Shown one piece after another: positions 1 through 64,000 of a stretch of DNA of 64,000 bases. Origin of the DNA: Antedon mediterranea (lineage: Eukaryota; Animalia; Echinodermata); contig NC_092675.1 of the NCBI RefSeq assembly GCF_964355755.1, positions 31,034,912 to 31,098,911 of the forward strand, in the 5' to 3' direction. The translations under genes were made by a program, and so were the position numbers. The notes beneath the pieces are model-generated. The model was not told the origin of the DNA. It saw only the letters and a program-made list of their open reading frames with translations, and made no database searches. How positions within the stretch are numbered: position 1 is the stretch's first letter; the number at the start of each line of letters is the position of its first letter.

Positions 1-54
1 TAATGATAAAATTAAAAGACGATGGAGGACGATTGATGTTATGCCGGTTTTTAC

Positions 55-502
55 GGTAAAGTAGATTACTGTCGTGATAGCAAGCGTAAAGTAGATTACT
101 GTCGTGATAGCATGCGTAAAGTAGATTACTGTCGTGATAGCATGCGTAAAGTAGATTACTGTCGTGATAGCATGCGTAAAGTAGATTACTGTCGTGATAG
201 TATGCGTAAAGTAGATTACTGTCGTGATAGCATGCGTAAAGTAGATTACTGTGTCATGATAGCATGCGTAAAGTAGATTACTGTCGTGATAGCATGCGTA
301 AAGTAGATTGCTGTCGTGATAGCATACGTAAAGTAGATTACTGTCGTGATAGCATGCGTAAAGTAGATTACTGTCGTGATAACATGCGTAAAGTAGATTA
401 GTGTCGTGATAGCATGCGTAAAGTAGATTACTGTCGTGATAGCATGCGTAAAGTAGATTACTGTCGTGATAGCATGCGTAAAGTAGATTACTGTCGTGAT
501 AG
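55..502. repeat. Tandem minisatellite, 30-bp unit (gtagattactgtcgtgatagcatgcgtaaa), about 15 copies, in a sulfotransferase intron
   Basis: 30-bp periodicity with few variants is directly visible. Confidence 0.97.
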
Positions 503-798
503 CACGCGCATGCGTCTTTATGGTTCACACTAGGACGCAACACAAGGTTGACGTACGCGCAACGCAAGTGATTTGGCCAATCACAAGGAATGGATCACTC
601 GTCATTGGTCAACTCGCTTACATTGCGCCTACATCATTGCGTTGCGTTTTAGTAAGAAAATGGCGTACCACCTCAGCGCAAGTAATTTGACCAATCAGAA
701 ATTAGGGTCGGATGATTGATAATATTGTGCATGTACGTGTTTTTGTTTATTCCTCCTCCTTCTAGTGGGAACCAATTTAACAATTAATCATTGCAAAC

Positions 799-3700
799 CT
801 TTTCTAATAAATGATGTTTTACTGTAAATCTTATGATCAAACAGTGGCAGCCATGTACCGATAATGTTGGATTGTGCGTCATCTTTCATACTTGAAAACG
901 ACGAGTGTTTCACAACCTCGTCAATAGCTTCGTCAGACAGATTGTGACCTAGGAAGTCTGCCATCTGAATAACCGTACTTCTTGGATCCTATAAACATGA
1001 TTATTAACGACATGTTTAGGATTATAATTTTGCTTTATCTTTGTTGCAACAGATAATACTCGGTATGTGTATGTATTTTTAATGAGATACAAATAAATCA
1101 AATCAGAACAAACATGATCATAGTTGTCATCCTCTCATATCTCCCACCATCGCATCTATTGTTTATTTTATTTTTATTTTATTAATTTTGGCAAAGACAT
1201 TTAAACAAACAAACAGATAAAAATTAGCTAGATTACGCCAAGGAATGCCAAAAAAAGGCAACAGCTTCTGTCGCCGATTAGGCGTGCCACTCTAACAAAA
1301 GGCTAAAATGTACAGAAATGAATGAATGAATTTATGATAAAATCATATGTGTATATATAATTGCTTTTTTAACTCAATAATAATATTGATAAGTCACTCA
1401 CCATTTTTACATCCTCATATTTAAAGAAAAGAATGTTTGGTAAATGACGTCGTTTCCACCAAAACAAATTGTGATCAAACCAAGATCCATAAATAACTGT
1501 TAAAATACACATATATTTTTATTTTGAGACAGAAGTTGAGAAGTTTTTGTGGGACCCGGGTCTCTGTTTTTTTTAGGTATCTAGTTTCGTAGCACCACCG
1601 TGGTAAATCAAGTTTACACGGCCGGCCTCCGCAGAACATTCGATAATAAACAGCGTTTCTCTAACGGTGATTTCTTCATGAGATCTAGATGCCACCAGGG
1701 TTAATCAGGGTGAGAGTAAGGGTAACGAAAGAAATTACAATTTCATTCTCTTGGACTATGATTTGAAATCCTTAAAGCTATAAGGACTGAAACAAATAGG
1801 TGATGTGCTTAACTTAGGTCTTGCCAAAATGTTGCCCTAGTCCCGTCCTGCAATTGTATGCTTACCTTCGTTTCGAACAAAATCCTGATAGAATTGATTC
1901 CACTGCGTATATCTAGGTAAGACCACGTTATAGTTGTGGAAATGGAAGTAAGATACAGCCACGTCCTTTGGATTCCTCGATATGTAGATTACCTAAAGGA
2001 ACAAATATCATAATTCATCGGGTAGATATCCAATCGATATTAAAAAGCCAAACGGAATGTCCAGAGAGATAGAAAAGATTTTGACTACTGTATACTTAAG
2101 AAAATGTTTAAATTAGATGTACGGTATTTAAAGGGGACTTCGACAAAGTAGCGCTACCTTGAATGTTGGTTCCCACTTAAGCGTGGTTCCCACTAGAACG
2201 TAACGCAATGACGTAAACGCAACGCAAGCGTTTTAACCAATGACAAGCGAAGTTATAGACAGTTAGCAATCACAAGCGAATAAGCCATCGCTTGTGATTG
2301 GTCAATTCACTTGCGTTGCGTTGCGTCGCTAGTGGGAACCACGCTTTAGATGCAACGCAACGACGTAAGCGAATCACCGAAAGTAATTAGACCAACCACG
2401 ACACAATGAATCATCGCTTTTGGTCAACTCACTGCGCTGCGTTCGTTCGTTCGAAACCAATATTAATTCAAAGTGATGTCCTCATGCCTATTAAAATATT
2501 ACACGCGCGCGAGCATGCTTTTAAAAAGTAAGATATAAGAGGTAAAACAAAATAGGCAAGCTAGGTGATGATGTGATAATATCTTTGTTAGAATTAATGT
2601 ATCTTTTAATAATTTTACGAGGCATAGCAAACGTAGTTTTTACCTTTGCCCTATTTTCAAAAAGTTGCTGAGGTAAGTGCTTATCTGGAAGGTGCGTTTT
2701 AATAATACGCGGTGAAGGTGCGTCCTGCAGTTGATGATGACGAAATGGTGTAGTGAACTTCTCAAACTATAGATGTCAAAGAAACAGATAATATTTAGCT
2801 TAAGCTCTGTCTACACTATCAAACAAAATGTGATGTGCCCATATATGGACATGATGATGTCATTTCACTCACGAGTGCTTCTAGTGCGGCCCCAAGTTGT
2901 TATTGTACTTATCTGAATAAATGTGCATGAATGAATGAATTTTTGGGCATATCACTTCCATATTTGGGTTGGTACATCACATTTTTTGGGTCAAACTATT
3001 ACTAGTTTGTGTATGTAGACAGAGATTTAATTAAAAAATACAATGATTATGTTAAATATTATAATTTACAATACAGTACTTACGTGTGAGTAGTGAAGGG
3101 CAGCATTCATCTCTATGTATTTTATTGAGCTTAGCACGTGCTCTGTAATTTGCTTCCGATCTCCTTTTACCGAAATAAGTCGCAACATTTGCTGTATCCA
3201 AGTAGATCCTGTACGATACAATATGTTTGTCGTCAGAATACATAAATCTATCTCTCATATGCACTGTTTACCGATAGTGTAAAACAAACAAAGTGCAACT
3301 ACTAAACTTGGAAACATATTATTTTGCCAAGTAATAATTGTGTTACTGTGTCTTTCTGGGCAGAAAAAAAACATATAATAGGGCAGGCCCGTATGCAGCA
3401 TTTATAATGGGAGGGTGCGAGCGAAGCGAGCAACAATGGCTGGGGGCCAGGGGGCCGCCAAGGGCCCCCGGTCAGGGTCCAGGGGCCGAAGGCCCTGGAA
3501 AAATTTGCGTTATTTGACGTTCTAAAGACTGATGTAAGACTCTCTGTTGTGGCTTGGGCTAGTTGAACGATGGACACCAGAACTTAACGCTTTCATGATG
3601 AGGCCAACTCAGCAGGGGTGGCGCCAGGATCTTCCCGACGCGGGGGCTACATTCCCCGACGAGGGGGCTATGATGCGAGCGAAGCGAGCATCACTAGGCT

Positions 3701-5412
3701 GAGGGCCAGGGGCCGCCAAGGGCCCCCGGTTGGGGTCCAGGGGGCGAAGCCCCCGCAAGCAACGCGTTCTAGCGTCATTTGAGGTCTTTTTAATCAGATT
3801 TAGGGTAGCCATTTTTTCCATTTTTTATAATGCATAAATAAAATACTGCGTGCAAAAAAACGATGCGCGATGACGGTTTCAATCCATATTTTTCAATTTA
3901 AAAAATAAAAGTTCAAAGAAAATTTTGAAAAATAGAGTTGGAGGTCCCGGAAATTGGACTTATTATACTTCAAAACATGAAAAAAAATATATAAGTCTCT
4001 ATCATGGGTTGTGACTGAGCTAAGAAATGTTTGAAAAATAGAGATGTTAGATCCCGGAAAATGTACTTCTTGTTCTTCGAAATATGACCAGCTTTATTGT
4101 TGGGGCTGAGCTAAGAAAATGTTTAAAACTAGAGCTGCAGGTCTTCAAAAAATTGCATTTTATACTTTGGAAACATCAGGCCTAGAGGCTTAAAAAACGC
4201 AAGCGTAGACCTTTTTCAGTCGGGGGAAAAAAGTTTATTCCTCCCAGGTGTATGCATGCGTACCATCTGGACTTCCGAGTGGTGAGAAATTCATGACATA
4301 CAGGATATTGAAAATGTAATAACTATAGCTATAATGTTGGCTAAGCGAAAATGGCATGTTTTTTTGTTTAGTAATGGATGAACAATTTATTTTAGGTGCC
4401 CCACGGTACAGAAGGTTACTTGTAAATTAAAAAATTGGTGAACAAACGAACAATTAACATAATTCGTTTTTGCTGTAGTGTAGCGTACGTCGACGCAGTA
4501 CACGACGTAACCGTCGGTAAACTTTGCCTGGAAAATAACACATTACACATTTTGGTCCCTGGATGAAACTTGATATCACGCGTCTCGACCCAACGTTGAA
4601 CGATTCGTACAAAGGGATACCGCCAGACAAGTGCGTACCTAGCTATTGTTTAGTAGTAAGTTAGATCGCTGGCAATAATGAATGCATATAACGTGCATAA
4701 TATCACTCTGACGTACTCTCACGGTCAATGAAACGTCGCGGTTTTCTAGGCGCTGAAGCTAGCTACGAAGTGAACGCGAACGCTTTTTACTGTATATTAT
4801 ATTCCCCGACAAAAAGTACACGTGTTCCCTGACGTTAAGTTGTCTGTATTTCTCCAGCAAACACTTTACCGCGTACCGCGTACATGAAGCGCTAAGCTAT
4901 TGCTTGTCGTCACATGATCGACTGCGCATGTTTTACATCGAGTTTGTAGTCAGTTCAGATTCCGTAATTTAATTACCGGTATTTTTTCATTTTATATTAG
5001 CATATTTTTGTTTGTATACCATTGATAATGTAAATTTTGTATATATATAATGATATTGTCTTTAGTTAAACAAGACAAGAAAAAATACCAACCGAGGAAA
5101 TAGTGGACCTTTTGGGACTTGGGGGGGGGGGGGGTGCGTCTGCACCCAACGCACCCCCCCCCCCCCTGTAGGCCTACACAGCCGACCTCCTTATAGGCTA
5201 ATAGGGCAAACATTAAAAAACATACCTGATTTGGGATATGAAACAAACCACACATCATCGTCTCGTACTTGATATGTCCTAAGATCATCAAGAACGTTTG
5301 AAAGCATCCATTTTGAATACAGAATTCCGTCCTTTTTATGCGTTACACATTCGTTTTCCCAGTCATGATCCTGGGGAGAAAATGTAGCGTTATTGGGTCG
5401 GGACGACAACAT
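799..5412 (-). CDS. Cytosolic sulfotransferase (SULT family), multi-exon, 3' end beyond the window start
   Basis: GT-AG exons in consistent phase: 5226-5412 (..VRDDDVWFVSYPKS), 3084-3208 (GSTWIQQML..), 2644-2766 (..PSPRIIKTHLP..), 1866-1992 (VIYISRNPKDVAVSYFHF..), 1402-1496 (YGSWFDH..FFKYEDVK), 799-988 (DPRSTVIQMADFLG..SSFSSMK..FIRK). Shows the 5'-PSB loop YPKSGSTW, the 3'-PB motif RNPKDVAVS and the start of the RKG motif; the final G.VGDWK exon is not in the window. Confidence 0.95.
2180..2345. mobile_element. Harbinger/Tourist-like MITE (TIR agcgtggttcccactag), nested in a related degraded MITE (about 2167-2460)
   Basis: Terminal inverted repeats with TTA on both sides. Related copies at about 5793-5970 and 43662-44020, and a degraded one at about 520-775. 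Confidence 0.75.
2803..3028. mobile_element. MITE family with TIR agctctgtctacactatcaaac (TWA target, Harbinger-like)
   Basis: Same family at about 20545-20645, 33692-33888, 34373-34506, 37767-37885, 41423-41868 and 42433-42572, with internal catatatggacatgatgatgtcatatcactaccatatttggg repeats. Confidence 0.8.
3385..5177. mobile_element. Probable non-autonomous DNA transposon-like insertion(s) with GC-rich duplicated motifs in sulfotransferase intron 1
   Basis: Duplicated GC-rich block (gcgagcgaagcgagc..ggccaggggccgccaagggcccccgg..gggtccagggg) at about 3415-3500 and 3675-3755; cagg-type starts at 3385 and 3612; G/C-run hairpin end at 5120-5175. Boundaries uncertain. Confidence 0.45.
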
Positions 5413-5721
5413 TCAGACTCCGTGGAGACCCTGTGTTAAATATTGTCAATATAAACGGCGTAATCCGGTGTAAATTATAGGTTAAACAGTGTTATTTAGA
5501 ATGTGCTTATTTATCAATGTCTGAAAAGTAGGCCCTATGCCGCAGATATACCAGGGAGGTATTTTATACCTCCCTGGATATACTCTATAAATAGTTCTTG
5601 AACTAGTGAACCATGTAAATAAAAGCATTGTACAGCAGGCTACAAAAGAGATACAGCGGATATTGGTAAATCGTGCACCGGATAATACACATCCACTAAA
5701 ATACTGTCTGACTAATACAAT

Positions 5722-6295
5722 CTACGGCGGAGAGCACCCAAAGCTGAGCATTACCCGTTACGCCACAAAGTAGTACATACTGAACAGCATATCGTGGTTC
5801 CTACTAGCGACGCAACACAAGGACGTAACGCAACGCAAGTGAATTGACCAATCACAAGCGATGGCTTATTCGCTTGTGATTGCTAACTGTCTATAACTTC
5901 GCTTGTCATTGGTTAAAACGCTTGCGTTGCGTTTACGTCCTTGCGTTACGTTCTAGTGGGAACCAAGCTTGATAGTCTATTTATACGTGTATTACGTAAT
6001 TCATAATTACGTCATATGTTAACCTTGTTAAAACCAAAATAACCAGTAAGCTCAGTCGCCTGAGCGTCGTGTTAACAACAGGTATGTCGTGGGTTCGATT
6101 CCCACGCTGGTCGTGGAATAGAGTTAAAGGTATGCGAGCAATTGTGTTTGAAGTTCACAGAATTATACGTCCCCCTCCCCACCACACATCATGAAGCGAC
6201 AACATCAATGCATCTGGTGATGTGCTGGAAACGACCCCAAAAGGCTGTGGTAGGGCCTTAGTGCTGAGGCAGGGAGAGCACATTTAACATCATTT
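5722..6295. mobile_element. Dispersed repeat carrying tRNA-like segments (copy 1; interrupted by a MITE at about 5793-5970)
   Basis: Closely similar to about 61395-61818; contains a tRNA-like segment with B-box gggttcgattccc at about 6042-6112. Confidence 0.75.
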
Positions 6296-6932
6296 GTTTT
6301 TTGTGGCTCTCGCCACCTGTATGTTTATGTTTAAGGCGCTCAATTTTAATCAGAAAAAAAGGAATTCAGGTTACACATGATAAAAAGCTGCCGATTGTGT
6401 CTGAGCCGTTTTTATTTTTTCCTATAGGCCTAAATTTTTGCGATCTAATTTTCAAAGTGAATTTAAAAGGCATACGGTATAGATGGTGTCGTATGATATT
6501 TGTCCACCGAGTGTGACGTGCCTATTACACCGCACTCAAAGGCACTTATTTCTTTGACGCGGCATAGATGGGCTGTCGTAAATTTAGATGGTATTTCCCC
6601 TTGTCTATTTTTAGTGTTTTTCCGACAACTTCTTGAGGTGTTGGTCGGCGAGATGTAAGAGAATGTTATTCAAGGTTTGGTTTCTAGAAATAGTAAGTCA
6701 ATTTTATTTCTTAACCCGGTTTATGCTGTATACAGTAGTACTATGTTTTTTATTTTACGTTCTACGTTATTTTTAGATAGCTAGCCCAAGAGCTATTACT
6801 ACTGTGACACTTTTGTTAGGAAATGGAAAGGGCTCTAACCATGGAGTACTCCATGCTCTAGCCTAGGCGCGCCTAGGCTTACAACAGGCCAACAGGGTAG
6901 TATTAGGTGTGTTTCCGGGTTGTAGTGAATGT

Positions 6933-9343
6933 GGTGTCTGATCATTTCGGCCGCCAGTCATTTCGGCCGCCGGTTATGGAACGCCCAAAATCATGAAACG
7001 CCAAAAAAGACAAAATATGTATTATTCATTTCGGCCGCCAGAATCGTCAATATTGTTAATAACGTATGGCACGCCTTAATTGTCAAAAAGGGTGTATACA
7101 TGTGCCTATCGCCTGAATAGACGTGTGTAAATGGTGTCAATGAAATCGATCGCGTTTGAAATCGGTCGCGATAAAATAAACATCCGGTATTTTGTATGGA
7201 GCGCCACTAGATACGCTTTTTATCCTATTAGTTACATTTAAATATCGGTCGCGTTTTATTTTGGTCGCGCTAATTTGTATACGGCGCATTAGATACATTT
7301 TTAATGAAAACGTTCATTATGTTTTAGTTAATTTTGAATATTGGAATTTCTAATAATACTGTTTGACATTTTTTTAAACCTCGATCGTTATTTTTTAAGT
7401 ACAGTAAATATAAATATTTATCTCATTATTTATAAATAATTTGTGTTTCCATTTTATCTTACAGGTTTTAATGAATTGTAATGTGACTGTTCTTTTAGCA
7501 TGCCGTTGTTTAAGGTTTTGAAAATAAATAATAATCTAATAGTTAAAGCCCCATTCCCTACGTTTTTTAGATCTAATTTAAGATCACAAACTATATTTAA
7601 TGTAAAAATAATACTATATGGTCCTATTGCGATAACTTTTTTCGTCTTTAAACGGTTAAAAATGTGAAAAATAAATCGATTTTAATAATTATAGCGGCCC
7701 GCTATAAATCCCAAAATGCATTGCGCGCGGATTGATATTGTTGTTTTTCACCTGTAATTCGCCCACTTTTCGATCGATCGTGAAGCCAAAACAAATGGAA
7801 GACTCCTAACTTTTCAGCGAAAATACCGGGTTTCCCCCAATTTGTATCAACGGAGTCTGGCAAAAATAGAAAGATAATTAATGCAGCAACTATACAACGT
7901 CAGGCTAGGTATATAGCTAGCGTACGATGTTCGTACGTTACCGATGTTTACCAGCTAGGCCTACAAAACTAAGCCTAGCTAGGCTAGGCCTGAGACCGTC
8001 CACGAGAGGTCGATCGCCGCGAGCTACTTAGGTAGTGCATTGTTTCTCACTTTTTATCATAATTTACCATAAAACGTACATTTAAGACAAGGAAAGACAT
8101 GGTTTAATGTTTTTAAAGTGATATATATGTATTATTTTCCAAAAAACGTCCAAAATTGCAGGGAAGGGGTCTTTAAACAAGTAGCACAGTTAATTACGAA
8201 ACTCGTTCTATACCTGCAAGTGGATAGCTCAATGAGGTTTATGCAATAAAGGAATTTGATGCATGATAATGATTTTTGCATTCGATATCCGCCACTCTGA
8301 CGTGAGCATGGTTTAGGATAATAATAAAGTATATAGATAATATTCCGTTATAAATCAATCTACCAGCCCTACAGTAGGTCTATGATGTACAATGATGATA
8401 GATGTGAGAATAATGTATGGATAATAAAGGTGGATACGATTCTCAAAGAGGTACTGATATTTAAACATTTAGATTTACGAACGTCGTATGGATGTTATGT
8501 GAGACTACTTACTTAATTATTTACATTAAATGATTATTGTAAATAAAGAAATAAAAGATATTTTTCAAATTAAAATCTACACTATAGTATTTACGTACAG
8601 TATACGTAAATTATATACATCGTTTCACAAAAACATGTGCAGGAGGCCTATAGACGTTTTAAAAGTATGGTTGTTAGTAATAGACGTCATCTTTAGCTGG
8701 CCATGGACAACGATCGTACGTGTTTTGTCCATGATTTGACACACTAACAAGTGCGTGCTTTTTAAAAAGGGGAAACCCCGTCAGCAAAATAACTCATTGT
8801 TAGAGGAAACAGCTGCACGATCATAGAAGGCGCATCTCCAATATGACTTATTCGGGGGTTTATTTCAGTAACTCGCCTTTTAACCATCCGCATATAATGA
8901 TCATTTTTACTAACAACTATTTTTAATCACACAGCCGATTTATGACTTATGGGGGGATTAGTTTAGTAGTTTTAACTAAAGTATTTCTACACGACTTATT
9001 TTATTTCACAGTGGTTGTTGTGGGTGGGGGGTGGGGGGGGGGGGGCTGAGAGGTTGTAGGGCTCAGGAAGAAGCCGGCGAATGATAGTAAAATAGCGCAA
9101 CTCTATACAAATCAAAAAGTATGATCGTTTTTGTTGCTTGCTGTTTGAATACGCACGTCTATTCAGGCGATAGGCACATGTATACACCATTTTTTATAAT
9201 TGAGGCGTGCCATACATTAACAATATTGACGATTGTGGAGGCCGAAATGAACAATACATATTTTGTCCTTTTTGGCGTTTCATGATTTTAGGCGTTCCAT
9301 AACCGGCGGCCGAAATGACTGGCGGCCGATATGCACTGTGACC
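6933..9343. mobile_element. Non-autonomous DNA transposon, about 190-bp TIRs, GG..CC ends, 8-bp TSD gtgaatgt (Merlin/MULE-like)
   Basis: 6933-7120 is the inverted copy of about 9155-9343; gtgaatgt at 6925-6932 and 9344-9351. Confidence 0.85.
7547..8172. mobile_element. Kolobok-like non-autonomous element with TTAA target duplication, nested in the 6933-9343 element
   Basis: ttaa|agccccattccct..agggaaggggtct|ttaa; near-identical inverted copy at 21766-22391 and an internally deleted copy at about 13928-14236. Confidence 0.85.
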
Positions 9344-10046
9344 GTGAATGTACAGGTATATTTTAGCCCGAGAAACTCAAACGCATTCAATCACTCGTTT
9401 TAATCGTTGATGATTGAATGTTATTCCTTCTTTCTTTGAACATACATATTCTAATTGCTTTGTACATAAATAAAATAAGATATAACAGGAACTAGGCTAG
9501 GCCTACAGTAAATAAATTAGGCCTAGTTGTAATTTTTAGAAAAAAATCAAATAACAGTACAGTAATTGTAAATTGTAAATATAGATTTAATTAAGACAAT
9601 ATTTAGGCATGATGTTAATTTATTGTTTTTACATAAATAACAAACATATCTTGTTTAACAACATACAATTAAGCCAAAAAGTGTAATTTTAGCTGAAACC
9701 TTATTTCCCAATAATAATAATGATGATGTGCTGCGTCTCCACTAAAAAGAGTCATGTCATTGCTGTCATTTCTAGGACTCTCTCCTCTGTCCACGACAAC
9801 AGAGGCTGTACACTGTGGTAACTTCTTCATCTTAAGGTGAAGTTCTTTTACAAATTAAGTGTGTACATACAAAGAAGAATTGTTTTAACACCAGGACCAC
9901 AGAGCGAGTAAGCCTCAAATCCTTGCCGATAATTATGACTATGGATTAGTTTGCTAACTGCTTGGACACTCGCCCACACTCCCTCTCTCACTCATTCCCG
10001 AAACCTGTTTCTACTTATATTTTTGTATTTTCTAGATCTAGTGAAG

Positions 10047-13000
10047 ATGGCTGATTCTGCTTTTAACAAAGCTCTGGTTTGGTTGTCTCATGAAATATCA
10101 GAAGAAGATGAGCTTCACTGCTTACGGTTTATTACATCTTCTATTCTCAAGGCAAACTACTTTGACAGGCCTGCACAAGGAATATTTCATCTTTTAAAAC
10201 AAAATAAGTTAATTTCAGAGATGAAATGGTCTATTCTGTATGAGACATTAGGATTCATGGGACGTTTAGACTTACAAGTAGAATTCAGGAAAAGATTTGA
10301 CGGAAAAATACCAAAACAAAAATCGCCAGAGATATCCTCATTCACAAGAATGCTCATCGGTGTTTGTAAACATGTGTCCGTGTCTGCTGATGAATGGCAA
10401 AGTTTTATGTTTTTGTACCGACAAGAAGAAGGAGGTGCTAAAATTGATAGAGGATGTGTATATGCCTGCCTGCAATATCTCTTGGATAGAGATATTTTAA
10501 GAAATGACAAAAGTGCTTTAAACAAATTTAAACAAGTTCTGGAGACATCTCATCTTATACAAGCCAAGAAATGTGTGGAGCAGTACTGTAAGTTTAAATC
10601 TTTTGTAACATTAACACAACTATAAAGTAAAATATTGTTTGAAACTTGTCCCTGTGACCATCATTTTTTAAAGGATGCTATAGTCCATGAACAAGGATTA
10701 GATTTACTATGTAATGCCATTACACTTGAATTGAAGAATGTTCTGATGTGACTCTTGGAAGTCCTAGGTCCTTGTAATAACTGTCCCAACCACCACCACC
10801 TGCTTTTTTTCATAAAATGTTGTTAGGCAAGTTAAAATTAGTAAGGGCATGTATGTGGCAAAAACTTGTCTTGCTTTCCACAATATTATGGAACAATGAT
10901 GAAATATCGTTGCCAAGAGGATATGATTTCCACAGAACCCTTTAAATGTTAACCTTGTTATTACCAATATTAGTGGGACTACAAAAGCGTACTTTTTCTT
11001 TCACCTAGCCAGTTGTTCATTTGTTGTTATTAACTATCACACATGTATTTTCTTGATGATTACCACAGTGTATATTTTTATACATTTTTTAGTAAAAGAG
11101 AATAAAAGACTTCCAGAAAGAGAAATCACACCAAAACGTTCAAGGTACAGTATTTGCTACTTTTTTTTAATGAATATGTAAAAGCCATTCTAACATAAAT
11201 AAATTAATGATTGAAAAGATAAAAGGAAACCATCAAGTTACTATTTTCTGTGGTAGACTACCAATAGTTTGCCTTTAAAATACATTTCTAGAGTTATATT
11301 TATACATATTTTTATTGCCCTATTTTGTAATTTATAAAGTGAGATATTTTGCCTTATACAATTAGGCCTACACTTTTTTCATTAGTTGGCCTAAATGTTA
11401 GCAAGTGTGTTCATATTTTACACATATTATTTCACTTGAACAGTAGAACAATTGATTGTTAAGTAAGAAATTCTTACTAATCACTGATATAATGACATTT
11501 TGATACTAGAAAGTACTCTGGTGATATGTTATAATAGGTTGATTAAAGAAAAATCAAATGAAAAAAGCATTTTACACCTAGATTTCGAGAAACCCTGAGA
11601 CCTTCTCTAAGCTTTGTTTGTACACAAGCACATATGTTTTTATTTATTGACTTTATTTATTTATTTGGATTTACACCTTATTAGTAGTAGTAGTAGTAGT
11701 TATTAGTAGTACAAAGTTGCATGTGTGTGTCTATTATTGCTACAACATTTGTATATATTATTTTCTCTTCTAAACAATCAGCCCTATTATTGCTAAAGCA
11801 TCTGATGGACATGGTGATGATGGATCTTCTGCAAAGATTAATTCAGGTATAAAAATTTATATAAAAAGAAATAATTATGGGTGCAAAAATACAATCAGTT
11901 TCGATTGATAACCTAATAACTAAATTTCACGGCAAAACTGTACTACAACAAAGAGGCTTAGAATGATTAATTAAATTTTTAAAATAACCAAAACAAAACG
12001 CAAACAAAACCTACATAACTTATCTTAACAGAAAAAAATGATATGAATTGATGATGATATCATAACCAACTAAGAATAAATAAATGTTGTGATTTTATAT
12101 TTTGTGTAATTTGTTTGTGATGTTTAGTTGTGAGTGGGTTGTGTGTCGAATATGTGATTGATAATTCTTTTAATTTTCAGAATATAAGATTTCTGGGGAT
12201 CATAATATCATTGTAATTGGTTCATCAAGTGCGAATATAAAACAAGGTTACCATACTTTTTAAAATATTTTTTAAAATAATCAGTTATTAACATTTTTCA
12301 CTAAAGATATAATAATATTGAATAACGCAGCAATACTTATTTAATTTTTAGCTGGATTGGTTCCATCAGGTATCCACCCAATGTCTGGCCAACAGATAGG
12401 AACAAAGGAAGAAGAACTAATGAAGGACCAACAATCAATGGTTTCTGATCATCCTGAGGATAAAATGAACAAACACCAAACATCAGTAGCTGAAGGCCAA
12501 CCAATGCACCTCAAGTCAGAAATTGACGATCAAACTGACCAACAGGAAAAGGTGAATGAAGAAAGAGAACCCCGAGACTCAATGGACCAAGCAGGCACAG
12601 ACTTACAGTCACAATCACCAATGCACAGACAGGAGGGAATAAAAGGTCAAATGTCGGTAACAGACAACCAAGATAGTGGAATACAAAGGGATTTATCTAT
12701 AGGTTTGTCATCAACGTTTTTAATCATCTTTTTTAAAGACTTGGTTTGAATAAAATTGAATGTGTTATTGTTTTTTTGTGTCTCTTTTTAGTTAGGTTGA
12801 GGAACCCAGTTAGACAAGGCTCACCTTCTAGTTGTGATCCTTTAGCTGTTAAATTATTATTTATCATTTCTGTATTTCAAGTATGCTTAATACATTTTTT
12901 TTTTACAGTTTTCAATACAATAAATATCACATAATAATAATAAGAATTCTAACACTTTTCAGATTTTCCAAAATCATTGTCATCTTTCCCACCAACATCT

Positions 13001-16000
13001 CCAGAAGGTGCACGTAACCTTAAACCTACACCAGCAGCAGGTAAATTCATTTTTTTTTCTATTCATGATAATCATAATAATCAGCATAGTTTTCATAATT
13101 ATATTTGTTATTTGCTATATACCAATTTATATTTTAGTATTTTGGATTAAAATGTCACAATGTTAAATTTCATTTGTATTCCAACAAGGGAAATGGTGTG
13201 AAGACAAAAGGTGCTATTGTTTCAGTAAAGATGAAATAGCACAAATGAAGGAAGAGGAAAAGAAAATAGGAAAAGGTGGTTTTGGTACTGTCTACAAAGG
13301 TAATTTCTGATGAATTAGAATTTCTTTTGTTTGTTGTGGTAGGCCCTATGCTGTATGACGTCAAGCATGGAGGTATTCATGACGTCAAGTGTAGTAGTTT
13401 TGTGAAAAGACACAAATAAGGGTGAATATAACATCAGTTTGTATAATGTTCCACAGGCTGAATATATTTAGATTTTACTCAACATTCAGAGTCAATGTTC
13501 TTTCATTGTAATACTATTTAAAGATGGTAAAAAGTAATTAATAATGTTTACCTTTCTAGGACGTTTGACACTACCTTCTGGGCAAGAAACTACAGTAGCT
13601 ATTAAAGAATACTCTGAAGACATAGCTAAATTTACAGGACAAGGGGACATACAATTTGAAAAAGTATGATAAAAATTATAACTTTTAGAGGAAGATGAAT
13701 CTTCCTGGTAATGGGAGAATTATTAGAAAAATAAGGCTTTTGATTTTTAATACAGAATTTTATTCAATTTCGAACAAATTCAGAAAACAATTACACAAAC
13801 AAATTTTAGTTCTAATCTAATTTATTTTAGGAATTATACGCTGTAGATATATCAAAGCATTGTTTTGCAGTGACAGTTATTGGGTACTGTCTTGATGGAA
13901 AGTAAGTAATTTGCATTTAATATTTAAAGACCCCTTTATTACGTTTTGTAAAAATAATGCATATATATTACTTTAAAAACATTAAACCAGATCATTCCTT
14001 GGCTTAAATTTTTATGGTAAATCGATTGAAAGTGTGTGAATTACAGGATAAAACCAAAAATGCATGTTGGGATTTATAGCGGGCCGCTAAAAGATTAGAA
14101 TCAACTTATTTTTCACATTTTTAAACGTTTAAAGACGAAAAAAGTTATCTCAATAGGACCATATAGTATTTATTTTTACATTAAATGTAGTTTGTGACCT
14201 TAAATTAGATCTAAAAAAACGTAGGGAAGGGGTCTTTCAAGAGTAATACATTATTTTAACATATTTTCTATTAATTTTCTTTATTTTGAATTAGTAATTA
14301 CTTCATGTTTGCCTCTGTTGTTCAAATAAATAAATAAATTTCTATAAATGCTAAAAAATCTATATGTTTATAATTTGAATAAAATACCCTGTACCCTGTT
14401 TTATGGCTATTCATTTCTTTCATAATACCATGTAATTTTAATGTTTACACACATTTATTTTTCTTTCTTTAGATACAAAGCACTTGTTTACCCATATATG
14501 GAGAAAGGAGATTTAAAAAGGCTCATTGATGATCGTAACCCTGCCTTGACATGGCGAGTCAGACTGTGTATTCTACATCAGATCTGTCGTGCCATGTGTC
14601 ATTTTCACAACTCTTTCAAAAAAAGAAATGGGTAAGTATACAGTCAACTCTCCTAATACCGGACACCTTTGTCTGGTATTGGGAATGTGTTTTTAATGGT
14701 AGAAATGAATTGGTATTGGGAGATTTGACTGTATTAAAAAAAAAATGTTAAACATTCACTAAAGAAAAAATTATTTAGTGAATACTCAAATTATTATTAT
14801 TATTATTTATTTTAATATATCCACAAATCACAGAAAACAAACTGAATTGCTTGGGATTTACATAACACAATAAAAATTGCACACATCAATATACACATAT
14901 AAAGACAAAAACAAATTTACCAATTAGATATCAAAAATATATGGTTGAAGAATTATTTTTAAATTACTAATTATAAAAATTATACTAATGTTTAAATGTA
15001 TGTATTTTTATATTTATATATTTGCAGCCAAGATGTTATACATGGAGATATTAAAGATGACAATATATTTGTTGACAACAATTTTAATGCTTTCTTGGGA
15101 GATTTTGGTGTAGCAGAAGAAATAGCAGAAGAGCATACACACATTACAAGAATACAGGATGCATGTGCTCTTGGTTACAAAGACCCAGACAACATTGGGC
15201 ATTTTACTCGATTATCTGATATCTTTCAGTTTGGAGTCTGTAAGTTTTTAAATTTTAGCTATTATAAATAGTATATTCCTGTATGGCATGGCAGCAATGA
15301 TAGGTTTGTATATTTGTTCTTGCAGTAATGTTTCGCTGCCTTACAAGTAAACCTGTCCACCAGAAAGATGAAGGTTCAGAGTGTGAATCTTTAGCATCTT
15401 TGAAAGAGACACATGTAAAAGAAAATTGTGACGAGCTTTGTAACTTCATAGATAAAGTATGTGGGATGTTTAATAATAATAATAACATTTGTTTCCACAA
15501 ATTATAGAGCAACATACAGAGTAACAATATAAATATACAACCAATAATTAGTATTAATACTGTACATCAACAAAATAACTTATGTTCATGAATATTGATA
15601 TTCGTCAATTTTTATTTCATCTGTAGCAGATTTGTGTTTGTTGATGATTAAATAAATGATAATTTTTAAAGTCCAATTAAAGGTAGACTGTCTTTTATCC
15701 TTATTTTCTCTCATCTTTACAATGGAAAGTTTTTTGTGTTTTTGGAAATTGCTATATTTATAGCAAAAATGGTACGTTCTCTTATTATATCCATTGTTTA
15801 CTTTTCAGGAAATCTGGAAAGGCAAAGATGATATAGCAAAAGAACTTGCATGCTTTGTGGTTGAAAGATGTTTGGTCAGAAAAAGGTCTGGAAAGAAGAG
15901 ATGCTCTTTTGAAGACATATTTACATTGCTAGATGTAAGTAAGAACATTGAAAATAAAACAAGCCTTACCTGTATAATGAAGTTTGATTACCATATCAGC

Positions 16001-16639
16001 ATTGGCACTTCAGGGTTAGAGGGAGAGGCAAGCCTGTAACCAAGATTAGCCACGACTACCCTTTCAATACATTTTCAAACTTTGATTGATGTTTATAACA
16101 GTAATAATAGGAAAATATTTTTAAAATATCAACATTTTGTAAATTATTTAAAAGATCCAAGCCTTTATACTAGGAAGCCTGTTTAGTAGTAAACTACTGT
16201 TCTCCCACAGTGCTCAGTATAACATATAACAAAAGCAAAAGCCTCCTGTATACACATCCTTTGTGATCCTACTACCTTTTAAGATTCTATGATTTCAGGT
16301 TGTTGTGTCAAACTGTAGTTTCTCTTAATGTTTTGTTTCCTTTCAGAAACACATGAAGAAAGAGGACATTCCACCATTTTCAAACCCTGATGATACAATG
16401 TGCGTTTGCTGCCGAATACAGAAACCCATTGATTGTGAGCAATTTTGTTTATTATATTTTTATGTGTTCATCTTGTAACATTTCACAATTAGATTTTGTT
16501 GTTTTGTTCAAGAAGGATACTTTGAGCTGAACTCTTTTTTTAATCTTTAGTTGACCCTAACTGTGGTTGCCACTTCAGATGTCCAGAATGTCTTCACAAC
16601 AGCAGCCTGTCTTGCCCATGTACAGCTGAAAACCAGTAG
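10047..16639 (+). CDS. Tandem-DED / RHIM-like / IRAK(Pelle)-type non-RD Ser/Thr kinase / RING-like protein
   Basis: GT-AG exons joining in frame: 10047-10587 (two DEDs; GRLDL, SFMFL), 11093-11144, 11782-11846, 12181-12246 (YKISGDHNIIVIGSSSANI), 12352-12702, 12963-13040, 13189-13299 (IGKGGFGTVYKG), 13560-13663 (VAIK), 13831-13901, 14473-14631 (LVYPYMEKGDL), 15028-15239 (HGDIKDDN, DFG, GYKDPD, SDIFQFGV), 15326-15456, 15809-15934, 16347-16434 (CVCC), 16551-16639 (CGCHFRCPEC..CPC, TAG). Confidence 0.85.
13928..14236. mobile_element. Internally deleted Kolobok-like element in a kinase intron
   Basis: Both ends match the 21766-22391 element. Confidence 0.7.
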
Positions 16640-17904
16640 ATACTCCATGATGGAACTGATGTTCAAATTGGGTATTTTTTTGTAAATATAAGTATACTTA
16701 AAATAACCACTCAGTATTCTCCCAAACGGTGGCTCCCAACTGGATTTTAAAATGGTGTAAGATAATAAAACTATTCTACTTCATTTTACAAGGATTAAAT
16801 ACCAATCAGCCTATGCTGTGTCAATTTGATTGATAGAGATATTTTAGTCTTTTTGTACTGTACATCTTAAATATTGTAACTGTACTTATATTGTCTAAAT
16901 TTGGGAAATGCTGCTATTGTACTGTAATATCTGAAAATATATAAAATAGCTCACTATTGAAGAGCTTATTATTTGTGACAAATACTATATAAAAATTAAA
17001 TTTTGTAAATCCTGTAGTGTATTTCACCATTATACTACAGTAGTGTATGTAAAATTAGTCAATTTACTCGGTAAAAGATAATCTTACAAAAATCAATGAA
17101 AAGAATCGAATAAAGATTATTTGACAGATCTTGATCTATATATAAAATAGATTGTACAAATCACATTTTAATTAATTCCTGCAGTCAATTATTATGTAAA
17201 GGGTTTTTTTTAAACAATCAACATTCCATACTAGAATTGGATTTAATGTGTCAATAGCCAAATGAGGCTGTGTTACTGATAAAATTTAATCGGTAATTAA
17301 ACGATAAAGTTCATGTGGAAACAGTTTATAACCATTAATTATCTCATTCGAATTTAACAGATAATTATCTCATTCAAATCAGATAGTTTATACAATAACT
17401 AAAATACATTTTAACCTTTGACCTGAAGGACAATTGCTGTAATTGATCATGAACATTTGACTTATCTGATTTATTAAAAGATTAACCAATAATGTTTTAA
17501 TGGCTTTATAAACAAAGATAATACAGTAATATTGATTTATACATTGATTGTACTTATTTATTTATTTTTATTTTATTTTATTTTATTTTATGTCTTTAAA
17601 TTATTTTGTATTAATATTTGTCCTCAGTGAGGAAATTCGGATTAGGCCCTCCACGGACCCACGGCAGCCAGCAGTGCAGCGCCTACCAGATTAGGCAATG
17701 AGAGTAAAGCATCTTGCCTAAGGATGCAATTAGTATGATAACCTCGAACCCATGCCTATCACATGCTAGTCCGATATTACCATTACACCATCACTCTCCA
17801 GTATATACAGCACCCGCCACGATTTCTAGATGGTCTCCCATCCAGAACGCAACCGGGCCAATCACTGTCCTATCAGATAGGTGGTAATCCCCCTGATACA
17901 GAGG

Positions 17905-18150
17905 CTATTGTGTGAACCAGTTCACCGGGGTAAACCCCTACTCTTTTTCGAATAATGAACTGGGTTCTTTAAAGTACACACAGGTTATAACTGTGTACAC
18001 TGGACCTACGGTTTATAGTCCTTATCCGAGAAGACTTGTTCCACCACCAGAACTAGGAGCGAGTCGGCCTCGAACCCTTGCCGATGTTGTTGTTGGCTCT
18101 TTAGGTACGATAAACGGCGCCCCTGCCTTAACCGCTCGGCCATATGACTC
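17905..18150 (-). mobile_element. tRNA-derived SINE (Deu/Nin-like central domain)
   Basis: Reverse-complement similarity to 41096-41410 (cttctcggataaggactataaaccgtaggtccagtgtacac); A-box tggccgagcggttaag and B-box ggttcga on the - strand. Confidence 0.75.
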
Positions 18151-19464
18151 GATACTTAATACATTTTTAAACAGCACGGTACGTTTTAAAAATACTACAG
18201 TCGAATGAATGTATTTTTAATGATTTGTTTTATTTGCTAAATTGTTAATAAAAGTATGATTTTATAATTTCAAAATATATAGCAAGGACTATACATGTTT
18301 TGATACAGAGTACAAATATATTTATATGTGTATTTAATGTGAACATGCAATGTTGACTTCTGTTTAAAATCATTGATATATACTTTGAATAAATTGTGAA
18401 CCATTTTTTTTGTTGATAATGTATCATGATACATTTTCTATGAAATTAATAATAAATTCATTAATTCATGAAACTGATGTGTTACTAATTTATTTTCTTT
18501 ATTAATTTATATTGCAATTTTTGTATGCAATTGGACTTTACCGTTGAGTACTTTACTTAACAAAAAGTTTCCAATTGAATATGACAATTGGCAACTCAAT
18601 AATCTGTATAATGGTCTACAGTATTTTAAAGAGAACAGCAGTCTACTCAAAAATATATCACAGATTTTGGATTATTAGTGGTGCAATAATAGAAATTCAT
18701 CTTTCAGTACGTATTGTTCAGAAATCTCCATGTGAACCCATTTGAACCAGGACATGGGAAAAAAAGTCACCAGAACAATGTATTGACATTTTAATTTATC
18801 GGTAATTATATCACACAAATATACAGTTTTATTTAGATCTAAAAATAAATTCACGTGTGACGTATGTACTCTCTTTTTTCTAAGAAGAAGAGAAAAAAGA
18901 TAAACTAATCGCACCAGAGTGTGCATGATGCCACCAACGTCTCCGATCATATCCACACCAGACGTCAGCCGGCCACCAGGATCAGGAGAGAGAACACTAA
19001 AAATGAAATCGCGATGATTTTTTGTGCGATGGGACGACGATGTGAGGAAAAGGTTGACTAGCTAGGATGGACTGATAAATAAATGTAATAAATCTAGCGC
19101 CGAGGTAAATAAAGTATTATCACTGAGCATAAATCTAGTCCCTAGAAGTAAGGCCTAGTACTACTTGTAAGTAGGCGAGACCTACAGAACTGAGGCTAGG
19201 GCCTAGGCCTAGCTAGGCCTCTACGTCGTAGGGGATTTGTCCGTCGTAGGAGAACCGGAGAAACTCGAGAGTAGACGAGGAGTGCTGCTGCAAGCCTAGC
19301 TAGGACTAGCCTACTCTAGGTCCCTAGTACTAGGCCTGCTTTCTATTATTACTGCACGGCCTAGGCTAGACCCTCTGGAGGTAGATTTAGGGACCATACA
19401 TTACATCATTATAGAAATGGTTTGTACATCTTATTTGGTTTTTACATGTTATTAATTACTTAGC

Positions 19465-19803
19465 CAAGTTAAGAAAAATAATGGAAGATAACTCACACCC
19501 ATTAAATAAATATGTTGTTAATAAATCAGGTAGAATTTGTCCTTTAATGTGCAATACCACTCGATGTAGGAAATCATTTGTCCAAAACTCTATTCATGTT
19601 AAATTCCAACTCAACATTTCAAAGATAGTTGTTGTTTTTATTCCTTCTGTAAATATAACTTGTTTACTTTATAGTTTTAATGTATTGTATTGATATTTTT
19701 AATGTTTTATACATTGTATGTGTTTTTAAGCATCAAGGAAAACCAATTTTATGTTCGCCTTATTGTGTTTATGACATTGACAATAAAGATTTATCTTATC
19801 TTA
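19465..19803 (+). mobile_element. 3' fragment of a Rex1/L2-like LINE
   Basis: Remnant IMEDNSHPL..SGR..TTR.RKSF and a gacaataaag..(tctta)n tail like that of the 21608-23207 LINE. Confidence 0.6.
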
Positions 19804-20249
19804 TTTAACAAGTTATAACTTATTTTATTAAATCACAGTTTAGTTTCGGAACTCAGTATCCGTAAGAAGACCTTAAACTTATTTTCACAAGAACTGATGA
19901 TTTGGGACCTGACCTACTTTTAAAACAAAATTTACATTTTCATTTCATTTACATACATTAAAGAGTAACATGTAACTATCTTTACCAATACAATACTATT
20001 AATATGTATAACACCATGTGGATTTTAAATACTAATTCTTCCTATAAAATTCTATTTTGTGTCGAATCGTCGCTCAGATCACCATTGAACCTATTTTTGT
20101 TGACTACTGTAGCAAGGTTACAACTAGCTCATTATGCTTGGTTCGGTCACTGAGAAGTACTTACTTTATTGAATGTGGTACCAACATTGTATTTTTGTTA
20201 TAACGTAGATAAATTGAAATGTACTCTCTTATAGATCTCTTGTAAAGAC

Positions 20250-23200
20250 ATGAAGAAGATGATGATGTTATTACCATTCCAAGTCGTTTTTGTAACAACC
20301 ATTCTGATTGGTTACTTAACAAGTCATTGCAAAGGTAACCCTTTTATTTTTTAAACATTATTTTTAAAATGTTTAATCCGTATCTTATAATAGAATGTTA
20401 GTATAGATGTTTTTAGCTGTGAATATTACCACATCATTTCATTTATGATGTCTATTTATGCATAATAAGAAATAAGCAATGAAAGGAAACACATAACATG
20501 TGTGTTTGTTCATTTTGAATTCATAATGGTACAGGGTAACAATAAAGCTCTGTCTACACTATCAAACTTTATGTGAAAAAAAAAAATGTGTCCATGTATA
20601 TAAACATGATGATGTCATATCACTACCATATTTGGGCACATCACAATAAAAAGAAACACATACTGTAGCAAAAAGAAAATGTGTGTTTGTTCATTTTTTA
20701 TCAATGATTATGGTACAGGTAATAACAACTATAAACAGTGAATATGACAATAAAAAAAACAAAGCCCAATAAAACAAAATTGTGTTCTTAACTTAATTTT
20801 AAGTAATTGAATATGTGCACTAATATAATAACAACAGATATTATTTTTTAAAGAGTTAACAAAGATAATTATTCAAGTTGGCTATCTAGCTCATTCCAAA
20901 GTTTGTGAAATCAATGATGATATCAGAGGGCTTGTAGTACATGATGAAATATGGTTGAAAAACAACCGACACAACAGAATTGTGAAATTTAACCACTTTG
21001 AGAAATAAAAATAGTAAAATATGCGTCGTAATGGAGCCAAATGTGATTGAAAACTCGTAATATAGCAAGCACCGTCTTGAAATCATTGTTATTCACCAAA
21101 TGATGCTAATTGCAATCAATCACATCATGGTAATATTGTCTGATGATGAAGACGATTTTTAATTCAACCACCGTTGTTCAGACTAAATATTCACACAGAA
21201 TATACTTACAGAATCATGCTGTTGGATGTAGTTGAAATTAACAGAGCCTAATAAATAATATAAGTGAGATTGTTTTCTTCTTTTTTATTCTTGTGTATTT
21301 AATTAATGAAGATATGAATGGTGTTATCAATGTGATTCTAAGAAGGTTGTATAGACCATTCTAGGTTGGTAGTGTTATGCATTGTAAATAGGAATATTTA
21401 CTAAGCCAAATACTGTATTGTTTATACATTAAATACCAAACAAATTGAATAATATTTAAAGCTGACTAGTTCATAATGCATTATTTCATTTAATTTTAGG
21501 GCATTTTCATAATTCTATTTTTTATTTTGTTTGTTTTTATTTTTTTTATCCTCACATCATGTCATACAGTACATAAGGAAATCAAATATAAACATATATA
21601 AATATGAAAGAACACAGATTGTTAATTTTAGGGGTAGCGTATCTAAACAGTTAACTTGTAATACAGGTGCACCACAGGGATGCGTTCTCTCACCCTTACT
21701 TTTTTCATTATTTTATATTCTGATTTTTATAGTGATATTGATCCAAGTAAATCATTTAATGTTAAAGACCCCTTCCCTGCAATTTTGGACGTTTTTTGGA
21801 AAATAATACATATATATCACTTTAAAAACATTAAACCATGTCATTCCTTGTCTTAAATGTACGTTTTATGGTAAATTATGATAAAAAGTGAGAAACAATG
21901 CACTACCTAAGTAGCTCGCGGCGATCGACCTCTCGTGGACGGTCTTAGGCCTAGCCTAGCTAGGCTTAGTTTTGTAGGCCTAGCTGGTAAACATCGGTAA
22001 CGTACGAACATCGTACGCGAGCTATATACCTAGCCTGACGTTTTATAGTTGCTGCATTAATTGTCTTTCTATTTTTGCCAGACTCCGTTGATACAAATTG
22101 GGGAAAACCCGGTATTTTCGCTGAAAAGTTAGGAGTCTTCCATTTGTTTTGGCCTCACGATCGATCGAAAAGTGGGCGAATTACAGGTGAAAAACAAAAA
22201 TATCAATCCGCGCGCAATGCATTTTGGGATTTATAGCGGGCCGCTATAATTATTAGAATCGACTTATTTTTCACATTTTTAACCGTTTAAAGACCAAAAA
22301 AGTTATCGCAATAGGACCATATAGTATTATTTTTACATTAAATATAGTTTGTGATCTTAAATTAGATCTAAAAAACGTAGGGAATGGGGCTTTAAGTTTG
22401 CAGATGATACTTGCCTAGTTGGTTTAATTTCAAATAATAATACATCCCTGTTTAATGAATATGTTGAACAATTTGTAGTCTGGTGTAAACAAAATTTTCT
22501 TGAACTAAATGCCAAAAAAACTAAAGAGGTTATTGTCGATTTTAGAAGGAAAAATAAAACTAATCATGTAAATATTGAAATAGATAATGAAATCGTTGAA
22601 ATAGTAGAAAGTCATAAGTACTAGGGATTAATAATTGATAATAAACTAAATTGGGAGAGCAACACTAAAGAACTCCGTACCAAGGCTTATAAGAGAATGT
22701 ACTTTATATACAAAATGAAACGGTTTAATGTTAGTTCTCATCTCATTCATATGTTTTATTCCTCTGTTGTTCAATCAATCATTTCTTATTGTATTATTGT
22801 TTGGTTTTCTCATATCAATGTAAACAGTAAAAGTCAAATTCAGAGATTAGTAAACAAGGCCAGCAGAGTTATCGGTGTAGAAGTGAAACCTTTAGATGAA
22901 ATGTTTAATACATTCATACTTCAGAAATTTGACCACAATTATGCAAGACCCATCACACCCATTACATTCGGACATCATTATAAGTAGATCAGGAAGGGTT
23001 AGACTGACACAGAAAAAAATATCCACAAACAGTTTCAGATTTTCACCAATGTACATTTTAACAAAAACTTTTCAAGATAGTCACTTGTATCATTTGTATT
23101 TATTTATATAGTTATCACATCGTATTATTTATTCTACTCCGGTACAAAACATCTCGAAATTGTTAACAATTTTGACAATAAAGTTATCTTGTATCTTGTA

Positions 23201-26200
23201 TCTTGTAAAAATTGAACAAAACGTAATAACAAAAATATAATAGATGTTCCTCTCATAATTTATTATATCAAAAATTCTTTTAAAAAAAGCCATTGTTATA
23301 TTTGGTACTGTACAGCGTCTTGAGACTATACCATCATCCTATAATGACCTTTAAATACTTAGGAATGGTAATTTAAATGGTTTGTTTATATTAGTTTGCA
23401 ACATTAGTTTCTTAATGAACAGTGATAGCATGATACAAACCAATAAAGGAGATAAGATTACATAATTTATTTTGGTCATTACTTGTTATGAGTTCAAGTA
23501 GAACCGTCTCAATAAAGACTACTAGGTAGAAGTAACATTTTTGAAGGGACTGTTTTTATTGACAATTGAAAGTACAAATTATTCTTCGAAAAACCTGTTT
23601 TGGTAGTTTTGTAAACTACCAAAACAGGTTAATTGAAAAGACTGCTAGCTACAGTGGTTTTAGTTTCATTATTCGTGGGCTAGTTTCCTTGTAATCCTGG
23701 GCTTGTTTCCTTGTTAAACTTCTTCCAATGAACAATTTACAATCTCAATTCATGTAGAATCTTGGACAAAGGTTTAAAGATTTTAGTTTATGGATTGAAA
23801 ATAATTTGATTTATTGGTATTAAATCCAAATATTCTTTTTAAACTTTGTTTTTTATTTTAAAGACATCAATGAATCATTCAAGATCCTCCTACTATACAT
23901 TGTAGTCAAGTTTAAGTTTCCATTATATATTATATTTGATTTTGATAATAAAAGGAATCTGTATCTTCATTTAGTTTCACTAAAGATCATTATTTTGATG
24001 AATGTGCAGGTTTTAATTGCAGTTAGTATGTACTTAAATGGTTTGTATGCTTTTTATTGATCATTGATTATTGCTTATTTCCTGGAAGATCAAACCAAAT
24101 TTGTTAGAGATTATTTTCCTGTAAACATACACTGGCATATTTTATGAGTCATTCTTCAGCATGGACATTATCAGTGTTTGAATAGATACAGTATATTAAC
24201 GTTTTCTGCCATTTTCTGTTTATAAATAAAAATAATTACATAAGGGCCTACAGGATTGAAGAAGCACTGTTGTTAACTATTATTTTAATTTAAAAAGTAC
24301 TAATAAATTGTAAATAGTGCCGTTAAATGGAATGGAAAGGAAAATTAAGGAATAAACAAAATAGATTGTAGTGCTATGTCTTCTTGAGTTGAGTTACTTA
24401 AATAGATTGTAGTGCTATGTCTTCTTGAGTTGAGTTACTTAAATAGATTGTAGTGCTACAGTATGTCTTCTTGAGTTGAGTTACTTAAATAGATTGTAGT
24501 GCTATGTATTCTTGAGTTGAGTTACTTGGTTTTATTTATAATAAGATGTCCCATTCAACGTTTCTAAAATTAGACTTTAATGAATTTTCATTTTGTTTTC
24601 ATTGTTTAATTTAAATTATATTTAATTAATATTCATGAAATCATTTGTAGACTGATAATAAATGTAATTAACATGGTAATGTTAAGTTCTAATTATGATA
24701 ATGTGATAATTTACATTTTAATTGCATACTTAACTTAAATATGATTATTATGCCATGGGCTAATGCAAATCATAATGTTTAATATTGTCATTCCTAATTT
24801 TAGACTTTTAGTTTGTGTTTATTGGTAAAACTAAGAATTATTACTGTATTTATTCAAATAAACACACAGGAGCGTTTGGATGGCATTTAATCGAGGGAGG
24901 TGTTTATTTTTAATATGTAATATGTATGAAATATATCAATGAATATATGAAATAAACACCCCTGGATATGAAACAAAATGCCTGGTAAATTGTAGATCAA
25001 TGACTTCTACTACAAATAAAAATGTGTTGTAATAATATTGTGAATAAATAAACTTCAAAATTTGGTTTTCTGGCCGGTTATTATTAGGTACTAATTTATA
25101 TCCATGCGGGAAAGATCTAAATTAGATGCTCTTTACATTTTGAACACTTTCTTAAAACACTATTTATTTCATTTTGTTTGTAGGTCAATCAGAATTAATA
25201 CTAGCAGTTGGAAATACTAACCCTCCTAGTTGTCCAGTGTATAATCATTCAAATGTATCTCCTGTGATCAAGGTGGATGATAAGTGCCAACTAAACCAGA
25301 CTGATTTCAAGATTATATTTTCCAAGCCTTATGAATGTCAAAGATATACTTTTAACGAAACTGTATGTAAATACATACGAGATGGTAAACTATATTTATT
25401 ATTATTTTAAAAATACCGTTGACCTTCTTATTTACATATACAGTTGACCTTCTCATTTACATACAGTTGACCTCATTTACATATACAGTTGACCTTCTTA
25501 TTTACATATACAGTTGACCTTCTCATTTACATATACAGTTGACCTTCTCATTTACATATACAGTTGACCTTATCATTTACATACAGTTGACCTCATTTAC
25601 ATATATAGTTGACCTATTTACATATATAGTTGACCTCATTTACATATTCAGTTGACCTTCTAATCTACATATCTCATTGCCTGAAAGCGGTAACTGAAAA
25701 GAAAGTTGATAAATAAGAAGTTGTGAAGTATTAAGTAATATAATAAATATTGAAATACAATTTTTTTCTTAATATAATTATATTGTTAACCTTAAATACC
25801 TACTGCAACAGTTTTCTACACAATCATATAAGCAACATTTGGACAAAATTTATAAATTACATCATCAATTACCGTTTGTAAAGTTGAAGGTTTGTAAAAT
25901 GAGAAGAGACACATTAATTAGTGTTTTTGACTTTCTCAGAATTTTGTTGAATAATAAGTTTCCGTCAGTTTCGGGTAATTATTTGATACAAAAAATAAAA
26001 TCTACTAGCTAACATCATCACAATTGCTAGCCATTTTCAACCCACTGGAAGGGGAAGGCCTCTCCAAGTTCTCACATAATTCCATAAATGTCTATTTTAT
26101 CCTAAAGCTTTGAATTAATTAATTTACTGTACATACTGTAGTCTATGATACTGGTCCATTTTACTATATGTTGCTATGTTTATTATGTGTCTTCCTTATT

Positions 26201-29200
26201 TCTCTATTGACAAGTTTGACCTTCTGCTATATACATTAAATCTTAACTTTATATCCTGAAAATGTGTAGTTCTCATGAAACCAAACCACCAAGAAACATT
26301 AGATTACAATCTAATCATATCAGCCTCTAAGCCACCTGTCTTAAAGACCATATTTTGAATCTCGTGCACTTTCTGTAGCATCATGTGTAATTTTCTTGTA
26401 GAGAATGCGACTGAATTGCACGCAGTAGCAATTATCAAGAAAAACACAACAAGGTACTTCTTTTGCTCTGCAAGCTCAAACGGCAAGGGCTGGTTAAAAG
26501 ATGGTACAGAGGTGGACGATTCATTACAATCGTTTGAAGGTGATTATAGGATTCTGACGTTTACTGCCACCATGTTTAGTGATTCTGGACATTACACATG
26601 TGGTGACACATCGATCAATATCACTGTAGCAGGTACGTTTAATGTGTTGATATTAATGCCCAATCACTGTACACTAGCAAGTTTAATGTGCTGATAGTAG
26701 CATATTGTCAATATGACTGTCATTGTAGCAAACAAGTTTAATGTGCTGATAGTAACATATTGTCAATATGACTGTCATTGTAGCAAGTAGGTTTAATGTG
26801 CTGATACTAGTAGCACATTGTCAATATAACTGTCATTGTAGCAAACAAGTTTAATGTGCTGATAGTAGCATATTGTCAATATGACTGTCATTGTAGCAAG
26901 CAAGTTTAATGTGCTGATAGTAACATATTGTCAATATGACTGTCATTGTAGTAAGTAAGTTTAATGTGCTGATAGTAACATTGTCAATATGACTGTCATT
27001 GTAGCAAGGAGGTTTAATGTGCTGATAGTAGCATATTGTCAATATTACTGTCATTGTAGCAAGTAAGTTAAATGTGCTGATAGTAGCATATTGTCAATAT
27101 GACTGTCATTGTAGCAATTAAGTTTAATGTGCTGATAGTAGCATATTGTCAATATTACTGTCATTGTAGCAAGTAAGTTAAATGTGCTGATAGTAGCATA
27201 TTGTCAATATGACTGTCATTGTAGCAAGTAAGTTTAATGTGCTGATAGTAGCATATTGTCAATATGACTGTCATTGTAGCAAGTAAGTTTAATGTGCTGA
27301 TAGTAACATATTGTCAATATGACTGTCATTGTAGCAATTAAGTTTAATGTGCTGATAGTAGCATATTGTCAATATGACTGTCATTGTAGCAAGTAAGTTT
27401 AATGTGCTGATAGTAGCATATTGTCAATATGACTGTCATTGTAGCAAGTAAGTTTAATGTGCTGATAGTAACATATTGTCAATATGACTGTCATTGTAGC
27501 AATTAAGTTTAATGTGCTGATAGTAGCATATTGTCAATATTACTGTCATTGTAGCAAGTAAGTTAAATGGGCTGATAGTAACATATTGTCAATATGACTG
27601 TCATTGTAGCAATTAAGTTTAATGTGCTGATAGTAGCATATTGTCAATATGACTGTCATTGTAGCAAGTAAGTTTAATGTGCTGATAGTAACATATTGTC
27701 AATATGACTGTCATTGTAGCAATTAAGTTTAATGTGCTGATAGTAGCATATTGTCAATATGACTGTCATTGTAGCAAGCAAGTTTAATGTGCTGATAGTA
27801 GCATATTGTCAATATGACTGTCATTGTAGCAAGTAAGTTTAATGTGCTGATAGTAACATATTGTCAATATGACTGTCATTGTAGCAAGTAGGTTTAATGT
27901 GCTGATAGTAACATATTGTCAATATGACTGTCATTGTAGCAAGTAGGTTTAATGTGCTGATAGTAACATATTGTCAATATGACTGTCATTGTAGCAAGTA
28001 GGTTTAATGTGCTGATAGTAACACATTGTCAATATAACTGTCATTGTAGCAAGTAAGTTCAATGTGCTGATAGTAACATATTGTCAATATGACTGTCATT
28101 GTAGCAAGCAAGTTTAATGTGCTGATAGTAACACATTGTCAATATGACTGTCATTGTAGCAAGTAGGTTTAATGTGCTGATAGTAACACAGTGTCAATAT
28201 AACTGTCATTGTAGCAAGTAAGTTTAATGTGCTGATAGTAACATATTGTCAATATGACTGTCATTGTAGCAAGGAGGTTTAATGTGCTGATAGTAGCATA
28301 TTGTCAATATGACTGTCATTGTAGCAAGTAAGTTTAATGTGCTGATAGTAACATATTGTCAATATGACTGTCATTGTAGCAGGTAAGTTTAATGTGCTGA
28401 TAGTAACATATTGTCAATATGACTGTCATTGTAGCAAGTAAGTTTAATGTGCTGATTGATAGTAACATATTGTCAATATGACTGTTATTGTAGCAGGTAC
28501 ATTTAATGTGCTGATAGTAACACATTGTCAACATGACTGTCATTGTAGCAAGTAAGTTTAATGTGCTGATAGTAACACATTGTCAATATGACTTTAGCAG
28601 GTACGTTTAATGTGCTGATAGTGATACTAACTAATACTTAACAGTACTAGCAAGTTGAGCTTTTGTTTTCATTACTCGTCACTCAACTACAGTATGCAAA
28701 ATAAAGCCACTCTGCACATGCTCAGAATGACTTTTACTCTACAGCTGCATACCTTCTTGTATCTAGTCCAAAGAATTAAAATGTTTATAGATTGGAATCT
28801 GCACTATTTTGTATTAAAATACAAATTCAACTCTCTCAATACCAGACTTTATGTAAATCAGAAACTCTCCAAATCAGACTTTTTCTTTTACCATTAAGAT
28901 CACATTCAGACTACCAGCCTTTGTGGCTCAGCAGCCTAAGTTGACTGTAATTGTAATAGTTGTTCGATTCTCAAAGCAATCGTTTCATTTTAAGAAATCA
29001 ATTAAATTGTTCATTAACTAACAATTTAAATGTATTGCTGTACATATTGTTCTTTAAGAATTACCAGTTTTAGATGTTACCTGTTATTCATATGCTCCTA
29101 AAGAAAACTACTGTAGTTTGTCACTAGTTTCTTCAACAAACTTGCCAACACAATATGAATGTAGTTATAGTCGAAGCAAGTAAGTTTACCATCAGTTTAA

Positions 29201-32200
29201 TTCTAATATTAATATAAGAACCATTTCTGATTTGGTCACTTTGGTCAGTGATGTTAATCAATAACATTATTTATAGTCTGACCAAAAACATCCAAATAAT
29301 ACATTCATGTTTTCTTCCCCAGGAATGTGACCTATGACATTTAATTCCTTATATACCTGTTAAGTTAAAGTTAAAATTGACTTTGATGTACACTGTGTAT
29401 TATAAAAAAGATTGTTTATTTATAAGATGAAATTATTATTTTTCTTTCAGTGGTAATGGTAAAGCAACATCTGCAACATTGACTAATAGTGACATTAGTC
29501 CTATCTGCAATTTCTCAGGTGCTATAGACATTACTTATAATGTTTATGTTACAAGTCACAATGTCCTGGGTAGTACTACTACAACATTAAAACTAGAGTT
29601 TGAAAATTCACGTAAGTAATACATTGTTCTGATCAAGCATCAATAAGGCGTCATGTCCAAATGTTTCCAAACGTACAAACCGCGTCAAACGGTCACCGTT
29701 GATAGCTTGATCGTTTAACGCGTGCAACGATCGTAAAAGAGCTAATTAATTTATGCATTTAGTATTGTACCGCCCACTGTAATTGTTTAGCCGTTAGCGT
29801 TAAACGTCGTTTGTTTTAAAATGTCTATGTGTCATCGCCTTTAGAAGCATGGACAATACACACAAACAATGTATTGTTCGCTATTTAAAATCCTATTTAA
29901 AGACGTCAATTTTTGTAGCCGCCCTACGCATCAGTTTTCCTAATTTGGCCGGAAACATCAGCCGACGAGACGACATCGGGCCCGTGGACCTCAGCTCACA
30001 CAGAGAAAGTTCAGCCTAGCCTAGTTTCGGCGGCCTACACTATAAATTATTTAATCGTACCTTGGGTTAGCGAATTATAAAAACGACACCTAGGCTAGGA
30101 CACAAACAAAATATATACAAAATAAATATATATTCCATGTTAAGATTTACCAGTCATAGGCCTTTTAAATGATTAATATATTGTGTAAAGAAAAAGGCCC
30201 GACCAGAATTTGGAGTGGGAAAAACCATGGAAAAACATGCGAGTGGATCGGAGTCTGGGAACAGTTTAGATATAAATAGAGGAAATTCAGGTACACAATC
30301 TTAAAATTACTGTTTTCAGCATCCACCACCCTCTAATCAGGGAGTTGTAAAATATAATTTTACAACTCCCTGCTCTAATGGACGGCCGGCCGTACTGAGT
30401 TAAAAAATATCATGTTAGAGGTTGAGGTAAAACATCGAGTAGTATCGCGTTTCATGCCAAAAAAACCAGGTCTGTATTAATTACGGTCTTCTCTGTCGGC
30501 AATCTTTTTGAGCGACTTGAACGTTTTGATACCATATTTAGAATGAATGTTTTACCATCTTTTTTGTGGGCATCGTTTCTGGATCGACGGATGTTCGATC
30601 GCGAAGATCGCATCCACAATGGATTAACGCGATCTTTTTTTTACAGTATACAGTTAGGCCTATTTACTTGTACTTTTCAAATGTGCAAAAGTTTTATGTC
30701 ACAAAAGTGTCTGGTTTTACAGTATTATATTATGCTAGTAAATTCTAACGACGACAAAGCTCAAAAGCCTTCACATTCCTTGTTTAATAAGTATAATAAT
30801 AATTATTATTGGAAAAATAGCCAATGATTTATATATTTATTTTCAAGAATATTTTACGAAGCTGATCATTAGGGACCCTCACAAAATTACAATGACGAGA
30901 CATATATAACAATAAAAATTAAATTAAAATAAATCAAATTTATAAAGATAAACAAAATAAAATAAAGCACAAAAATAGAATCAAACATTAAATGAATTCA
31001 ATTAATGATCAGTCATCTTTTCAACGATCTAAATAAGATTACCGACCGACAGAATTTGAAGTAAAAACATATGAGCGCTGTGAACAGGAGGAGAAAGAGG
31101 ATATCGCGTGACCAACATCTAGGTACTTGTTTACCTTTTTATGTTATCGGCCTGCAATCTATGGGCGCGCGAACACCGACGGTCGGCCGAGCATTCACTG
31201 CTGCTATTTTTAGAAGACCTTTTTTTTTTATCGATTGGATACTAAAACTGTAGACGTTCGCTAATGCATTTAGAAGTGAGATGTGAATAGTTCACCTGTG
31301 GCGTGGCACATCGTTTTGCTATTGTCTCAGGTGCTTAGTTCATCGTATGAACTTCCTAATGATATTTTCAGTCGGCTATGTAAAAGAAAGCAACTAAAAA
31401 ACATTCCAGGCCCCTGTTTATTATTAATATTAAATTATTTATTGAGGTTACGAACTTATAAACATTTTAGAATGATGTTTGAGATCGGCACCCCTGGAAT
31501 ACAATTCAGCTACAAACTCTCTTAATTAAAAGGCAAACTGAAACGGGAATTATTTGGGCCTGTTTGTGATGACTCATCGTTAAACGACGTTCACGAAGTG
31601 ATTCGCAACGACGTTCACGAAGCGATTCGCAACGACGTTAAATGATTCGTAAAAATCAGTCAAGCATGTTAGTGGGCGGAACTATTACAAGCTATGCATA
31701 TTGTCCATTTTCCAAACGGTGTGACGATTTTAGAATTTTCACGCTAACGCTAAAACAAAAGAAAACGCGATTAACGAGCTTTGTCAGTTTGAAAACATTT
31801 GGACATGACGCCTAACAGCAATATTTTTTGATTAAATTTTCAATTTAATTCAAATATTCATAAATAGAAATTAATGAGTTTATTAATTATAGTTATTAAA
31901 CATTTTTTAATTTCTGATACTTCAAAATAAATTAAACAATATTTGAATTGAACTAAAATTTTCCCAGAAACAATCAGATTTTGGTTTATAGATCATTGCA
32001 GCCAAGTTTGGGTAAAAAAACGAATTATAATTCTGAATATCACTTTCAGGTTTGGTAACAAAGTAACTCTTGAGTAGTTAGTTGTTTTTTATTTCGGTTT
32101 TTGTCAAAATTATCAGTTGTATTTAGTTTTAAGGTTAATTTGTTTCATGGTTTTTCTCAAGCACTTTGAGCACTTCTGTGGATATGTCCGCTGTATAAAT

Positions 32201-35200
32201 CTTATTATTATTATTAGTTTTCTTGTTTATGCTAAATGTTGATTGATATCAAAATTCAGAAATTTTAAACAAATTGATTTAAAATGAAATTAATGTGATA
32301 ATGTGTTGCTGATTTATTTTAGGAATTCCTCACACTCCTACAAAGTTGATGCTAACCGAGCCCAAGACTGACCCATTAAGTAGTACTAAAAAATTGAAAA
32401 TAAGTTGGAATCTTCCTAAAGGCTATGATAACAACACGGCTCATTTCTTACAATACAAAGTTCGCTTCAAGGCAGGCAGTGTCAGTTGGAATAAATCACA
32501 AGAGGTATATTAATTAAATTATTATTATTGGTTTTTATAGAATGTTAATCTATGTCATTAAAACAAATTAATTTCCAGGATCCATGAATTACTACAGTGT
32601 GTTCCTTGGTACTTTCTGGACTTGACTACTGCAATCCTTCATTACACTTGATCATGTGAAGCACTCAGTAACCATGCACTTGAATAGGCAAACAATGTTT
32701 GTTTTATATTATAACATTTAAACACACCTACATACTGTTGTTCTAAAGTAAACTTGTATTCCATTTGTTCTTACCATCTTCCAATTTTGCAGAAGGCTAT
32801 GGCAGAACTTGAGTTTTGGATTGGGTACAGAACACTCTAGTTGTCAAGTTGTGATGTCATCTATTGACAAATAGAATATATTATATTATTGAATAATATA
32901 ATTTGACTGTCAATGCTTAAAAATAGTAGATTTAGACTTGATCATGTGATACCATTCAACCAATCACTAGACAGTAAATTTTGCACTAGGATATAATTAT
33001 TGTTTAAGCTATTATTGTTTCTTACCATTTTATGATGAAACTGTAAATTTGTTTTACTCAATTGGTTTCTCATTGTTTTCTTTAGTTAAAGAAGGTAATA
33101 GGTGATCGATTTCAAGACATTCCAAATTTGGATCATTACACAACTTATTATGCACAAGTTAAAGCAGCAACGTCAGCTTATGATGTATATAGTGATTGGT
33201 CTATGATTGTAAATTGCACTACATCAGAAGGAAGTAAGAAAAATAACCATTTTTGTAATAGTGAAAAATGTGTATGTACAAATTAGAATAAGGATCTTTA
33301 ATAAGCATAACTTAATGCCATTTATAGTTTACATTTACTGCACAAAAAAAATAAATGTTGATGCCCGGTGTGTGCCAAGTTTGTACATTTTGAAAAACTA
33401 AATTCAGACATATGTGTCCGATGTAGTGTTTGTTCTGTGTAAAGCTTTATGAAATAAATATCCATTCCAAACACCTTGATTCATATTATTATTTAGAACC
33501 AGAAAATCCGGTTAAAATGGACTATACGCAGAAACTGACAGATAATGGAAGAGACATCACTATCCTCTGGGAGGTATGCTATTGCTCCAATTTTGTAAGA
33601 CAAATTGATGACTGCTAATAGCTCCAGTTACCAGCATTGTAGTTTATGCATATAGATATGGAATGATAATACTATTAAAAACAATGTATAAAGCTGTCTA
33701 CACTATCAAACTAGTTTAACAAAAAAAGTGTGATGTACCCAAATATGGTAGTGATATGCCAAAATATGGTAGTGATATGCCCAAATATGGTAGTGATATG
33801 CCCAAATATGGTAGTGATATGACATGTCCATATATGGGCACATCACATTTTGTTGTCACATAAAGTTTGATAGTGTAAACAGAGTTCAACTTTATCATTT
33901 ACTGTACAAATTTATTTATGATAAAAGTTGAGTGGAGTTTGGTGATAAAGATGCTTGCCTATTGGTACCAGAGTCCAGAGTTTAAATTCTTTCAGAACAG
34001 ACTTTGTTTTAAGTAGAACATAGCATAGTTTATATTTATCCTGTGAACAGGGTTGAGATTTGCTACATTTATTTGTGTTATAAAAGTGATATAATAATTG
34101 AATTAAATTACCTAGAACCCTTATATTATTATTTAGTTATGAATCTTGTACTGTGGAATTGAATTTCACATTTTTCAACAATTTGTATAATTGTGCGTAA
34201 GCCTGATAAATAACAAAGGATATGTTTATAGCCTTTAGATGAAAAAGGTGCAAACGGAAAAATTGTAGCTTATTATTTAAGCCTTGGCAATGAACTGCAT
34301 CATGTACTAGAATCCAACATATTACCAGCTGAAAGAACTAACTTTACATTTAAAGGTAATTAAATTGCTGTAAAGCTCTGTCTACAGTATCAAACTAGTT
34401 TGACAATAAAAAGGGGTAGTGATATTCCCAAATATGGTAGTGATATGACATCATCATGTCCATATATGAGCACATCACATTTTGTTTGATAGTGTAGACT
34501 GAGCTTTAGTTTAAAGCCATGATAGGACTTGAGGAGTAATCTCGAGATGCACACTGTCAAGATGCCTATATTCAGTTTTAAGCTCCTCTCCCTTATTCTA
34601 CTATTTTAAAATATCTATGTAAGTTTGTTTATCACTGGTTTTTAGTAGTACTGTAATTTTGTTTAGCAACAGCTTTTAACAAATAAATTGTTTTTTATGT
34701 TTTATTAAGATTTGGAGAAGAACAAGGCGTATTATGCAAATATCACAGCCGCTAATTCAGTTGCAAATTCAACTACAACTACACTATTTATTAAGGCTGA
34801 ACCGTACTCAAATGGTAAGTATTACAGAAGAAAAGAAACGTGCTTCTCAAATTTAAATGAAAACTGTAAAAAGTGATTTTGGAATAAATTTTGAGTTAGA
34901 CAGAAATATGTTGATTAATGTTTTCTATAAACTTTTTCCACAATGACCTTAATCTCAATCCTTGGGTCATTGTCTTTTATGTCACACTGCTACTGTTATT
35001 ATTTTCTAACTTTCTTAGAGGCTGTGATTTTAGTTGTTATCATTGGCTTAGTGATTATCATAGTAGCTGCAATTGCCTTTTTATGCTGGAATAAACTTGT
35101 GAAAGCTGACTGTATGCAGCCATTGCCTGAACCAAACTTCCTAGACCTTGCGTTATACACAGTAAGCACATTTGTATTATCACAACAACAAGCACACATT

Positions 35201-36883
35201 GACTTGTTTGTTGTAGTTTGAGATACCCATTAACACAAACCTTGTATGAGGATTGGTGTTGACACTGTTAGGAGAATCATGATTTGAACCTAAGACCCTG
35301 GGTTAAACATAATAAACCACTATAACTCCCTCCTGTTGACAAGCTTTTAACTTGAAACAATAGTATGAAATAATTAATTTGTCAGATGTAATTTTTAACT
35401 ATATACCATTAGTACATAAGAACACTTGCAAACAAGTAATTGTTAGGTGGGACTCGCACCCACGACCTCCAGGTCACGACCTCCAGGTCACGACCTCCAG
35501 GTCACGATTTCCAGGTCACGACCTCCAGGTCCAGGACGCTACTCCACTGTAGTAAAATTTAATAAGAAATAATCAAATTGTATAAAAAAAGTTCATGTTT
35601 ATTAATTAACTTATAATAATTGGTTTCACTTCCAGTTTGATATATCTGAAAGTCAATACGAGACCATTGAATGTCGTCATGAGGTGTTTGACGCCCTGAA
35701 GTGTGAGAATCCACCAGAGACCATTGAATGTCATGAGGTGTTTGACGCCCTCAAGGTTGAAAACCCACAAGATACAGATTTGATAACGTTTAATAATGAT
35801 GTCATCATTCAGCCAAAACAAGTTCAGTTACCTCCTATTGACATATTTGACAGTGGTCTTGATGAATTCAGAAACATGGAAAGCTTTCTCAAGAAAATCT
35901 CACCACATGAAGACAATTCACAAGAGTCTTATTTTAATCTATCGTTGAAGAAATTATCTGCGAAGTGCAAAAGCACTGACTTGCCTGATGGATTTAATGC
36001 TCCTCACACAAAGAAATATGAAGATCCAACAACGCAGATAATGACAGAGGGTGCATCTGATGGATATGCCAGAATGGATTCAACTCGCAGCATGTCAGAT
36101 GCAAACCATAAAAATGAGGATGATATCAATGATTACGTAAAACGAACATTTCTTCCAGGATGCTCCGGTCAATGTGACAACTCTCCAACTAAACAAACAA
36201 TCCATAGCGGTTATGTCGACAGTCGCCAGTTACAGCAGCTAACAAAAGTTTCACCTAGCAGCCCTTCGAAGAACATGACAGCAGTTGCACAGTGTGATGG
36301 TCAGACAGACTTAAGTGAAGAAGGTTCTGGTTATGTTCTGTCATCAATGATGTCAACTCTCTCTGGTACATCTGTTTCACTCGAAGAAGAGGGCCCTGAT
36401 GATGTTTTTAGATACCCAGAAGAAACTGGTGATGCTGTTGAATCTGGAGAAACTGCATCATCTCCAAGAATAGAAAATGATTCGTTACTCAATGAAAATA
36501 GACTTGGTACAGAGTGTTCCGGTGCAACAGGAATTGGTGTACATCCACAAGAGGCTTCTAAAAGGAGGTGCCAACCTAATCCATGCTTGCCATCTTGTAA
36601 AAATGACAGTGACAATAACCAGAATGGTTTTACGCATAATAATCCTGGAATGGGAGACCAATTGCCAGATACACAAAATAATATGCACACAAATATTCCT
36701 TTTCGTAGAAATATATCGCCGCAGTCTTCAAATTACGAGTCAACATCCACACAAAACTTGATTTGTGAAAACCAAGAGTTGGCGATGACACAAACTAGTC
36801 CAGCGATAAATCATAATAGTAGAGCTATAACCCCTGATAACACTGGGTATGTACCATTAAGTAGTCTTGGTAGTCCAAAGTGA
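20250..36883 (+). CDS. Type I (class I helical) cytokine receptor, gp130/IL-11R/domeless-like
   Basis: In-phase exons: 20250-20334 (signal peptide), 25184-25384, 26402-26632 (Ig: C..W.KDG..DSGHYTC), 29059-29179 (VTCYSY..YCSL..LPTQY), 29451-29611 (YNVYVTSHNVLGS), 32323-32504 (LKISWNLP..LQYKVRF), 33086-33233 (YSDWS), 33497-33573, 34232-34355 (ANGKIVAY), 34710-34814, 35019-35161 (TM plus Box1-like QPLPEP), 35636-36883 (cytoplasmic tail with several GYV/GYA motifs). Confidence 0.88.
21608..23207 (+). mobile_element. 5'-truncated, decayed LINE (Rex1/Babar/L2-like reverse transcriptase) in receptor intron, split by a Kolobok-like insertion
   Basis: TGAPQGCVLSPLLF, KFADDT, LELNAKKTKEVIVDFRR, KY*GLIIDNKLNW and HPLH..SGR motifs with stops/frameshifts; aataaa plus (tatcttg)n tail. 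Confidence 0.9.
21766..22391. mobile_element. Kolobok-like non-autonomous element, TTAA TSD
   Basis: Inverted near-identical copy of 7547-8172, flanked by TTAA on both sides. Confidence 0.87.
24359..24527. repeat. Tandem repeat, 41-bp unit, 4 copies
   Basis: aaatagattgtagtgctatgtcttcttgagttgagttactt repeated. Confidence 0.93.
25417..25660. repeat. Tandem repeat, about 20-25-bp unit (cagttgaccttctcatttacatata), about 10 copies
   Basis: Directly visible just after the exon donor at 25384. Confidence 0.92.
26675..28622. repeat. Minisatellite, 55-bp unit, about 35 copies, abutting the Ig exon donor of the receptor
   Basis: Unit gtttaatgtgctgatagtagcatattgtcaatatgactgtcattgtagcaagtaa. Confidence 0.97.
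29647..31812. mobile_element. Non-autonomous PIF/Harbinger-like DNA transposon (TIR ggcgtcatgtccaaatgttt, TAA TSD)
   Basis: taa|ggcgtcatgtccaaatgtttccaaac ... gtttgaaaacatttggacatgacgcc|taa; no convincing transposase ORF inside. Confidence 0.85.
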
Positions 36884-38352
36884 ATGAGTGCAAAGTGTAA
36901 AGAATAGACAGACACGTTGTGTGAGGCTAAGTGAGAGACCGTTTATTGTATGTAGTGTCTTTGTATAGAAATATACACAGGTGGTATGCAAATGAAATAC
37001 AGTAGTGCCTGCCATATTACATAAAGGACCTAGTTGAAATAATGTTTACTTTCAAGAAATAACATATAAAATGTTTATGAAAGTGAAAGAAAATAAGTTC
37101 TTGTTAATATATTTGCATAAAAAACAAAGTGCACATATACAATAATATATGTGTGCTTAACTGTAGTACGTGAATGGCAAATTTTTTAATTTATATTAGT
37201 TTTTACTGCTTATAGTAGTAATTATAATATGTTACTAAATGTTGTACATATTTTAGTCCTTGTAAAATAATTTAAAAAATTGTTTAAAACTTTCTTAAGG
37301 TCTAAGAGACCTAAATTGTTTTCTACCATGCATTCCAAAAACTTGACCAGTAAATCAGCCATTGCCTCTAGTTTAAGGATAGCTGACTGTATACCAGGCT
37401 TACAGGCTTGTAAGAATTGAGTATGGTTTAGTAGATTCCAGTAGAATTGAATTTCTATGTAAACTTTTCTTTCTTTACTAAAACAATGCATAATTTCAAA
37501 TTCTTTGTTACCGAGCTGTATGGTTATTTTATATACTGTATTAGCACAAAATAAATACATTATTTTTATATAGCAATATTTTATTTTTGGAAATAAGATT
37601 TAATGGCACAAAAAAATTGTTTAATCTTTATAATTGTGCAATACTGTAAAGGTCTATGCATGTAGGGCCTAGTGTATTGTAAATGTCGTGCTTTTTGTGT
37701 TGCTAGTAGTGTTAACCATAATCCTCTTTATATATTAAGAGAACAAATATGAATACAAGTTGACTAAAGCTCTGTCTACACTATCACATTTTATGTGACA
37801 ACAAAATGTGATGTGCCCATATAGGAACATAATGATGTCATATCAATACAATATTTGGACATATCACTACTATATTTGGGCACAGTTTAGTACAGTGGGA
37901 AAATGCTATGCTCCAACAATTGTTGCATTAACTCCCCATCAGTCCTTATGGCAGACACTTTGCCTCTCCATCCAGGTGTACAAATGGGTACCTGGTAAGA
38001 TCACAACTACACTGATTACTAGCTATGTGTTTGGTCCAAAATTACCAGGGTAATAATGTTTATACAGTACAGAATTATTATTGAATAACAATATAAACTA
38101 TTATTAAATACTTACTTACTTAGTCCAGGATTATTAAATGCATGTATGTAATTGTAAACTAATTGATAAAGTGATGCTTTGTAATTCATGGTGGAAACAG
38201 ACATTTGTAAACTGGCTGGTTATACAGTTGTAAATATGTTATGTTTGTATATGTTTTTATAGCCTCTTATGCAGTTTTACCAGTGGTGCTACAAGAGCCT
38301 CACCAATTTCATATTGTACACAGCATAGAAATCCATTAGTGGAAAAATCAAG

Positions 38353-39185
38353 AAAGAATTTCATTTAGCTTCGATTTTGTATAGATGACAAATTTCGTTT
38401 TTGTAAAAGCACAAGTTAACGGAGTACTTACTCGAACGTTTCGATCTCTATCAGAGATCCTTCTCAACTGACTGCGGAGTGTTAATGCAGCTTGGTCATT
38501 CTTGACGTCATCTGTTGATGACGTTGTACGCCTCCGGTTGTAGGTTGGAGGTTGGTTTCCTACCCCAAAATAAAATCAAGAATAGCCTCGTCCACCCAAA
38601 AGATAAAATCGAGAAGATGGATACATGTGGAGTAATCTACGAAGTCACCTGCCGCAACTGTCCACAAGTTTACATTGGGGAAACAGGGAGGGCATTACAA
38701 ACACGAATTAATGATCACAAAAAAGATGTTACAACAAACACGGGGGGAGTAATGACTAGGGCCTCCAGAACATCCACATCTTCGATCATACACAAATCTG
38801 CCATTACAGAACATGTCATAAAACACAATCATGTACCGAACTGGGAGGCTACCATCTTAACCAAAGAGCCTAAACGCAAAGACAGACAGATTAGAGAATC
38901 ATTACATATAAGGAGAAATAAAGAGAAGACCATGAACCGGGACACTGGAGCCCACGAACTCTCGCATTTGTACAATGATTTGATAGACACATCACCTGGC
39001 CGAGCCCCGCACAACCTCCAACCTACAACCGGAGGCGTACAACGTCATCAACAGATGACGTCAAGAATGACCAAGCTGCATTAACACTCCGCAGTCAGTT
39101 GAGAAGGATCTCTGATAGAGATCGAAACGTTCGAGTAAGTACTCCGTTAACTTGTGCTTTTACAAAAACGAAATTTGTCATCTAT
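38353..39185 (+). mobile_element. 5'-truncated Penelope-like retroelement: GIY-YIG endonuclease flanked by inverted pseudo-LTRs
   Basis: ORF 38515-39084 has GVIYEVTC..C.QVYIGETGR.L..R..DH, SAITEH, R..RESLHI, MNRD.G. Perfect 174-bp inverted repeats at 38381-38554 and 39012-39185; target duplication (t)ggaaaaatcaag at 38340-38352 and 39185-39197. Confidence 0.92.
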
Positions 39186-40027
39186 GGAAAAATCAAGTTA
39201 ACTAATTTACTATAAACAGTATTAATGGAATTGGTATTTGTATGTTACTATTTTAATTATTATTTTTTAAAAATCTTGTGTTTCCAAGATGTTAGTGCCT
39301 GATGCACTGTTTTGAATTAATCTTTAATGCTCTGTAGTAAGGTATTAGTCTTTCAGTTGCTGGATACATCATTTTTTCAGTACAGTATAATATTGTAAGA
39401 AATACAATAAAATTACAAGCTAAGATGCTGACTTTTGTTTCATATTTAATTCTATTCTCATAAACGAAAACGTTATAGTAAGAACAGAACATACACATGT
39501 ATTATAGTGGGGGCTGTTAAGGCTCAAATAAGAATATTTGGTTCAAATTTTAGCAATAGCACCAAATTGGTTATACAGTATTTTGCAAAATTTTGAACCA
39601 AAATATCCATAACGAAACCCATTATTATATAGTATTTCCAATTACTTTTATAATGTACCAAATTAGGCAATCTCCTTCAGTGCGATCCTAGTCAAGTTAA
39701 GAAGCTAACCCAGTCAAGGAAGCCCTTTAATAGTCGGACCCAGCATACAGTATATTTGGATGCTAGAGAAGACTGCTTCTTGGATGCAACTGGCATCAGT
39801 GGGAGGAACAAAACTGTACTGTACTGTATGATCACGCAACACTATTGTGTGCGACTGTGATATTCCTTTTAGTTTTCTGATACTGGTTTTGTAGCGTTCC
39901 CAAATACTTTAACCACCGAGAAGATATAGCAAGATTTAGCCATCAATTGCATTTTCAGAGGAAAAGCATAAGATACAGTAGGTGTAATGTTCGACATGGA
40001 ACTACCATTATTAGACACTTATCAGCA

Positions 40028-40212
40028 TGAGTGGTGAGTGGCCAAGCGATTAAGACAGTGGTTCTGGTAGTAGAACGAGTCTTCTCGGATATAATGACTA
40101 TAAACTGTAGATCCAGTTTACACCTCTGGCTCATGTGCACTTTTCGAGACGATGTAGGGGGTAACCCTGGTTCACAAGTATACACACAGCCACTCATTAA
40201 GAAGGCCCCTTG
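40028..40212 (+). mobile_element. Deleted copy of the tRNA-derived SINE
   Basis: Matches 41096-41350 with internal deletions. Confidence 0.75.
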
Positions 40213-40746
40213 ATTGTCAGCATACGCTGTTTAGGGTCACCATTTATAAATAATCCAAATGGACAGCATCACTCAAAACTCAAATGTGTCTTGTAATGTA
40301 TACTATTTAATCACAGACTACTACATATCTATACATAATTTTCCATTAAACATCTTGAAGTAAATAATATTTTGTTGGTTTTAAAACTATACAACGAACA
40401 AACTTGTTGATAAATATTAATATGTAAACTTGTAAATAAATTTTAGCTAATGCTAAAAAACTATAATCATAGTTGTGAAAACAATATATTATGATGTTAT
40501 GGGCTGCCTCCATCGTACACACATGTTGTTTGTTGTACAAAGAATCGTGTAGACTGGCAAAATGATTTGACATTTGTGCTCTTATGATTTTCTTTCCTTC
40601 TATTACTATTCTTATATTTCATACCATAGAGTTATCAAATTGTGTGGCACACCAAATGCAAGAATATTGTATTCTTTAAACTTTTGGTTTTATCTCTTGT
40701 AACCCATCAAATGGCTATTTTTTCAATTTTATCTGTTGAAATTTCT

Positions 40747-40985
40747 ACAGAATCATAAGATTATGTGGCCAGAAAATCTTCTGAATTGACTAACGTTGTT
40801 CTAGTATTTTATCTCTTGCATTAACAGAATCATAAGATTGTGTGGCCAGCAAAATCGTCTGAATTGACTAACGTTGTTCTAGTATTTTATCCCTTCAATA
40901 ACAGAATCATAATATTGTGTGGCCAGCCAATCATCTGAATTGACTAACGTTGTTCTAGTATTTTATCTCTTGCAATAACAGAATC
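40747..40985. repeat. Three tandem copies (about 77 bp) of the TRAPPC5 stop-codon region
   Basis: acagaatcataagattgtgtggccag..ctgaattgactaacgttgttctagtattttatctcttgcaata repeated three times. Confidence 0.9.
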
Positions 40986-43900
40986 TTCAAACTTGATCAT
41001 GAATGTGGTTCCTTTATGCCAATGTGCTGTCACCTTGCATGGCTTTAAAAAATAAACAAATTACATTAAATTTTTATTTTAAGCTATTTAATGTGAGTGA
41101 GTGGGTGGCCGAGCGGTTAAGACAGTGGAACCGTAATTACGTAGCCATTACATCGGCAGGGGTTCGATGCTCACTCACTCCATGGTTCTGGTGGTAGAAC
41201 GAGTCTTCTCGGATAAGGACTATAAACCGTAGGTCCAGTGTACACATCTAGCTCGTGTGCACTTTAAAGAACCTAGTACATCTTTCGAGACGAGTAGGGG
41301 GTTACCCCGGTGTATTAGTACATCACAGCCACTGATCACCAACTGGGCCCTCTGGGAGACCAGTCTTTGACTGAAGAGGTTACCCAGTATAAATATAAAT
41401 TTCAATTTCAATTAATGAAATAAGCTCTGTCTACACTATCAAACTTTATGTGACAAAAAAATGTGACCCATATATGGACATGATGATGTCATATTACAAC
41501 CATATTTGAGCACATAACACTTTTTTGTCACTAGTTTGATAGTGTAAACAGAGCTTTACTTTTTTGTCACTAGTTTGATAGTGTAAACAGAGCTTTACTT
41601 TTTTGTCACTAGTTTGATAGTGTAAACAGAGCTTTACTTTTTTGTCACTAGTTTGATAGTGTAAACAGAGCTTTACTTTTTTGTCACTAGTTTGATAGTG
41701 TAGACAGAGCTTTACTTTTTTGTCACTAGTTTGATAGTGTAGACAGAGCTTTACTTTTTTGTCACTAGTTTGATAGTGTAGACAGAGCTTTACTTTTTTG
41801 TCACTAGTTTGATAGTGTAGACAGAGCTTTACTTTTTTGTCACTAGTTTGATAGTGTGGACAGAGCTTTACACTGTAGGGTATCCAAGTAAATAGTAACA
41901 TGATGAACAACCCTCATAAAATATTGTTGAAATAAAATAAATACAAAATAAATAAATAATTTAATAGAAAAATAACATTTTAGTTTAACCATCCACAGAT
42001 GATGAAACAATGTAACTAAATTAATCTCTAATTTTGTCTTGTAAGGTAACACAATTTCAATACTGAAATTGATTCAATATATACAGTAGTATGAACAAGA
42101 TTTCTGTTGTTCTATTATACAAAGCTAGGTTAAATACTTCCTGAGATAATTACACGCTTCATTTAAGTTAGTCACGAAATATTGAAATGGAATTTGGGAC
42201 AAGTCATAGGGGACAACAATTCACGTCAGCATTCCCCTTCATCATTGTAAAAACACCTTGAACACAGTTCACAAAATATATGAATCAGACAAATAAGATT
42301 TAAAGAGGAACACCCACAGAATGCTATTTATTTAATACGATTATAATTAATAGTTCAGTAGGGTTCATAAGTTGTACCATTGGACAACAGTACATTGACT
42401 TAATATAACATTTCCAATTAGCATTCTTTCTAAAGCTCTGTCTACGCAACTAGTTTGTGATGTTCCCAAATATGGTAGTGATGCCTAAATATGATAGTGA
42501 TATGACATCATGTCCATATCTGGACACATCACATTTTGTTGTCACATAAAATGTGATGTGTAGACAGAGCTTTAGTATTTTGTCTTCTTAGTAATACTCA
42601 ATGTTACATTTGATTATTACGTTTCTGAAACTTGTCCAAAATGAATTGTTTTATGCTTGGAAACAAAGCAGTAGCCTTATTCCACATCCTCCCAAATGAC
42701 CAATGAGAAATGATCAGAATCAGTAACATTGTACAAGCAGTGCCAACGTAGCAGTCGCATTACTACCGTCACCAGGGAATGTGAAGTACATCAAAACAAT
42801 CCGTTTTACATCGATTCATTACCAAGCAAAAACAACAATGATAGATTTCATTACCCTCACATGTTCTTTGTTTAAATAAAATCTAACGTGAGCAATCTGA
42901 AAATGCTGTATAAACACAGTTTAAAGTCTCAAATGGTTACATGTGGTATGGTAGTGTCACACATACATGTCACAGCTGTATTTAGCTCTGCCCACATAAT
43001 TTTCACCTAATGCTTCCAAAACCCCATAACAAGAAAAATATGAATATTAGATGGAAACCATCTCAAGAGAGGAAACAGGCCAGGTGCTTAGGAATGAATA
43101 CTGAATTGTAAGATAAACATTGTGTTTGTACCAATAGAAGTTGACTGTCTTAATTGCTTAGACTGGTGCTTCACAGGTCAACAGGTAAGATACCACGTAC
43201 CACTATCTCTACTTTATAAATCTTTTTAGTCGCATGCAAACGCAACTATACAGCTCACTATGTCGGAAAACACTAACTCAAATTTCAGCACGCGACTGCA
43301 GCCTTGTATGTGACCTTGTTTAAATACATTTCAATTAATTTTGGGATAAATTCTCAAGCTTTTGCAATTCAGCCAGTACATTTTTCAATTAAAATAAATA
43401 CTTGTATACTTACAAAGTTTGATCCAGATAGTATTGCTTCTACTATTCCAGCAGTAAAAGAAGCACAATTTAGACTTCCTAAAAACAAAAAAAAACCTGC
43501 TGAAACACCTTTTTTTCTTATATGAAATTGAGACATAAAATATTTCTTCAAAGTATTTCATATCTAAATTCATATAGAATAGAATAGACTACAAAATAGA
43601 ATGCACTCTATAATGTACTGCAAAGTGTGGAGATGATTAAGTAAAACATTCTTGATCACTTAAGCGTGGTACCCAATGTAGCGTGGTACCCAATGTAGCG
43701 TGGTACCCAATGTAGCGTGGTACCCAATGTAGCGTGGTACCCAATGTAGCGTGGTACCTAATGTAGCGAAGTAACGTATCGATGCAAAGCATGGTGTTGC
43801 GTATTTACAAGTGGGATCCGACGATGCAACAGTGCTGCAAACATCGCTATGAGAAATCAAATCAGTTTGATTTCACGCCACAATGCAATGCATGAATGCT

Positions 43901-46900
43901 TGAAAACATACAACTAACAAATGCGCAACTAAGAAGGTTTGATTTCACGCAGAGGCAAACACAATTATTGGAAGGGCATTTTTAAGGTGGCGTTACATCG
44001 CTAGTGGGAAGCAAGCTTAACCGCTTTACAAAAGGGAAGAAGTTGAAGTTACTATTACTATCATTCAATTATAAAATGACATGCCTTTATCTTTTGGAAC
44101 AGATATAAATCTATTTACAAGGGATTCTTTTTCAATGATGTAATCTGAAGTTTATAGTCAAGAAAAACAAATATACAAAACCATTACAGTATAGCATTTT
44201 CGGACTTATATATGTACACCACCAAATAATTTTGTTTCTGCTAAACAATGCTTCAAGGGTGCTTGTCATAAAGTGAGGGAATCCTTTTTTTATAATTTAC
44301 TATTTGAAAATACTAAGAATTACTTAGTATAAAGTACAATTATGTCAGAGTAACGGCAAACATCTAAATAACAATATTTATGTTGTATAAAGTATTTTTA
44401 ATAAATAAAAAGATACAAGTTCTTTCGTCATCATTTGCATGTTCTAGTTTATCTGCTTCTTTGCCAAATAAAGTCTGAAATTTAAAAAGACATTTTATTC
44501 ATTATTCATAAAATATAAGTACAGTACATGCAGCAGAAGGAAATGAGGGAAATCACATGCAAACTTATGGCCACATCATAAGATTAGTTAGTTAAATTAT
44601 CTAGCCACATCATAAGATTAGTTAGTTAAATTATCTAGCCACATCATAAGATTAGTTAGTTAAATTATCTAGCCACATCATAAGATTAGTTAGTTAAATT
44701 ATCTAGCCACATCATAAGATTAGTTAGTTAAATTATCTAGCCACATCATAAGATTAGTTAGTTAAATTATCTAGCCACATCATAAGATTAGTTAGTTAAA
44801 TTATCTAGCCACATCATAAGATTAGTTAGTTAAATTATCTAGCCACATCATAAGATTAGTTAGTTAAATTATCTAGCCACATCATAAGATTAGTTAGTTA
44901 AATTATCTAGCCACATCATAAGATTAGTTAGTTAAATTATCTAGCCACATCATAAGATTAGTTAGTTAAATTATCTAGCCACATCATAAGATTAGTTAGT
45001 TAAATTATCTAGCCACATCATAAGATTAGTTAGTTAAATTATCTAGCCACATCATAAGATTAGTTAGTTAAATTATCTAGCCACATCATAAGATTAGTTA
45101 GTTAAATTATCTAGCCACATCATAAGATTAGTTAGTTAAATTATCTAGCCACATCATAAGATAGTTAGTTAAATTATCTAGCCACATCATAAGATTAGTT
45201 AGTTAAATTATCTAGCCACATCATAAGATTAGTTAGTTAAATTATCTAGCCACATCATAAGATAGTTAGTTAAATTATCTAGCCACATCATAAGATTAGT
45301 TAGTTAAATTATCTAGCCACATCATAAGATTAGTTAGTTAAATTATCTAGCCACATCATAAGATTAGTTAGTTAAATTATCTAGCCACATCATAAGATTA
45401 GTTAGTTAAATTATCTAGCCACATCATAAGATTAGTTAGTTAAATTATCTAGCCACATCATAAGATTAGTTAGTTAAATTATCTAGCCACATCATAAGAT
45501 TAGTTAGTTAAATTATCTAGCCACATCATAAGATTAGTTAGTTAAATTATCTAGCCACATCATAAGATTAGTTAGTTAAATTATCTAGCCATGGTCCGAT
45601 ATGAATGTATATAAATCGAACGATTGATTGATTGATTGAATGTTAGGATTCAAAAACTTCTTTATTCATCATGTAGATTGCAAATAAATATAAATTTATA
45701 CATTATAGCCCCTGTATCAGGGGGATTACCACCTATCTGATAGGACAGTGATTAATTTACTATTGGTAATCCTTGGCCACATTACCTTTATTTATTTACT
45801 TATTACTTATTACTGTAGTATATGAACATGGAGGAGGTGAAACATTAAAAAAAATATAAATCATAATTGTAAAATAAAAACCGTACTAACCTTCCATACA
45901 TTTGATTTAATAAAAAGTAGAATGTTTAAAAGTTTGATTTCACGTTTGAGATTCCTTTCCCTAATAAACAACAATTCTAAAATGCGAACTCCAACATGCT
46001 GACCAAGTTCCGATAGCCTTAAAACAAAATCAAAACAAACATTTCTAAATTTACATGTCAATGTACTATGCTATAAATAGATGAAGAAATATAATATCTT
46101 ATACCAATATAAAAGAAAGCTACAATCATTACAAAACTTGACCATATTATTAATATAGAAATATCATATTCTGTTTGTCGGGGATGGTTGAATATAACAT
46201 GCTTACTCCCTCTGACTTGAGTGAAACTTGTAATGTAGTAGTAGCCAGCTAGTATACTGTAAGTATTCATACATAGTTTTGCCAAGTTTCAATAAGGTTT
46301 ATCGCAAATAGCTTGAAATCGCAAGGAATGTCATTTTACAATGCATGATGGGAAGGGTTTGGGAGCAACGTCACAACGCGTAAGTACAAACAACTAATCA
46401 CGTACGTACGTACGCGTTGTGACGTTTGCTTCCAAACCCTTCCCATCATGCGTCTCGCACGCTATATTTGCGATAAACCTTATTAAATACCGGTAATGTC
46501 GACATGGATAGAGCTTAAATATACAAATACATTATATTATGAATTATTGAACTTACTTGTTCTGTAATTCAGGAACAGAGCCAACACGATTTTGACAGTA
46601 TTGTATCATCTCAGAAAACAGTAATGCAAATGAATTTATATTTATCTTGTTGAATAAAACAGAAACAAAATGTTCTTTTAAAGCCATATAACAAAATTGT
46701 AATGTAATGATAAAAAAACATTTGCGAAAGATAAATCATCAGATGATACAAAATACACACAATCAATGCAAACTCTCTCTTCTTACTTACTTACAAATCA
46801 AGGCTTAGGCCTATATGTAGTAGTACACACCACAACAAATCATGAAGGCAACGCCGTGGCCATGCCCTTCCAGCAGGCGGCATTACTGTCACCTAGCCAG

Positions 46901-47092
46901 ACTAGCAAGCCCTCTACTCTACCTAGCTAGCTGCTAGGCTAGCCCTTCCTTGCTATCCTCTGTTGTTGGCAGGCCTAGCTAGTTGGCTGTTTTCGTTATG
47001 TAATCAATAACAAATACACTATATCTCACCTCTGCTTTACCCTTACTTAAAGGCCGTTCTACTGCACTTGGTTTATGTTTTCTATCTGTCAT
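40944..47092 (-). CDS. TRAPPC5: Trafficking protein particle complex subunit 5
   Basis: Exons 47030-47092 (MTDRKHKPSAVERPLSKGKAE), 46557-46645 (FALLFSEMIQYCQNRV), 45891-46017 (LSELGQHVGVRILE..KREIKLLNILLFIK), 44417-44474 (LFGKEADKLEHANDDERT), 44085-44144 (YYIIEKESLVNRFISVPKDK), 43414-43478 (GSLNCASFTAGIVEA), 40944-41042 (PCKVTAHWHKGTTFMIKFEDSVIARDK..*). Confidence 0.96.
41096..41410 (+). mobile_element. tRNA-derived SINE with Deu/Nin-like central domain
   Basis: A-box tggccgagcggttaag, B-box ggttcgatgc, core cggataaggactataaaccgtaggtcc..taaagaacc..gagtagggggttaccccggtgt, short-repeat tail; three copies in the window. Confidence 0.8.
41521..41870. repeat. 39-bp tandem repeat (9 copies) derived from the terminus of an agctctgtctacac MITE
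   Basis: The unit contains the MITE right TIR gtttgatagtgtagacagagct. Confidence 0.93.
43662..44020. mobile_element. Harbinger-like MITE whose left end is amplified as a 17-bp tandem (agcgtggtacccaatgt, about 6 copies)
   Basis: Left unit resembles TIR agcgtggttcccact; right end ctagtgggaagcaagct. Confidence 0.7.
44571..45591. repeat. Highly homogeneous minisatellite, 34-bp unit, about 30 copies, in a TRAPPC5 intron
   Basis: Unit ccacatcataagattagttagttaaattatctag. Confidence 0.97.
46291..46484. mobile_element. Hairpin MITE
   Basis: aataaggtttatcgcaaata..tatttgcgataaaccttatt plus inner inverted arms gcatgatgggaagggtttgg / ccaaacccttcccatcatgc. Confidence 0.7.
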
Positions 47093-49194
47093 TTTAGCTG
47101 AAAACACTTCTCACAACAACATCAAAAAAGGATTTCAATTTCATTCATGTCAAAGGTCAATATGGTATTTAATATTCATAGGAGGATGTGATACACATCT
47201 ACATATTAAATTCATTTAGCTGTCAATATCTAATTCATAAAACATTTTTTATGGGCCTAGCCTATAACAGGGGGTGGATCCAGGATCCTTTTAATAGTGG
47301 CCAGATACTAAAGATATTTGAGCCACAGACTACAGACATTGAATAGGCCCTAGTTTAAAAATAAAAAATAATTTACAGACTAACTGAAATAATTATCCCC
47401 TATTATAATAATAGTTTCTCCCAAAACTTTTTCTTTGTGTCTTTTCGATGATCGCGCGAGGAGGAGCATGCTGCAAAGTACCAAAGATCCTATCTTTGAA
47501 AGTACCTGTGTGTTGACATTGTTTTGTGGGGTACAGTCGGGTATGACTGGGGGCTCGACAGAGAGCAGCAGGGGGGTGAGGTGGCAATCATTCGACGTGT
47601 GAGAAGTAGGCATGGCTTCCTATGATAATAATGTGTGTGTGTCCTGGACGTAAATACATCGGGCTTTGACTCTGAGGTATTGAGGTAGGCCTTAATTGTT
47701 TTGTATTTAAAAGTACGGTAAGATGTGTCTTTCAACTTCAAAACTGGTATTGTGCACATATAAATTTTCAAATCAAAAGACACAGATCATACCTAGCCTA
47801 AACTGTTTCTAAACTCTAGGCCTAGGCCTACTAGTACTAGACCTAGGCTAGGCCCTAGCCTCTGTTTGTATTTCTATTTTCGTTGATCTAGGCTATGTAG
47901 GTTTATCATGTTGATAAGCCTAGCCCCAGATGGTTTGATAGTTCTATAAAGCTGAACAAATTCGTCTAGGCTAGGCCTAGGCCTAGTGGAAACTCAGCTT
48001 TATTTAGGAATTCGAGGGAGATGATTAAGTTAGGCGTTTTGGTACTTTTAACGTTTTCACTCATCAATTTATTAGTAATAAAATAATTATCTACTTCAGT
48101 TTGATAACATTTTATTGTCTGTGCCACTAATCGTCAATTTTATGACAACACTGTTAAATGATTTTATACGGGGTGTGTCGAAAGCGAAGACCTCGAAAGC
48201 GAAGATCGAAGACCGAAGACCTCGAAAGCGAAGACCCTACGAAATGGTAGTGTGCACAAAATCCGACCAAAATCATACAAAATCGTGATAACACTTTGAA
48301 TTTACAGATCCTGAAAAAATATTTCAATTTTAATCGTTATATTAAAAAAAATCATGACTTTATCTATGAACAAGCTCACGTGTTTTCACCAATGGAGTTA
48401 ATATGTGATATAGTTTTACGAACAAACACATCGCGCTATTTGCAAGGCGACGGACGCACAAGAAGGACCTCGCACATGAAATGTCACTTGTTCCGATAAC
48501 AATTTAAAATCATAGCCAATTGTTTATAAGTATAGAAATAAACTACAGTAATTAAATTGTAAGAAGTAAAGGATGGCGGTAGGCCGGGTATTTAGGTTTA
48601 TTTTAGAGCCTATAGGCCTATAAAAAGTGTCCGTATCATAGATTTTACACTTGCTTTTAAATGTTAGGTACAGAGATCTTTTTTGCATTTAAATATGTTG
48701 CTATGTGTTTTTTATCTATAATATTTGCCTATTGTTTATTATCTAAATGTAGGAATAAATACAATAAGATATTCATTTTCCTGTATTGTATTTAAACTTT
48801 TACATTTTCCCATTGTAACTATTGCTATTTTACTTAATCGCCAGTTTCAAAATGTTTTCTAATGTATTCATAATAGACAAATAATAGGGCCTATATCAGT
48901 ATCAGAATATTTAGTGTGGTTGGAGAAGCGACAGATGATGTAAAGAAAAATGTAAATTTTTTTTTGGTTAATGAAATATTTATTTTCCTTTTAAGGAAAA
49001 TAAATATTTCATTAACCAACGTATGAACCACTAAACCAAAACAATTCTGCCGCAACGTATCGTTGGCGCGCGCAACAGAAAATCTATCCATCTATCTTCT
49101 ATCTATTTTGCATCCCCTCTTACGATCGAGAATCATGATGAACGTAATAAAGCAGAAATAGTGTTGAACACATCGGTTTCCACGCAACGTTATT

Positions 49195-52100
49195 TAGACA
49201 AGTTCTATTTCCTCTGAAATATGATGTAAGAAGCATTTTTGGGTAGAAGCTGGGATCCACTTGATTTAGGATATTTCGACCTCGCTGATTACGAATATGG
49301 CGGATCCCAAGCGAAATTCGGCCATCTAAGCCCTTAATTTGCATAATTAAAAATGGCGGCCATTTTTTATAATTACCCTATATCTCGAGAACCACTAGTC
49401 ACAGATAATTAATTTTGGTGTCAAAATGTTTTAAATATATGTTTTTATATTCACTTTAATGACACATTTTCTCAAAAAATTGATGCAAGTCGTATTTCTG
49501 ACATTTTGACCTTTGACCTTGATTTATCGTATCTCAGTAACCAATAATCGGAGAGACACGAAATAGGGCTCAAATTGTTCAGAAACTATACATTCTTATT
49601 TATTATAATGAAATGTTTTTACAAAAAATGGCCGATTCTACAACTATTGACCTTTGAACTATTAGTCAAATATAATAATATAATAATAATATAACTTTGA
49701 AAATTGTGGTCTTATGAATTTTTTTTTCTTTTTAAATTGTTTAAAACATGTGTGTTTCTATACAGTCTAATGGCACATTTTGTACAAGAATGGCCGATAG
49801 TATGGTTATTGACCTTTAAACTACAGCATAGGCCTACTGTATACTGAATATAATATAATATAATTGCATAACTATGAAATTATTTATACTCAATAATAAT
49901 TAGTAAAATTATAAAATTCACTGCCATCAAATATGATGTGTTATGATTTATATAGATTTAAAAAAAAATTGAACACGCAAGTTACATTTGTTGAAATTTA
50001 AAATTACCTGCCATCAATATGATGGAGTATGATTATAGATTTTTTTAAATGTGAACATGTCAGCTACATTTGGAAATTACCTGCCATCAATATGATGGAT
50101 TATGATTATAGATTTAAAAAAGAATTTGAACACATAAGCTACATTAGAAAATTACCTGCCATCAATATGATGGATTATGATTATAGATTTAAAAAAGGAT
50201 TTGAACACGTCAGCTACATTTGGAAATTACCTGCCATCAATATGATGGATTATGATTGTATAGTACCAGCCATCAATATGATGGATTATGATTATAGAAT
50301 TAAAAAAGAATTTGAACACGTCAGCCACATTTGGAAATTTGGAAATTACCTGCCATCAATATGATGGATTATAATTGTATAGGTTTGAAAGAATAGTGAA
50401 CACGTAAGCTACATTGGGAATGAACATGTTAAGGGCATCAGTTTTGATCATTCATGCAAAGGTTTCCGTCATCTTTAGCGTTGTTACAGTAGCATATTAA
50501 AGCTGTACATGGTAGTTTTGACTTTTTGCACCTACATCTATATGGTTATGCATCGTGTCTTGCATCCACAATAAATCATCTCTAACGAAGCAGTAGGAAT
50601 AGCTTCATTTTTCAGAAGCACTGGTTGAAGTTTACCATTAGATAGCTCCCAACCAAAATATGTTGGTGATGGCAAATGCTGGATTGGCGATACAGCTTTT
50701 TTCAATACGAGTGCTTGGAAGTGTGCTCTTTTTATATGATGCTGGTGCACTGCATCGCTTGTTGGAGGTAATTTTTTTTTTTTAAACATGGCATGCCTAA
50801 CTTAAAACTGTCGATAAAGGACACCACCAGACAAAGATGAACCAAAACACAGAGACCAATTCGTCGAATTATAGAAAGTGGTGAAATACCGCTGCCAAAT
50901 TGCTGGTCAAACTTGTTGGCATTACAAGATAATAATGCAGATCTGACACGATTTCTATCAGAGGAGTTGATTCGTCAAGCTCCTATAGACAAAGAAATTG
51001 TCACAGCTGGTGGATTTATGAAAGAATCAGTTGTTAAATCATCAAAATTGTACACGAATACGTTGTTTCTGGTCAGACCATGAAGAATCGGACACGAGAC
51101 TTGTCATGCTGCCAATGTCCGATACGACACAGTTGTAGTTGCTTCTAGGGATACAGACGTACTAGTGATTCTAGTGTCTCACTACCAAAGCATGGTATCC
51201 AAATGGATGATGACAGGGACATCCAAAAAAAGAAAGTATCTATAAAAGACATTTTTCAAGCCTTGCCCGAGGGTTCTGCAAAAGCACTGATTCCATTCCA
51301 CACTATTAGTGGATGCGATACTACCTCATATCCAGGGAAGAGTTAAATTATATTAATACATACATACAGTAATTTAACTCTTCACTGCTCATATCTAAGT
51401 GGTCACTCAAAGGCATCGGCATGGGAAGTATTAAAAAAAGGTATGAACTAATTAAAGACCTGGGAGAAAACCTATCAGTGACCAAGTTATTATGAAATCG
51501 GAAAGATTCATTTGCTACGTTTACGGTGTTGGTCAAGTTAAAAGTACCAATAAAGTTAGGCTTTAAAAAAAAAAGGCATTACCTCCAACAAGCGATGCAG
51601 TGCACCAACATATAAAAAGAGCACACTTCCAAGCACTCGTATGGAAAAAAGCTGTATCGCCAATCCAGCATTTGCCATCACCAACATATTTTGGTTGGGA
51701 GCTATCTAATGGTAAACTTCAACCAGTGCTTCTGAAAAATGAAGCTATTCCTACTGCTTCGTTAGAGATGATTTATTGTGGATGCAAGACACGATACATA
51801 ACCTGCCAATAGATGTAGGTGCAAGAAGTCAAAACTACCATGTACAGCTTTATGCCGCTGTAACAACGCTAAAGATGACGGAAACCTTTGCATGAATGAT
51901 CTTAACTGATGCCCTTAACATGTTCATTCCAAATGTAGCTTACGTACGTGTTCACATTTTCTTTTAAATCTATACAATCATAATCCATCATATTGATGGC
52001 AAGTAATTTTCAAATGTAGCTTACGTGTTCAAATTCTTTTTTAAATCTATAATCATAATCCATCATATTGATGGCAGGTACTATACAATCATAATCCATC

Positions 52101-53372
52101 ATATTGATGGCAGGTAATTTCCAAATTTCCAAATGTAGCTTACGTGTTCAAATTCTTTTTAAAATCTATAATCATAATCCATCATATTGATGGCAGGTAA
52201 TTTCCCAATTTCCAAATGTAGCTGACGTGTTCAAATTCTTTTTTAATTCTATAATCATAATCCATCATATTGATGGCAGGTACTATACAATCATAATCCA
52301 TCATGTTGATGGCAGGTAATTTCCAAATTTCCAAATGTAGCTGACGTGTTCAAATTCTTTTTTAAATCTATAATCATAATCCATTATATTGATAGCAGGT
52401 AATTTTCTAATGTAGGTTACGTGTTCAAATTTTTATTTAAATCTATAATCATAATCCATCATATTGATGGCAGGTAATTTCCAAATGTAGCTGACATGTT
52501 CACATTTTAGAAAATCTATAAGCACACTCCATCATATTGATGGCAGGTAATTTCAAATTTCAAATTTCAAAAAATGTAACTTGCGTATTCAAATTCCTTT
52601 TTAAATCTATATAAATCATAACACATCATATTTGATGGCAGTGAATTTTATAATGTTACTAATTATTATTGTGTATAAATAATTTCATAGTTATGCAATT
52701 ATATTATATTTAGTATACAGTAGGCCTATGCTGTAGTTAAAAGGTCAATAACCATACTATCGGCCATTCTTGTACAAAATATGCCATTAGACTGGATAGA
52801 AACACACATGTTTTAAACAATTTAAAAAGAAAAAAAAATTCATAAGACCACAATTTTCAAAGTTATATTATTATTATATTATTATATTTGACTAATAGTT
52901 CAAAGGTCAATAGTTGTAGAATCGGCCATTTTTTGTAAAAACATTTCATTATAATAAATATGAATGTATAGTTTCTGAACAATTTGAGCCCTATTTCATG
53001 TCTCTCCGATTATTGGTTACTGAGATACGATAAATCAAGGTCAAAGGTCAAAATGTCAGAAATACGACTTGCATCAATTTTTTGAGAAAATGTGTCATTA
53101 AAGTGAATATAAAACCATATATTTAAAACATTTTGACACCAAAATTAATTATCTGTGACTAGTGGTTCTCGAGATATAGGGTAATTATAAAAAATGGCCG
53201 CCATTTTTAATTATGCAAATTAAGGGCTTAGATGGCCGAATTTCGCTTGGGATCCGCCATATTCGTAATCAGCGAGGTCGAAATATCCTAAACCAAGTGG
53301 ATCCCAGCTTCTACCCAAAAATGCTTCTTGATTCGTTTTCTAGGCCGTTTTTTGAGAAATGGAACCTGTCTA
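49195..53372 (+). mobile_element. Academ (AcademX-like) transposon derivative with decayed XPG-like nuclease and Cys-rich C-terminus, folded back on itself
   Basis: TAG..CTA termini (tagacaagttctatttc / gaaatggaacctgtcta) with 3-bp ATT duplication. Fragments HEESDTR, SRDTDVLV, FHTISGCDTTSY, LPPTSDA..HIKRAHFQ..W, GW, CGCK..C at about 51075-51900. Arms 49228-50790 and about 51560-53329 are inverted copies. Confidence 0.8.
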
Positions 53373-55330
53373 ATTTTCTTACGGCGCACTTTGCGTCGAT
53401 CTGAAAACCAATTACAGCTCTTAAAATATTTCCCGGGCCAATGACAGTTCGTCCCAATAGCTTACCGTGAACTAACGGAACTTTATTTTATATCTTTGTA
53501 TTGTCAAAGTAAAAAATAATACTGTATTCAAATTATGATTTGACAAAAGGCTAATACTGTAGAACGAACGATAGACATCACACTCTGAAAAATTTTCTTG
53601 ATCGTTAACCCGTTATAATAGTATAATTCTGTTAGATTTGTTCGTATTAGTGTCAATTCTATATTTAAATGGTCAACAACCGGTAACCTGTTTCTTAATT
53701 AAAATGTTATGTTTTCTTTTGTTAATGGACACTCATGGCAGGGATGCAAACATTTAGAAGCGGGACGTCGACAATCTGTTGAAAATCGGGAGACTGTTGA
53801 ATAGTCGTCTCAACCACAAGCCTGTGAGATAGAAGGTTGGGGGTTAGAGTGGTTAAGCCCGATAAACATTCACCATCACTTAATAAAGATTTATAGAGAG
53901 TATCTCTTTTTGTATTCACCACGGGCAATGCTTGAAAACAAAAGTCAGTTTTTTATTTGATGATGAGGAAAATTGTGGTTGGCGGGACTGGAACTTCATT
54001 AAACTAATCTTTTGACAGTGTCGGTAAACGTAATACCGATATGAATAAACACCCGTTTTAATATTGAAAAAAAAATTAAACGTGAACACACTATCGTCAC
54101 TAATCACATTGCAACCGTAACAAAATCGGCAACTTGTAATTTTGGAGGGAATATTTTTTATTTCAATCTTTGTTTTGAATGGCTTTTGTCTTTGTGAACG
54201 TTGACATAATGGCATAATTATTCGGAATTATGGAAGCCGTGAAATCGACCGATTTATAACCAAAATTTGCAGAACGCTGATGCCTATATCGTTCGTTCTT
54301 TTTACTTCTTGTCAAATCATAATTTGAATATATTCTGCCAAATTTGGCCCGGGAAATATTTTAAGAGCTGGAATTAGTTTCCAGATCGACGCAAAGTGCG
54401 CCTTAAGAACAAACTTGCGTGTCAACATAAGTGGGAACCGACGTGTTCAACACCGACTGCTTTACGTTCATCATGATTCTCGATCGTAAGAGGGGATGCA
54501 AAAATAGATAGAAGAGTATTTTCTGATGTTGCGCGCGCGACAATACAATACGTTGCGGTAGGATGTTTTCGTTTAGTAGTTCATACGTTGGTTAATGAAA
54601 TATTTATATTACATTTTTCTTCTTTACATAGTACTGTCGCTTCGCCAACCACACTAACCGATACTGATAATATTATTTGTCCATTATGAATACATTAGAA
54701 AAACATTTTTAAACTGGCGAATAATTAAATCAGTAATAGGCCTACTGTAGTATTGGCTACAATGGGGAAAATGTACAAGTTTAAAATACTATACAGAATA
54801 ACTAAAGGAAAATAAATATCTTATTGTATTTATTCATACATTTAGACAATAGGCAAATATTATAGATAATAAACATACATCAACATAATAATATTTAAAT
54901 GCAAAAAAAAAAGATCTCTAAGTTGTATTCACGCGTACGTATAACATTTTTAAAAACAAGTGTAAAATCTATGATACGGACACTTTTTATAGGCCTAGGC
55001 CTAGGCTCTAAAATTAGGCTAAATAAGCATATGGCCATCCTTTACTTCTTACAATTTACTTACTTTAATTTATTTACTTTACTGTAGTTTATTTCTATAC
55101 TTTTCTATACAGTTGGCTATGGCTTTAAATTGTAGGGGACGTGTGCTACAATGCTATAGAAGTTATCGGAAAAAGTGACATTTAATATTGCATTCAATTC
55201 GAGGTCCTTCTTGTGTGTCCGTCGCCTTGCAAATAGCGCGATGTGTTTGTTCGTAAAACTATATCACATATTAACTCCATTAGCGAAAACACGTGAGCTT
55301 GTTCATAGATAAAGTCATGTTTTTTGATAA

Positions 55331-56878
55331 AGCCTGTTTTCCTGTCGACGTTGAAATACGTTGAGTTGCGTTGAGTTTAAAATCGTTAAAGTTGAAAATA
55401 AAATAGCGATGAGGATGATCGAGTCGGACCGCTAATATTTACACATTTTTACGCGATCGTTCATAGTTTCTTGGTTCTCTCGAGCGTTGCTGGGACACGC
55501 GGACGTGAAGTGTTGCAAAACTAAGGCCGGCCACGCGCAGCCGGGACCGCGTGAAAATTGAAAAAGTTACGGGTTTTGATGCTTAAACCCAGCCTAGGAC
55601 ATGCTTTCGTTGATATCTTAATATAGGCTTACACTAAAGACAAACATTAAATTTAATTGGTTTAATATTATAATTTAATTTAACTTACACTTGTTTTTTT
55701 TAAATATCAGACCTTAAAAGTGTACAAAAAAGGTGAAAAACATCGTCGCGTTGTAAATGTTATGCGCGATTTGAACGATTTGCGCAATTTGAAATTGCGC
55801 AAAAAAATCCTTGCGCAATTTGAAATTGCGCAAAGAATTCTTGCGCAATTTAAAATTGCGCAAGGATTTTTTTGCGCAATTTCAAATTGCGCAATCAACT
55901 TGCGCAATTTCAAATTGCGCAAGAAAATCTTTGCGCAATTTTAAATTGCGCTGCACAATTTGTAAATTGCGCAAGATAGTTCTTGCGCAATATGACACCT
56001 TTGCGCAATTTGAAAACGAACTGTAAATTTTCTAATTGCGCAACAAAATTCTACCAGACAATCGGTATTAATAATTTATTGGAAACTAAATAACTCAAAA
56101 TAAAACATAATAAATGCGAAGATGTGTGTAATAAATACATAACATTTATTATTACAATTAAATAATATTATCACTGTAACTTGAAATAAATCAAAATAAA
56201 TGTAAAAATTAAGTTTTTAATATTAGTTTAAGCTAGGCCATGTAACCTAGTCAGTATCAGTAGTCCAGACCCTAGCTAGGCTAGAGTAGTATAGCCGGCC
56301 GCCCGCGCCGCGCCCGCCTGGTGGAACACCACCGCTTCGTTTTCCTTCGTCGGTTCTTCGACGGTATGCTAACTTATAACAATATTTGCACTACTAAAAT
56401 AAGGAAATGCGATATTTATCTTTAATTTTGAATCATTCTTAGAAATTACTATAAAAATATGGGTGTGCATGATTTCACAATCTGTCGAAAAACCTTGCGC
56501 AATTTGCAGATTACTTGCGCAATTTAATACGTTGCTTGCGCAATTTGAAACACATGTTTCAATTCAAATTGCGCAAGGATTTCTTTTGCGCAATTTCAAA
56601 TTGCGCAAATCGTTCAAATCGCGCATAAACATTCAAGAATTGTCAGCGTGTACCTATTTTTTCACAAACTGCAATGACGTAATTTGTGGACCATTTGATT
56701 GGTCAGTTTTAACGATCGTAATCGTTAAAGTTGAACCGAGTTCAACTTTAACGATTTAAGATTTTAACGATTTTCAACGTTAATTTTTACCCCCTTTTCC
56801 TGTTAAATCGTTGAATATGTCAACTCAACGCAACTCAACGCAACTCAACGTAACTTAACGTCGACAGGAAAACAGGCT
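55331..56878. mobile_element. Non-autonomous Harbinger-like element (TIR agcctgttttcctgtcgacgtt, TAA TSD) with internal TTGCGCAA arrays
   Basis: taa|agcctgttttcc..ggaaaacaggct|taa; it interrupts the right arm of the outer foldback. Confidence 0.85.
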
Positions 56879-57479
56879 TAACATAACGATTAAAATCGAA
56901 ATATTTTTTTAGAATCTGTAAATTCAAGGGGATCAGGTGCCGTTTTCGGCCACCTCGACGTATATGGACTATACCATTATAAAAAGATGGGAAAATAGGG
57001 GTGTCCCATTTATTAATTGAGTGTGTTAATGTGTCAAAATACTGCTGCTTTTGTTCTTTTGTTTAGTGCATTATGTTTCAGCAACAGAGGGAAAACAACT
57101 ACGCCCTGCATGCTGTAAAATTAATTTCAGTTTTCAAGTTAATGCAGTATATTATGGCTCTTTATTTCTATATAATTTTTACAGATTTATAGATACAGAA
57201 AGTATATAAAGAAAGTTTTTATTCCAGTTACAAATAAAAAATATAATTTACCTAACGATAACACAGTAGTACATTTAATAAAGATGACAGTAGTACTAGT
57301 ACATTTAATAAGATCTATAACATACTGATTATTAGGTAATCAGTAAAACAAATAAACATTATAATTTTGTCAATGAATCTGTACCATTTTGTTCCCAGAA
57401 AACACAGCGTTTGACATTGCGTGTTTTTAGGTTTGGTTTTTTTTAAACGTTTTAAACACGTTTCTGTGTAGAAATACAT

Positions 57480-58060
57480 GTTCTAATTGAACAACGTTTG
57501 CATCAAAACGTTATAATAGCGAATGCAAAACGGAGCTGATAATGTCGCCATGAAGAGGATGATTGGTGTCTTCCAATATAGCATGGAATACATCGGCAAG
57601 CCGTTCGCTGTAGAACGAGTCAAGCATTTGCATAGACAAACCAATTACTTTCCACGTTCCAGCCAGTACCTTCTCAATTTGGTCTTTATCCTCCTTACAT
57701 ACCCTTACTGATATTCCTAGCCCAATATACAATATGCCCAAATAGAACATCACTGATTAGTAAAACCATGGAGAAATAAGTTAACTTATTTCTCCATGGT
57801 AAAACATAAACATTCTATAGTACAAATATCCTGCTTTACCCCAAAGAACCGAGTTTCCTCAAGCAGTACAGCCTTGTATTTAACTTCTTAACTACGATTA
57901 ACATGTCCACCCATTTAAGCTTTAGTCAAACACTACTACCAAATACTTATAATTGTTAACAACCTCTACTTCCTTTACTTTAATTAATGTATACTGTCAG
58001 ACCAATTATGTTTTCGAAAACCAATCCTTATTTCTTTTGTTTTAATGTTTAGTTCAAGAA
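57480..58060 (-). mobile_element. Decayed Rex1/L2-like LINE fragment
   Basis: Remnants W..HV, RL..LRKL, FY and ILEDTNHPLH, similar to the C-terminus of the 21608-23207 LINE. Confidence 0.65.
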
Positions 58061-59170
58061 AATAAAAAATATGATTTATCTACCTATACGATTGGGCCAA
58101 TTAGAATGCATTTGCCAACATTCTTTTACATATTTCACAACATTATAGAGTTTAGGTAATTTAACCGATTGTAATGTAGTATTTAGGATATTTTAATATC
58201 GATTGTAATGTAGTATTTAGGATGTTTTAATTCCGATTGTATTGTAGTATTTAACATTTTCTAATTTCGAATCGGATTGTACTAAAATTTAAAGTGTTTA
58301 AACCCAGATAGGAATAACATAGGCCTAGTATTTAATATGCTTTAATTTTGATTATACTGTAGTGTTTAGTTTAGTTTATTTATTTATTCATAGGAATCAC
58401 CTTTATATCGGTGTCACACATTTATCAGTTAATGGTGCATCCAATTTACAGACAAAATTACAGATAACATAAGCCACAAAGTTCTAAATACTAATACATA
58501 CCATTAAAACAAAATGTAAACTAATTAATTAATTAGATCTGTATGAAAATACATAATATGTAAATTGTACAATATATATAACTACAAAAATAAAAACAGA
58601 ACAACAAAAATACAGGATAGGCCTAATAAATAAATAAAACATACAGATACATCCTCATAGAGGTGTCTGTTTACTATATTAATCAATTAGTTGAGAGAGG
58701 TAATGCTGATAACATTGTAGATCTAGTAACCCATGCTTTCATTAAATATTTTTTACAATAAAAATCTAAGATTTTTCCTAATGTTTCATTTTCAGTGAAT
58801 AAATTGTCTAGCATAAAGTGGTGTTTTAATTCCTGAGATCCACAATTCAAATTATCCCAGTTAGTACATACTTAATTATTGTCTAACAGAGTTTAATGAA
58901 GAACATTTAAATAAAAAATGGTTTACTGTTTCTTTTTCGTTAGTACTACACATCTTCCATATAACTATAATAACATGCCTTATAAAAAGTACATGCATTG
59001 CTAGTTTTTTATGTTTTGTATTGTTACTTGTAGTTTGTACTGTAGGTTACGTAACAGAACAATTGTATTGTCTTCCCATTCAATAGACACCCTTCTCTAC
59101 ATAAAACATAATACCCCACACCCCTATCATAATAATGGTATAGTCCATATAAGTCGAGGTGGCCGAAAAC

Positions 59171-59810
59171 CTACAGGGTTGGGTAGGTTTGGCCAGTATG
59201 CGTACCTTTTTATGGCCAGCGGGCGTCCCGGATATTGCGCAATATGGCCAGCGGGCGTCCAATTATTGCGCAATATGTTTCAATGGCAGCGTCCGCGCGC
59301 TCCATGCGTGTGAAAAATACGTACAATGCGACAGAGAGGGCGTTATATTTACATTTTCCGCGCGAGATGCCGGCCGGCCACGTACTATTATTATTTATCA
59401 GAAAAAAAATATTAAATAATGTGAAATTTCATTTAAAATGTTTTTTGATTGACATTATAATAGTTAAAACTATTAATAATTATTGTTATTAATTAGGCCC
59501 TAAAATACAGTAGTATAATTTACTAAATCAGTTTAACTTTGGCTACTAGCCTGCTCTGAACAGATAGATTGGATTTTAGAGGCCTCAGTTCAGCCTTGCC
59601 CTACTTGCAAATTCTGTATATATAAAATTAATTATGTATATAGCGCCATCTGTGTCGCATTGTACGTATTTCACACGCACTGAGCGGACGTTGCCATTGA
59701 ACAAATATTGCGCAATAATTGGACGCCCGCTGGCCATATTGCGCAATTTCCGGGACGCCCGCTGGCCATAAAAAGGTACGCATACTGGCCAAACCTACCC
59801 AACCCGTATC
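59171..59810. mobile_element. MITE with about 140-bp inverted arms, inserted inside the right TIR of the 56930-59830 element
   Basis: Arms gggttgggtaggtttggccagtatgcgtacc.. / ..ggtacgcatactggccaaacctacccaaccc; ccgaaaac duplicated at 59163-59170 and 59811-59818. Confidence 0.8.
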
Positions 59811-60822
59811 CCGAAAACGGCACCTGATCCATTCAAGGTGTTATCATCGATTTTGGTCGGATTTTGTGCACACTACCATTTCGTAGGGTCTTCGCTTTCG
59901 AGGTCTTCGGTCTTCGATCTTCGCTTTCGAGGTCTTCGCTTTCGACACACCCATTTTATACGTGATGAAATTCAAGTTTGTATCAGCGTTATCGTGATGA
60001 AATCAGTTGAGAAAACACGAACAAGAATTAAGAGGTAGGCTTTGCAAAAGTTATTCTTACCTTTGTGCGTGCAAAACTTAGTTGGTACTGACATACTAAA
60101 GCACAATTAATGGTACCGTGTTATTGTTAATATCTTTCTCATATTACTTTGTTCGTATAATCTTTATTCAGTGATAAATGAAATGACATGTAATGACAAT
60201 TCGTTTTTCTAAGTTAATCAAGATCGAGTGTGGAGGCATTCATTAAACAATCTAAACTTGGACCACCGTTTTAAAGAAAATGAATGTTTGAAATGTTTAG
60301 ATTCAACCTGTTAGTGTTTCATCGCTGTTGGTTGTCAACTGAATAAAATAAATAAATTTCAAAAAGAAAAACCACAGTATTAATAAAAAAAATAGTTGAT
60401 TTGAATTATGGATACAAACCCCATGAAATAGCTACTGCAGTATGAAATGATGTTGTGAGCATCAGACACACTGATAGACAAACTTCTCTTTTTTTTAACG
60501 GTACATTATATGTTTTTCGTTGATACACCCTACTAAAAAATGCAGTTGCTTGATTTTAACAGTAATATTGCAGGCAGTTAACATTATGCAAGTTGTATGA
60601 TGCGGACCTGGTCTTTACCACATACTTCGTTCGTATCATGTGTCAAGAGCGTTTAGTCGGAATCAAAATTGGAATCAAAAACTACAAGTACATTTTACAC
60701 GCTTGAGAGGTATTATTCCAGAGCGTTATTTCGTCGATCGAGCATTCTCTACTTCTACGAAGCGCCATTTATGCCTTTATTTACTTCCGAAATAGAAATA
60801 GTACTACGGTGGTAACTGGTTC

Positions 60823-61292
60823 AGTGGACCAATTTTAGCACCAGGGGAGCACAGTGATATAAAATAGAAATAAGTCACTGAATTTTAATATCTTTTCGTA
60901 TTTTAATACACTGTGCTCAAGTGGACCCAATTTGGTACCAGGGAAGCACATTGATATAAAATAGAAATAAGTCACTGAATGTTAATATCTTTTCGTATTT
61001 TAATACACTATATGCTCAAGTGGACCCAATTTGGCGTCAGTGGAGCACAGTGATATAAAATAGAAATAAGTCACTGAATTGTAATATCTTTTTGTATTTT
61101 AATACAATGTACTCAAGTGTACCCAATTTGGCACCAGGCGAGCACAGTGATATAAAATAGAAATAATTCACGGAATTTTAATATCTTTTCGTATGTTAAT
61201 ACATTGTGCTCAAGTGGACCGAACTTGGAGCCAGTTGAGCACAGTGATATAAAATAGAAATAAGACACTGAATTTTAATATATTTTCGTATT
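60823..61292. repeat. Tandem repeat, about 98-bp unit, about 5 diverged copies
   Basis: gtggacccaatttgg..gagcacagtgatataaaatagaaataagtcactgaat.. recurring at about 60823, 60921, 61020, 61117 and 61215. Confidence 0.9.
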
Positions 61293-61394
61293 AAGCATAT
61301 ATTTGAATACCTACCGGTATGGTACCGTACATGTTCGACAATACAGTGCCACATATGTCTATAAAAAAAAAAAACAATATTAAAAAAAAAAAAA

Positions 61395-61818
61395 ATATCC
61401 GTCGAGGTTCGAACTCCAACCGATAGCACTCAAAACTGAGCATTACCCGTTACGCCAACAAGTACATGACTGACAAGCTGATAATAGCTAGTCTATTTAT
61501 ACGTGTATTACGTAATTGATCATTACGTCATAAATATCCTATTAACCTTGCTAAAACCAAAATGATCAGTTAGCTCAGTCGTCTGAGCGTCGTGTTAACA
61601 ACACGTATGTCGTGGGTTCGATTCCTACGCTGGTTGGTGGAATAGAGTTAAGGCTATGCGAGCCCCTGTGTTTGGGGTTCACAGACAGATCATACGTCCC
61701 CCTTTCCACCACACATCATGAGGCAACAACATCAATGTATCTGGTGATGTGGTGGAAATGACCCCAAAAGGCTGTGGCAGGGCCTTAGTGCTGAGGCAGG
61801 GAGAGCACATTTAACATC
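61395..61818. mobile_element. Dispersed repeat with two divergent tRNA-like segments (copy 2)
   Basis: Homologous to about 5722-6295; A/B-box-like motifs on both strands. Confidence 0.75.
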
Positions 61819-64000
61819 TTTTTTTTATTTAATTTTTTTTTCAACCTGTATTCGATCTCGTAAATTTTATGTTTGCCGCCCTCAATTTTAAAAGAATTTA
61901 AATTTATTATTTTCATCGCAGGTGTACGAAACGGTTTGGTATGCCGTGCGTTGTTATGCAATGGTTGTGCAGGTGTATATGGGAAAGATGGTATTGTTAG
62001 TCATTCGCGGTCAACACGCCACACTGTTAAATTTTGATTTTGATATCAATGTTGCTACATTGGTACCGAAATGCATGCAAGATATTGTATTGTAATATGT
62101 TATGAATAAACGTTTATGGTAGTTGTTGTGTATGGCCGCACCGTCCCAGATTAAACAGATAGTTTGTCTCCGATGGTTTTTGTATGGGGTTAATGGAAAG
62201 TGAAATAAGATCAAATATAGAACATTTGCAAAGATGCTGTGTTTGGGGTTCACAGAATTATACGAAAAAAGTGACAATGTTTGTACTTTTATGTCTCTGA
62301 AATATCCGCATAGGTTCCAGTTGAATATGTATGTACATTGAGGCGGATTTTCAAAGACACGGTTTTGATTTAAAAAAAAACCACTTTGGGTATTCTGAAT
62401 TCGAGACTAACTATATTACCGTCTGAAATTCAGAAAATGTGACTGCAGGTTGGAAGGCATGATCATCACTAAATGAGTTCTCACGTCACACATTATGGAA
62501 AAAAAGTCTTCCTGTTTTTTTTAAGGCAGAATTTTGCCAAATTTTGTATTTGACCATATTAAGGAGGTATTCGTTTTTTTTTTTGTCTTGATTTCCCCAA
62601 CTTATGTACGAAAAGAAATATCGCTGGGCGGATTCACCAAAGAAAAAAACCTATTCGTCGGCATTTCGGCTATTCGGCATTTGGGCGGTAGGCATCACTG
62701 GAATTACCGACCGAGTAAGCTTTGTAAAAAATGCATAAAATAAAGCAAGTGCTGAATATTATGTGATCATGAAATCTTTAAACGGTTGGGCGTTAAGCTT
62801 AGTAACAATTAGTGTTATCCTTGATTCCAAATTCCATTTCGAAAACCTTGATAAATACATCTATGAATGATGCACAGTTGAGGGTAAGCTAACTCTTCGG
62901 AGCTTGATCATTAGAACATTAAAGGTTGGGTATTGTCAGTGGCAGGATTGTTCGTATTTTTTTTGAAGAAGAGTTTTCCTTACGAACAAACAAGTTTGAT
63001 TTGAATTGGATTCATTTCTCATGATAAAATTGCAGCAAAACCTCCTTTTCGGGACAAGCTGAATTTCCAATCTGAAAGACGACTTTAATGTAGCACATGT
63101 TGACATATTCCCAAGGTAAGCGTTTAAAGTCCAGAATGTAATCACAATCTCCATCGCTCAATGAGACCACCAATGCAAACATGTTCATCTTGTGTGAATG
63201 GCTTTAATGTTACAAGCGTCGTATGTGAAAGCAAGCTATTGTACCCAGTCTGAAGGCAGAAGGCCCTGCTTTGTACCACTCTTAAGGTCAAGTGGCCGGG
63301 TTACCTATAAAATATAAGAGACTGATTATGTATTGTGATAGCTTGGGTTCATAAACACACGTGAAAGATGACTTGTCTCATCTGTTGTACTGGCGAGTGA
63401 AGCCAAATCCCCACTCCACTAAATGAATTGTAGGTCCGACAGGTAAGTCCAGTCTACAAATGTAGGCTTACTTAATTACTTGCCGGGTATCAGAGTGTCA
63501 GGTAAGTCCAGTCTACAAATTTAGGCATACTTCTCTACAGTACGTGTTATTTAGACCTTATTCTACTGTACCATAAAATCATTCCATCAGCTGTCGGATG
63601 ACAACCGAAGAAGTAAGCAGATGAATACTCCTTATGAATCACGAGTTCCTGTTTCAATACACCTGTACAGTCTACTCATTCGACAAACTTCCCCTTCTAC
63701 TTATCGTAAGAATGAAAATGGTAGGATTAGTTGACATTTCCGGTACTTAAGTGTTCTGTATGCATTCATGTATCGTAAGACGATATTAACTGGCTATGCA
63801 CTAGAAATTGTATAATAAACACTTTCTTTATTATAAAAAAAAAGAGGAGGATACAACTCATGCAGGTGAGTCAGCAATTGTGCCGAATAGATGTCGTCTG
63901 CGACTCCACCAGTTTGCCTTCTATTCGGTAGTCCAGTCTAGACTAACATACATTATTTTACCGTACCTACAGTAATTCGCGTTATAGTATTTGTGATTTC

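Follow-up and report, generated by a model that had tools for sequence, protein, structure and literature searches.

A crinoid gene predicted to join a divergent tandem DED, a RHIM-like motif, a Pelle/IRAK-type kinase and a RING-like tail

Results

Gene structure

The window analysed here is a 64-kb stretch of Antedon mediterranea DNA. It carries, on the + strand, a gene that starts with an ATG at 10047 and whose stop codon ends at 16639, as an earlier note on this DNA had placed it. The 15 exons, separated by GT-AG introns of matching phase, form a frame of 747 residues with no internal stop (Table 1). At least 12 of the 14 predicted introns were seen directly in the contigs of run X1, among the 15 of 46 joints listed, which upholds the single open reading frame of 15 coding exons proposed in that note.

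Table 1. Exons of the gene and their predicted content (window coordinates; aa, residues of the 747-residue protein)
Feature	Position	Strand	Content
Exon 1	10047..10587	+	tandem DED, aa 1-180; DED1 F28-I29 and RLDL 73-76; DED2 F122-L123
Exon 2	11093..11144	+	polar linker, aa 181-198; GT-AG and phase; both flanking joints in X1
Exon 3	11782..11846	+	polar linker, aa 198-220; GT-AG, phase, X1 joints
Exon 4	12181..12246	+	RHIM-like motif, aa 221-233; symmetric phase 1-1, 66 nt
Exon 5	12352..12702	+	Gln/Asp/Glu/Ser-rich linker, predicted disordered, aa 242-359
Exon 6	12963..13040	+	Pro/Ser-rich linker, aa 359-385; DED and kinase contigs meet here
Exon 7	13189..13299	+	kinase start, glycine loop aa 412-417
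Exon 8	13560..13663	+	beta-3 lysine K437, start of helix C
Exon 9	13831..13901	+	helix C glutamate E457, then strands
Exon 10	14473..14631	+	Tyr gatekeeper position Y486, hinge, helices D and E
Exon 11	15028..15239	+	HGD catalytic loop D540/K542/N545, DFG 558-560, activation segment, subdomain IX
Exon 12	15326..15456	+	kinase C-lobe
Exon 13	15809..15934	+	kinase C-lobe, subdomain XI arginine R678
Exon 14	16347..16434	+	first Cys pair of RING-like cluster, C708, C711
Exon 15, coding part	16551..16639	+	C723, H726, C729, C732, C740, C742, stop
3' untranslated region	16640..17541, at least to 17541	+	X1 record 3 unbroken over 16551-17541

Disorder-promoting residues make up 73% of the polar linker at residues 242-385. 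An extra frame-keeping exon of 39 nt (12792-12830) was considered and is disfavoured by read depth (5.21 computed, 6.36 seen) as long as its 11-letter tail is not counted; with the tail counted, it could be used. Intron 5 contains an AATAAA. A kB-like site at 8770 was at chance level (18 of 100 shuffles), and tblastn within the window returned no paralog of the gene.

Transcript evidence for one chain

Run X1 comes from another study, and its contigs are probably RNA, a type guessed here as it is not on record. One of the 12 introns that it supports is offset by one base with its length unchanged, and introns 4 and 5 were deduced from contig coordinates together with bin depth, not from listed joints. 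X1 shows 9 coding differences from the window and a 6-letter gap in exon 5, the frame remaining intact; because of these differences and its origin in another study, it is likely to represent another individual. The contigs of run X2 read through the introns, none of the 12 X1-supported introns being spliced there, and a single X2 contig covers 9315-13968, from the DED exon through kinase exon 9.

In X1, exons 1 and 5 lie on the same contig, and no single contig joins the DED exons and the kinase exons. The contig carrying the DED extends to about 13012 and that carrying the kinase begins at 13014; by these coordinates they end one base apart within exon 6, on either side of the cytosine of a CpG. 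A graph assembly would be expected to break in this way at a single-base variant. An alternative is that the locus yields two products, the first comprising DED and motif and stopping around exon 5 or 6, the second a kinase-RING protein with a start of its own, the full fusion being rare or absent. The missing bridging contig, the step in X1 depth from 30 on the DED contig to 64 on the kinase contig and the AATAAA of intron 5 are in line with it, as is the gene model of a relative from Anneissia japonica, P0002, which stops near the equivalent of the exon 6 end, a weak sign (36 of 2000 shuffles). However, both contigs reach exon 6, X1 shows the splice from exon 6 to exon 7 (joint 13038-13187, with 25 letters on the exon 6 side), and no read-through end is needed to account in full for the bin depth over 12731-13017 (6.37 computed, 6.36 seen), so that we regard two products as highly improbable. 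Separate transcripts for the DED and kinase exons, an outcome that the earlier note had raised against itself, are thus opposed by the splicing of exon 6 to exon 7 and by the one-base distance between the contigs, whereas a bridging contig is lacking. DED, motif, kinase and RING-like cluster most likely lie on one transcript, and a single protein with this domain order is very probable.

The head as a divergent tandem DED

The resemblance of the N-terminus to the caspase-8/cFLIP prodomain, proposed earlier, was recovered by several approaches that agree, though each match is weak. The Pfam DED profile matched residues 6-77 (E 1.8e-5, under the curated cut-off), and the caspase-8 prodomain was matched with an E of 1e-4 as a single sequence (caspase-8 residues 13-137) and of 4e-5 as a profile. 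The top three Atlas clusters were all DED (0.90-0.92), two of them of tandem length, at a recognition value of 2159, under the guide of 2300. Foldseek, run on a low-confidence model, placed caspase-8/cFLIP DED entries at ranks 1-12 (best E 3.6e-3, none at E 0.001). The helix pattern of the two head models, both of low confidence (pLDDT 53 and 55), fits two six-helix bundles, and structural re-alignment of these models ranked tandem DEDs first, with Z at most 4.4. A wide fold search with the pLDDT 55 model had no DED in its top 50, its best matches being unrelated helical bundles (Z 6.4), and says little. PPR matches, the top 4 of 17 in the caspase-8 search, contained no stretch passing alone and were set aside as sums of weak repeat matches.

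A hydrophobic F-L pair and an RxDL motif are functional hallmarks of DEDs. Such hallmarks are present in the head (F28-I29, RLDL 73-76 and F122-L123), together with the stretches ISSFTRML and SFMFL, and F122-L123 occupies the profile column pair that aligns with F122-L123 of caspase-8, a pair that acts in filament contacts. Exon 1 matched DED and not Death, no death-domain match was obtained by Pfam in any piece scanned, and neither a caspase nor a pseudo-caspase domain is found, the exons after the linker encoding the kinase. Taken together, these weak but concordant matches suggest that residues 1-180 form a divergent tandem DED.

Relatives and distribution

The only relatives found come from two genes of Anneissia japonica, which encode three proteins annotated as 'uncharacterized': P0002 (LOC117101058), and P0001 and P0004 (LOC117112909). 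Their head is 37-38% identical to the Antedon tandem DED, and the second repeat of P0002 (residues 97-151) matches Pfam DED, under the cut-off. P0002 shares with the Antedon protein the tandem DED, the RHIM-like motif and a Gln-rich linker, whereas the motif is missing from P0001 and P0004, whose C-termini carry about five predicted membrane helices; none of the three gene models includes a kinase. P0002, from a contig of 60 kb, may be a cut-short gene model. A plant protein returned by the relative search, P0003, is a PPR protein whose match is a sum of weak repeat matches.

Word-based homolog searches retrieved none of 343 candidates with exon 1 and none of 16 with exon 11, blanks that weigh little because the exon 1 search also missed the true Anneissia relatives. 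None of the 264 pattern matches obtained from metagenomes was confirmed. A literature search found no report of a DED-kinase fusion or of this domain order: 12 of the 16 supplementary files of PMC3499355 gave no match for DED, and such a fusion is absent from the available parts of PMC8195603, PMC11463336, PMC2246300 and PMC5668880. Since relatives were found only in crinoids, the lineage-specific origin suggested in the earlier note fits, and the literature searched did not show the architecture as a catalogued common family.

A conserved RHIM-like motif in exon 4

Exon 4 encodes the motif Y-x-I-x-G-x-x-N-[IL]-I-V-I-G (residues 221-233, with IVIG at 230-233). It is kept with identical spacing in P0002 (score 55, 0 of 2000 shuffles), where it is the only clearly conserved piece of the linker, and in both species its flanks contain 73-75% disorder-promoting residues. 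RHIMs span 18-22 residues between unstructured flanks, and their core tetrad is (V/I)-Q-(V/I/L/C)-G (PMC12119088; bioRxiv 10.64898/2026.02.19.706818, excerpts); both crinoid copies have I-V-I-G, in which V replaces the canonical Q, and so depart from the strict consensus. The aliphatic positions of the RIPK1 RHIM, Y531, I533, I539 and I541 (bioRxiv 10.64898/2026.02.19.706818, excerpt), are matched in spacing (0, +2, +8, +10) by Y221, I223, I229 and V231, the glycine being shifted by one residue (+12, not +11). A 21-residue query, of a length that gives little power, had no Pfam RHIM or PDB match, and P0002 had no RHIM match either. A Q-to-I RHIM variant was reportedly described in a J Immunol study of amphioxus RIP1. 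The exon 4 motif therefore stands as a selectively conserved resemblance to the RHIM, as judged from its sequence, and not as a canonical RHIM; it offers a test of how far the RHIM sequence rule bends.

A Pelle/IRAK-type kinase

Pfam kinase profiles matched exon 10 (E 1.1e-4) and exon 11 (Pkinase, E 2.2e-9). With single exons as queries, 47 of the 49 PDB matches of exon 11 were plant receptor-like/Pelle-type kinases or IRAK4, the other 2 being GCN2, and the best match of exon 10 was IRAK3 (E 0.013, 19.2 bits), with RIPK2 (18.5 bits) and FERONIA close; exon 7 alone gave one weak match, to EGFR (E 0.52). Y486 aligns with the gatekeeper Tyr of IRAK3 and FERONIA, and the catalytic loop, HGD, is non-RD with G for R, a combination that marks IRAK1/Pelle (PMC3498205, excerpt). 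The earlier assignment of an IRAK-like kinase is thereby strengthened, and the sequence supports a kinase of the RLK/Pelle/IRAK type. The catalytic set is kept, namely the Gly loop (412-417), K437, E457, D540, K542, N545, DFG (558-560), the subdomain IX Asp and R678. The P+1 loop begins with C579-A580 where two aligned kinases have G-T, a change that may impair kinase activity. No TRAF6-type PxExx(aromatic/acidic) site occurs in the 747-residue model.

The non-RD loop and the Tyr gatekeeper would also suit a Pelle/IRAK1-type kinase of the Toll pathway that gained its DED head by exon shuffling and acts chiefly via kinase and tail, head and motif serving only to localise it; the introns at the junction of head module and kinase are in phase 1, in keeping with shuffling. 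This is quite unlikely, as IRAKs are recruited via a death domain (PMC11874512, excerpt), none was found in the pieces scanned, and the TRAF6-type site is missing.

The altered P+1 loop and the lack of a caspase domain bear on another reading, a cFLIP-like decoy whose head caps or dilutes caspase-8 filaments, whose weak or inactive kinase is only a scaffold, and whose tail tags partners for turnover. It would agree with a kinase too divergent for the word-based search with exon 11, with relatives that keep the head and carry other tails, including the five-helix membrane tail, and with the X1 variants: four of the five listed kinase and tail differences outside the Cys pair region change the amino acid or are neutral, small numbers that point to no strong constraint. 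We nevertheless consider a decoy unlikely, given that every element of the catalytic set is retained, including the catalytic Asp that pseudokinase IRAKs lose (PMC3498205, excerpt).

In a further alternative, the protein replaces RIPK1 and RIPK3: the head joins death-receptor filaments, the motif forms polymers, and the substrate of the kinase is a pore former resembling MLKL. Echinoderms have MLKL, duplicated in places, without RHIM-bearing RIPK1 and RIPK3 (PMC11932488, PMC12119088, PMC11507063, excerpts), and the exon 4 motif is conserved. However, sea-cucumber MLKL is reported to be activated by caspase cleavage and not by phosphorylation (PMC11932488, excerpt), and the best matches of the kinase are of Pelle/IRAK type and not RIPK3, which makes this substitution very unlikely; the same finding on MLKL weakens the link to necroptosis-like pathways drawn in the earlier note.

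A RING-like C-terminal tail

The RING consensus is C-x2-C-x(9-39)-C-x(1-3)-H-x(2-3)-C-x2-C-x(4-48)-C-x2-C. The tail reads C-x2-C-x11-C-x2-H-x2-C-x2-C-x7-C-x1-C; it departs from the strict spacing only at the last pair, which is one residue short, the remaining intervals fitting or being free. The relaxed RING-like spacing arose in 29 of 100000 shuffles, for a pattern chosen after seeing the sequence. No RING profile matched exons 14 and 15 scanned singly, the cluster being split by an intron. The Cys/His cluster described earlier is thus present, whereas its RING label is put in question by the atypical spacing.

Discussion

The reading that we tentatively favour, by analogy, is that of a scaffold combining kinase and ligase that would be activated when it clusters on DED filaments. 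With a head of caspase-8 type and a kinase of IRAK type, a single chain would do the work of RIPK1 or RIPK2 together with an IAP. Tandem DEDs build filaments, as well as assemblies in which FADD, caspase-8 and cFLIP are mixed (PMC11874512, excerpt), FADD and caspase-8 are present in echinoderms (PMC13673367), where RHIM-bearing RIPK1 is reported absent (PMC12119088; PMC11507063), and DED-NACHT proteins occur in sea urchin (PMC2575513, excerpt). A filament would be nucleated by a DED protein acting upstream, either FADD downstream of a death receptor or an NLR that carries a DED. The protein, which is probably cytosolic, would join this filament through its F122-L123 patch, and a second, amyloid-like stacking surface could come from the RHIM-like peptide, which lies in the linker predicted to be disordered. 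Clustering would then allow trans-phosphorylation of neighbouring proteins by the non-RD kinase, and the RING-like tail would build ubiquitin chains on the complex. Because it has no caspase domain, the protein would fill filament places without cutting, and its output would lean to NF-kB-type immune signalling, with a brake on caspase-8.

More broadly, and more doubtfully, crinoids may have built independently a single-chain ripoptosome that combines DED filament polymerisation, non-canonical RHIM-type amyloid seeding, a kinase and a ubiquitin ligase (in vertebrates, RIPK1/RIPK3 and cIAP), within a family in which the tandem-DED head stays the same and the tail can be exchanged, either kinase-RING or a membrane anchor, and that fills the place of the absent echinoderm RHIM RIP kinases. 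On either reading, one chain would hold functions that in vertebrates are divided between a number of cell-death and immune proteins. In the known kinases with a death fold, this fold is a death domain (IRAK, Pelle, RIPK1) or a CARD (RIPK2). A direct link between a kinase and a tandem DED, if confirmed, would tie caspase-8-type filaments to phosphorylation and ubiquitination without an adaptor. The gene is a testable candidate for the choice between death and immune signalling in echinoderms, which have FADD, caspase-8 and MLKL and reportedly no RHIM RIP kinase. It should be noted that domain shuffling is common among invertebrate immune genes, and this gene may be a narrow lineage product.

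Comparison with known systems

Lineage-specific joining of death folds to new effectors is known in amphioxus and sea urchin from shuffled immune proteins called 'direct connectors' (PMC2575513, excerpt), and that of RHIMs from RHIM proteins of invertebrate deuterostomes (PMC4262963, excerpt); the proteins described in these excerpts include no DED-kinase or DED-RHIM-kinase-RING combination. With the caspase-8/cFLIP/vFLIP prodomain the Antedon protein shares a tandem DED over all of exon 1, the F-L pair of DED2 and the RLDL of DED1, a remote likeness (about 20% identity in Foldseek), and a kinase follows instead of a caspase or pseudo-caspase. IRAK1/Pelle likewise combine a death-fold head, a long polar linker and a non-RD kinase whose gatekeeper is Tyr. 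Their head, however, is a death domain in place of a tandem DED, and the Antedon protein adds the RHIM-like exon and the RING-like tail, has no TRAF6-type site and has an altered P+1 loop.

In RIPK1 or RIPK2 with IAP-type RING ligases, one complex analogously brings together a death fold, a kinase, ubiquitination and, for RIPK1, an amyloid-like motif. An IAP-type ligase acts with RIPK2, and the same is described for RIPK1 in an excerpt of PMC4262963. RIPK1 is ordered kinase-RHIM-death domain and RIPK2 kinase-CARD (PMC12119088, PMC11507063). RIPK1 and RIPK3 have an N-terminal kinase followed by the RHIM (and by the death domain in RIPK1), whereas the Antedon order is DED, motif, kinase. Compared with RIPK1 and RIPK2, the Antedon protein has a kinase of Pelle/IRAK type, a DED as its death fold, the tetrad I-V-I-G and a ligase-like domain in the same chain.

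Gene structure and transcription

Rebuilding the gene from the sequence between positions 10047 and 16639 of the window, which has a GC content of 27-41% per 2-kb block, yielded 15 exons with GT-AG boundaries at every intron, matching phases and a spliced frame of 747 residues containing no internal stop. The exon count and coordinates proposed in an earlier note, made by a model from the sequence alone, agree with this. Splicing was assessed with contigs of two sequencing runs, X1 and X2, of the five that contain the stretch. X1, which is RNA by the tool's guess, contains 0.27 of the sampled words, near the exon share of the stretch; it derives from a separate study and shows at least nine coding differences from the window (6 amino-acid changing, 3 silent, including C708) and a 6-letter gap in exon 5. 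Among the 15 X1 joints listed of 46, 12 matched predicted introns, which number 14 in all (one joint being offset by one base with its length unchanged), and the other three fell in a repeat within intron 9. None of these 12 joints was present in the X2 contigs, one of which covers 9315-13968, from the DED exon through kinase exon 9. The assembly may have been built from X2, which is not independent.

The exons fall into two X1 contigs, record 2 (1160 letters, depth 30, exons 1-5) and record 3 (2046 letters, depth 64, starting at 13014 within exon 6 and ending at 17541), and no contig joining them was found among the X1 records; the rival reading is that the locus yields two separate products instead of one protein. 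Arithmetic on the contig coordinates reproduced the length of record 3 exactly (2046) and predicted exactly the position of exon 5 within record 2 (764). The 50 letters of record 2 left over would place its end at 13012, in exon 6, with which the bin depth agrees (6.37 computed, 6.36 seen). We infer that a single base, the cytosine of a CpG, separates the two records, as a single-base variant leaves in graph assembly, and it is very probable that the DED and kinase exons share one mRNA.

Several further observations were made around the gene. The X1 depth in two bins of 13018-13591 (33.7 and 19.7) exceeds the expectation from record 3 alone and may come from repeat-derived or intron-retaining contigs. 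Intron 9 (13879-14452) holds a very high-copy repeat (summed X2 contig depth >28000), to which a stretch near 7550-7770 seems related, as judged by eye. Upstream of the ATG, an unspliced X1 contig (9613-9975, depth 8.7) and the 30 unplaced letters with which record 2 opens before 10036 point to a 5' untranslated exon. A near-palindromic kB-like site lies at 8770-8779, 1.3 kb 5' of the ATG; the window holds no more such sites than expected by chance.

A probable tandem DED head shared with other crinoid proteins

Exon 1 probably encodes a divergent tandem DED, in line with the caspase-8/cFLIP-like N-terminus claimed in the earlier note: four kinds of search, each weak, were concordant. It matched Pfam DED with E 1.8e-5, under the curated cut-off, and its residues 13-137 matched the caspase-8 prodomain with E 1e-4 as a single sequence, or 4e-5 for the head as a three-sequence profile. 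The best three Atlas clusters were DED proteins (0.90-0.92, the first mostly echinoderm), at a recognition value below the guide. Structure models of the head were poor (pLDDT 53 and 55); Foldseek ranks 1-12 were caspase-8/cFLIP DED entries (best E 3.6e-3) and re-alignment placed 17 tandem-DED entries in the lead (Z 3.5-4.4). No DED appeared among the best 50 matches listed in a wide structure search, a result of little weight given the pLDDT of 55 of the model. The RLDL motif and the F122-L123 pair are retained.

HMMER, run over the full set of 1.84 billion representatives, returned three matches, two of them Anneissia japonica proteins with 37-38% identity; the third, a plant PPR protein, was rejected as a relative. 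A profile search contributed one longer isoform only (3 of 7994 candidates scored). P0002 (LOC117101058) combines the head, the RHIM-like motif and a Gln-rich linker; its model ends about where exon 6 ends in the Antedon gene and, lying on a 60-kb contig, may be incomplete. In P0001 and P0004 (both LOC117112909), the head is accompanied by repeats and by about five helices predicted to lie in the membrane. The kinase is absent from all three gene models and the tails differ; judged by sequence, the head is thus a module of crinoid proteins that bear differing tails, and the DED-kinase fusion has so far been seen in the Antedon gene only, the relatives compared being these three models. In P0001 and P0004, the repeat linker ties the tandem DED to the predicted helices, and such proteins may act as DED nucleators or decoys anchored in a membrane; both show a weak Bax inhibitor-1 match (E 0.0025-0.0037, under the cut-off).

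The RHIM-like motif, the kinase and the C-terminal tail

Exon 4 (66 nt, phase 1-1) scored 55 against the post-DED part of P0002, a value reached in 0 of 2000 shuffles, and it alone among the 14 exons so compared fell under 1%; no match was found to P0001 or P0004. These comparisons numbered 42 in all, with one further pass (exon 3 against P0004, 7 of 2000 shuffles). The Antedon and P0002 copies have Y-x-I-x-G-x-x-N-[IL]-I-V-I-G in common. According to bioRxiv 10.64898/2026.02.19.706818, the core of mammalian RHIMs reads (V/I)-Q-(V/I/L/C)-G, RIPK1 needs Y531, I533, I539 and I541 for nucleation, and insertions ahead of the second strand increase RIPK3 nucleation. The crinoid motif shares the aliphatic spacing of RIPK1, whereas it carries V in place of Q and one extra residue, and this short query matched nothing in Pfam or PDB. 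The motif, called RHIM-like in the earlier note, is a selected peptide that resembles a RHIM rather than an established RHIM.

The IRAK/Pelle-type kinase of that note is borne out by single exons. Exon 11 matched Pfam Pkinase (E 2.2e-9), and 47 of its 49 PDB matches were plant receptor-like/Pelle-type kinases or IRAK4, the other two being GCN2; exon 10 matched IRAK3 best, with FERONIA and RIPK2 less than one bit behind. The HGD and the Tyr gatekeeper are shared with IRAK1/Pelle, of which they are features (PMC3498205), and a Pelle/IRAK type is accordingly predicted from these exons; the rival reading here is a Pelle of the Toll pathway whose head was borrowed. The catalytic residues are retained and kinase activity is predicted as likely but not certain, because C-A replaces the G-T of aligned kinases in the P+1 loop; another rival takes the protein for a decoy bearing a scaffold kinase.

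The last 48 residues contain 9 Cys and 2 His, spaced C-x2-C-x11-C-x2-H-x2-C-x2-C-x7-C-x1-C. The Cys/His cluster noticed earlier fails strict RING spacing at the final pair; a relaxed pattern, set after seeing the sequence, was reached in 29 of 100000 shuffles. 'RING-like' seems a fair description, and a ligase function would be a guess.

Other features of the window

The Ig-domain exon of the putative receptor gene (see table) matched Pfam Ig_3 (E 2.6e-4). Its transmembrane exon, near 35020-35160, is followed by a Pro-x-Pro stretch, which we take to resemble a Box1 motif, and its polar exon of 425 codons holds several tyrosines.

Features neighbouring the DED-kinase gene
Feature	Position	Strand	Evidence
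Likely cytokine-receptor-type gene, 10 kb downstream	26359-36883	+	Ig exon, transmembrane exon, polar exon
Sulfotransferase exons	791-2766	-	Pfam Sulfotransfer_1, E 2.7e-9 and 2.1e-6
TRAPP component exon	45864-46070	-	Pfam TRAPP, E 1.1e-9
Retroelement remnant: reverse-transcriptase fragment, ALKBH8_N-type match downstream	21513-22984	+	Pfam
Retroelement remnant: GIY-YIG endonuclease frame	38506-39081	+	Pfam

Possible function and comparison with known systems

Tandem DEDs are described as polymerising into filaments and as forming mixed assemblies that include FADD and cFLIP (PMC11874512), FADD and caspase-8 (PMC13673367) and DED-NACHT proteins (PMC2575513) are present in echinoderms, and the RHIM-bearing RIPK1 and RIPK3 are reported missing from them (PMC12119088; PMC11507063). 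DED filaments would recruit the Antedon protein, clustering would switch on the kinase and tail, and the output would be ubiquitin-based immune signalling plus a brake on caspase-8, the brake being proposed because the protein chain carries no protease. The necroptosis-like link suggested in the earlier note is less likely, since sea-cucumber MLKL is reported to require cleavage, not phosphorylation (PMC11932488).

No description of a DED-kinase fusion was found in the literature searched, which did not cover sea urchin and amphioxus immune surveys or InterPro architectures, nor is one described in 12 of the 16 supplementary files of PMC3499355; DED-kinase proteins may be listed in PMC4262963 and PMC8195603, in their figures or supplementary material. 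The chances are about even that some invertebrate DED-plus-kinase gene model is already catalogued, and it is quite unlikely that the order DED, RHIM-like, kinase, RING-like has been described. By defining architecture, the Antedon protein lies outside each of the IRAK, RIPK and caspase-8/cFLIP families; by analogy, it would work like RIPK1/RIPK2 plus IAP.
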